DNA of 22,756 bases from Chitinivibrionales bacterium. Lineage in GTDB: Bacteria > Fibrobacterota > Chitinivibrionia > Chitinivibrionales > WJKA01. Positions 1 to 22,756 of this stretch are shown here, piece by piece; within the stretch, counting starts at the first letter, position 1, and each line of letters starts with the position of its first letter. The DNA lies in contig JBEPYC010000019.1 in the NCBI GenBank assembly GCA_041641555.1, forward strand, positions 1 to 22,756. The letters run 5' to 3'. The notes below the pieces were generated by a model. That model was not told where the DNA came from. It did no database searches and worked only from the letters and a program-made list of their open reading frames with translations. Both the position numbers and the translations under genes were made by a program.

Positions 1-122
1 GGGAGTCGGGTATAAAGGAGATGCGCCGAATAAAGCGAATATTCGATCCCGAAGAGCTTCTGAATCCGGGGAATCTATTCGGTATCACGACACCTCGCCC
101 GAAAAAGGTCACGGTGGAATGA
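1..122 (+). CDS. 3' end of a FAD-linked oxidase (GlcD / D-lactate dehydrogenase-like C-terminal domain); partial, truncated by the window start
   Basis: Frame 3 translates without stops to ...ESGIKEMRRIKRIFDPEELLNPGNLFGITTPRPKKVTVE*. This resembles the conserved C-terminal (K/R)xIFDPxxLLNPGK tail of FAD-binding oxidases. The TGA stop at 120..122 overlaps the ATG at 119 as ATGA, which suggests operon coupling with the downstream dehydrogenase. Confidence 0.45.
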   Translation, partial: ESGIKEMRRIKRIFDPEELLNPGNLFGITTPRPKKVTVE

Positions 123-1156
123 AAGCCATGGTTCTTACCGGCATCGACCAAATCGAACCGGTCGACCGCCCGACACCCGTTGTTCAGAATCCCCAGGATG
201 TTCTCATCCGGATGACTCATGTGGGTGTCTGTGGATCCGATGTGCACTATCTCGAAACCGGACGCATCGGAGAAAAAGTCGTCGAATATCCCTTTGCTGT
301 GGGGCACGAAGGTGCCGGCGTGGTGGAAGCCACGGGAGAGAAGGTCACGAGCACGAAAAAAGGCGACCGCATCGCCTTTGATCCAGCAATGCCGTGCTAC
401 ACTTGTGATCAGTGCTCGGTGGGGCGATATCATACCTGCCGCAATCTGCGGTTTCTCGGATGTCCGGGGCAGGCCGAAGGCTGCCTTGCGGAATATATCG
501 TTATGCCCCAGACAAGCTGCTTTCCGCTCCCGGCCAATCTCACACTCGAACAAGGTGCACTGGCAGAGCCTCTGTCGGTTGGAGTGTATGCCGCCACCCT
601 GGCGGGAGACCTCAAAGACAAAGATATCGGCATTCTGGGATCCGGCCCTATCGGGCTATCGGTCCTTGCTGCCGCAAAAGCATCTGGCGCCGGATTCGCC
701 TGCGTAACCGACAAAATCGACAGCCGACTTCGGCTCAGTTCACGCATGGGCGCTGAACTGACCGCCAATGCAGAAACCGGCAATGTTTCGGATGCCCTTT
801 TCCGGGAGAAGCATCTGGGACTGGACACTGTTTTTGAATGCTGCGGAGAGCAGGATGCTCTCGACCAGGCAGTCGAATTGCTCAAGCCAGGGGGCACTCT
901 GGTCATTATTGGCATTCCGCGTGCAGACCGCATAAGCTTCAATCCCAGCCACATGCGCCAGAAAGAAATCCGCGTACAGAATGTGCGACGACAGCTTGAC
1001 TGCGTGCAGCCGGCCCTCGACCTTCTTTCCACCTCCAGGCTCGACCTCGATCCGATGGTGACTCACCGTTTTCCCTTCGACCGCACCGCCGATGCCTTTG
1101 CTCTGGTTGCCGGGTACTCAGATGGAGTGGTCAAGGCAATGGTGGAATTCCCCTGA
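119..1156 (+). CDS. Zn-dependent medium-chain alcohol/polyol dehydrogenase (sorbitol / L-threonine 3-dehydrogenase-like MDR family)
   Basis: 345-aa ORF. The catalytic-zinc motif GVCGSDVHY and the GHEGAG motif are present. The structural-zinc Cys cluster is CYTCDQCSVGRYHTC. A Rossmann GxGxxG motif (ILGSGPIGL) lies mid-protein. The start is an ATG preceded by ggtgga. Confidence 0.9.
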   Translation: MKAMVLTGIDQIEPVDRPTPVVQNPQDVLIRMTHVGVCGSDVHYLETGRIGEKVVEYPFAVGHEGAGVVEATGEKVTSTKKGDRIAFDPAMPCYTCDQCSVGRYHTCRNLRFLGCPGQAEGCLAEYIVMPQTSCFPLPANLTLEQGALAEPLSVGVYAATLAGDLKDKDIGILGSGPIGLSVLAAAKASGAGFACVTDKIDSRLRLSSRMGAELTANAETGNVSDALFREKHLGLDTVFECCGEQDALDQAVELLKPGGTLVIIGIPRADRISFNPSHMRQKEIRVQNVRRQLDCVQPALDLLSTSRLDLDPMVTHRFPFDRTADAFALVAGYSDGVVKAMVEFP

Positions 1157-1198
1157 GCTGACCAACTTCCGATCGCCGAAGAACACTATTGGATCGGG

Positions 1199-3382
1199 TT
1201 GCTTATACAAACGGCTGCAGCGAAAACCATTCCGTATCTTATATTTCTTTCATGCAAATGCCAGATTAGGCCCTCTTCGCTTTGGCAAAAACGACCCTCC
1301 GAAAGGAACGATGGCGTGTCAAAAAATGTCCTCCCATATACCGAGCCTACCAATACATCACGAATTTCTCTTTTTTCGCTGGTCCTCGTGCTCCTGGTAT
1401 GTCCTGCGCTTTTTGCCGGGATTCGCCTGCCCTCACTGATCTCCGATGGCCTTGTCCTTCAGCAGAAAACAGAGGTAAGGGTATGGGGATGGGCCGACAC
1501 GGAGGAAACTATAACCGTCAGTGTCGCCGGGCAGAAGCATCAGGCGGAGGTAAAGGATTCGACCTGGGAAATCACTCTTCACCCGGTCGACGCGGGAGGT
1601 CCTCACGACCTGACCATTTATGGAGGCGACACTCTCACCGTGGCCGATGTCTATTTTGGCGAAGTCTGGTTATGCAGCGGCCAATCGAACATGGGGATGC
1701 GGATTAAGAATCTCAAAGAAGAAGACCAGGAAACAGAGATTGCCCAGGCCAACGATTCACTTCTTCGAATGATAACCGTAAAACAAACCTCCCTGCATGA
1801 ACCTGCCCTCGATTTCGTGACTTCCGGATGGAAGCTTTCGGTCTCCGATACGATCGAAAAATTCTCCGCCGCCGCTTACTTCTTTGGCAAAAAACTGCGA
1901 AAAGAACTGGGTGTCCCGGTTGGCCTGATCGTTTCAGCATGGCCCGGCACCCAGGCCGAAGCCTGGATACCGGATGAAGCCTTGAATTCCTGGGAAAAAT
2001 CAGTCTATTCCACGGATGAGCTAAAGAAAATCAACTCCGAGAAAAGTGCCCGACGTATTCGGTTCCGCACGCAACTGGAGGCATGGGAAAAGGCCGGCAA
2101 ACACAGCGGTCCCTTCAATGACCCAGGTATTCCGGACAGTTGCCGGAAGTGGATATTTCCTTCGGATGATCTTTCCAGCTGGAAAGAAAAGCAGGTACCC
2201 GGGGTCGTAGATACCATGGTAGAAAACATTGAGATCGACGCAGGCGTGTGGTTTCGGAGAACGGTTGACATTCCCGGGGAATGGAACGGTCGTGATCTCA
2301 CTCTCTCCCTTGGCCGGGTAGACGATTTCGACACGACCTGGTTCAACGGAGAAAAAATCGGGTATACGGGAAAAGAAACAGAAAACGCATGGAAAACACC
2401 TCGGGTCTACAAGATTCCCGGCAAACTGGTGAAACAAGGTAGTAACTCACTGGTCGTCCGCGTATGGGATCATTTCGGAGGAGGTGGTTTTTACAGCACC
2501 CCCGATTCGATATGGATTGGCCCGGAAGAACAATCCCGACAGGCATCCATACCCCTTGCGGGTACCTGGCATGTGCAAATTGAGCAGTATCGGCCAAGGA
2601 AGCCTATTGAGCGTATCGATGACCCTGATTTTCACTCGAGCCTGTACAATGGAATGATCGCACCCCTGAAACCGTTCACCTTCACCGGCGTGATCTGGTA
2701 TCAGGGCGAAGCAAACGCCAAACGGAATCCCGAGCACTACGAAACACTCCTTCCTACCCTCATTTCGTCGTGGCGAAGCGAGTTAGACAACGGAACGTTT
2801 CCTTTCTATGTAGTACAGCTGGTGAACTACCGGGAAATCGCATTACAGCCCATGGAGTCGAGCTGGGCACTCGTCCGAGAGGCTCAGGACAAAGTGTCCC
2901 GTTCCCTGAAGAATGTTTTCACCACGACCAATATCGATATTGGCGAAGCAGATGACATTCACCCGAAAAACAAGATGGACATCGGTCACCGTCTCGCACT
3001 TGCGGCTCTCGCTCAAACATACGAAAAGAAACTCGTCTACAGCGGTCCTGTGTTTCGGTCCATACAAAAGAAACGATCCACCTTCCGGATCCGTTTCGAT
3101 CATGTCGGCTCAGGCCTCACCACTCGTGGCGATGAGCCGGTGAGCGGATTTGCCGTAGCAGGGCCCGATGGCGATTTCGCCTGGGCAGCGGCAAAAATAG
3201 TGGGGAAAAATATCGTTGAAATCGAGCCACCTGAAAGCATCGACAACCCGACCTTCATTCGATATGCCTGGGCTGATAACCCCTCATGCAACCTGTTCAA
3301 CAAAGAGGGGCTTCCCGCGCGACCATTCAGGACCGACAGGCTCTCTTTTGGCGAAGCCGGTGTACATACTGCCCGGAAATAA
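1199..3382 (+). CDS. Sialate (9-O-acetyl) O-acetylesterase-family SGNH hydrolase with a signal peptide and an inserted GH2-like sugar-binding beta-sandwich
   Basis: 727-aa ORF. The N-terminal region is ...LVLVLLVCPALFAG IRLPSLISDGLVLQQ...GEVWLCSGQSNMGM, the classic N-terminus and GQSNM motif of DUF303 sialate O-acetylesterases. The central segment WFRRTVDIPGEWNGRDLTLSLGRVDDFDTTWFNGEKIG resembles a GH2-type sugar-binding domain. The annotated start at 1199 is TTG and there is no in-frame ATG before the signal peptide. The real start is more likely the GTG near 1316, which gives MSKNVLPYTEPTNTSRISLFSLVLVLLVCPALFAG. Confidence 0.85.
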   Translation: MLIQTAAAKTIPYLIFLSCKCQIRPSSLWQKRPSERNDGVSKNVLPYTEPTNTSRISLFSLVLVLLVCPALFAGIRLPSLISDGLVLQQKTEVRVWGWADTEETITVSVAGQKHQAEVKDSTWEITLHPVDAGGPHDLTIYGGDTLTVADVYFGEVWLCSGQSNMGMRIKNLKEEDQETEIAQANDSLLRMITVKQTSLHEPALDFVTSGWKLSVSDTIEKFSAAAYFFGKKLRKELGVPVGLIVSAWPGTQAEAWIPDEALNSWEKSVYSTDELKKINSEKSARRIRFRTQLEAWEKAGKHSGPFNDPGIPDSCRKWIFPSDDLSSWKEKQVPGVVDTMVENIEIDAGVWFRRTVDIPGEWNGRDLTLSLGRVDDFDTTWFNGEKIGYTGKETENAWKTPRVYKIPGKLVKQGSNSLVVRVWDHFGGGGFYSTPDSIWIGPEEQSRQASIPLAGTWHVQIEQYRPRKPIERIDDPDFHSSLYNGMIAPLKPFTFTGVIWYQGEANAKRNPEHYETLLPTLISSWRSELDNGTFPFYVVQLVNYREIALQPMESSWALVREAQDKVSRSLKNVFTTTNIDIGEADDIHPKNKMDIGHRLALAALAQTYEKKLVYSGPVFRSIQKKRSTFRIRFDHVGSGLTTRGDEPVSGFAVAGPDGDFAWAAAKIVGKNIVEIEPPESIDNPTFIRYAWADNPSCNLFNKEGLPARPFRTDRLSFGEAGVHTARK

Positions 3383-3410
3383 GTGGTAGCAGGATGTCGT
3401 CTGCTCTGCA

Positions 3411-3456
3411 TAAAAAAAGGTGGCAAAGGATTGAGTTCCTTGCCACCTTTTTTTTA
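3411..3456. terminator. Bidirectional Rho-independent terminator between convergent genes
   Basis: The sequence is aaaaaaa-GGTGGCAAAGGA-ttgagttc-CTTGCCACC-tttttttt. This is a GC-rich stem of about 10 bp flanked by an A-run on one side and a T-run on the other. It lies between the esterase stop at 3382 and the minus-strand stop at 3494. Confidence 0.6.
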
Positions 3457-3493
3457 AGAGGTGCTCTGGATCTGGCCAACGAGTTTAAAAGTA

Positions 3494-5365
3494 TCACTCT
3501 TTCTCAGGCGATCTGCCACTCCAGGAGATTATATAGGTGTCTTCTTCACGCTTGGTCTTGACCTCAAATCCTGAATTGTAGAACACCGAGAGCATTCCCT
3601 GATTCTTTGCAAGTACATTGGCCTCGAAACCGGAGACATCGCGTGCCTTTCCTGCCTTGACGAGCAGATCGAGAAGATAGGAGCCAATTTTTCTGGACTG
3701 CCAATCATCACGTACCAGAAAAGAGACCTCGGCTTTGTTATTGGTTTCGTTGAGATAGTACCTTCCAACACCGACAATGTGCTCTCCACCGGTCTCCTGA
3801 GTCACCGCAACAATCGCCATGTCTTTGCTGTAATCGACATTGGTGAACTCCTGGATGAAACGATGGGGAAACGCCTTGATTGGCTTGAAAAACCGGAATG
3901 CGATCGATCGCTCCGAACACATGTAAAGCATGTCTCGAAGCATCTTTTCGTCGGTGGGTTTCATCGGCCGAAAGAGTATTTCGGTACCATCGGGCAACGG
4001 TGCCCGTGTCTCGACATTCTTGGGGTATTTACTCGATTTCGGAGGCAGTACTTTCTGGTCCGCAAAAATATAGTTGCGCTTTTTGGCCTCTTTGAGGATT
4101 TCTCCTCTGAAATCCGGATGGGCGATTTCTGCCAGGGCAATGACCCGCTCCCGAATCGACTTGCCAAAGAGATAGGCGACCCCATATTCGGTGACCACAT
4201 AATGCACATCTCCCCGCGTAGTCACCACGCCGGCACCTTCAGTCAGCGTAGGGACGATCCGTGAAATGGAACCACCCTTGGCGGTCGAAGGAAGCGCGAT
4301 GATCGGCTTGCCTTCACGGGCCCGTGCTGCACCTCGGTTGAAATCGACCTGCCCCCCGATGCCGCTGTAAAAATCATACCCGATCGAATCCGAACACACC
4401 TGGCCGGTCATATCGACTTCTAAAGCAGTATTGATTGCAACCATACGGTTATGCTGACTGATCACAAACGGATCGTTCACGTATTCCGATGGCCGAAATT
4501 CAAACATCTGGTTCTCATGAAGGTATTCGTAGAGACGGTGGGTGCCGTAACAAAAACTGGCGGTAACCTTTCCACGGTTGATCGTTTTCTTCCGCCCGTT
4601 GATTACCCCCTTTTCGATCAAGGGGATGATCGCGTCGTTGAACATCTCTGTGTGAATGCCGATATCGTTTTTGTCGGCCAGATACTTCAGGACGGCTTGC
4701 GGAATGTTCCCGATTCCGACCTCCACAGTCGACCCGTCTTCAACCAATCCCGCTACATTCTGGGCAATTGCTTCGACCGTTTCATCGGGCTCTGGCACCG
4801 TAAACTCGACAATGTCCCGCTTGGTTTCGACGATAGCATCGATCATGTCGACCGGTATCACCGCATCTCCGAGTGTACGGGGCATATTCTCGTTTACCTC
4901 GGCGATGATCATCAGGCTGTTTTCGGCCGCGGATTTGACGATATCCACAGATATGCCCAGACTCAGATATCCGTTTTTGTCCGGGGGACTCGTCTGCACC
5001 AGGGCTACATCCAGCGGCACCTTCCCGGTCTTGAAAAGCTTCGGGATCTCGGAAAGGAAAATGGGGGTATAGTCGCCCCGCCCCTGCACGATTCCTTCGC
5101 GTACATTGGCTGCGAGAAAAAAGCTGAAGGTGCGGAATTTTTTGCTGTGTTCCTCATTAATGTAAGGAGCTATTCCCTGTGTCAGCAGGTGGTAGATCTC
5201 GGCATCGACAATTTCGTTGTTTCCGCTCACCAGTTCATCGACCAGAGTTTGCGGAACTCCACACCCGGTACCGATAAAAATGCGCGGTCCGCCGGGCTTG
5301 ATCGACCGAATGGCCTCAGTCGCCGATTTCACTTTACTTTTATAGAGTTCTTCCCATGAAGCCAT
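3494..5365 (-). CDS. Acetyl-CoA hydrolase/transferase-family (4-hydroxybutyrate/succinyl-CoA:acetate CoA-transferase-like) domain fused to a C-terminal Pat-type GNAT acetyltransferase domain
   Basis: 623 aa with an ATG start. The N-terminal ~430 aa (MASWEELYKSKVKSATEAIRSIKPGGPRIFIGTGCGVPQTLVDEL...) is typical of the AcetylCoA_hydro/transferase family. The C-terminal ~170 aa, encoded at the low-coordinate end (about 3494..4010), has GNAT features: ...RSIAFRFF..., ...MAIVAV..., ...AEVSFLVRDDWQSRKIG..., ...NVLAKNQGM.... These resemble the GNAT domain of protein acetyltransferase Pat. The gene lies 4 bp downstream of the ACD gene on the same strand. Confidence 0.85.
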   Translation of the reverse strand: MASWEELYKSKVKSATEAIRSIKPGGPRIFIGTGCGVPQTLVDELVSGNNEIVDAEIYHLLTQGIAPYINEEHSKKFRTFSFFLAANVREGIVQGRGDYTPIFLSEIPKLFKTGKVPLDVALVQTSPPDKNGYLSLGISVDIVKSAAENSLMIIAEVNENMPRTLGDAVIPVDMIDAIVETKRDIVEFTVPEPDETVEAIAQNVAGLVEDGSTVEVGIGNIPQAVLKYLADKNDIGIHTEMFNDAIIPLIEKGVINGRKKTINRGKVTASFCYGTHRLYEYLHENQMFEFRPSEYVNDPFVISQHNRMVAINTALEVDMTGQVCSDSIGYDFYSGIGGQVDFNRGAARAREGKPIIALPSTAKGGSISRIVPTLTEGAGVVTTRGDVHYVVTEYGVAYLFGKSIRERVIALAEIAHPDFRGEILKEAKKRNYIFADQKVLPPKSSKYPKNVETRAPLPDGTEILFRPMKPTDEKMLRDMLYMCSERSIAFRFFKPIKAFPHRFIQEFTNVDYSKDMAIVAVTQETGGEHIVGVGRYYLNETNNKAEVSFLVRDDWQSRKIGSYLLDLLVKAGKARDVSGFEANVLAKNQGMLSVFYNSGFEVKTKREEDTYIISWSGRSPEKE

Positions 5366-5368
5366 AGT

Positions 5369-7528
5369 TTAGGCCTTCCCTTTCGAGATAATAATGCGGG
5401 CATCAACAACAAATGCACCGTCGCCTTCGTATCCGACTTTGAGTGGATTGATATCGATCTCGTCGATTTCCGGAAAATCAAGTGATAGCTGCGACATTCG
5501 CATGAGATTATCGACGATGGCACCGATATCGACTCCTCGCTGTCCCCGCGCTCCAGTCAGTAACTTATACGACTTGGTACGGCGAATCATGCTCATACAT
5601 TCTTCCTCGGTAACCGGGGCGAGCGAGAATGTTACGTCTTTGAGCACCTCCACAAAAATGCCTCCCAGACCAAACATAAGCATTGGCCCGAACTGCGGAT
5701 CCTTTTTCATCCCCAGGATAACCTCTTTGCCTCCGCCAACCATCTTCTCGATGAGCACTCCACGCAATTCCGCATCGGGCTTCTTTCGTTTTACTCGAAG
5801 CATCATAAGTTCAAAGGCATCCTCGACAGCAGAGCGCTTCTCCAGACCAATCCGCACTCCACCCACATCGGATTTGTGAAGAATGTCCGGACTCGAGATT
5901 TTCATGGCAAGGGGGTAGCCAAGTTGCTCGCCGGCCTGTGCGGCGGTTTCAACCGATGTTGCAACCATGGCCGGGGGAAGCACAAAGTTGTAAGCACTCA
6001 TGATTGTCTTGGCATCGATTTCGCCAATCTCGTGCATACCCCGACTGCGGTAGGCCTTGATAATTTTTGTCACCGGATTCTTGTTCACCGCGAAACGCTC
6101 GACTGCCCGCCGCGGTCGCGAGCGATAATCGGCGTACTTGACCATTTCGAACATCGACTTGGCAGCTCGATCGGGTATGGGGTATTGAGGGATATTGTTT
6201 TCCTGAAGAACCTCGACGCCTTCAGCGACGGCATCGGCGCCCATAAAACAGGCAAGGATTGGTTTCTCCGAGGTCGAACTCAGCTCGACAATCGCCTCGG
6301 CAGTCTCTTTTGTCTCGGTCATCTTCTGCGGTGTCAAAATCACGATCACCCCATCGACTCCCTCATCCTGAAGCGCCAATTCAATGGCGGCCTTGTAACG
6401 ATCCCTCCCCGCATCGCCCAGAACATCCACCGGATTGCTCCATGATGCAGCCGGGGGTAGCACTGCAGAAAGCTTTTCGGCAGTTGTGTCGGCGAGTGCA
6501 GCCACTTTCAGGCCGGCCATCTCCAAAGCATCGGACATCATGATTCCGGGGCCGCCGGCATTGGTGATAACCGCTATCCGGTTACCTTTGGGCACCGGTT
6601 GATACGACAATGCGGTCGAAATGTCGAACAGATGTTCGATCGATTGCGCGCGAATCACGCCCGAGCGCTGAAATGCAGATTCATAGGCTGCATCGGCTCC
6701 CGCCAGACTACCGGTATGCGACGAAGCCGCACGGGCACCGGCGCTTGTTCGACCTGATTTGAGTATAACCACCGGCTTGCTTCTGGAAACCTCTTCGGCG
6801 GTACGCATGAAATCCTGCCCGTTGGAAATATCTTCGAGATAGGCAGCTATTACCCTGGTATGCGGATCCTTGTGAAGCACTTTCAGAAAGTCGACCTCAT
6901 CGACAGCTGCCTTGTTTCCTACCGAAGCCACCACCGAGAACCCGAGGTGAATCGAGCGAGCCCAGTCCTGCATTGCAGTGATCAATGCCCCGGACTGGGA
7001 GACGATTGCCACTCCTCCAGGGTGCCCCAGCTGCTGTCCGAATGCAGCATTGAGTTTTGACCATGGATTGAGAAGCCCCAGGCAATTCGGTCCGAGAACG
7101 GTTATCCGCTTCTGCCGCGCAAGCTGGATAATTTCCTTTTGAAGCCGTTTTCCGGTTTCATCACTCTCTCCAAAACCAGCGGTGATTATGATTGCAGCTT
7201 TTACACCCTTTTCGGCGCTCTGCTGAAGAGTTTTGAGGACGGCTTCGCGCTTGATCACCAGCACAACCAAATCGAGCTGCCCCGGGATATCCGAAACCGA
7301 TTTGTAGCAAGTCAACCCGAGAATCTTGTCTTCTTTCGGATTGACCGGATAGATGTCTCCCTCGAAACCCCCATCGATAATATTGGCAAGTATTGAATTG
7401 CCGACTTTTATGGGATTTGCTGAAGCGCCGACGACGGCAACAGAGTGGGGAGATAGTAGTTTCTCGAAGCTCATAAACGATTCCCCGATCACAGAAAGAG
7501 TGGCGGAATGAAACTCAGAAAAATACAT
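5369..7528 (-). CDS. ADP-forming acyl-CoA synthetase (acetate--CoA ligase [ADP-forming], fused alpha/beta; NDP-forming ACD family)
   Basis: 719 aa. The N-terminal CoA-binding Rossmann region is ...LLSPHSVAVVGASANPIKVGN.... The phosphohistidine-loop-like motif SSHTGSLAG is present. The C-terminal half resembles an ATP-grasp domain. The first ATG is at 7528, but the conserved N-terminus MSFEKLLSPHSVAVVGAS suggests the true start may be the ATG at 7474. Confidence 0.9.
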   Translation of the reverse strand: MYFSEFHSATLSVIGESFMSFEKLLSPHSVAVVGASANPIKVGNSILANIIDGGFEGDIYPVNPKEDKILGLTCYKSVSDIPGQLDLVVLVIKREAVLKTLQQSAEKGVKAAIIITAGFGESDETGKRLQKEIIQLARQKRITVLGPNCLGLLNPWSKLNAAFGQQLGHPGGVAIVSQSGALITAMQDWARSIHLGFSVVASVGNKAAVDEVDFLKVLHKDPHTRVIAAYLEDISNGQDFMRTAEEVSRSKPVVILKSGRTSAGARAASSHTGSLAGADAAYESAFQRSGVIRAQSIEHLFDISTALSYQPVPKGNRIAVITNAGGPGIMMSDALEMAGLKVAALADTTAEKLSAVLPPAASWSNPVDVLGDAGRDRYKAAIELALQDEGVDGVIVILTPQKMTETKETAEAIVELSSTSEKPILACFMGADAVAEGVEVLQENNIPQYPIPDRAAKSMFEMVKYADYRSRPRRAVERFAVNKNPVTKIIKAYRSRGMHEIGEIDAKTIMSAYNFVLPPAMVATSVETAAQAGEQLGYPLAMKISSPDILHKSDVGGVRIGLEKRSAVEDAFELMMLRVKRKKPDAELRGVLIEKMVGGGKEVILGMKKDPQFGPMLMFGLGGIFVEVLKDVTFSLAPVTEEECMSMIRRTKSYKLLTGARGQRGVDIGAIVDNLMRMSQLSLDFPEIDEIDINPLKVGYEGDGAFVVDARIIISKGKA

Positions 7529-7846
7529 TCATGGAACCGAGACCGCAGGTGCTTCTTATTCATGCAACAGGCGTGCCCCATCAGGTGCGACGAATAACCA
7601 TGCCGATTGCTGCCTGCATCGGGACCGTTTCAATCCCAGGAAGCTCCGCTGAAAGCGGCATGTGCGGTGCCTAGCCCGGCGCCGATCCAGGCACGTTCCC
7701 CCCGGCCTCTTGCCGGCCGGACCAGCCCTTGGACCACGGTACTACAGCGCCACTGCCGCCTCTGGACTGATCGATCCGAGGGAAATACAGGGTCAGATCT
7801 CAGCTCCACTGCCATGACAAAGAGGAACTCTTGACCGCAGAGATCG

Positions 7847-9217
7847 CTAGATTGCTCGTCCCCACTTCAATGCATTTTTATGAACGCTAAAATTGATACC
7901 CGATTGCACATATTCGTATCCGCGCGAGCAAAACGGCACCATCGTGAGCCGGCATGAAACCGGTTTGAACCTCTCCATGGCAATCCTGGGCAGCAGGCTT
8001 TTTCTGGCATTTGAGCAGGAAGACAGTACCAGCGGTACACTCTCGAAAGCTTCGGCGGCCGAGAGGGTTACCGGATAGGTTCTCTCACCCGATGACCGGC
8101 TATCCTTTGTGCTGCGAAGCTGAGCGATGGTGAGGGCTCCTGCTATGCGAAGAAAGATTCGGGGCGCAATTTTAAAGGCAGGTATCCAGATGTCGGCAGA
8201 GCGATTCTTCATTGCAGGTGTAACCATGCGCGGCACATTCAATTCCTGGATCAGATCAGCAAAAGAATCGAGCCTCAGCGATTCACCTTTGACCGCTATT
8301 CGCCAGAAAGGTAACCACATGGCATCGCCGGAGTCCCCGCCTTCGGCGAATGAAATCCGGGTCCTGACGAGTCTGCCATATTGCGCGGCCCACCCTACCC
8401 CGCACCGGGAGCAAGGCAACACCATCGACACTGTTGTCCCTTCAAGACTCCATCCGCAATCAGGGCAGAGCGTAGGGACGAACCGAACGCCTTCCTGAGC
8501 AGTGTCTCTGGCTTCACTCCCGAAATCGATCGGATCACAGGAGCCGACTCGTGTTCCGGTCAGCCCGTCGTACAAGACACTTCCCTGGTAGAAATACGGC
8601 CAGTAAACCTGACTCACGATCTCCCCAATGAATGCATTAATAGTATCACCGCGCCCAGCCCCGATGCCGGAATCCCGGGCGATTGCATTGGTGACAATCT
8701 CGGCCACCCGGCGGTCGGAAGCGTTGTCGGAGCGGGCCAGCTGAGCAAATGCCGCTCTTGCGGCTCCGTCGGGGTTCTCCTGAAAATGCTCGATAGAACT
8801 GTGTGCCTTGCTGGTGATGCGGCCAAGAAAGTGTTCCAGACTCAATGTTGGTTTGAGGAAAACACCTTCGGTCTTCTGCTCAACGAACCGGGCTTTCACA
8901 GCCTGAAGACGGTACCCCAGGGAATGGGGGATCCGGAGATCCGTTCTCGCACATATTGTCCGGTCGATCAGTTTGTGCTTGCTCTGAGTAACCCCCTGCC
9001 GAAACTCAATACCCTTGAATCTCCAATAAGGAACATAAAAGGAATACGCCTGGTGTTTCTCTGCGGCGGGAACATACGAAGAGAAGTATTGCGAAGCGGT
9101 GACAATAAGCCGAACCCGACAATACGGGCAGGTGAAGACCCGATCGGACTCGGTCATCTCTACCGGTGCCCCGCATTGGGGGCACCGATGATCGAAACGG
9201 AGGTCAGATCCGTTCAC
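7847..9217 (-). CDS. Double zinc-ribbon protein of unknown function, translationally coupled to the upstream SPFH gene (possible YdjG/YdjH-like partner)
   Basis: The track ORF 7847..9412 overlaps the SPFH gene by 209 bp, which is implausible. An in-frame GTG at 9217 overlaps the upstream stop by about 11 nt, which is typical coupling. The product carries two CxxC...CxxC ribbons (CPQCGAPVEM...FTCPYC and CPDCGWSLEG...LPCSRCG) about 300 aa apart. I recognise no other domain. Confidence 0.55.
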   Translation of the reverse strand: MNGSDLRFDHRCPQCGAPVEMTESDRVFTCPYCRVRLIVTASQYFSSYVPAAEKHQAYSFYVPYWRFKGIEFRQGVTQSKHKLIDRTICARTDLRIPHSLGYRLQAVKARFVEQKTEGVFLKPTLSLEHFLGRITSKAHSSIEHFQENPDGAARAAFAQLARSDNASDRRVAEIVTNAIARDSGIGAGRGDTINAFIGEIVSQVYWPYFYQGSVLYDGLTGTRVGSCDPIDFGSEARDTAQEGVRFVPTLCPDCGWSLEGTTVSMVLPCSRCGVGWAAQYGRLVRTRISFAEGGDSGDAMWLPFWRIAVKGESLRLDSFADLIQELNVPRMVTPAMKNRSADIWIPAFKIAPRIFLRIAGALTIAQLRSTKDSRSSGERTYPVTLSAAEAFESVPLVLSSCSNARKSLLPRIAMERFKPVSCRLTMVPFCSRGYEYVQSGINFSVHKNALKWGRAI

Positions 9218-10334
9218 CGCACTGATTACAGAAAACTGAGTTAGAAAGAATATCGGCCGAGCAGTGTGGACATTTACGCGATGACTCTTTTTGCTCTGCC
9301 GGTGTTCCACAACGCACGCAGAACTTAGCATTGGGAGTAAGGTTTTTAGCGCAGTTGGTACATTTACGGAAGACGAGTATCTGATGACCGCAGTACATGC
9401 AGAAGTGTGCATTCCGCGAAAGCGAATGCCCGCAATCGGGGCAGATCTGCTGATCGGTGGTCGGCGAGGCCTCAGAGGATCTGGCCTGCGGCTGAAAATA
9501 CTGCGAGAGCATTGCCGGCATCATCATCCCAAGTCCCATCCCCATTCCCTGCCCGCTTGCGGCGGGATTATCCGCAGCTTTCTCGACAGCCATCGCCGTC
9601 TTGAGTCTGGTCAGATCCCCCAGATCCTTGAAAAGTCCCAGCTTACTCCGGTCATCGATTGCACGCTGTACTTCCTGCGGCGGTGTTATCGAATTGATAA
9701 ACATGTGGGGCATGGCAAGACCAAACCGGGCCAGGTCTTGTTGCAATCGTTGCTGAAGTCCTTTTGAAAGCTCGGCGTAGGTCCCCGGCAGGTTGAAAAT
9801 CGAGTCCAGGTGCTCTCCAAGATGATCGTTGAGCCTCGAAACCAACAGGTCGCTGAAATACTCGGTAATGTCCATGGTGGATAGCGACGGGACAGTTCCC
9901 ACGATACTGTTTACGAAGAGAAGTGGCTGAACCACCTGCACGGTGAATTGCCCAAACGCACGAATACGGATGAGGCCAAGCTCGGAATCCTTGAATGCAA
10001 CCGGGTGACGGGTTCCCCATTTCCACCCGGTGAAAACCTTCATGTTGACATAGTACACTTCGGCGCGAAGCGGGCTGGTGAATCCCCATGGAATTGCCAT
10101 GATTTTGTTGAGCACCGGAATGTTACCCGTTTTGAGAGTATGACGTCCCGGTCCGAAGACCTGGATCGCTTTCCCATTATAGAAAAAAACCCCCACCTGA
10201 CTTTCCCTGACAACCAGTTGCGCTCCAAACTTGATCTCCCCTGAGCCTTTCTCGGGGATTCGGTGGACCATCTCCTCTCCGGTAGGATCGAACCACTCGA
10301 TCATTTCGAGAAAAACGGCGTTGTTTTTACCCAT
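9204..10334 (-). CDS. SPFH/band-7 (stomatin-prohibitin-flotillin) family protein of the YdjI/COG4260 type with a C-terminal triple zinc ribbon
   Basis: 376 aa. The N-terminus is MIEWFDPTGEEMVHRIPEKGSGEIKFGAQLVVRESQVGVFFYNGKAIQVFGPGRHTL...AEVYYVNMKVF, characteristic of the virion-core-protein-like SPFH family. A Gly/Met-rich linker (GQGMGMGLGMMMP) follows. Three C-terminal CxxC-x10-12-CxxC zinc ribbons are present. AGGA lies 7 nt upstream of the ATG. Confidence 0.85.
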   Translation of the reverse strand: MGKNNAVFLEMIEWFDPTGEEMVHRIPEKGSGEIKFGAQLVVRESQVGVFFYNGKAIQVFGPGRHTLKTGNIPVLNKIMAIPWGFTSPLRAEVYYVNMKVFTGWKWGTRHPVAFKDSELGLIRIRAFGQFTVQVVQPLLFVNSIVGTVPSLSTMDITEYFSDLLVSRLNDHLGEHLDSIFNLPGTYAELSKGLQQRLQQDLARFGLAMPHMFINSITPPQEVQRAIDDRSKLGLFKDLGDLTRLKTAMAVEKAADNPAASGQGMGMGLGMMMPAMLSQYFQPQARSSEASPTTDQQICPDCGHSLSRNAHFCMYCGHQILVFRKCTNCAKNLTPNAKFCVRCGTPAEQKESSRKCPHCSADILSNSVFCNQCGERI

Positions 10335-10435
10335 GAGGAATCCTCTGAAAGTGTGAGGGGACAGAGCGTGGATCCTCTAATTATAAAATCCGAAGAGTAA
10401 GAATGTAAAGTCTGGCGGGGCATTGCAGGAATCAG

Positions 10436-11812
10436 GTGAGAAACATATTATTTATCATGATAGCCCAAACCTTTGCCCGAACTGGAACGGTTGATGTGAA
10501 CTCAGGCCCGAAAAACTCGAATGTCGATCTAAAAAAGCTGCTCAGGGTTTTCCGTCAGAAAGACCGATATCTTCCAATTGCACCCGTCGGCCAGGGCGGG
10601 ATAGCCGATATCGTAAGCGCGTTCGACCGCCGCCTCAATCGGGTGGTCGCCATCAAGGAACTGCGAGCCGACAGCGCCAAAGATGAACGTCTGGTCCGCA
10701 TGTTTCTTACTGAGGCAAAACTCGTTGGGTATTTGGATCATCCGGGAGTCATCCCGGTGTTCGATGCCTTCCTTCGGAAGAGAAACCGTCTCTGCTATAC
10801 GATGAAACTTCTGGAAGGAAAGCCCCTGACAACGCTGATCAAGTCTCAGAGAAGCATTGGTCCGGCCCCCAATGAACAGAATAGTTTCCTGGAAATCTTC
10901 ATTCGCCTCTGCGAAACGATGGCCTACGTGCATGACCGGGGTGTTGTCCACCTGGACCTCAAACCCGACAATATCATGGTCGGTACGTACGGTGAAGTCA
11001 TGATCATGGATTGGGGAAACGCACACCTTTTCGACAAAGAACCCTACCGCAGGCATTTCGGGGCACATGCCTATGACATGCACCTGCTCTCGTCAACGGA
11101 TATCGAAAAAGGGGTTGTGGTTGGTACTCCACTGTACATGTCACCGGAGCAGACAAGAGATACCCTCGACAGTCTTCGTCCGCAATCGGACATTTTCTCT
11201 CTGGGTGTTATTCTGTACGAAATGATGACCGGCACGATGCCTTTTACCGGGGAGACCTTCAAAGAGCTCTCGGACGGTATCCGCACACACTTCCCGTATC
11301 CGCTCCACGAACTCAACCCGGACATTCCACGAAGGCTGTCCACGATTTGCGACAGGATGATGACCAAGGAGCCAGACCGTCGATTCTCATCCTGCCAGGA
11401 AGTGCTCTCCGAAATTGCCGACTACCGAAATTCCGGGCAAGCATTTTCATCGGAGAGTTTTCTTCCCGGTGAAGCGATATTCGAAGAAGGCGATCCCGGC
11501 AACTTTTCATTTGTCATACTTTCGGGGAAAGTCGAAATCACCAAAAAATCCGGTGGGAAAACCACGGTCCTGGCCTGCCTCGGCAAAGGAGAGGTTGTCG
11601 GCGAGCTCGCCATTCTCACCGGCACGCCCCGCTCGGCAACCGCCCGCGCAGTGGTACCTACTCTAATACGCGTCATGGGGAGTGAAGAAATCGAGAAAGA
11701 ACTGGAGAAGCTCTCTCCGTGGGTAGGTCAGATGATAACCGGCCTTTCCCATCGGTTTCTTGCCCAGAACGAGCGTATCATCGAACTTCAACGAAGAGAC
11801 AGAGAACAGTGA
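10436..11812 (+). CDS. Hanks-type Ser/Thr protein kinase fused to a C-terminal cyclic-nucleotide-binding (CNB/cNMP) domain
   Basis: 458 aa. The kinase shows a Gly-rich loop GQGGIADI, VAIKEL with the Lys, a catalytic loop HLDLKPDN (HLD rather than HRD), DWG in place of DFG, and YMSPEQ as the APE-like motif. The C-terminal CNB domain shows FEEGDPGNFSFVILSGKVEI, GELAIL and the phosphate-binding cassette PRSATARA. The start is GTG at 10436, or alternatively the ATG at 10457. Confidence 0.85.
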   Translation: MRNILFIMIAQTFARTGTVDVNSGPKNSNVDLKKLLRVFRQKDRYLPIAPVGQGGIADIVSAFDRRLNRVVAIKELRADSAKDERLVRMFLTEAKLVGYLDHPGVIPVFDAFLRKRNRLCYTMKLLEGKPLTTLIKSQRSIGPAPNEQNSFLEIFIRLCETMAYVHDRGVVHLDLKPDNIMVGTYGEVMIMDWGNAHLFDKEPYRRHFGAHAYDMHLLSSTDIEKGVVVGTPLYMSPEQTRDTLDSLRPQSDIFSLGVILYEMMTGTMPFTGETFKELSDGIRTHFPYPLHELNPDIPRRLSTICDRMMTKEPDRRFSSCQEVLSEIADYRNSGQAFSSESFLPGEAIFEEGDPGNFSFVILSGKVEITKKSGGKTTVLACLGKGEVVGELAILTGTPRSATARAVVPTLIRVMGSEEIEKELEKLSPWVGQMITGLSHRFLAQNERIIELQRRDREQ

Positions 11813-11816
11813 AATG

Positions 11817-13307
11817 TCACAACCTGCGCTGGAGGGCTTGCACAACGGTTTTCATCGCTTTTATTCTCGCAAACGGTTTGTCATTGGCTTCTACAATGGT
11901 CCATGGCGCATAGGTCGTACTCGTTTTCAGTAACATTTCTTCGACCGCCGCACTGTAGTCTTCCCATTTCTCCCGGTTGCGCCAGTCCTCATCGGTGATT
12001 TTCCACTGTTTGTGCGGTGTTCTCTGGCGAGCCTCGAAACGCCGCAACTGTTCGGCTTGATCTATTTGAAGCCAGAATTTTATCACCACCGCCCCAAAAT
12101 CACACCACTGTTGCTCGGTTTCATTTATTTCCCGATAGGCCCGAGACCACTGCTCTTCCGAGCAGAAGCCTTCCACGCGCTCCACCAGCACCCGACCATA
12201 CCAGGAACGGTCAAAGACAGTGATATGCCCGGCTTTTGGAAGAACGCGCCAGAACCGCCACATATAATGATGATCCTTTTCCTCCTGGGTGGGTGCCGCA
12301 AACGGAACGACCTCATAGCCGCGTGGATCCATTCCCTGTACGAGCCGCCGAATGTTTCCGCCTTTGCCGGCAGCATCCCAGCCCTCATACACGATGATCA
12401 CCGGCACTCTCTTGAGAAAGACTTCGTGTTCCAGTTCCAGCAGCCGTTTGCCAAGTTTTTTACTCGCGGAACTATATCGGTCTCGCGGGAGGTTCTCTGA
12501 AAGATCCACACTGTTGAGGATCGAAGTACTCAGATCCAGGGGGCCGGCAGACTCCTTTACCGGAGCGTCATGATGACCCTCTTTTCCCTGCGAGTTCGAC
12601 CCGGCGATCCGCCTCTCCAATGCATCGATAAGCGTGGTCAACATTTTGATGGTGGCAAATTTTTTGTCATGTGCCTCGATAACGGTCCACGGTGCCCATT
12701 CCGTGCCCGTCCTTTCCAGCATCTCTTCGAAGGCTCTGTAATAAAGGTTGTACTGCCGGTGATGACGTTTGTCATCGGAGGTAACTTTCCATGCCGTGGA
12801 TTTATTGGCCAGCAGCTTTTCGAACCTCTTTTTCTGCTCCTTTTTGTCGATATGAAGCAGAAATTTCACCAGCACGATCTGATCGTCGGAGAGATGTCTC
12901 TCGAAAGAATTGATGTCCGAGTACGCCTGCGTCCATTCCTCTTTGGGCACGATCTCATCCACGCGCTCCACCAGCACTTTGCCATACCAGCTCCGATCGA
13001 AAATTGCCAACCTGCCGCGGGCCGGGGTGCGAATCCAAAACCGCCAGAGCCATGGCCGGAGTCTTTCTTCCTGCGTGGGAGCGTTGGTCGGGTATACCTT
13101 GAAGCCGCGCGGATCCAGCGCAAGGATGAGGTTATTGATCAGCGTGCCTTTTCCAGCAGCATCCCATCCCTCGAAAACAACTACCACCGGAATTTTCAGT
13201 TTCCGGGCATCTCGTTGCAGCTTGCCTATTCTTCGCTCCAGCTCGCCGATAAGGCTTTTGTACTCGCTCTTTGGCAGCTTTCGATTGAGATCGATCTTCT
13301 CAAGCAT
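11817..13307 (-). CDS. Two-domain polyphosphate kinase 2 (class II PPK2 / polyphosphate:AMP phosphotransferase-like)
   Basis: Two tandem PPK2 domains each have a Walker A motif (VVVVFEGWDAAGKGTLIN and VIIVYEGWDAAGKGGNIRR) plus DRSWY and lid motifs. The track start at 13385 is TTG. I prefer the ATG at 13307 (MLEKIDLNRKLPKSEYKS...), which is preceded by the strong Shine-Dalgarno aggaggg with a 5-nt spacer. Confidence 0.9.
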   Translation of the reverse strand: MLEKIDLNRKLPKSEYKSLIGELERRIGKLQRDARKLKIPVVVVFEGWDAAGKGTLINNLILALDPRGFKVYPTNAPTQEERLRPWLWRFWIRTPARGRLAIFDRSWYGKVLVERVDEIVPKEEWTQAYSDINSFERHLSDDQIVLVKFLLHIDKKEQKKRFEKLLANKSTAWKVTSDDKRHHRQYNLYYRAFEEMLERTGTEWAPWTVIEAHDKKFATIKMLTTLIDALERRIAGSNSQGKEGHHDAPVKESAGPLDLSTSILNSVDLSENLPRDRYSSASKKLGKRLLELEHEVFLKRVPVIIVYEGWDAAGKGGNIRRLVQGMDPRGYEVVPFAAPTQEEKDHHYMWRFWRVLPKAGHITVFDRSWYGRVLVERVEGFCSEEQWSRAYREINETEQQWCDFGAVVIKFWLQIDQAEQLRRFEARQRTPHKQWKITDEDWRNREKWEDYSAAVEEMLLKTSTTYAPWTIVEANDKPFARIKAMKTVVQALQRRL

Positions 13308-13562
13308 TCGTCCCTCCTGGTGATAAAGGCCCCTCGTGCCAAAGTTACCTCTTTCAAGAACCCGGTCTGAACCTCTGTGCTCCAATAATCACCGAAAGTA
13401 CTTGTAATCACGAAGTGCCAATCGGCAAAATCGAAAACATAAGTGAAGCTTCGATGCAGAGGCTCGGTGGCTGGCATCTGTGTTTTGGTACTTGCAATGG
13501 AGATAACGCAGACACCATGCCTAAAAATATAACGGCCTTGCGGGAAACCAATATGAGGCGGG

Positions 13563-14783
13563 ATGAGTTGGCGCCCGGTTCCCGGGAGGTGTATATTAGA
13601 ACATACGGCTCATCTCCCAATTCATGCGAACCTTATGCAGTTTGATCCCTATCCGATAACCAACAGTCTTCCCAGTGCCGCCTCCTTTCATCCAATGACG
13701 GTGCTTATCGTCGATGATGAATGGGCGATCAGAGAAGTGCTGCAGAAGGCCCTGTCGCAAGCAGGGTATGTATGCCATATTGCCGAGTCGGCTGAGCAAG
13801 CTCTGGAAATCTTCCGAAAAATCCATGTGGATATCCTGGTGACAGATATCAAAATGTCGGGCATGGATGGCATTCAGCTCATCAGAAAAATCCGCGAGAC
13901 ACATGACACCAGCAGCATAGTAATGACCGGGTACCAGTCCCGTTTCTCGTACGAAGATGTTGTCGGAGTAGGTGCAAGCGATTTTGTGGGAAAACCGGTA
14001 ACACCAAACGAGTTACTCGTCCGCGTCCGGCGGATTGCCCGTGAGCGCCGGATTCTCAAAGAGCGAAACCGAAAGCACGAGGCCCTTCATGAGACATTCA
14101 AAAAACTGCGGCATGCCTATCACGATACGATCAACCGGCTGATCCGGGCTTCTCAATTCAAAGATGAAGACACTGGCGATCACGTCATGCGTATCGGACG
14201 ATTCAGTGCGCTCCTGGCGCAACACTCGGGTATGACTAACGCTGCGATTTCCAACATATTCTACGCCGCTCCCATGCACGATGTCGGCAAGATTGGGATA
14301 CCCGACAGCATTCTTCTCAAACCGGGTAAACTTTCGGACGAAGAGTTCGAGATAATGAAACGGCACACGCTGATCGGTGGATCGATTCTCCAGAGCCCGA
14401 AGTCTGATATATTAGAGATGGCCAGGGAAATAGCGTTAACTCACCACGAGCAGTGGGATGGGAAAGGTTATCCGCAGGGGATGGGGGGAAAACAGATCCC
14501 GCTTCCAGGAAGAATCGTAAAGTTGGCCGACGTATTCGATGCGCTCACCTCTCCACGTCCGTACAAGGAACCGTACCCCGTCGATGTCGCTATGGAGATA
14601 ATAATAAAGGAACGAGGACGCCATTTCGACCCCGACCTTGTCGATCTTTTCCTGTCGGTCCAGGATGAGATTTTCGAGATCAAGCGGAATGAAGGCGGAC
14701 TGCGCGAAGGTGAGCGTGATACGTTCCTCTGGAGTGAACGCGACCTGGGCTATCTTCCGTCCATCCTAAAGAAAAAAGAGTGA
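13563..14783 (+). CDS. Response regulator with receiver domain and HD-GYP domain (RpfG-like c-di-GMP phosphodiesterase)
   Basis: The receiver is MTVLIVDDEWAIREVLQ...ILVTDIKMSGMDG...KPV. The HD-GYP domain carries HDVGKIGIPD and HHEQWDGKGYPQG. The receiver begins at M45, so the true start is probably the ATG at 13695. No histidine kinase is adjacent. Confidence 0.9.
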   Translation: MSWRPVPGRCILEHTAHLPIHANLMQFDPYPITNSLPSAASFHPMTVLIVDDEWAIREVLQKALSQAGYVCHIAESAEQALEIFRKIHVDILVTDIKMSGMDGIQLIRKIRETHDTSSIVMTGYQSRFSYEDVVGVGASDFVGKPVTPNELLVRVRRIARERRILKERNRKHEALHETFKKLRHAYHDTINRLIRASQFKDEDTGDHVMRIGRFSALLAQHSGMTNAAISNIFYAAPMHDVGKIGIPDSILLKPGKLSDEEFEIMKRHTLIGGSILQSPKSDILEMAREIALTHHEQWDGKGYPQGMGGKQIPLPGRIVKLADVFDALTSPRPYKEPYPVDVAMEIIIKERGRHFDPDLVDLFLSVQDEIFEIKRNEGGLREGERDTFLWSERDLGYLPSILKKKE

Positions 14784-14791
14784 GTTTCCAC

Positions 14792-16000
14792 TCACGATAC
14801 TTTCCCAAAGTAAAAGACGACATCCAACCCGCCATTGCTGAAACCACGTTGCCAGGTCGGGCGTAACCGTGTTGAGTCGATAAGGTTTCCGCGTGGGAGG
14901 ATTATCCCGAAATGCCATCCTTTGCAGGTTTTTCGCAACTGATCACCGTACTCTCGTAACAGCTTCCGGGTTTGCTCCCGATCACCCAACCGTTTACCGT
15001 AGGGCGCATTTGCCAGTACCAGTCCCGAGGTACCCCAGAAGCCATTGCCATTGAATGTGCGGCAGTCGGCCTGATTAAAATCGACGCACCCGGTAACTCC
15101 AGCCCGCTCGGCATTACGACCTGCGGCTGCAATCACCGCCGGATCGACGTCAAAACCTAACATTTTCTCTGACATGCCGGCACCATCAATCGCTTCCGCG
15201 CGAGCGCGTTCCTTAACCCGCTCATAAACACCCTTGTTGTACGAAGGCCAGCACTCAAAGGCAAACCCCCTGTTCGCTCCGGCCGGGATCCCGCTGCGCA
15301 TCAACGCCGCTTCAATAGGGAACGTCCCCGAGCCGCACATGGAATCGGCAATGACAGTAAAGCGTTTCCAATCCGAGAGCTTGAGCAGCGCCGCGGCCGT
15401 TGTTTCCCTGACTGGAGCACGGCCCACATCGGTCCGATACCCTCTCCGGTAGAGTACCTCACCACTGGAATCCATACTCAGCGTACACCGGTCGCTGTCA
15501 AATCGCACAAAAACGCGAAATTGCGAGTCTGACTGCTGCTCACAACCAATGCCCAGCGTTTTCATGTGCTCGCCAATCCCATCCGCCACAGCTTTTTCAA
15601 TATTGGTGGTGTGATGCAATCGTGAGTGAGAACTGGAGACCTGGACAGAGACAGCAGGTGCAAAGCCGAGCCAGAGCTCCCACGGTATTCGCCGTACCTT
15701 GCCATAGAGTTCGGGATAGGACCGGGCTCCAAAACTGGCAATCCTCACCAGAAAACGAGTGGCTGTTCGCGATGTGTAATTACAGTGGTACACAAGCTCC
15801 ACAGGTCCTTCGAAAGCAACCCCACCGGTTTCCGGGCTGAGCTTATCAATTCGGAGATCTGTCAGTTCGCTACAGCAAACGTCTTCGAAACCGGGGGTAC
15901 ATACAGCAAAAAAACGATGCGTTTCCTTGAGAAACCGCCGTTTCAAGCGCCTCTGGAGGGCTCGCGGCGTGAGCGATTGAGAATCGACTGATTGTCCCAA
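14792..16000 (-). CDS. THUMP-domain class I SAM-dependent RNA methyltransferase (COG0116, RlmL/YpsC/Trm14-like)
   Basis: 402 aa. A THUMP-like N-terminal half is followed by the SAM-binding motif ADSMCGSGTFPIEAAL and the catalytic motif LVLANAPYGKRLG, which is NPPY-like. The track start is TTG. An alternative TTG 18 codons downstream (MKRRFLKETHRFFAV...) is possible. Confidence 0.85.
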   Translation of the reverse strand: MGQSVDSQSLTPRALQRRLKRRFLKETHRFFAVCTPGFEDVCCSELTDLRIDKLSPETGGVAFEGPVELVYHCNYTSRTATRFLVRIASFGARSYPELYGKVRRIPWELWLGFAPAVSVQVSSSHSRLHHTTNIEKAVADGIGEHMKTLGIGCEQQSDSQFRVFVRFDSDRCTLSMDSSGEVLYRRGYRTDVGRAPVRETTAAALLKLSDWKRFTVIADSMCGSGTFPIEAALMRSGIPAGANRGFAFECWPSYNKGVYERVKERARAEAIDGAGMSEKMLGFDVDPAVIAAAGRNAERAGVTGCVDFNQADCRTFNGNGFWGTSGLVLANAPYGKRLGDREQTRKLLREYGDQLRKTCKGWHFGIILPRGNLIDSTRLRPTWQRGFSNGGLDVVFYFGKVS

Positions 16001-16205
16001 GAAACGCCTCCGGAAGACTGGATGGATGGTTATACAATATATAAAGCACCAAAAGAAGACATTGGGCAGGGGGACTGATGTTGCGTAGTTACTTCACCGC
16101 AAGTTAGTTTTCTTCCATTAATTTGTCTATGTCTTCGTGTTCAACTGTTGACAACACTGTCATACGAAACGTGTTGTTAGCAGGGGGTGTTCCCGGGAGC
16201 CAATC

Positions 16206-16982
16206 ATGCGCACGGCATTTACCGTTTGCCTTTTCCTTCTCCTTTCCATACGTTCCTATTCTGATACTACTGGAGTTTTCGAAGTGGATACTTCTTCCGA
16301 GAACACTGTTATTCAGGATCTCGGACCCCAGAGCACATCTGCCCAGGCCGATACCGCTCAACCGCTGCAGGAAACCATCGGGAATACAGACGGGCAGATC
16401 CGTGAGTTCACAGTTGAATCCCCCCTAAAAGGCCGTCCTACAGGTATCAACGCCCGTCTGTCGGACGCAAGGAGCCGGGTTGTCAGCGGAACGGTTATCA
16501 ACTCGATAGGAGTTGGCCTGTACGCTGTTTCCTTTTCTCTCGGGGTTTCTGCTTATTCCTATCAGTCCTCTAATACCGCGGTTCTGCTCTGGATGGGCTC
16601 TCAGGTCATGACAATTCTCGGACCGATTGTGTCAGGAGTCGGTGGTTCGAACGCATACGATGCAGCGACCCAGGACTATAACATGCGGGTCGCAAGACCA
16701 GTACACTGGAATTACTACCGGGCAGGGTGGGCCTTTGCCGGAGCGAGTACAGCACTCGCGATGGTATCGGTAACAGGTACGGATGGGACCGGGTTTTCGG
16801 CACTCGGAAGCCTTGCCCTGAGCATCACCGGGAAAGTAATGTTCGTTATACATACCGTAAAAGCAACCGCCTACACCAACTCCATTATCGATAAAGTGCA
16901 GGGCTTTTCGCCTACCGTTGGTTTTGCTCCAACACTTTCTCCACAAGGCAACCCTGGGGCGGCAGTGGTACTCAACTTCTGA
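16206..16982 (+). CDS. Hypothetical secreted or polytopic membrane protein with a signal peptide
   Basis: 258 aa. The N-terminal signal peptide MRTAFTVCLFLLLSIRSYS is followed by an acidic, Thr/Ser-rich region and then several Gly/Ala/Ser-rich hydrophobic segments (GVGLYAVSFSLGVSAYSY, MTILGPIVSGVGG, AGWAFAGASTALAMVSV). GGGAG lies 6 nt upstream of the ATG. I recognise no family. Confidence 0.5.
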   Translation: MRTAFTVCLFLLLSIRSYSDTTGVFEVDTSSENTVIQDLGPQSTSAQADTAQPLQETIGNTDGQIREFTVESPLKGRPTGINARLSDARSRVVSGTVINSIGVGLYAVSFSLGVSAYSYQSSNTAVLLWMGSQVMTILGPIVSGVGGSNAYDAATQDYNMRVARPVHWNYYRAGWAFAGASTALAMVSVTGTDGTGFSALGSLALSITGKVMFVIHTVKATAYTNSIIDKVQGFSPTVGFAPTLSPQGNPGAAVVLNF

Positions 16983-17244
16983 CAAACAGGATCTCTTCCT
17001 CGCCGGGGTATTAGCCAGTTCCCCGTATTACCTTCAGTTTAATCCTCGCGCGTTCTTTCGGCTTTACCATTGCCATTGCGTTACCGAATGGTATCCAGGC
17101 AGCCCCACTCGGAATTTCACACCAACCAAACAAGGCTGATGCAGTGGTATCGATCGCTACCCCCTCCCCTTCTAAGGCTCAATCATTTGTCTAAAGTTCA
17201 GAAATCCTTCCTCAAGCAACAACAACACAAACATTCTGCACGTA

Positions 17245-17268
17245 GTATATTCTTCTTATGGAATATAC
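17245..17268. promoter_or_regulatory. Perfect 8-bp inverted repeat (GTATATTC-N8-GAATATAC) centred on the arsR-family start codon; candidate operator
   Basis: Read directly: gtatattc ttcttATG gaatatac. This is a 24-bp dyad-symmetric site of the kind bound by winged-helix dimeric repressors, including ArsR/SmtB proteins. It overlaps the ATG at 17258. Confidence 0.3.
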
Positions 17269-17620
17269 CATCAAAAACATACAGCCGGAAGCCAAAGATC
17301 TTGCGGGGCTCTTTGGTGTGCTGTCGAACCCGCTTCGCCTGCAGATACTCAAGCTGCTTATGGATGCCTGCGCAGAGAACAACAACAGCGGTTTGTGCGT
17401 CCAGGAACTCAATGCCAGTATAGATGTTCCGCAGCCATACCTTTCGAAACATCTCAAGATTCTCGAGTCAAACGGGGTGCTCGTTCATCGACGGGAGGCA
17501 AACAAGATGTACTATGCATTTGCCCAAAACAGCTCTATTTGCAGAATTTTCGATTTTCTCGGCACCTGCTGTGAAAAGTACAGCGAGTTTGCGGCCTGGA
17601 AACGAACATCCAAAACCTGA
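17258..17620 (+). CDS. ArsR/SmtB-family transcriptional regulator (probably a BigR/SqrR-like persulfide-sensing repressor)
   Basis: 120 aa. The winged HTH is LSNPLRLQILKLLMDA...LCVQELNASIDVPQPYLSKHLKILESNGVLVHRREANKMYYAF. Cys residues occur at positions 38 and 47 near alpha2/alpha3 and at 95, 104 and 105 in the C-terminal helix. The gene sits 20 bp upstream of the persulfide-reductase fusion gene. Confidence 0.85.
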   Translation: MEYTIKNIQPEAKDLAGLFGVLSNPLRLQILKLLMDACAENNNSGLCVQELNASIDVPQPYLSKHLKILESNGVLVHRREANKMYYAFAQNSSICRIFDFLGTCCEKYSEFAAWKRTSKT

Positions 17621-17640
17621 ACCAACGGGGAAGAGACGCC

Positions 17641-20091
17641 ATGAAATGCGTAATTGTCGGTGGAGTAGCGGGTGGGGCCAGTGCTGCGGCACGGCTCCGA
17701 CGCCTTGATGAATCAGCGGAAATAGTCCTGTTCGAACGTGGCCCTCACATTTCATTTGCCAATTGTGGTCTTCCATACTACATAGGTGGTGTTATAAGCG
17801 AGAGGGAAAACCTCCTGGTCGTGAAACCGGAACTGATGAAAAACCGGTTCAATATCGATGTGCGGGTTTCATCGGAAGTCGTTTCGATCGACCGAGAAAA
17901 AAAGGAAGTCAACGTACATGACCTCCACAACGACCGTCACTACACAGAGTCCTACGATAAGTTAATTCTTTCTCCTGGTGCCTCACCCATACGTCCGCCT
18001 CTCCCCGGAATCGGATCATCCAAGATCTATACACTCCGCAATATTCCCGATACCGATGCTATCGTGGGTGCGGTGGAAAAAGAATCTGTCCGCAAAGCAG
18101 TTGTCGTTGGTGGGGGGTTTATTGGCCTCGAGATGGCAGAGAACCTTCACCGAAAAGGGATTCAGGTCACATTGGTCGAAATGGCACCGCAGGTCATGGC
18201 GCCGCTTGATTTTGAGATGGCCTCTATTGTTCATCAGCATCTGCACATAAAGAATATTGAATTCTACCTCGGCGACGCCGTTACCGAGTTTGTGGAAACC
18301 GGCGATACCTTGACTACGGTACTGACCAGTGGTAGAAAGATCAATGCAAACATGGTCATCCTGGCAATCGGGGTGAAACCCGAAGTTCATCTGGCCAAAG
18401 AAGCAGGGCTGGAGACCGGACGTGGTATTCGCGTGTCGGCATCGATGCAGACCAGTGATCCGGATATTTTTGCGGTCGGCGATGCGGTTGAAGTTACCGA
18501 TTTTATATCGGGGAAACCGACGGTAATACCGCTTGCCTGGCCCGCCAACAAACAGGGGCGAGTGGCTGCCGACACGATCGGGGGAATAGAGTCCAGCTAC
18601 AAAGGGACTCAGGGAACCGCGATCGCCAAGGTTTTCGACCTCACGGTTGCATCGACGGGGCTTAACGAGAAACAGCTCAAGGACCTGGGCATCGGTTATC
18701 AAAAATCATTTACCCACTCGGCCAACCATGCGGGGTATTATCCCGGCGCGATCCCGATGTCGATCAAGCTGCTTTTTTCTCCCGAGAACGGCAAGCTCTA
18801 TGGCGCACAGATCGTGGGGATCAAAGGTGCCGATAAGAGAATCGATGTGCTGGCCACAGCAATTCGGGCAGGCATGTCGGTGTTTGACCTCGAAGAGCTC
18901 GAACTTGCTTACGCTCCCCCCTATTCTTCGGCCAAGGACCCGGTCATTATGGCGGGATTCGTGGCATCCAACGTGCTGAGGGACCGCGTCAAGGTTGTTC
19001 ACTGGCACGATCTGGATCAGATTACGAAATCAAAGGCCTTTCTTCTCGATGTACGCACCCCCGAGGAATTCAGTTTGGGGCACATCGAAACGGCGGTAAA
19101 TATACCGATCGATGAATTGCGGGGACGAACCGGGGAGATCCCCAAAGGCAAACCGGTGTATGTTTATTGTCAGATCGGGCTCCGTGGCTATGTCGCCTGC
19201 CGCATGCTCGACCAGCTCGGATACGATACGTACAATCTCAGTGGCGGATACAAAACATACCATTTCACTTCTCTGGAACAATCCAACGAAGACGTCTACG
19301 AGAATGACCAGGTAACGCTGAGCGATAATATCATAGCCTCCGGGGGAGAACAGACTGACGGTGAAGCCGACAAAACGATCGATGCCTCCGGGCTTCAGTG
19401 CCCGGGACCGATCATGCAGCTTTACAATGCCATCAAAACCATGCAGCCCCATCAGACGGTTCAGATTTCGGCTACCGATCCGGGGTTTGCCATAGACCTG
19501 AAATCCTGGTGCGAACGAACCGGCAACAAGCTTCTCTCGATGAAAAACGAAGAAGGGGTAACAACTGCCTGGATACGCAAAGCAGCATACGAGAAAGAGG
19601 CATCTGAATCACGAACCAACCTCGATGGTAAGACCATGGTGCTTTTCAGTGGAGATTTCGATCGGGCCATGGCGGCAATGATTATCGCCAACACATCGGC
19701 AAGCATGGGTAAGAAGGTCTCGATATTTTTCACTTTCTGGGGTCTCAATCTCCTTCGGAAAGACTCCCCCGTACGTGTAGATAAAAACGCGATCGAAAAG
19801 ATGTTCTCTTTCATGATGCCGCGAGGTGCAAAAAAATTCACCCTCTCCAAAATGAACATGATGGGTGCGGGGACGGCCATGATGAAAGGAATCATGAAGA
19901 AAAAGCAGGTCACATCCCTGGAAGATCTGATGCAGCAGGCATTGGATAATGGCGTGCGGTTTATCGCTTGCCAGATGACCATGGACCTGATGGGAATAAA
20001 AAAGGAAGAACTGATCGATGGTATCGAATTCGGCGGTGCTGCTACTTATGTCAGCACTACCGATACAGCCACGATGAATCTGTTTATCTAA
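17641..20091 (+). CDS. Four-domain fusion of CoA-disulfide reductase (CoADR/Nox family) with rhodanese, TusA-like and DsrE/DsrF-like domains (CoA-persulfide / persulfide reductase type)
   Basis: 816 aa. The FAD-binding N-terminus is MKCVIVGGVAGGASAAARL, with the redox-active Cys42 in SFANCGLPYY. A second Rossmann motif is VVVGGGFIGLE. The rhodanese domain has the active-site loop VYVYCQIGLRG. The TusA-like domain has the CPGP motif (GLQCPGPIMQ). The C-terminal DsrE/DsrF-like domain reads MVLFSGDFDRAMAAMIIAN...FIACQMTMDLMG. The Shine-Dalgarno sequence is ggggaagag. Confidence 0.9.
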   Translation: MKCVIVGGVAGGASAAARLRRLDESAEIVLFERGPHISFANCGLPYYIGGVISERENLLVVKPELMKNRFNIDVRVSSEVVSIDREKKEVNVHDLHNDRHYTESYDKLILSPGASPIRPPLPGIGSSKIYTLRNIPDTDAIVGAVEKESVRKAVVVGGGFIGLEMAENLHRKGIQVTLVEMAPQVMAPLDFEMASIVHQHLHIKNIEFYLGDAVTEFVETGDTLTTVLTSGRKINANMVILAIGVKPEVHLAKEAGLETGRGIRVSASMQTSDPDIFAVGDAVEVTDFISGKPTVIPLAWPANKQGRVAADTIGGIESSYKGTQGTAIAKVFDLTVASTGLNEKQLKDLGIGYQKSFTHSANHAGYYPGAIPMSIKLLFSPENGKLYGAQIVGIKGADKRIDVLATAIRAGMSVFDLEELELAYAPPYSSAKDPVIMAGFVASNVLRDRVKVVHWHDLDQITKSKAFLLDVRTPEEFSLGHIETAVNIPIDELRGRTGEIPKGKPVYVYCQIGLRGYVACRMLDQLGYDTYNLSGGYKTYHFTSLEQSNEDVYENDQVTLSDNIIASGGEQTDGEADKTIDASGLQCPGPIMQLYNAIKTMQPHQTVQISATDPGFAIDLKSWCERTGNKLLSMKNEEGVTTAWIRKAAYEKEASESRTNLDGKTMVLFSGDFDRAMAAMIIANTSASMGKKVSIFFTFWGLNLLRKDSPVRVDKNAIEKMFSFMMPRGAKKFTLSKMNMMGAGTAMMKGIMKKKQVTSLEDLMQQALDNGVRFIACQMTMDLMGIKKEELIDGIEFGGAATYVSTTDTATMNLFI

Positions 20092-20098
20092 AAGGAGC

Positions 20099-20122
20099 GG
20101 GATCGGAGTTCGCTCCGATCCC
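20099..20122. terminator. Perfect 10-bp hairpin (GGGATCGGAG-ttcg-CTCCGATCCC) between convergent genes; likely terminator, better U-tract on the minus strand
   Basis: The hairpin sits 8 nt after the TAA of the + strand fusion gene. In minus-strand orientation it is followed by gcuccuuuua, consistent with terminating the aldo/keto reductase transcript. On the + strand the tail is cuucuccucc, which is a poor U-tract. Confidence 0.5.
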
Positions 20123-20284
20123 CTTCTCCTCCTACTCCACCTGATACACGTGCAGCGCGTATCCATAACCGGCTCGAAAAGGCACCAGAAGCTGAAAATG
20201 CGCACTCTATGTTCGTGGTGAGCAATATCCAAGCCGGTAGTGAGCGTGCCCGATTATAACAGTAGCCGCATTGCCTGAGGTCAT

Positions 20285-21409
20285 TTATTTATTCTTGGAG
20301 AGCGCTTCATGCGCTTCTTTCAACTGCTTACGTATCGGGATATGCTGAGGACATTTTTCTTCGCACTCTCCGCATTCGATACATGCCTCAGCATTCAAAT
20401 GCTCGGTCCATCCGCCGGTACCCAGACTGTTGTACTTTTCTTTTGCGATATCCCACAGACCGTAGACACGGCCCCAGTTGTACTGATTGAAAATCCATGC
20501 AATCGCGACTTTTTGAGGGCAGGGCATGCAATAATTACACCCGGTGCAGTACAGGTCGGCCAATGCACGCAGCCGTTTCGTATGCTCATCAAGTACCCCC
20601 GTTTCCTCGCGGGTAAGGGGTGTATCAAGCGATGCCGTCTCTATGTTTTCTTCTACCTGCTGGAGCGTGCTCATTCCCGAAAGGGCGACTGATACATTTG
20701 GATTACCAAGCACAAACCGCAAAGCCAGCTCCGGAACCCGAGCTATTCCCTCGACCATTTCTTCAAGCACTTCCGAAGTCGCGCCGAGACGTCCGCCTGC
20801 AACCGGCCCCATCACGACGACTCCGAGTCCATTTTCCGAAGCATACGCGATGCCCTCTTCAAGGTCCCGGTTCAGCAAATTGTATTGAAGCGTGATTGAT
20901 TCAGGGTACCCGGTGTCGATAATTTTCTTGAGTGCCTCATTGCTGTCGTGAAACGAGCAGCAGATATGCTTGATCAATCCCTGATCGCGCGCGCTGCGCA
21001 TCCATTTGCCTATTCGCGGCTCAACCGCTTCTGTGTACCGCTTCCAATTGAGTCCGTGATGATTGTAAATATCGATGTACTCCACCCCGAGTCTCTCGAG
21101 GCTGTCTTCAAGGTTTTTCCACCATGTTTTTTCATCATTATCGTAGTAAGGATTCTTCGTGGAAACGATAATCCTGTCACGCCACCCCTGGAGAGCTTCG
21201 CCCACTACACGCTGGCTGTCCTTGTTGCAATACCCCACAGCGGTATCGATATAGTTGACTCCGGCTTCGAACGCCCGATGAATCATGGGGATGGCCTTCT
21301 CCCGATCCACTCGCTGGTTTTCACCATCGCCGATCATGGGAAGACGCATTGCACCAAACCCAAGTGTCGATACCTTCAACCCCGTTTTGCCAAGAACTCT
21401 GTACTGCAT
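20285..21409 (-). CDS. Aldo/keto reductase with a C-terminal 4Fe-4S ferredoxin-type cluster domain (COG1453-type)
   Basis: The AKR N-terminus is MQYRVLGKTGLKVSTLGFGAMRLP, followed by a TIM-barrel body. The C-terminus carries CTGCNYCMPCPQKV and CIECGECEEKCPQHIP Cys motifs. The track ORF extends a further 38 codons to 21523. I prefer the ATG at 21409, which is preceded by the strong Shine-Dalgarno aaggtggag. Confidence 0.85.
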   Translation of the reverse strand: MQYRVLGKTGLKVSTLGFGAMRLPMIGDGENQRVDREKAIPMIHRAFEAGVNYIDTAVGYCNKDSQRVVGEALQGWRDRIIVSTKNPYYDNDEKTWWKNLEDSLERLGVEYIDIYNHHGLNWKRYTEAVEPRIGKWMRSARDQGLIKHICCSFHDSNEALKKIIDTGYPESITLQYNLLNRDLEEGIAYASENGLGVVVMGPVAGGRLGATSEVLEEMVEGIARVPELALRFVLGNPNVSVALSGMSTLQQVEENIETASLDTPLTREETGVLDEHTKRLRALADLYCTGCNYCMPCPQKVAIAWIFNQYNWGRVYGLWDIAKEKYNSLGTGGWTEHLNAEACIECGECEEKCPQHIPIRKQLKEAHEALSKNK

Positions 21410-21719
21410 CGCTCCACCTTTCCGAAAATCAGATGTGTGAGAACTCTTTCGGAGGTACCCGCTTGACTTCCAAGTCATCCGGCCCTGATTGGCGCCAATC
21501 TCTGGCACCACCGACAAATCCAAATGACGATCAAGGGGGGATTCTATTCCAATCTACTTTAATCCGGAAGAACCGGCAACAGAATGGACCGGTACAGCCA
21601 CTGCGGTCTAATCTTGATCACCCATACCCCCTCTTATCCTGCCGAGCGAATTACCACCTATCGATCACCTGCCTTCGTTTTCGGAAATCACTATCAGAAT
21701 CGAGAGAATGGGAAGCTCA

Positions 21720-21763
21720 CATGATCCTCCTGGCCGAAACGGGTGCCGGGATCATGCTTTTCC
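21720..21763 (+). terminator. Long imperfect hairpin (CATGATCC...GGATCATG) followed by CTTTTCC; possible Rho-independent terminator or regulatory hairpin in the 457-bp divergent intergenic region
   Basis: Read directly: cATGATCC-tcctggccgaaacgggtgccg-GGATCATG-cttttcc. The arms are 8 bp and the 21-nt interior contains a small ccg-aaa-cgg hairpin. The U-rich tail is present only in + orientation. Confidence 0.3.
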
Positions 21764-21801
21764 GAGTGGAATGTGCTTTGCAGATTTCGCCAGTCAGAAT
21801 C

Positions 21802-21831
21802 CATTCCTGAGCATATGAGGCTTCAGGAATG
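21802..21831. promoter_or_regulatory. Perfect 9-bp inverted repeat CATTCCTGA-N12-TCAGGAATG, 36 bp upstream of the fasciclin gene start
   Basis: Read directly. The 12-bp spacer gcatatgaggct contains a CATATG palindrome. This is a candidate transcription-factor site or 5' UTR hairpin. Confidence 0.3.
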
Positions 21832-21866
21832 CACTTTCCACCAGAACGGGAAACAAAGGAGGGGAC

Positions 21867-22403
21867 ATGACACGAGGTACAGGTTGGGCGACACTACTTA
21901 TCGCTGGCGTTCTTGTCTCGGCAGGGATTATGCAATGTAGTGATGATGACGATGGAGTCAATGGTGCAAACGGGGCGGACAATTCAGTCTACAACTACAT
22001 TGCCGCAAACGACTCCCTTGCTACGCTCGAAGCGGCTCTCTTATCGGCAAACCTCGATACTACCCTGCAGGGAACCGGTCCTTTTACCATCTTTGCGCCG
22101 TCTGATGCGGCATTCGATAACCTCCCCGCGGGAACGCTGAATGCACTCCTTGCGACACCGGAATCGACCTTGACCGACATTCTTCTTTACCATGTGGTTG
22201 CTGGTGACCTGACGTCTACCCAGCTCTCGGACACCTCGTCCGTGAGTACCGTTCAGGGCTCCACGGTATCAATCGACACATCCGGCGATACCCTGACGTT
22301 GAACGGTTCGGCAGCGGTAGTAAGCGCAGACAACGACGCCGGTAATGGTACAGTCCACATTATAGATGAGGTACTGCTTCCAACCGGAATAACGCTGCCG
22401 TGA
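21867..22403 (+). CDS. Fasciclin (FAS1) domain lipoprotein
   Basis: 178 aa. The signal peptide has a lipobox-like end (LLIAGVLVSAGIMQC) and is followed by an acidic linker. The FAS1 signatures are TIFAPSDAAFDNLPAGTLNALL, ILLYHVVAG and VHIIDEVLLP. The strong Shine-Dalgarno aaggagggg lies 4 nt upstream of the ATG. Confidence 0.85.
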   Translation: MTRGTGWATLLIAGVLVSAGIMQCSDDDDGVNGANGADNSVYNYIAANDSLATLEAALLSANLDTTLQGTGPFTIFAPSDAAFDNLPAGTLNALLATPESTLTDILLYHVVAGDLTSTQLSDTSSVSTVQGSTVSIDTSGDTLTLNGSAAVVSADNDAGNGTVHIIDEVLLPTGITLP

Positions 22404-22428
22404 CCCATGACTGATTTACTTGTCTACT

Positions 22429-22457
22429 GGGAGGGGATCCGTCCCCTCCTCTTTTTC
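22429..22457 (+). terminator. Rho-independent terminator downstream of the fasciclin gene
   Basis: GGAGGGGA-tccg-TCCCCTCC (8-bp GC-rich stem) is immediately followed by tcttttt. Confidence 0.6.
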
Positions 22458-22543
22458 GTGCATTCCACCGTTTGAGTACCGGCATGGGCCCACCGATAGA
22501 CCACCAGGCCCGCTCGATAGCACCCCTGTAAGGAGGTGGTAGT

Positions 22544-22756
22544 ATGCAGCAGATTACCAAAAGTCAGGAACGCGCCTCGCGCCAGCCTGAAATGACAGTG
22601 GCATTCATGCAGGTCTTATTCGGAGTCGTAACGATCGTGGCCTCGGTCCTTGCGACATGGTTCACCGTGATCGCGCTCGGAGTGGTATTGGCAATCCGGG
22701 GAGCATTCGATCTCATACGGGTTATCAAATCCGAAGGAGCACTGCCGAAGGGACCA
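22544..22756 (+). CDS. DUF308/HdeD-like small membrane protein; 5' part only, truncated by the window end
   Basis: The ATG is preceded by the strong Shine-Dalgarno taaggaggtgg. The translation MQQITKSQERASRQPEMTVAFMQVLFGVVTIVASVLATWFTVIALGVVLAIRGAFDLIRVIK... shows the paired-helix Gly-spaced pattern of HdeD-family proteins. The ORF is open to the window end. Confidence 0.5.
   Translation, partial: MQQITKSQERASRQPEMTVAFMQVLFGVVTIVASVLATWFTVIALGVVLAIRGAFDLIRVIKSEGALPKGP

Follow-up and report, generated by a model that had tools for sequence, protein, structure and literature searches.

A putative Pat-like lysine acetyltransferase fused to a CoA-transferase and paired with an ADP-forming acyl-CoA synthetase in a Chitinivibrionales bacterium

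We identified a gene pair encoding an ADP-forming acyl-CoA synthetase (ACD) and a CoA-transferase fused to a GNAT domain in a 22,756-nt stretch of Chitinivibrionales DNA, called the window here. Judging from its residues and domains, the fusion is probably a Pat-like protein lysine acetyltransferase with an architecture not described before, in which a CoA-transferase that keeps its catalytic site in this clade probably replaces the dead ACD-like sensor domain of Pat. Our overall reading, to which we assign a probability of about 0.5, is a Pat-like acetyltransferase wired to an acetate-forming ACD and to an eraser, with acetyl-CoA synthetase (Acs) as the likely target. What we observed directly are the domain identities, the intact catalytic residues, the size and spread of the family, and its adjacency to genes for ACD, HDAC-type deacetylases and AcsA.

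Both ORFs lie on the minus strand, where the initial annotation had placed them. The ACD ORF (5369..7528, fused alpha-beta type) is 719 aa as listed, and the fusion gene (3494..5365, 623 aa) follows downstream on the same strand. The junction reads TAA-act-ATG on the minus strand, so that 3 nt (5366..5368), and not the 4 bp first given, separate the TAA stop codon of the ACD gene from the fusion ATG. Among 33 related pairs with the ACD gene upstream, the median gap is 12 nt, with 22 gaps of 20 nt or less and 8 overlaps. The two genes probably share a transcript and have coupled translation, and we place at even odds their forming a two-gene operon at the acetate/acetyl-CoA node. Neither an HDAC nor an Acs gene was found within the 22.7 kb of the window, which counts against our overall reading.

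The ACD matches the Pfam families CoA_binding_2 (1.8e-27), Succ_CoA_lig (3.1e-53), Ligase_CoA_2 (2.4e-13) and ATP-grasp_5 (1.9e-79), the last in the ATP-grasp (beta) part (5387..6046, minus strand). Its true start is probably Met19 (ATG at 7474..7472, with GGGGA upstream), which would give a protein of 701 aa; homologues are 700-701 aa long. The phosphohistidine loop ASSHTGSLAG (residues 268-277; 6698..6727, minus strand), which contains His271 (6716..6718), aligns with those of ACD1 4xyl, 2csu and 8wzu, which carry a loop of the same AASSHTGSLAG type, and the second catalytic histidine, His551, lies in the motif ILHKSD of the ATP-grasp part. His271 is retained in 45/45 partner ACDs and His551 in 44/45. 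By its residues the protein looks like a genuine, catalytically competent enzyme type, in keeping with the initial annotation. It scores 558.8 bits against the NCBIfam model AcCoA-syn-alpha, just under the cutoff of 567, and among equivalogs it matches 4-hydroxybutyrate-CoA ligase best, with half the score that the cutoff of that model demands. ACD enzymes catalyse the reaction acetyl-CoA + ADP + Pi <-> acetate + ATP + CoA. The ACD of this Fibrobacterota-like lineage is probably a fermentative, ATP-conserving, acetate-forming enzyme.

The N-terminal part of the fusion (4085..5344, minus strand) is a family-I CoA-transferase module of the 4-hydroxybutyrate/butyryl-CoA:acetate type according to Pfam, PDB and Foldseek matches. 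Residues 8-188 match AcetylCoA_hydro (5e-33) and residues 274-427 match AcetylCoA_hyd_C (7.4e-66); PDB matches are 9vag (2.6e-131), 3eh7, 3d3u and 3gk7. Target-normalised TM-scores are 0.90-0.94 to 3gk7, 2oas and RipA. Against the NCBIfam CoA-transferase equivalog the protein scores 288, below the cutoff of 675. Glu240 in the motif GIHTEM (codon 4646..4648, minus strand) aligns with position 238, also a Glu, in AbfT from C. aminobutyricum (3gk7), which we take to be the catalytic Glu238. This position is Glu in 209/226 fusion proteins, across which the motif SGxGGQxDF is also conserved. The interdomain linker (approximately residues 431-459; 3989..4075, minus strand; pLDDT 63-76) carries a Pat-type 'YP..E' lead-in to the GNAT that aligns with PYPHQLEE of PatZ. 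Both domains are folded in the AF2 model (mean pLDDT 84, pTM 0.72).

The C-terminal GNAT (residues 446-609; 3539..4030, minus strand) is matched by Pfam GNAT models at residues ~463-607 with modest scores (2e-6 to 3e-6), and Pat-type GNATs are the sole matches of the C-terminal 184 aa among solved structures. The best is E. coli PatZ (9it0/9isq, 2e-19), followed by 4nxy/4u5y (2e-14), 194-aa chains deposited as 'Acyl-CoA synthetase' that are presumably the Streptomyces lividans PatA GNAT, and by mycobacterial Pat (4ava/4orf, 3e-9). Glu546 (codon 3728..3730, minus strand), which is Glu in 216/226 fusion proteins, aligns with Glu 809 of PatZ and Glu 235 of MtPat, which we assume to be the catalytic SePat E809 and MtPat E235. 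By these alignments the catalytic residues Glu240 and Glu546 of the fusion, and His271 and His551 of the ACD, are intact. The initial annotation had assigned the domains of both proteins correctly, as the Pfam scan bears out, and all of the motifs that it quoted (SSHTGSLAG, IAFRFF, MAIVAV, AEVSFLVRDDW and NVLAKNQGM) are present. It had further described the GNAT as being of exactly the Pat type; the type holds, but 'exactly' is an overstatement, since a rough NJ tree places the CoA-transferase-linked GNATs apart from the ACD-linked Pat GNATs. A separate observation that speaks against our overall reading is Lys559 (codon AAA, 3689..3691, minus strand), which stands where the P-loop that binds acetyl-CoA (here QSRKIG) almost invariably has its first Gly. 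This position is Gly in 220/226 fusion proteins and in all 117 close homologues, and K/R occurs in 4 other members besides the window protein.

More than 190 protein clusters share the CoA-transferase-GNAT architecture, and in 119 clusters with 62-80% identity the proteins are likewise ~620 aa long and have an identical domain set. Because length and domains recur in so many clusters, the fusion is a genuine architecture and neither a frameshift nor an assembly artefact. With the GNAT alone as query, 73 of the top 150 cluster representatives (clustered at 50% identity) also contained a CoA-transferase domain. The best 80 species-level genome matches are all fusions and come from many bacterial phyla and from archaea. 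The fusion had been thought to be functionally uncharacterised, and our literature search likewise found no functional study of a CoA-transferase-GNAT fusion.

We analysed the neighbourhoods of the fusion gene in these best 80 species-level genomes. The ACD gene directly adjoins the fusion gene on the same strand in 46/80 (36 upstream, 10 downstream; counts that are not phylogenetically independent), and the pairing spans phyla and domains and occurs in both gene orders. Unsupervised clustering of the 80 loci yielded as the only recurrent neighbour families ACD (50 loci), Hist_deacetyl (24), Acs (22), MFS (10), DRTGG (7) and the Gpr1/Fun34/YaaH acetate channel (6). Bona fide AcsA, the AMP-forming acetyl-CoA synthetase, is a neighbour of the fusion in 19-22/80 loci; Acs neighbours exceed the AcsA equivalog cutoff (998 and 971 bits vs 725), contain the PX4GK motif, and are in the same operon as the module or divergent beside it in loci L004, L007, L033, L044 and L072. 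The closest relatives of the neighbouring HDAC are class-I HDACs and Aquifex HDLP. Speaking against our overall reading, only between about one quarter and one third of related loci have an Acs or HDAC gene within 10 kb, and ACD, HDAC and Acs are all absent from 9/36 fully flanked loci. The conserved deacetylase and AcsA neighbours, which formed no part of the initial annotation's account, suggest that acetylation at the acetate node is run reversibly by one module. Chitinispirillum alkaliphilum, which carries the gene set HDAC/ACD/fusion, lacks pta-ackA and has been proposed to form acetate together with ATP in a single reaction (PMC4814513).

A natural control is offered by a sister clade in which Pro replaces the catalytic CoA-transferase Glu in 71/82 proteins; in 80 of its loci we found no ACD, no AcsA and a single HDAC. 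ACD adjacency was seen in 32/54 of the intact clade versus 0/31 of the dead clade (Fisher p = 4e-9, with counts that are not phylogenetically independent). Several divergent branches of the family have retained the GNAT while the CoA-transferase site decayed.

In the scheme that we favour, the CoA-transferase module would bind or turn over acetyl-CoA, acetate and short-chain acyl-CoAs, and would thereby couple GNAT activity to the state of the acyl-CoA/acetate pool. In AMP-forming acetyl-CoA synthetase, the GNAT would acetylate the active-site lysine of the PX4GK motif, turning off acetate re-activation while the ACD produces acetate, so that an ATP-wasting cycle would be avoided. A class-I HDAC/AcuC-like deacetylase, encoded alongside in many relatives, would reverse the acetyl mark. 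Which reactions the enzymes catalyse, which protein is the target, which way flux runs and whether allostery is involved are what we infer from these features. 'Sensor' and 'donor-supplying' roles of the CoA-transferase domain fit the present data alike.

That the CoA-transferase and ACD produce the acyl donor for the GNAT, as the initial annotation supposed, is plausible by analogy: in E. coli the lactyl-CoA with which the GNAT YiaC lactylates lysines comes from YdiF, a precedent in trans (PMC9636275). Taken further, an ACD-fed CoA-transferase could make a non-acetyl acyl-CoA (propionyl-, butyryl-, 4-hydroxybutyryl- or lactyl-CoA, for example) from the free acid for lysine acylation by the fused GNAT, and such on-the-spot acylation would make the mark a report of the acid present. 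The retained Glu240 and oxyanion motif, and the restriction of ACD adjacency to intact CoA-transferase sites, are consistent with this; however, the recurrent neighbours are acetate-specific (AcsA equivalog, acetate channel), and decay of the CoA-transferase while the GNAT was kept implies that, as a rule, the GNAT can do without a fused source of donor. We regard it as unlikely, if a serious candidate. The same loss of ACD linkage where the CoA-transferase site is dead, together with the close spacing of the genes in either order and their probable translational coupling, would also suit an ATP-yielding cycle of the two enzymes (acyl-CoA + acetate -> acid + acetyl-CoA; acetyl-CoA + ADP + Pi -> acetate + ATP), with the GNAT acetylating the ACD or the transferase and not Acs. 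Its logic resembles the established acetate:succinate CoA-transferase/succinyl-CoA synthetase cycle. Characterised Pat-type GNATs recognise PX4GK, but this motif is found in neither the ACD nor the transferase module, and the recurrent AcsA and deacetylase neighbours would be left unexplained, which makes this cycle rather improbable.

The ACD had also been interpreted as the ACD-like part of Pat encoded as a separate gene. As a trans-acting equivalent of the Pat N-terminal regulatory domain it would have little catalytic role; tight gene coupling suggests a complex, and the ACD>GNAT and GNAT>ACD orders mirror type I and type II Pat, respectively (PMC8556138). The data lend no support to this 'split Pat', which we consider very unlikely, because the ACD retains the phosphohistidine loop, where E. 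coli PatZ (9it0) has a 4-residue deletion and no His; both catalytic histidines are kept in the partner ACDs, and the protein is far nearer to working ligases (576 bits to PDB 8wzu, an ADP-forming 4-hydroxybutyrate-CoA ligase) than to the PatZ N-terminal domain (349 bits). Slimmer still is the prospect that the GNAT acetylates a small-molecule amine, for which the HDAC-like neighbour would serve as amidohydrolase. GNATs are functionally promiscuous, the Pfam GNAT scores are modest, and the Hist_deacetyl family includes acetylpolyamine amidohydrolases; against this, the solved GNAT relatives are all Pat-type, and E. coli PatZ and mycobacterial Pat, the identified ones, acetylate proteins; the GNAT also has the Pat-specific N-terminal lead-in, the HDAC most resembles class-I protein deacetylases and HDLP, and AcsA recurs as a neighbour.

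The Pat-like acetyltransferase reading can be set against several known systems. Type I Pat (PatZ/YfiQ of Salmonella and E. coli) shares with the fusion the GNAT superfamily branch, the catalytic Glu and the YP..E lead-in. Both also place the GNAT at the C-terminus, behind a large N-terminal module related to acyl-CoA, and both are expected to target Acs. In the fusion, however, the N-terminal module is a family-I CoA-transferase with its catalytic Glu and not an NDP-forming synthetase-like domain, the predicted ACD enzyme is separate and appears catalytically intact, and the rough NJ split divides the GNATs from the ACD-linked Pat GNATs. Characterised Pat-type GNATs in a 2021 review all combine a sensor domain with a GNAT and all target AMP-forming acyl-CoA synthetases (PMC8556138). 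In B. subtilis acsA-acuABC, the GNAT AcuA and the class-I HDAC-type deacetylase AcuC are encoded beside acsA, and relatives of the fusion similarly cluster a GNAT writer, a Zn-dependent HDAC-type eraser and an Acs target (PMC8556138); AcuA, however, stands alone and belongs to another GNAT branch, neither a CoA-transferase nor an ACD is part of acuABC, and the window itself has only the ACD and the writer. AbfT/Cat2, Yersinia RipA and butyryl-CoA:acetate CoA-transferase have the fold of the fusion (target-normalised TM-score ~0.9; 35-44% identity over Foldseek-aligned columns) and share its aligned active-site Glu and GGQxDF motif, but these ~440-aa enzymes stand alone whereas the fusion adds a C-terminal GNAT. 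ACD1 of Ca. Korarchaeum, Pyrococcus ACD and the fused alpha-beta Nitrosopumilus enzyme 8wzu have the domain set and both catalytic histidines of the ACD described here, whose substrate is predicted; constant pairing with a CoA-transferase-GNAT gene is undescribed for enzymes of these types. YdiF and YiaC also place a CoA-transferase and a lysine-acylating GNAT in one pathway (PMC9636275), but as separate proteins of other CoA-transferase and GNAT families that are neither fused nor ACD-linked.

The pairing of CoA-transferase-GNAT fusions with ACDs is widespread and apparently unstudied, and it probably controls the making versus the consuming of acetate in anaerobes.

The two minus-strand ORFs lie exactly where the initial annotation placed them, the ADP-forming acyl-CoA synthetase (ACD, 719 aa) at 5369..7528 and the CoA-transferase–GNAT fusion (623 aa) at 3494..5365, and every motif quoted there is found in the two proteins. 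The reported gap of 4 bp needs a small correction, since the spacer between the ACD stop codon (TAA, 5371..5369) and the ATG of the fusion at 5365 is actually 3 nt. Pfam scans gave the domains that had been anticipated: CoA_binding_2, Succ_CoA_lig, Ligase_CoA_2 and ATP-grasp_5 in the ACD, and AcetylCoA_hydro (residues 8-188), AcetylCoA_hyd_C (274-427) and several GNAT models (about 463-607) in the fusion. The listed ACD start (ATG 7528, minus strand) is without a Shine-Dalgarno-like element. Because Met19 (ATG 7474..7472, minus strand) has a Shine-Dalgarno-like GGGGA 7 nt upstream, ACD homologues are 700-701 aa long and structural alignments of the protein all start at residues 20-24, the true start is most likely Met19 rather than ATG 7528. 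A promoter and terminator scan of 3300..7900 returned sites no more numerous than in shuffled sequence, so the operon limits are drawn from spacing and strand only. Across the whole window, Rfam and tRNA scans had no matches; the empty Rfam result indicates that the 370-nt leader ahead of the ACD holds no known riboswitch.

Both Pfam halves of a CoA-transferase are present in the fusion (PF02550, 5e-33; PF13336, 7e-66), and solved 4-hydroxybutyrate CoA-transferases match this region at 1e-108 to 3e-131 in a PDB search. In an AlphaFold model of the fusion (mean pLDDT 84, pTM 0.72), the CoA-transferase half has Foldseek target-normalised TM-scores of 0.90-0.94 to 3gk7 and 2oas. Glu240, in the motif GIHTEM, aligns with residue 238 of Clostridium aminobutyricum AbfT, a Glu that we take to be catalytic, and the SGxGGQxDF motif conserved in the family is intact (SGIGGQVDF). 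The fusion thus shares its Pfam halves, fold, aligned Glu and GGQxDF with family-I CoA-transferases of the 4-hydroxybutyrate subfamily, but it fails the cutoff of a named-substrate equivalog, scoring 288 bits against 674.8 for butyryl-CoA:acetate CoA-transferase (TIGR03948).

The proposed relationship of the C-terminal region to Pat was borne out, as among all solved structures the last 184 residues match Pat-type GNATs only. The matches are to E. coli PatZ (9it0/9isq, 2e-19), to 4nxy/4u5y (2e-14; deposited as ‘Acyl-CoA synthetase’ and presumably the GNAT of S. lividans PatA) and to Mt/Ms Pat (3e-9 to 1e-7). The alignment includes the Pat lead-in, beginning at KYPKNVE of the fusion opposite PYPHQLE of PatZ, and the Pat-specific segment YP..E...L.DG....RP..P.DE is found ahead of the GNAT domain; the NCBIfam model for mycobacterial Pat matches at 1.1e-17, under its cutoff. 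Glu546 aligns with PatZ residue 809 and MtPat residue 235, residues assumed to correspond to the catalytic Glu of SePat and of MtPat. The acetyl-CoA P-loop departs from expectation, reading Q-S-R-K-I-G against Q/R-x-x-G-x-G/A, with Lys559 (AAA, 3689..3691, minus strand) replacing the first Gly of Q-x-x-G-x-G. Gly occupies position 559 in 220/226 family members and 117/117 close homologues, and five other members carry K, R or D there (L029, P0141, L060, L083 and L049). Since K or R recurs in four of these, the change is probably tolerated, though the window enzyme could be atypical. In a rough NJ tree of GNAT domains, which has no support values, 17 of 18 ACD-linked Pat GNATs group with MtPat in a single clade free of CoA-transferase-linked GNATs; a separation of the CoA-transferase-linked from the ACD-linked Pat GNATs is only suggestive on this basis.

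The initial annotation had regarded the ACD as the ACD-like part of Pat encoded as a separate gene. We rejected this reading because the protein is of a bona fide enzyme type. It has the full set of CoA-binding, CoA-ligase flavodoxin and ATP-grasp domains in Pfam, aligns with 8wzu over residues 22-712 at 576 bits, and scores 358 and 190 bits with ACD1 alpha and beta, against 349 bits with PatZ. The phosphohistidine loop AASSHTGSLAG (His271) is kept where PatZ has a four-residue deletion and no histidine, and the second histidine is His551, in ILHKSD; among partner ACDs at related loci, His271 is found in 45/45 and His551 in 44/45. The ACD is far closer to working ADP-forming ligases than to the N-terminal domain of Pat. 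Its substrate models fall under their cutoffs (acetate, TIGR02717, 558.8 vs 567.15; 4-hydroxybutyrate-CoA ligase, 670 vs 1300). In type I/II Pat (PatZ/YfiQ, SlPatA), an NDP-forming acyl-CoA synthetase-like regulatory domain without the catalytic His shares a polypeptide with the GNAT, whereas here the GNAT follows AcetylCoA_hydro and AcetylCoA_hyd_C domains and the ACD is a separate protein with its catalytic His intact.

A word-indexed search recovered 119 further clusters with the same domains, about 620 aa in length and 62-80% identical, whose source names are only ‘GNAT family N-acetyltransferase’ or ‘acyl-CoA hydrolase/GNAT superfamily N-acetyltransferase’. A GNAT-only query against 1.84 billion representatives gave 10,295 matches, and the best 150 of these comprised 73 with a CoA-transferase, 16 with ACD+GNAT (classical Pat), one with GNAT+ACD and 60 that were GNAT-only or fragments. 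The architecture is already in databases, under generic names only. The earlier statement that such fusions are functionally uncharacterised agrees with our literature search, which found no paper on the fusion, the operon or an ACD/acetyltransferase cluster in the part of the literature outside paywalls. We group the fusion with Pat-like sensor-GNAT acetyltransferases and acsA-acuABC-like modules. The same GNAT branch also occurs with a response-regulator receiver domain (P0130, P0162 and P0169; about 330-360 aa), behind a 4Fe-4S dicluster domain and a CoA-transferase (P0154 and P0242; about 960 aa) and joined to a truncated ACD (P0142; 625 aa). Longer members were also considered as possible Rosetta-stone links to a deacetylase or synthetase, an idea that was discarded: the extra domain of P0154 and P0242 is the 4Fe-4S dicluster, and the tail of P0218 is an apparent mistranslation.

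We sampled gene neighbourhoods at the best 80 loci from a scan in which each GTDB species was represented by one genome; all 80 span the end of the CoA-transferase domain and the GNAT. The bacterial loci come from Fibrobacterota, Planctomycetota, Acidobacteriota, Chloroflexota, Desulfobacterota (including Smithella, Syntrophus and Desulfobulbus MAGs), Myxococcota, Nitrospirota, Verrucomicrobiota, Spirochaetota, Thermotogae and Actinomycetota, and the archaeal loci from MAGs of Thermoplasmatota, Hermodarchaeota and Woesearchaeota. Queried with the window ACD and with the AMP-forming acetyl-CoA synthetase (Acs) and class-I-type deacetylase (HDAC) of two relatives, the sample upheld conservation of the pair: an ACD adjoins the fusion on the same strand at 46/80 loci, upstream at 36 and downstream at 10 (33 + 10, plus L013, L036 and L045 with refined gaps of -4, -4 and -17 nt), and at 32/54 of those flanked by 2.2 kb or more on each side. 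The distance from ACD stop to fusion start has a median of 12 nt, is at most 20 nt in 22/33 cases and is an overlap in 8. The genes flanking the module differ wholly among the window, Chitinispirillum and an Aminicenantes-labelled MAG, so the pair moves between contexts as one unit.

When every neighbouring ORF at the 80 loci was clustered without supervision, only six real families proved recurrent: the ACD (50 loci), a Hist_deacetyl protein (24), an AMP-forming synthetase (22; AcsA count 19-22/80), an MFS transporter (10), a DRTGG/AAA_26 protein (7) and a Gpr1/Fun34/YaaH acetate-channel protein (6). Neighbouring synthetases exceed the NCBI AcsA equivalog cutoff (998 and 971 bits vs 725), carry the PX4GK acetylation motif (PKTRSGK in the Acs of L004), whose lysine is a putative GNAT substrate in AMP-forming acyl-CoA synthetases, and lie in the same operon or divergently adjacent at L004, L007, L033, L044 and L072. 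The neighbouring deacetylases have no matching NCBIfam model and are nearest to class-I HDACs and Aquifex HDLP among PDB matches. As in an acsA-acuABC cluster, predicted writer, eraser and target are encoded together in many relatives (for instance L010, L012, L014-L017, L022 and L072). The window has neither HDAC nor Acs, so that the ACD and the fusion are its sole module members, and a quarter of fully flanked related loci have none of the three partners. In archaeal and Thermotogae-type loci with the order fusion>ACD, the gene after the ACD encodes a DRTGG + AAA_26 protein, at L069 (8913..9962) and at six other loci; this protein presumably resembles the regulatory N-terminus of long phosphotransacetylases.

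Among 226 fusion proteins, the CoA-transferase Glu is present in 209, the GNAT Glu in 216 and the GNAT motif-B Asn in all. Sixteen of 34 diverse full-length representatives are without the CoA-transferase Glu, most of them with a decayed GGQxDF as well. Several divergent branches have lost both features and kept the GNAT (L085-L164; P0187, P0223, P0248, P0257, P0235 and others), and their pseudo-enzyme CoA-transferase domain is analogous to the dead ACD domain of Pat. We sampled such a branch at 80 metagenomic loci, using a 3-sequence alignment of CoA-transferase-dead fusions for the scan. Position 240 is Pro in 71/82 of its proteins, Asp or Glu stands at the GNAT base, and the 80 loci contain no ACD, no AcsA and an HDAC in one only. 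ACD adjacency is found at 32/54 loci of the intact clade against 0/31 of the dead clade (p = 4e-9, indicative only, as the loci are not phylogenetically independent), and any of the three partners at 27/36 against 1/15 loci with at least 8 kb on both sides (p = 7e-6, likewise indicative only given kinship). Linkage to ACD, HDAC and Acs thus accompanies an intact CoA-transferase site, and the window falls in the intact group. At the dead-site loci L085-L164, a glycerophosphodiesterase-like ORF recurs in 15, and a second full-length CoA-transferase–GNAT paralogue is apparent 6-8 kb from the matched one at L149 (about 17848..19821) and L151 (about 16434..18323).

Convergent with the fusion gene in the window is a 727-aa SASA-family (sialate O-acetylesterase-type) carbohydrate esterase with a GH2 sugar-binding-like segment (1199..3382, plus strand); the position of an acetate-releasing esterase beside an acetate-node operon is probably coincidence, because relatives do not conserve it. 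Ahead of the ACD operon, and reading in its direction, are a 521-aa Cys-rich ORF with no Pfam match (7847..9412, minus strand) and an SPFH/Band_7 protein with triple zinc-ribbon motifs (9204..10334, minus strand), which overlap by about 200 nt as listed; the true start of the former is probably further downstream. A Ser/Thr protein kinase with a C-terminal cyclic-nucleotide-binding domain (10436..11812, plus strand) converges with a two-domain polyphosphate kinase 2 (PPK2, 1.5e-154; 11817..13385, minus strand), after which comes a response-regulator/HD-GYP-type HD_5 protein (13563..14783). A small ArsR-type regulator (17258..17620) precedes an 816-aa protein (17641..20091, plus strand) combining Pyr_redox_2 (CoA-disulfide-reductase-like), rhodanese, TusA and DsrE/DrsE_2 domains, an arrangement suggestive of a sulfur-trafficking fusion.

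In bacteria, the textbook example of metabolism controlled through protein acetylation is acetyl-CoA synthetase, which is reversibly acetylated on lysine, and to our knowledge the characterised relatives of the Pat-type GNAT all inactivate Acs-type enzymes. The module fits reversible lysine acetylation at the acetate node, with all functional parts read from homology and gene context. The ACD would interconvert acetyl-CoA and acetate, forming ATP, and AMP-forming Acs would run the opposite way at higher cost; a predicted Pat-type acetyltransferase is encoded in the ACD’s operon, often with a putative AcuC-like eraser and Acs nearby. The HDAC, ACD and fusion are carried by Chitinispirillum alkaliphilum (strain ACht6-1, L001), which has neither pta nor ackA and for which an acetyl-CoA synthetase working in one step, CHISP_0439, its gene type unstated, has been proposed to form acetate and ATP (PMC4814513). 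Chthonomonas calidirosea and Desulfobulbus propionicus have homologues as well.

The CoA-transferase sits where other Pat-like enzymes have sensor domains, among them dead ACD-like, cNMP, ACT and NADP domains (PMC8556138), and close relatives of the fusion’s GNAT are joined to a receiver domain or have a 4Fe-4S domain ahead of them. The CoA-transferase could work on the acetate/acyl-CoA pool as an active sensor or co-enzyme, or it could supply non-acetyl acyl donors to the GNAT, a role with a precedent in E. coli, where YdiF serves YiaC (PMC9636275); the two roles are inseparable by sequence data. In its most specific form, the sensor proposal holds that the catalytic cycle would set the share of CoA-transferase in the covalent glutamyl-CoA thioester state, that this share would depend on the acetyl-CoA/acetate or acyl-CoA/acid ratio, and that the thioester state would gate the fused Pat-type GNAT. 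The proposal further places the fusion and the co-translated ACD in one physical complex, so that a single assembly would both catalyse acetate flux and choose its direction, ATP-yielding or ATP-consuming, by acylating Acs. We consider this scheme a tentative one, with a probability of roughly 0.2.

The current scheme of GNAT acetyltransferases recognises five architectural types, none with a CoA-transferase module (PMC8556138). If gating by a working CoA-transferase is true, the fusion would stand as a sixth such type among prokaryotic lysine acetyltransferases, spread widely across anaerobic bacteria and archaea, and its pseudo-enzyme offshoot would retrace the origin of Pat’s dead ACD domain. 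To the scheme the family would bring a type with many members in little-studied anaerobes (Fibrobacterota, Planctomycetota, Acidobacteriota, Desulfobacterota, Chloroflexota and Thermotogae, and also archaea), in which the ‘sensor’ is apparently still an enzyme and has a genetic tie to an ATP-conserving ACD. The ACD may stand in place of Pta-AckA in many carriers, as proposed for C. alkaliphilum (PMC4814513). The series from intact to dead CoA-transferase domains offers natural material on the evolution of regulatory pseudo-enzyme domains. These findings are relevant to bacterial and archaeal protein acetylation and to anaerobic energy metabolism and, if the model is right, would provide a testable answer to how fermenters with both ADP- and AMP-forming acetyl-CoA synthetases avoid a futile cycle.

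Follow-up and report, generated by a model that had tools for sequence, protein, structure and literature searches.

Is a bacterial Ser/Thr kinase that carries a cyclic-nucleotide-binding (CNB) domain at its C-terminus switched by a cyclic nucleotide, and if so, by what route? The question is raised by one open reading frame in the stretch of DNA analysed here, 22,756 nucleotides from a Chitinivibrionales bacterium, which we refer to as the window. What is known of bacterial cAMP signalling comes for the most part from CRP-type transcription factors, along with a handful of fused enzymes such as Pat and Bd1971, and bacterial Hanks kinases are known mainly as membrane receptors activated by phosphorylation of the activation loop. 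A soluble kinase gated by a cyclic nucleotide, if that is what this protein proves to be, would join the two signalling systems in the Verrucomicrobiota and Fibrobacterota, and would constitute the first direct pathway from cAMP (or cGMP) to Ser/Thr phosphorylation shown in bacteria.

The kinase–CNB protein and its family

The longest form of the reading frame occupies positions 10436–11812 of the plus strand (458 amino acids, with a GTG start and a TGA stop at 11810–11812). The start codon is uncertain, since the NCBI call begins at an ATG at 10457 (451 amino acids) and a GTG at 10496 (438 amino acids) fits the N-termini of the family. Pfam profiles place a soluble Hanks-type Ser/Thr protein kinase domain at 10583–11407 on the plus strand (aa 50–324; PF00069, 1.6e-40; 139.6 bits, cut-off 31.7), followed in frame by the β-barrel of a CNB domain at 11453–11707, also on the plus strand (aa 340–424; PF00027, 7.9e-21; 74.3 bits, cut-off 27.5). 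Both scores far exceed the curated cut-offs, which excludes a chance match for either domain, and the fusion of a kinase (Pkinase) to a C-terminal CNB domain (cNMP_binding), first proposed in a sequence-only reading of this DNA, is therefore borne out. The same reading had stated that the protein lacks transmembrane and PASTA regions, and this too proved correct: the maximum for a 19-residue Kyte–Doolittle window is 1.33, with no membrane helix, and the Pfam and NCBIfam profiles gave zero PASTA matches. AlphaFold2 (AF2) models the kinase and CNB domains as a single compact unit (pLDDT 90.6, pTM 0.80). A fold search of the PDB with this model returned matches to the kinase domain only and zero two-domain analogues. 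A scan for promoters and terminators around the gene gave counts not above those for shuffled sequence.

At least 120 protein clusters at 90% identity, a figure to be read only as a lower bound on family size, share the kinase–CNB architecture, and they come from the Verrucomicrobiota and the Fibrobacterota (Chitinivibrionia-like). The fusion is thus a real family and not a rarity of this genome; kinase and CNB domain are both present in 120 of the 120 best homologues. Two other searches gave no clean family count: a search of a representative library with the CNB part was dominated by multi-CNB proteins, and a word-index search with the junction and CNB segment yielded 5 fragments from 109 candidates. 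When metagenomes were scanned with the family alignment, the matches listed were mostly other kinases at 26–38% identity, and among them was a second family of kinases with a C-terminal CNB domain (L036, L052, L056, L063, L068 and L088). These metagenomic proteins resemble the query in domain order, in length (436–543 amino acids) and in their canonical cassette (e.g. GEASYVPGAKRTAT), but they have HRD and DFG motifs, lack the activation-loop insert described below, are only 26–29% identical to the query, and possess a linker some 34 residues longer with a normal N3A motif, as well as a different C-helix. They probably represent an independent fusion. The earlier view that Hanks kinases with a C-terminal CNB domain are uncommon consequently needs qualifying, given at least 120 clusters of one family and a second, unrelated one.

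The domain combination itself is already visible in databases, and the predicted function follows largely from domain composition; the combination was noted generically in 2007 (PMC2246266). We found no characterised bacterial kinase–CNB protein in the literature, only generic mentions (PMC2246266, Table 1; PMC11032199), and the terms cNMP, cyclic nucleotide, DWG and non-RD are absent from the bacterial STK Atlas preprint.

A non-RD kinase core with a DWG motif

The kinase domain finds its best PDB sequence match in the kinase domain of PknB (3.8e-33), and the AF2 model of the domain superimposes on PknB structure 5u94 with a TM score of 0.91 and an rmsd of 2.1 Å. Residue conservation was counted over 121 aligned homologues of 42–74% identity. 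The glycine-rich loop GQGGIADI (10589–10612, plus strand, aa 52–59) follows the GxGG(M/I)(S/A) pattern of PknB, with G52, G54 and G55 conserved and the third canonical glycine replaced by Ala or Ser, as it is in PknB. The VAIK motif (10646–10657, plus strand, aa 71–74) supplies the ATP-anchoring Lys74, which is present in 121/121 homologues, as is its salt-bridge partner Glu93. The catalytic loop HLDLKPDN (10949–10972, plus strand, aa 172–179) contains the catalytic Asp174 and Asn179, and the activation segment (11009–11149, plus strand) extends from DWG (aa 192–194) to SPE (aa 236–238). Since K74, E93, D174, N179, D192, E238, D252 and R316 are each conserved in 119–121 of the 121 sequences, the kinase looks catalytically competent, and we predict it to be active. 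The retention of the lysine, the catalytic aspartate and the metal-binding aspartate, pointed out at the start for this one protein, accordingly extends to the family (K74, D174 and D192).

Two positions depart from the Hanks canon. Leu173 stands in place of the HRD arginine (Leu in 120/121 homologues), which makes this a non-RD kinase, and Trp193 replaces the phenylalanine of DFG (Trp in 121/121). Neither substitution is a frame artefact, because both are fixed or nearly so across the family and because HLD lies on HRD and DWG on DFG, in register, when the protein is aligned with Mycobacterium tuberculosis PknB. The SPE motif, which had also been listed as non-canonical, is ordinary for bacterial Hanks kinases, as PknB carries it too. 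The catalytic-residue set of Hanks-type kinases is present from the VAIK lysine to the subdomain XI arginine, and the two residues that have been replaced are regulatory or structural and not catalytic, so that membership of the Hanks superfamily stands, in a non-RD DWG subtype.

The two substitutions have different distributions. DWG is common to PknD-like relatives without a CNB domain and is hence a clade trait; these kinases, from the PVC group, Lentisphaerae and myxobacteria, share the elements YTMK and GEVMIMDWG(L/N)A with the query, but are membrane proteins of 750–1100 amino acids whose C-terminal regions are FGE-sulfatase, LRR or other modules, and their catalytic loops retain HRD or HCD. 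Loss of the HRD arginine, by contrast, tracks the CNB fusion, with HLD fixed in the fused family and HCD in one distant member. The query belongs to neither of two named kinase families. Chlamydial PknD (NF009651) is the best NCBIfam match to the kinase domain, at 218 bits over profile positions 3–292 of 932 and with an equivalog cut-off of 839, and the PASTA kinase profile Stk1/PknB (NF033483) gives 200.2 bits, short of its cut-off of 450. PknB, unlike the query, sits in the membrane as a receptor, bears PASTA repeats as well as HRD and DFG motifs, and is phosphorylated in its activation loop at Thr171 and Thr173.

Compared with PknB, the activation segment of the family has some 18 inserted residues, with P203–Y204 and Y/H207 conserved, and alignment of the query segment reveals no threonine at the positions of PknB pT171 and pT173. 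A conserved acidic position precedes the GT(P) P+1 loop (Glu in 89 and Asp in 10 of 121 sequences); the query has Ile there, though E224 adjoins. The kinase core may therefore be imagined as active-like without activation-loop phosphorylation, given the missing HRD arginine, a DWG motif like that of CK2α, and an acidic residue in place of the PknB phospho-threonines. CK2α is constitutively active without phosphorylation of its activation loop; it offers a mechanistic analogy only, being a eukaryotic CMGC kinase with an intact HRD motif and without a CNB domain. In CK2, too, DWG replaces DFG (PMC11097362). Were the core indeed to rest in such a state, control would have to come from the CNB domain, and this is what we propose. 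The general statement that non-RD kinases are usually not regulated through the activation loop, on which the initial reading drew, holds as a tendency and fails as a rule: the non-RD kinase EFR is regulated via activation-loop phosphorylation (PMC8463890).

The same features can be read in the opposite sense. HLD, DWG and the long insert might abolish phosphotransfer altogether and leave a pseudokinase, or scaffold, that signals by conformation only, and the departure from both HRD and DFG together with the insert in the activation segment would suit such a protein. However, the lysine, the αC glutamate, the catalytic aspartate, the asparagine, the metal-binding aspartate, the APE glutamate and the subdomain XI arginine are all near-invariant, whereas described bacterial pseudokinase families lose the Lys and/or Asp residues (bioRxiv 10.1101/2025.01.12.632604). 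DWG is no bar to activity in CK2, nor is the non-RD state in many kinases, and we consider a pseudokinase very unlikely. Still less probable, to the point where we give it hardly any weight, is a role in anti-phage defence as a single-gene kinase of the PD-T4-6 or Mad6 type. The PADLOC models for PD-T4-6 and mad6 do match the kinase domain (best 1.2e-62), and there are partial matches to NCBIfam MADS6 and PglW, but these models cover the generic kinase domain only (MADS6 110.6 against a cut-off of 460, PglW 61.3 against 990), no further defence genes lie nearby, and the loci of the family have a housekeeping context, in which there is no sign of enrichment in defence islands.

The CNB domain and its coupling to the kinase

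The best PDB sequence matches to the CNB part are the CNB domains of PKG and PKA-R, with PKA RIα among the top matches, and the AF2 model places the CNB strands at 331–408. The phosphate-binding cassette GELAILTGTPRSATARA (11600–11650, plus strand, aa 389–405) has the spacing of the PKA and PKG cassettes (PMC2246266). G389, E390 and R399 are each present in 121/121 homologues, position 400 is Thr in 77 and Ser in 31 of the 121 (S400 in the query), A401 is found in 120 and T402 in 109, and the glycine of the β2–β3 loop, G352, is found in 117. Proteins that bind cyclic nucleotides are marked by the canonical cassette arginine together with this β2–β3 glycine (PMC2246266), and alignment thus bears out the original description of the cassette as canonical. 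A Ser or Thr after the cassette arginine is compatible with cAMP and cGMP alike, going by sequence. The query and 111 of 121 members have Ala at the position that we take to be equivalent to the β5 arginine of PKG I CNB-B. On prior grounds cAMP would be the preferred ligand.

CNB folds with altered cassettes bind haem, chlorophenols or 2-oxoglutarate (PMC2246266), and it is conceivable that this domain, like those of CooA, CprK, NtcA or Clp-type proteins, senses some other ligand, be it another nucleotide, c-di-GMP or a metabolite. There are weak matches to NtcA and FtrB models, and an HD-GYP gene, of the c-di-GMP phosphodiesterase type, lies nearby. We nevertheless judge another ligand to be improbable, with little to commend it beside a fully canonical cassette in which the Gly-Glu pair and the arginine are invariant and the spacing is that of PKA and PKG, and beside best matches that are PKG and PKA-R; non-cNMP families characteristically lose the cassette arginine (PMC2246266).

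If the cassette is canonical, the domain around it is not complete, as had at first been claimed. The helical N3A motif expected on the N-terminal side of the barrel is absent by alignment, in the AF2 model and in comparison with the second kinase–CNB family, relative to which the query has a gap of about 34 residues where the motif would sit; the domain is N-terminally truncated. In the AF2 model helix αI of the kinase spans residues 313–325 and the first CNB strand begins at 331, leaving about 5 residues (NSGQA) between them. The junction motif SGQAF (11432–11446, plus strand, aa 333–337), which leads from kinase αI to the first CNB strand, is conserved across the family. So is the C-terminal helix of the CNB domain, the αC/lid region (11714–11809, plus strand; SPWVGxMIxxLSxRFxxxN...), where W429, V430, M433, I434, L437, R440, F441 and L444 are near-invariant with a spacing of 3–4 residues. 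The model shows the αB/αC hinge–lid helices at 409–417 and 421–450, the latter as a single 30-residue helix.

A kinase that appears competent, a canonical cassette, two domains that always occur together and a compact AF2 unit make regulation by a cyclic nucleotide the best reading of this protein: most likely it is a cNMP-regulated kinase, the ligand probably being cAMP, that works by a mechanism other than that of PKA. In the scheme we propose, a cyclic nucleotide would bind the cassette through E390, R399 and S400 and thereby shift the conserved αB/αC lid helix, with the invariant W429 as a candidate cap for the base. Kinase αI would replace the missing N3A motif. Because the barrel is fused directly to αI, some five residues after it, ligand-driven movement could be transmitted rigidly to the C-lobe of the kinase and/or alter dimerisation through the C-helix, and either change, in what we presume to be the direction of coupling, would switch the activity of the enzyme. 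The logic would resemble that of PKG, in which one chain holds both sensor and kinase, though the route to it differs. Taken as a whole, mechanism included, we regard this explanation as probably correct, with modest confidence.

The C-helix also lends itself to a different role. A CNB domain could bind cyclic nucleotide without gating catalysis, and serve a constitutively active kinase as a ligand-dependent module for dimerisation, localisation or substrate recruitment, on the model of CRP-type C-helix dimers. A 30-residue C-terminal helix with a hydrophobic repeat of 3–4 residues fits such a role; CRP/NtcA-type CNB structures align with the query through the C-helix, whereas the PKA and PKG matches end at the barrel; DWG and the non-RD loop fit a constitutively active core; and the linker is too short to hold a pseudosubstrate. 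On the other hand, the tightness and conservation of the fusion (the SGQAF junction, pTM 0.80) suggest direct mechanical coupling, and the two explanations overlap, for dimerisation itself activates PknB-type kinases. We think it unlikely that the CNB domain acts solely in this way.

Genomic neighbourhood and known counterparts

Immediately downstream of the kinase gene, on the minus strand (11817–13385), lies the gene for a two-domain (class II) PPK2, a polyphosphate:AMP phosphotransferase (TIGR03708, 686.8 against a cut-off of 547.65, with PF03976 matches in 2 stretches). It is convergent with the kinase gene, and the stop codons of the two genes are separated by exactly 4 bp (AATG). Beyond it, on the plus strand at 13563–14783, is a response regulator with REC and HD-GYP domains (REC + HD_5; HD at aa 239, GYP at aa 302), and the Pfam gene table has no histidine kinase in the window. 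The arrangement of these genes, including the orphan status of the regulator, is as it was initially described. With a divergent gene upstream and the convergent PPK2 downstream, the kinase gene is monocistronic.

Kinase, PPK2 and regulator might together form a module that ties the level of cyclic nucleotide to polyphosphate and adenylate metabolism, for example with PPK2 or the regulator as a substrate of the kinase, and such a role would be compatible with cNMP gating. Synteny of the trio is confined to the closest sub-clade, where relatives of 74% and 56% kinase identity keep it while the upstream genes differ. PPK2 adjoins the kinase in 4 of 20 family loci, comprising this sub-clade and one independent case, a Verrucomicrobiales member of 47% identity in which a single-domain PPK2 gene follows the kinase after 117 bp in the same orientation, and in which genes for PhoU and a Na/Pi cotransporter lie upstream of the kinase. 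By a rough and post hoc estimate the chance of PPK2 adjacency is about 0.1–0.2% per gene, so that its occurrence in two independent lineages exceeds expectation. Against a module stand the other 16 of the 20 loci, which have unrelated and variable neighbours with neither PPK2 nor HD-GYP nearby, some of them lying among housekeeping genes (tRNA synthetases, RecO, SMC). The spacing of the convergent stop codons is not conserved either (4, 12 and 59 bp), and since PPK2 is convergent and the regulator separately transcribed, there is no operon in the window. Neither the window nor any of the 9 related loci covered by Pfam gene tables has an adenylate or guanylate cyclase gene linked to the kinase. 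All-against-all clustering of the neighbours in 14 loci, together with the Pfam lists for those 9, yielded no conserved partner in an operon, whether cyclase, PP2C phosphatase, FHA protein or substrate. The argument from nucleotide-signalling neighbours, by which the sequence-only reading had supported cNMP gating, is consequently a weak one. Any functional link between kinase and PPK2 is putative, and we hold a dedicated module to be an outside prospect.

Among known systems, cyclic-nucleotide control of a kinase on the same polypeptide is found in PKG of animals and apicomplexans, whose cassette consensus GELALLYNDPRTATVIA has almost the same pattern as GELAILTGTPRSATARA of the query (PMC2246266). 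PKG differs in that two to four CNB domains precede the kinase, where the query has a single C-terminal one, and in having an N-terminal dimerisation and autoinhibitory pseudosubstrate segment and an N3A motif, all of which the query lacks; its kinase is of the AGC type and that of the query PknB/PknD-like, non-RD and DWG. PKA likewise combines a Ser/Thr kinase with the cassette chemistry seen here, Glu contacting the ribose 2′-OH and Arg the phosphate, but its sensor is a separate subunit with an inhibitor sequence, released by cAMP, while the query domains are covalently fused with about 5 linker residues. With a non-AGC kinase, one C-terminal CNB domain where animal PKG and PKA-R have tandem ones, and a linker too short for an inhibitor segment, the query is not a member of the PKG/PKA group, and PKG is analogous at most.

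It is tempting to go further and see in the family a prokaryotic lineage of cyclic-nucleotide-dependent kinases, independent of PKA and PKG, in which DWG and the missing RD arginine keep the core 'on' and the only switch is a truncated CNB domain with αI in place of N3A, some lineages perhaps being wired to polyphosphate and adenylate metabolism through PPK2. We offer this only tentatively, and lean slightly against it in so full a form. If true, it would furnish an independently evolved counterpart of PKG, with αI for N3A, in which to study CNB control of kinases, and the family could connect bacterial protein phosphorylation with signals of the cAMP type. As the family is well defined, with at least 120 clusters, HLD and DWG fixed and a confident model, the hypothesis is directly testable with recombinant protein.

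Bacterial precedents for an enzyme under direct cAMP control through a fused CNB domain are mycobacterial Pat (CNB plus GNAT acetyltransferase; NF058543) and Bdellovibrio Bd1971 (CNB plus EAL; 6hq3, 6hq5; PMC6717892), both of which match the CNB domain of the query. Their outputs differ, however, being an acetyltransferase and a c-di-GMP phosphodiesterase, and each carries its CNB domain at the N-terminus, complete with the domain's own N-terminal helices.

Kinase and CNB domains and their conservation

The ORF at 10436..11812 (+) encodes 458 aa when read from its GTG. Pfam places a protein kinase domain (PF00069; E 1.6e-40, 139.6 bits, cut-off 31.7) at aa 50-324 and a cyclic-nucleotide-binding (CNB) domain (PF00027; E 7.9e-21, 74.3 bits, cut-off 27.5) at aa 340-424, and each motif could be assigned exact positions. 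Among solved structures the M. tuberculosis PknB kinase domain is closest to the kinase part (3.8e-33), and residue-level alignment of the two sets HLD on HRD, DWG on DFG and SPE on SPE. The HLD and DWG substitutions described in the sequence-only reading are therefore real and not frame artefacts; SPE, also listed there as non-canonical, is not unusual, since PknB shares it. The absence of transmembrane and PASTA regions was borne out: the top 19-residue Kyte-Doolittle mean of 1.33 reveals no hydrophobic segment, and profile searches returned neither PASTA nor any other additional domain.

Three start codons are candidates: GTG 10436, ATG 10457 (the NCBI call, 451 aa) and GTG 10496 (438 aa). 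The first 20 residues encoded by the longest ORF (10436-10498) are unconserved even against a 74%-identical relative and have very low model confidence, with AF2 pLDDT below 50 over residues 1-10 of the 451-aa form. GTG 10496 fits the homologue N-termini and gives the usual family length, and thus the annotated start at ATG 10457 may be too far upstream.

A search of 5.8 billion proteins yielded 1714 matches at E <= 1e-10 among 8000 candidates. Both Pkinase and cNMP_binding are present in all of the best 120 clusters of these matches (42-74% identity to the query, 411-493 aa), so that the kinase with a C-terminal CNB, previously described as uncommon, belongs to a family of at least 120 clusters. 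Where a source is named, it is Verrucomicrobiales/Verrucomicrobiota or Chitinispirillia/Chitinivibrionales (Fibrobacterota), and a genome scan was concordant. When the query was aligned with these clusters (n=121), the Leu of HLD was found in 120 sequences, the Trp of DWG in 121 and the Ser of SPE in 112, while K74, E93, D174, N179, D192, E238, D252 and R316 are each kept in 119-121. In the phosphate-binding cassette G389, E390 and R399 are invariant (121/121), followed by T/S (77/31), A (120) and T (109). Given this near-invariance, the kinase looks catalytically competent and the pocket ligand-competent, with purifying selection acting on both. The original observation is confirmed: a non-RD/DWG Hanks kinase, conserved and with its catalytic residues complete, is joined rigidly to a conserved CNB that has a canonical cassette.

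Origin of the motifs and the N3A-less junction

The best NCBIfam match to the query is the chlamydial PknD kinase domain, at 218 bits, far under the 839 cut-off. Relatives lacking a CNB, from Victivallaceae, Lentisphaeria and Polyangiaceae genomes (750-1100 aa, 30-35% identical), share YTMK and GEVMIMDWG(L)A with the query family but retain HRD or HCD. DWG thus belongs to a broader PknD-like clade, whereas loss of the Arg (HLD) marks the family fused to a CNB. In one distant member from a metagenome (L031), HCD/DWG is combined with the truncated CNB junction described below.

An N3A helical motif normally precedes the CNB barrel. Here a very short, conserved junction joins the two domains, alpha-I running through (N)SGQAF directly into the first CNB strand; the CNB, which had been called complete, thus lacks N3A. 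In the AF2 model (89-sequence alignment; pLDDT 90.6, pTM 0.80) alpha-I spans 313-325, the first CNB strand lies at 331 and the C-terminal region forms a single long helix (421-450). The C-terminal ELEKLSPWVGxMIxxLSxRFIxLN, with hydrophobics at 3-4 spacing, ranks with the best-conserved segments of the protein. PKA/PKG structures align to the barrel only; CRP/NtcA-type CNBs align through the C-terminal helix.

A second group of soluble Hanks kinases, likewise with the CNB at the C-terminus, emerged from the metagenome scan (L036 8001-9158, L052 7408-8517, L056 7008-8117, L063 8001-9158, L068 3146-4303 and L088 3403-4587; at least six among the matches listed). These proteins, of 436-543 aa and 26-29% identical to the query, carry HRD, DFG, SPE and the canonical cassette GEASYVPGAKRTAT. 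Compared with the query family they have no activation-loop insert, and their linker is about 34 residues longer with a typical N3A pattern. They probably represent an independent fusion; kinase-then-CNB fusions thus come in at least two forms, the N3A-less junction being specific to the query lineage.

Predicted regulation and ligand

Relative to PknB, the activation segment of the query family has an insert of about 18 residues with a conserved Pro-Tyr and Tyr/His (P203, Y204, Y207). No Thr occupies the PknB pT171/pT173 positions, and a conserved acidic column (Glu in 89 and Asp in 10 of the 121) lies a few residues ahead of the GT(P) P+1 loop. CK2-alpha is constitutively active. It also has the DWG form (PMC11097362). 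With no RD Arg to neutralise, a CK2-like DWG and acidic residues replacing the phospho-Thr sites, the kinase core may be independent of activation-loop phosphorylation, although non-RD status is itself compatible with such phosphorylation, as in EFR (PMC8463890). Binding of cNMP would control the kinase by moving the alpha-B/alpha-C lid, with W429 a candidate base cap. Because alpha-I stands where N3A would be, this movement could reach the kinase C-lobe and/or a dimer formed through the C-helix.

Prior expectation alone favours cAMP over cGMP as ligand, cGMP being uncommon in bacteria. In addition, the column presumed to correspond to the beta5 Arg of PKG I CNB-B is Ala in 111/121. The Ser/Thr after the cassette Arg is compatible with either nucleotide.

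In having sensor and kinase on a single chain the protein follows a PKG-like logic, yet it is not a PKG member: the kinase is PknB/PknD-like and not AGC, the domain order is reversed, and there is a single CNB, no inhibitor segment and no N3A. Among bacteria, mycobacterial Pat and Bdellovibrio Bd1971 (PMC6717892) set a precedent as fused enzymes under cAMP regulation, and both match the query CNB part. Bacterial CNBs attached to kinases were listed generically in 2007 (PMC2246266), and the CNB is an accessory domain common to eukaryotic STYKs and the STKs of a Planctomycetota-centred dataset (PMC11032199); literature searches turned up no characterised bacterial kinase-CNB protein. PADLOC PD-T4-6/mad6 matches to the query are generic kinase-domain matches. 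The predicted cyclic-nucleotide-regulated kinases described here are of interest because the family is large, clean and amenable to experiment, and because its junction is of an unusual design.

Genomic neighbourhood

The kinase gene is monocistronic in the window. Convergent with it is a two-domain PPK2 gene (11817-13385, -; TIGR03708 686.8 against 547.65), exactly AATG separating the two stop codons, and beyond this lies a separately transcribed REC-HD-GYP regulator (13563..14783, +). The PPK2 and HD-GYP genes cited earlier as nucleotide-signalling neighbours are indeed present, but of 20 distinct family loci only those of the two nearest relatives (74% and 56% identity) also have the trio, 16 loci have unrelated neighbours (e.g. 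tRNA synthetases, RecO, SMC, chemotaxis genes, MgtE, OmpA/TamB), and neighbour clustering in 14 loci found no common partner gene, so the argument from context is weak. Domain annotation found neither a cyclase nor a histidine kinase within the 22.7 kb window. The sequence-only interpretation of a cyclic-nucleotide-gated kinase is reasonable and only partly supported: it is correct at the domain level, a prediction at the functional level, and over-reads the neighbours.

PPK2 directly adjoins the kinase-CNB gene in four of the 20 loci (also L111 1668-3152, L022 9371-10858 and L026 9395-10297), in two independent lineages differing in PPK2 class and orientation: two-domain and convergent in the Chitinivibrionia-like sub-clade, single-domain and co-directional just downstream in one Verrucomicrobiales locus, which has PhoU and Na/Pi cotransporter genes upstream. 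This is more than we would expect by chance, as a post hoc estimate from a small sample; the adjacency is no defining feature of the system. Downstream of PPK2 there is a single terminator-like hairpin (11694-11718, - strand), located within the 3′ end of the kinase ORF, and terminator counts in a scan around the gene were no higher than in shuffled controls. Read-through antisense transcription between the convergent genes is possible.

Five of the 20 loci have a second, unrelated Hanks kinase gene 0.5-7.5 kb from the kinase-CNB gene (L028 1431-5540, L009 5652-6329, L007 89-517, L022 16686-17311, L030 1-143), that of L028 encoding a 1369-aa Pkinase-WD40 protein directly upstream. These could reflect kinase-rich genomes rather than functional pairing.

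Upstream of the kinase gene, and divergent from it, is an SPFH/Band_7_1 gene with three C-terminal zinc ribbons (9204-10334, -). Next on that strand comes a 521-aa ORF (7847-9412, -) whose longest reading overlaps the SPFH gene by about 200 bp and which has no family match beyond weak zinc-ribbon ones; the two may form a module. Elsewhere, a gene joining an acetyl-CoA hydrolase/transferase to a GNAT acetyltransferase domain at the C-terminus (3494-5365, -) lies 3 bp downstream of an ADP-forming acetyl-CoA synthetase-like gene (5369-7528, -), whose product is 65-70% identical to Chitinivibrionales, Chitinispirillum alkaliphilum and Chitinispirillaceae proteins. On this basis an uncultured Fibrobacterota (Chitinivibrionia-like) bacterium is, tentatively, the probable source of the contig. 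By analogy, the pair recalls the parts of a Pat-type protein acetyltransferase split over two genes. An 816-aa fusion (17641-20091, +) links a CoA-disulfide-reductase-like flavoprotein (Pyr_redox_2 and its dimerisation domain) with rhodanese, TusA and DsrE-like domains, and resembles multi-domain proteins of the sulfur-transfer or persulfide reductase type.

Follow-up and report, generated by a model that had tools for sequence, protein, structure and literature searches.

Gene layout and the candidate operator

The analysed window, the whole stretch of 22,756 nucleotides (22.7 kb), carries a regulator gene of the ArsR/SmtB family immediately upstream of a gene for a four-domain sulfur-relay reductase. 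The features of this locus are as follows (a strand is given where the feature has one).

17231..17236, plus strand: upstream half-site ACATTC, a direct repeat of the left arm of the main box, 10 nt before it
17245..17268: candidate operator, a conserved perfect inverted repeat, GTATATTC-N8-GAATATAC
17247..17252, plus strand: putative -10 element TATATT, 5 nt before the ATG, with no Shine-Dalgarno sequence between
17258..17620, plus strand: Cys-rich ArsR/SmtB-family repressor ORF, 120 aa
17369-71 (C38), 17396-98 (C47), 17540-42 (C95) and 17567-72 (C104-C105), plus strand: regulator Cys codons
17621..17640, plus strand: intergenic spacer of 20 nt, ACCAACGGGGAAGAGACGCC
17641..20091, plus strand: CoADR-rhodanese-TusA-DsrE fusion ORF, 816 aa
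17641..18975, plus strand: CoA-disulfide-reductase-type flavoprotein module (aa 1-445), with FAD and NAD(P)H Rossmann motifs
19021..19260, plus strand: rhodanese domain (aa 461-540; Pfam 2.8e-16)
19372..19581, plus strand: TusA domain (aa 578-647; Pfam 1.8e-19)
19630..20085, plus strand: DsrE-like domain (PF13686 DrsE_2; aa 664-815; Pfam 1.7e-59)
20099..20122: G+C-rich hairpin GGGATCGGAG-TTCG-CTCCGATCCC, 8 nt past the fusion stop codon, between convergent genes

The first-pass annotation had placed the fusion gene 20 bp downstream of the regulator, and the 20-nt gap confirms this. The spacer includes a purine-rich stretch resembling a ribosome-binding site (GGGGAAGAG, 17627-17635). Three orthologous loci (L001, L003 and L094) have a 4-nt gene overlap in place of a gap, the downstream gene beginning MKxxIVGGVAGGAS, which supports a single transcript for regulator and fusion. 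The direct coupling of an ArsR regulator to this reductase, as originally proposed, is borne out. The hairpin is likely to mark the operon end. Because only the minus strand shows a T-tail, a role of the hairpin on the plus strand is presumptive.

An 8-bp perfect inverted repeat had been reported on the regulator start, and it is present there. The arms, GTATATTC at 17245-17252 and GAATATAC at 17261-17268, are 100% complementary and flank an 8-nt spacer that includes the ATG at 17258. The core, ATATTC-N8-GAATAT (17247-17266), overlaps both the putative -10 element and the regulator start codon, and occurs in perfect form just once in the window. Perfect 8-bp inverted repeats with spacers of 4-12 nt are themselves common, with 10 in the window against 3.1 +/- 2.0 in shuffled sequences, so the repeat is significant because it is conserved in orthologous loci and not because of its length. 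The box is kept in L001, L002, L003 and L094, where the upstream DNA is unalignable apart from the invariant blocks ATTC (17233-17236), ATATTCT and TGGAATAT; half-site and box together read ATTC-N10-ATATTC-N8-GAATAT. The stretch 17231-17250 matches the box with two mismatches, and a further upstream (T)ATTC copy with 16-bp periodicity is also found in L093 and L090. Across 94 loci, TATTC-N8-GAATA occurs in seven, always at promoters of operons of the regulator's clade or of a fusion gene, and every readable promoter of the clade carries the box. Conversely, it is missing at the promoters of 16 other fusion-adjacent ArsR genes, none of which has even the looser TTC-N8-GAA.

Chance, or the coding of Met-Glu-Tyr by the right arm, could in principle account for the repeat, with the regulator acting elsewhere; the abundance of such repeats and the invariance of codons 2-3 (GAATAT; E2, Y3) in the four orthologues would fit. 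This is very improbable, however, given that unalignable DNA surrounds an invariant noncoding left arm (ATATTCT) and an equally invariant upstream ATTC, and that the box before hgcA-like genes is noncoding in L093 and encodes other residues in L088. The operator core is also exactly the sqr box of SqrR and YgaV (ATTC-N8-GAAT), which was defined by experiment. The earlier designation of the repeat as the likely operator has thus gained from its conservation between diverged flanks and from the shared core, and it is retained here as the likely candidate operator of the regulator.

From the position of the putative -10 element, we infer that the regulator mRNA is leaderless or near-leaderless. 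Comparable arrangements are found in L003 (TTGACA-17 nt-TATATT-6 nt-GTG) and L088 (TTGACA-18 nt-AATATT-7 nt-ATG), although a consensus scan of the window found no -35 element and called no sigma-70 promoter. Judged from sequence comparison, the locus is very probably an autoregulated two-gene operon with an operator over the regulator start.

The four-domain fusion protein

The domain scan identified Pyr_redox_2, Rhodanese, TusA and DrsE_2 in the 816-aa protein, in agreement with the architecture first proposed, and the claimed active-site Cys42, CQIGLRG loop and CPGP motif are present at C42, C510 and C587. In the flavoprotein module, Pyr_redox_2 covers residues 1-296 (6e-62) and Pyr_redox_dim residues 328-431 (7e-15), while TIGR03385, at 515 bits, falls short of its cut-off of 578.8. 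The single redox Cys42 lies in SFANC42GLPY (codon 17764-17766), and PDB 3ICR matches the module with an E value of 4.8e-195. The three further cysteines are C510 of the rhodanese loop C510QIGLRG (codon 19168-19170), C587 of the TusA motif C587PGP (codon 19399-19401) and C777 of AC777QMTM in the DsrE-like domain (codon 19969-19971). The last domain is matched by PDB 3PNX (1.1e-30) and by the NCBIfam DsrE2 model with 105 bits against a cut-off of 210. In 22 homologues (57-72% identity), all four cysteines are invariant, together with Q511, G513, L514, R515 and G516 of the rhodanese loop, Q586, P588, G589 and P590 of TusA, and A776 and M779 of the DsrE-like domain.

Over its N-terminal 545 aa, the protein matches CoADR-RHD (5e-195), Npsr (3e-184) and CoAPR (4e-163), which upholds the suggested kinship with CoADR-rhodanese persulfide/polysulfide reductases. 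From this kinship and from the four domains with their invariant Cys, the fusion enzyme probably acts on sulfane sulfur.

The architecture had been considered rarer than the two- or three-domain versions, but it is widespread, with at least 120 protein clusters and a host range of at least 80 species spread over some 14 phyla, and it has already been published. Homologues in Bacteroides, Phocaeicola and Prevotella are about 50-52% identical over their full length, and the hosts all appear to be anaerobes. The fusion was described earlier as B. fragilis BF638R_0572, and lake metagenomes yielded a "new fusion gene", the 'DsrE-Npsr-TusA fusion' (Vigneron et al., 2021). A literature search found no enzymology for the four-domain form. 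Among 77 genomes, the gene upstream of the fusion encodes an ArsR-type regulator in 14, a MarR-type regulator in about nine and a Crp-type regulator in three. The enzyme is accordingly ordinary and already known; the unusual part of the locus is its regulator.

The regulator, its clade and rival signals

The ORF translation places Cys at positions 38, 47, 95, 104 and 105 of the 120-aa regulator, as initially noted. HTH_5 scores 33.1 bits (Pfam cut-off 22) and the generic NCBIfam HTH_metalloreg model ('metalloregulator') 63.3 bits (cut-off 55). The AlphaFold2 model (pLDDT 88.8) has an alpha1-alpha5 plus wing fold and, the region around residues 101-120 aside, is confident with no cofactor. It assigns C38 to the C-terminal end of alpha2 (25-40), C47 to the N-terminus of alpha3 (48-54), and C95, C104 and C105 to alpha5 (93-118), which fits the earlier placement of the cysteines near alpha2 and in the C-terminal helix. 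Foldseek matches to ArsR-family structures, which include AntR and AfArsR/CgArsR, have TM scores of 0.55-0.63.

The suggestion that these cysteines include a SqrR-like alpha2/alpha5 sensing pair did not hold. When the regulator is aligned with BigR/SqrR-class sensors, YgaV, HlyU and BigR have their alpha2 sensing Cys opposite Lys32 and not opposite C38; the alpha5 position alone is kept, with C105 aligned to YgaV C98 (SqrR C107) at an identical spacing from the wing Tyr. The BigR equivalog is still the best specific NCBIfam model, but at 41.8 bits it is far below its cut-off of 155. In the recognition helix (Q59-P-Y-L-S63-K64-H-L), the i+5 residue is Lys64 and not Gln, and it is invariant in the clade; this cluster-specific position accounts for most of the base contacts of SqrR. 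Membership of the SqrR/BigR class is ruled out by Lys32 and Lys64. These two replacements are also awkward for a sulfur signal.

The clade of the regulator is tiny (about 20 proteins) and uncharacterised, and no mention of it was found in the literature on ArsR-like hgcAB regulators. One branch lies upstream of the four-domain fusion (four loci; orthologous regulators 55-68% identical). The sister branch forms the last gene of hgcA-like/hgcB-like (mercury-methylation) operons, and not of sulfur operons, which likewise speaks against a sulfur signal. Cys positions 38, 46/47, 104 and 105 are conserved across the clade, C95 is branch-specific, and relatives have up to eight Cys, vicinal CC pairs among them. 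Such a set of four conserved Cys with vicinal pairs resembles a metal or cluster site more than a persulfide dithiol switch. Because of these four cysteines and the hgcAB-like sister branch, a thiophilic metal, an Fe-S cluster and thiol oxidation remain candidate signals.

As a sensor of a thiophilic metal(loid), such as As(III)/Sb(III), Hg(II), Cd(II), Cu(I) or Zn(II), the regulator would use the four conserved Cys as a thiolate site, and the fusion would be induced in a metal/thiol-stress response. The conserved cysteines, the sister-branch operons, the generic metalloregulator match and the AntR and AfArsR/CgArsR structural matches are in keeping with this, as is the position of C95, C104 and C105 in alpha5, where atypical As(III) sensors have all of their ligands. 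Another ArsR-like hgcAB regulator with four Cys responds to arsenic. An hgcAB regulator of this kind, ND132 ArsR2 of P. mercurii, shares with the window protein membership of the ArsR family and a four-Cys site, but it is encoded upstream of hgcAB whereas the present clade lies downstream of hgcB, and its cysteines (C47/49/86/88) have a different topology. The window protein also has no CXC alpha3 motif (C47-V-Q). A transporter usually adjoins metal-sensing ArsR genes, and neither the window nor any of the four orthologous loci contains a transporter, ars or mer gene. Metal sensing is thus considered unlikely.

A redox, O2 or NO sensor with an Fe-S cluster ligated by the four Cys is far less probable. 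The placement of one part of the Cys4 pattern in the alpha2-alpha3 insertion and of the other in the C-terminal CC pair, the co-transcription of the sister branch with a 2x[4Fe-4S] ferredoxin and a corrinoid protein, and the apparently anaerobic hosts would suit a cluster. Against it, the regulator has no similarity to known Fe-S-binding regulator families, no Fe-S-binding ArsR was found in the literature consulted, and most of the structural model is confident without a cofactor.

The regulator may instead be a general thiol-oxidation switch (responding to H2O2, disulfide or an electrophile), with the fusion serving mainly redox homeostasis in an anaerobe as a reductase of CoA-disulfide or low-molecular-weight thiols. 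BF638R_0572 is controlled by a MarR-type oxidative-stress regulator, being up 50-fold in the bmoR mutant, and its loss raises sensitivity to diamide; both observations point to general thiol/disulfide homeostasis. Public sources label the fusion 'CoA-disulfide reductase'. RexT, an ArsR-family H2O2 sensor whose cluster genes are adjoined by NADH oxidoreductases, has vicinal Cys at the alpha3 N-terminus, corresponding to the C46/C47 site of the clade. Most clade members have CC there, but the window protein has a single Cys (L46-C47). Moreover, plain CoA-disulfide reduction needs no three sulfur-carrier domains with invariant Cys, and among solved structures the nearest are those of persulfide/polysulfide reductases (E 1e-195, versus 1e-82 for plain CoADR). 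Thiol oxidation as the signal is therefore also rated improbable.

A proposed sulfane-sulfur stress module and known systems

The preferred reading, held at about even odds, takes the locus for a thiol-sensing, autoregulated module against sulfane-sulfur stress. Reactive sulfur species are proposed as the effector somewhat more tentatively. The sole co-transcribed gene of the regulator encodes a sulfur-relay reductase, and a neighbouring gene of this type is the reported neighbourhood signature of persulfide-sensing ArsR proteins. C105 at the alpha5 sensing position, the clade-wide cysteines and the rank of BigR as best specific model, low score notwithstanding, also favour such an effector. 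Of the compact sulfide/persulfide module envisaged by the first-pass annotation, the operon, the likely operator and the reductase kinship stand, and the SqrR-type Cys pair does not. In the proposed mechanism, the reduced dimeric repressor would sit on the box and block initiation of the leaderless transcript. Modification of the Cys cluster (C38, C47, C104 and C105, with the branch-specific C95), most likely by sulfane sulfur in an organic or inorganic persulfide or a polysulfide, would form di- or polysulfide links including C105 and release the repressor from DNA. The induced enzyme would then pass electrons from NAD(P)H through FAD to Cys42, reducing a persulfide on rhodanese C510 to H2S, with Cys42 working as Cys-S-S-CoA or a bound-CoA 'swinging arm', as in CoADR-RHD, Npsr and CoAPR. 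The TusA (C587) and DsrE-like (C777) domains may gather sulfane sulfur from other donors for delivery to C510; if so, a CstA-type relay and a CoAPR-type reductase would be combined in one polypeptide.

The persulfide sensors SqrR, BigR, HlyU and YgaV (cluster 4 of the ArsR superfamily SSN) share with the window regulator the ArsR fold, the alpha5 sensing Cys position (C105 here), an ATTC-N8-GAAT operator core overlapping the promoter, and autoregulation (inferred here) together with a sulfurtransferase or persulfide-handling gene. The window regulator differs in the alpha2 and i+5 substitutions, in seven inserted residues, Cys among them, between alpha2 and alpha3, in four or five conserved Cys as opposed to two, and in a longer half-site, (T)ATATTC, with extra direct-repeat copies.

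The first ~545 aa of the fusion have the flavoprotein module of CoADR-RHD (B. anthracis), Npsr (Shewanella loihica) and CoAPR (E. faecalis), with the single Cys42 in SFANCGLPY and a C-terminal rhodanese with an active Cys, to which the fusion adds about 270 aa of TusA and DsrE-like domains. CoAPR is a sulfide-induced CoASSH reductase in which the rhodanese Cys alone is persulfidated in vivo. It is controlled by the CsoR-type persulfide-sensing repressor CstR, whereas the window fusion is under an ArsR-type repressor. BF638R_0572 and the lake metagenome fusion have the same four domains in the same order and at near-identical coordinates; the regulator adjoining BF638R_0572 is the MarR-type BmoR, in contrast to the ArsR-type protein here. 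S. aureus CstA is a rhodanese-TusA-DsrE sulfurtransferase. Its domain order is that of fusion residues ~460-816, with one conserved Cys per domain, a likeness of architecture; in the window protein, unlike CstA, relay and reductase form one covalent chain.

The gene pair and its fusion enzyme

The Cys-rich ArsR/SmtB-family regulator and the CoA-disulfide reductase (CoADR)-rhodanese-TusA-DsrE fusion are encoded by neighbouring reading frames, with a hairpin downstream:

17258..17620 (+): regulator reading frame, 120 aa, with Cys at 38, 47, 95, 104 and 105
17641..20091 (+): fusion reading frame, 816 aa, after a 20-nt gap from the regulator reading frame
20099-20122 (no strand): G+C-rich hairpin 3' of the pair

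Both reading frames, the Cys positions, the motifs and an inverted repeat over the regulator start had been described in the first-pass annotation, and all are present in the sequence. Of its interpretation, the operator and the pairing with a sulfur enzyme stood, while membership of the SqrR/BigR class and rarity of the fusion did not. Elsewhere the window holds unrelated housekeeping genes (alcohol dehydrogenase, acetyl-CoA hydrolase/GNAT, ADP-forming acyl-CoA synthetase, PPK2, a kinase, an RlmL-like methyltransferase, an aldo-keto reductase and a fasciclin protein), thus the regulator-fusion pair is a stand-alone module. A 258-aa reading frame with a hydrophobic N-terminus and no Pfam match (16206-16982, +) was rejected as part of the module, given that it lies 275 nt away and that a gene of 258-262 aa is kept at this place upstream of the regulator in the homologous loci L001 and L002 and is absent from L003 and L094.

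Several other genes of the window have unusual arrangements. The aldo-keto reductase carries a C-terminal 2x[4Fe-4S] ferredoxin-like domain in one reading frame (20285-21523, -), which is convergent with the fusion gene and separated from it by the hairpin. At 10436-11812 (+), a Ser/Thr protein kinase domain is joined to a C-terminal cyclic-nucleotide-binding domain. A 521-aa reading frame with no Pfam match (7847-9412, -) overlaps by ~200 nt the 3' end of a gene for an SPFH/Band-7 protein with double zinc ribbons (9204-10334, -); one of the two start sites was probably mis-set by the mechanical calling of reading frames.

A Pfam scan of the fusion matched all four predicted domains, CoADR, rhodanese, TusA and DsrE-like:

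Domains of the fusion protein (Pfam)
aa 1-296: Pyr_redox_2 (PF07992), 6e-62
aa 328-431: Pyr_redox_dim
aa 461-540: Rhodanese (PF00581)
aa 578-647: TusA
aa 664-815: DrsE_2

The motifs SFANC42GLPY, C510QIGLRG and C587PGP are exactly as first quoted, and a fourth carrier Cys, C777, lies in the DsrE-like domain. All four cysteines (C42, C510, C587 and C777) are invariant in an alignment of 22 homologues of 57-72% identity. The flanks of C42 are invariant as well, and here the fusion has the SFxNCxLPY single-redox-Cys feature of class I pyridine-nucleotide-disulfide oxidoreductases; the rhodanese loop, likewise invariant among the homologues, is that of a rhodanese with a catalytic Cys. In a PDB search, residues 1-545 matched B. 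anthracis CoADR-RHD (E 4.8e-195), Shewanella Npsr (E 3e-184) and E. faecalis CoA-persulfide reductase (E 4e-163), with alignments to 3ICR, 3NTA and 8A56 extending through residues 541-547, and plain CoA-disulfide reductases were far more distant (E about 1e-82). The activity that characterises these three enzymes is NAD(P)H-dependent reduction of CoASSH or polysulfide. The C-terminal 150 residues matched the DsrE-like structure 3PNX (1e-30). The CoA-disulfide reductase equivalog TIGR03385 scored 515.3 against a cut-off of 578.8, just short, and NF007123 (389.5 vs 458) and NF010037 (372.9 vs 394) also fell below their cut-offs.

The four-domain version had been taken as rarer than shorter fusions. 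It is widespread across phyla and already published, and rarity is therefore no mark of novelty. Four domains in this order on one polypeptide of ~810-830 aa, the BF638R_0572-type definition, describe the fusion. BF638R_0572 of B. fragilis matches it domain for domain, with nearly identical coordinates; mutation of the neighbouring MarR-type regulator BmoR derepresses BF638R_0572 50-fold, and a knockout of BF638R_0572 itself is diamide-sensitive (Teixeira et al., 2018). The architecture was described a second time by Vigneron et al. The best 120 database matches share the domain set over their full length at 57-72% identity and, where named, are called 'CoA-disulfide reductase' or 'FAD-dependent oxidoreductase'. 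When one genome per species was scanned, at least 600 candidate stretches came up, and among the best 80 loci almost all cover the full protein length. The hosts of these 80 include Bacillota, Spirochaetota, Planctomycetota, Chloroflexota, Omnitrophota, Cloacimonadota, Verrucomicrobiota, Patescibacteria, Margulisiibacteriota, Pseudomonadota, Desulfobacterota and Bacteroidota (Bacteroides, Prevotella, Phocaeicola, Porphyromonas, Dysgonomonas), and others. No enzymology of the four-domain fusion was found in the literature searched, and the fusion is a known, widespread architecture awaiting biochemistry. The enzyme half of the module is thus routine, and the regulator half is the more useful.

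A Cys-rich clade of ArsR proteins

The regulator scored above the cut-offs of PF01022 (HTH_5; 33.1 bits vs 22) and NF033788 (63.3 bits vs 55). Its AlphaFold2 model (pLDDT 88.8) has helices at 10-22, 25-40, 48-54, 59-71 and 93-118 and strands at 75-80 and 83-88, which corresponds to the alpha1-alpha2-alpha3-alpha4-beta1-beta2-alpha5 topology of ArsR/SmtB proteins. Foldseek searches with this model gave 49 matches at E <= 1e-3, and the 50 best-ranked were all ArsR-family structures.

Close relatives of the regulator are few. A word-based homologue search found only one, and the clade was defined by exhaustive HMM and profile searches. The HMM search of 1.84 billion representatives returned just 14 proteins at E <= 1e-10, and the profile search, run over 5.8 billion clusters, recovered 14 members scoring 117-151 bits, after which the next score dropped sharply to 73. 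A metagenome scan with the generic pattern [PS]QPx[VLI]SKHL[KR] gave at least 80 loci, and none of the 80 listed has a clade member; they scored at most 63 bits on the clade profile, against more than 117 for members. When the ~20 members were aligned, they had in common C38, a Cys at 46 and/or 47 (usually CC) and the vicinal pair C104-C105. Some carry as many as eight cysteines, and C95 occurs solely in the window regulator's four nearest members.

The clade falls into two genomic contexts. In branch A, which comprises the window regulator, P0122 (L001/L002, 68-70% identity), P0274 (L094, 55-58%) and P0272 (L003, from a Chitinivibrionales MAG, 56%), the regulator is directly followed by the four-domain fusion in every case. 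The two genes overlap by 4 nt in the three relatives, and the downstream product begins MKxxIVGGVAGGAS. The best homologues (72% identity for the fusion, 56% for the regulator) point to a probable Fibrobacterota/Chitinivibrionales affinity of the window. In branch B (P0123, P0129, P0276 and P0277), the regulator closes a three-gene operon in the order hgcA-like, hgcB-like, arsR:

Branch-B operons
L088: 3679-5311
L090/L091: 3725-5423
L093: 3606-5244

The first product of these operons (330-340 aa) has HgcA as its best NCBIfam match, below the cut-off (160-168 bits vs 275), and carries the cap-helix NVWCSAGKG (L093) or NVWCSSGKG (L088, L090) with transmembrane helices after it; NVWCSAGK counts among the motifs accepted at high stringency for hgcA. 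The second (94-96 aa) has HgcB as its best match, also below the cut-off (75-87 bits vs 99); it carries C(L/M)ECGAC, and its tail is rich in Cys. Cases of hgcAB with an ArsR-like regulator nearby are already known, and ArsR2 of ND132 has been characterised. The hgcAB/ArsR literature examined makes no mention of the clade described here.

The candidate operator

A perfect inverted repeat, GTATATTC-N8-GAATATAC, lies at 17245-17268, with the regulator ATG (17258) inside its spacer. The window contains 10 perfect 8-bp inverted repeats, against 3.1 +/- 2.0 in shuffles. Because such repeats are expected by chance, repeat length was dropped as evidence, and the case for the proposed operator was taken from conservation. 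Within the repeat, ATTC-N8-GAAT (17249-17264) is kept in four loci, and it is identical to the experimentally defined 'sqr box' of SqrR, which occurs in the YgaV footprint too. Upstream of the four branch-A loci, the alignment consists of an invariant ATTC, ATATTCT 10 nt on and TGGAATAT 5 nt further, and the rest is unalignable. Conservation is as strong in the left arm, which is non-coding, as in the right arm, with its codons for Glu2-Tyr3.

The longer form TATTC-N8-GAATA was found in 7 of 94 loci and at no irrelevant place. It marks the four branch-A promoters (L001, L002, L003 and L094), two branch-B promoters (L088, overlapping the start codon of the hgcA-like gene, and L093, in non-coding DNA) and the fusion-gene promoter of L016, a Bacillota MAG. 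In L090, ATATTC is present three times at 16-bp intervals, and the right arm is degenerate. Upstream of fusions, 0 of 16 other ArsR genes have TTC-N8-GAA, which argues that the box is specific to the clade and not general to ArsR-fusion pairs. The designation of the repeat as the likely operator is therefore supported by the conserved left arm and ATTC in branch A and by the presence of the box at clade promoters, and the regulator is, on comparative sequence grounds, a variant of the ArsR type with a strongly supported candidate operator.

The position of the box also bears on transcription. L003 and L088 both have a perfect TTGACA 17-18 nt ahead of (T/A)ATATT, which forms the left arm, and the start codon stands 6-7 nt beyond that arm. 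This arrangement suggests a leaderless transcript whose -10 element, start site and initiation codon would all lie under the repressor. A sigma-70 consensus scan at the window regulator recognised no -35 element and called no promoter, so for the window the leaderless step would be carried over from L003 and L088.

Two further observations concern the box. A second, imperfect copy with two mismatches (ACATTC-N8-GTATAT, 17231-17250) overlaps the main box by 4-6 bp, and the four orthologous loci all keep its ATTC (17233-17236) unchanged; together, the two suggest adjacent or overlapping dimer sites. In L016 (JAEWSD010000269), a perfect CCTATTC-N8-GAATAGG (297-314) stands ~35 nt upstream of a fusion gene without an adjoining regulator gene, and the fusion in this lineage may be controlled by a sqr-box-binding regulator encoded elsewhere.

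A tentative reading of the whole, which as a composite is rather doubtful, is that a previously unrecognised Cys4 ArsR clade of ~20 clusters in 5.8 billion proteins acts on an operator resembling the sqr box, ATATTC-N8-GAATAT, to which further direct-repeat half-sites over a leaderless start are often added, and controls, lineage by lineage, either the sulfane-sulfur reductase fusion or hgcA/hgcB-like mercury-methylation genes.

Cysteines, candidate signals and a proposed mechanism

The sensing Cys in the middle of alpha2 of persulfide sensors is C41 in SqrR, C42 in BigR, C31 in YgaV and C30/38 in HlyU, and the Cys towards the C-terminal end of alpha5 is C107 in SqrR and C98 in YgaV. In sensors of this class, persulfide donors bring about a polysulfide bridge, and DNA binding is thereby abolished. 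The regulator had been proposed to be a sensor of this class. In three independent alignments, with BigR and HlyU (from the PDB search) and with E. coli YgaV (from MG1655), the alpha2 position is occupied by Lys32. The nearest Cys, C38, lies six residues further on, within a 7-residue clade-specific insertion that lengthens alpha2 (25-40) in the AlphaFold2 model. C105 aligns with YgaV C98 (= SqrR C107), and both stand 19 residues past the conserved wing Tyr. According to a 2026 preprint, Gln66 of SqrR, a cluster-specific residue, makes most base contacts. This recognition-helix i+5 Gln, in S-Q-(Q/H)-L, is absent from the regulator, which has S63-K64-H65-L66 with a clade-invariant K64, and the BigR equivalog NF040642 gave 41.8 bits against a cut-off of 155. 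Membership of the canonical persulfide-sensor cluster (SSN cluster 4) was thus rejected because of Lys32, Lys64 and the low BigR score, and it is possible that the regulator works like the SqrR/BigR sensors from outside their cluster.

Reactive sulfur species are favoured as the signal, tentatively, given the target gene, the position of the alpha5 Cys and the sqr-type box. General thiol oxidation is a less likely signal. It would agree with the derepression and diamide sensitivity reported for B. fragilis and with C46/C47 at a RexT-like position. The vicinal cysteines at the alpha3 N-terminus that typify RexT (SSN cluster 6) are absent from the regulator itself, which has L46-C47 at this place; most clade relatives have C46-C47, and one has C46-R47. 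A thiophilic metal(loid), to which about the same low probability is given, would account for the four conserved Cys of the clade, the vicinal pairs and the hgcAB context of branch B, and has a precedent in the arsenic-responsive four-Cys ArsR2; against it, transporter, ars and mer genes are all absent from the window and the four orthologous loci. For comparison with atypical As(III) sensors of the AfArsR type, in which three alpha5 or C-terminal cysteines bind As(III) trigonally, C95, C104 and C105 all lie in alpha5 of the model, but C95 stands 9-10 residues from the other two, and it is missing from the hgcAB branch. That the regulator carries an Fe-S cluster is very improbable.

Other regulators also precede the fusion. 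In 77 genomes, the gene ahead of it is of the ArsR type in 14, the MarR type in about 9 and the Crp type in 3, and the ArsR partners show at least three conserved Cys layouts, which fits thiol-based sensing in general and does not indicate a particular oxidant. Firmicutes-type partners (L014, L030, L039, L043, L050, L055, L064 and L070, near locus position 3500-4600) have R-(L/I)-C in alpha2 in most cases (R-L-C at the same place in L014 and L043), three residues ahead of the BigR position, with C-N-V-x5-C across alpha3 and no alpha5 Cys; by sequence, these partners appear to be a separate, second putative thiol sensor serving the same enzyme. A third layout occurs in Omnitrophota, Planctomycetota and unclassified MAGs: L026, L041, L045 and L060 have an alpha5 pair C-I/L-x(3-4)-C, the last Cys of which falls opposite YgaV C98 in the alignment; in L047 and L057 just the first Cys of the pair is present. 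L026 and L045 carry an additional Cys in the wing. In a Spirochaetales MAG (L004/L006, 3504-4634), a 70%-identical fusion has no upstream ArsR gene and is preceded by a 376-aa membrane polyferredoxin of the Fer4_5 type.

With reactive sulfur species as the favoured signal, a mechanism can be proposed that starts from what was observed, namely how the operon is laid out, the conservation of the box, the regulator's ArsR fold, the enzyme's four cysteines of carrier or redox type and its close kinship with persulfide/polysulfide reductases. The reduced repressor would occupy the box, and a thiol-reactive signal would modify the Cys cluster and release the repressor from DNA. The enzyme would then reduce sulfane sulfur, with electrons presumably passing from NAD(P)H via FAD to Cys42 and then, by way of a bound CoA arm, to the persulfide on the rhodanese, as already proposed for CoADR-RHD and CoAPR. 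TusA C587 and DsrE C777 may feed sulfur in, as a CstA-like relay fused to its own reductase.

These results would extend the sqr-box type of operator, as a candidate, to ArsR proteins beyond the canonical two-Cys persulfide-sensor cluster, with a different Cys topology (alpha2 end, alpha3 start, alpha5 CC) recruited beside a persulfide-handling enzyme. What regulates hgcAB, and what it is for, is a long-standing question. If the clade senses one common signal, whether persulfide/polysulfide or a thiophilic metal, some hgcAB expression would be tied to sulfur stress, which would give a direct experimental handle on both parts of this question. Because the same rare clade and the same box occur at hgcAB-like operons, the clade may offer a compact experimental entry to their regulation, and since it closes these operons, in vitro work on this small regulator would inform both reactive-sulfur sensing and mercury methylation.

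ArsR2 of ND132 lies upstream of hgcAB and has another Cys pattern, whereas the branch-B regulator is the last gene of its operon. The regulator resembles SqrR, BigR, HlyU and YgaV in the position of the alpha5 Cys and in the ATTC-N8-GAAT core, but differs from them in the alpha2 Cys and in the i+5 residue of the recognition helix.
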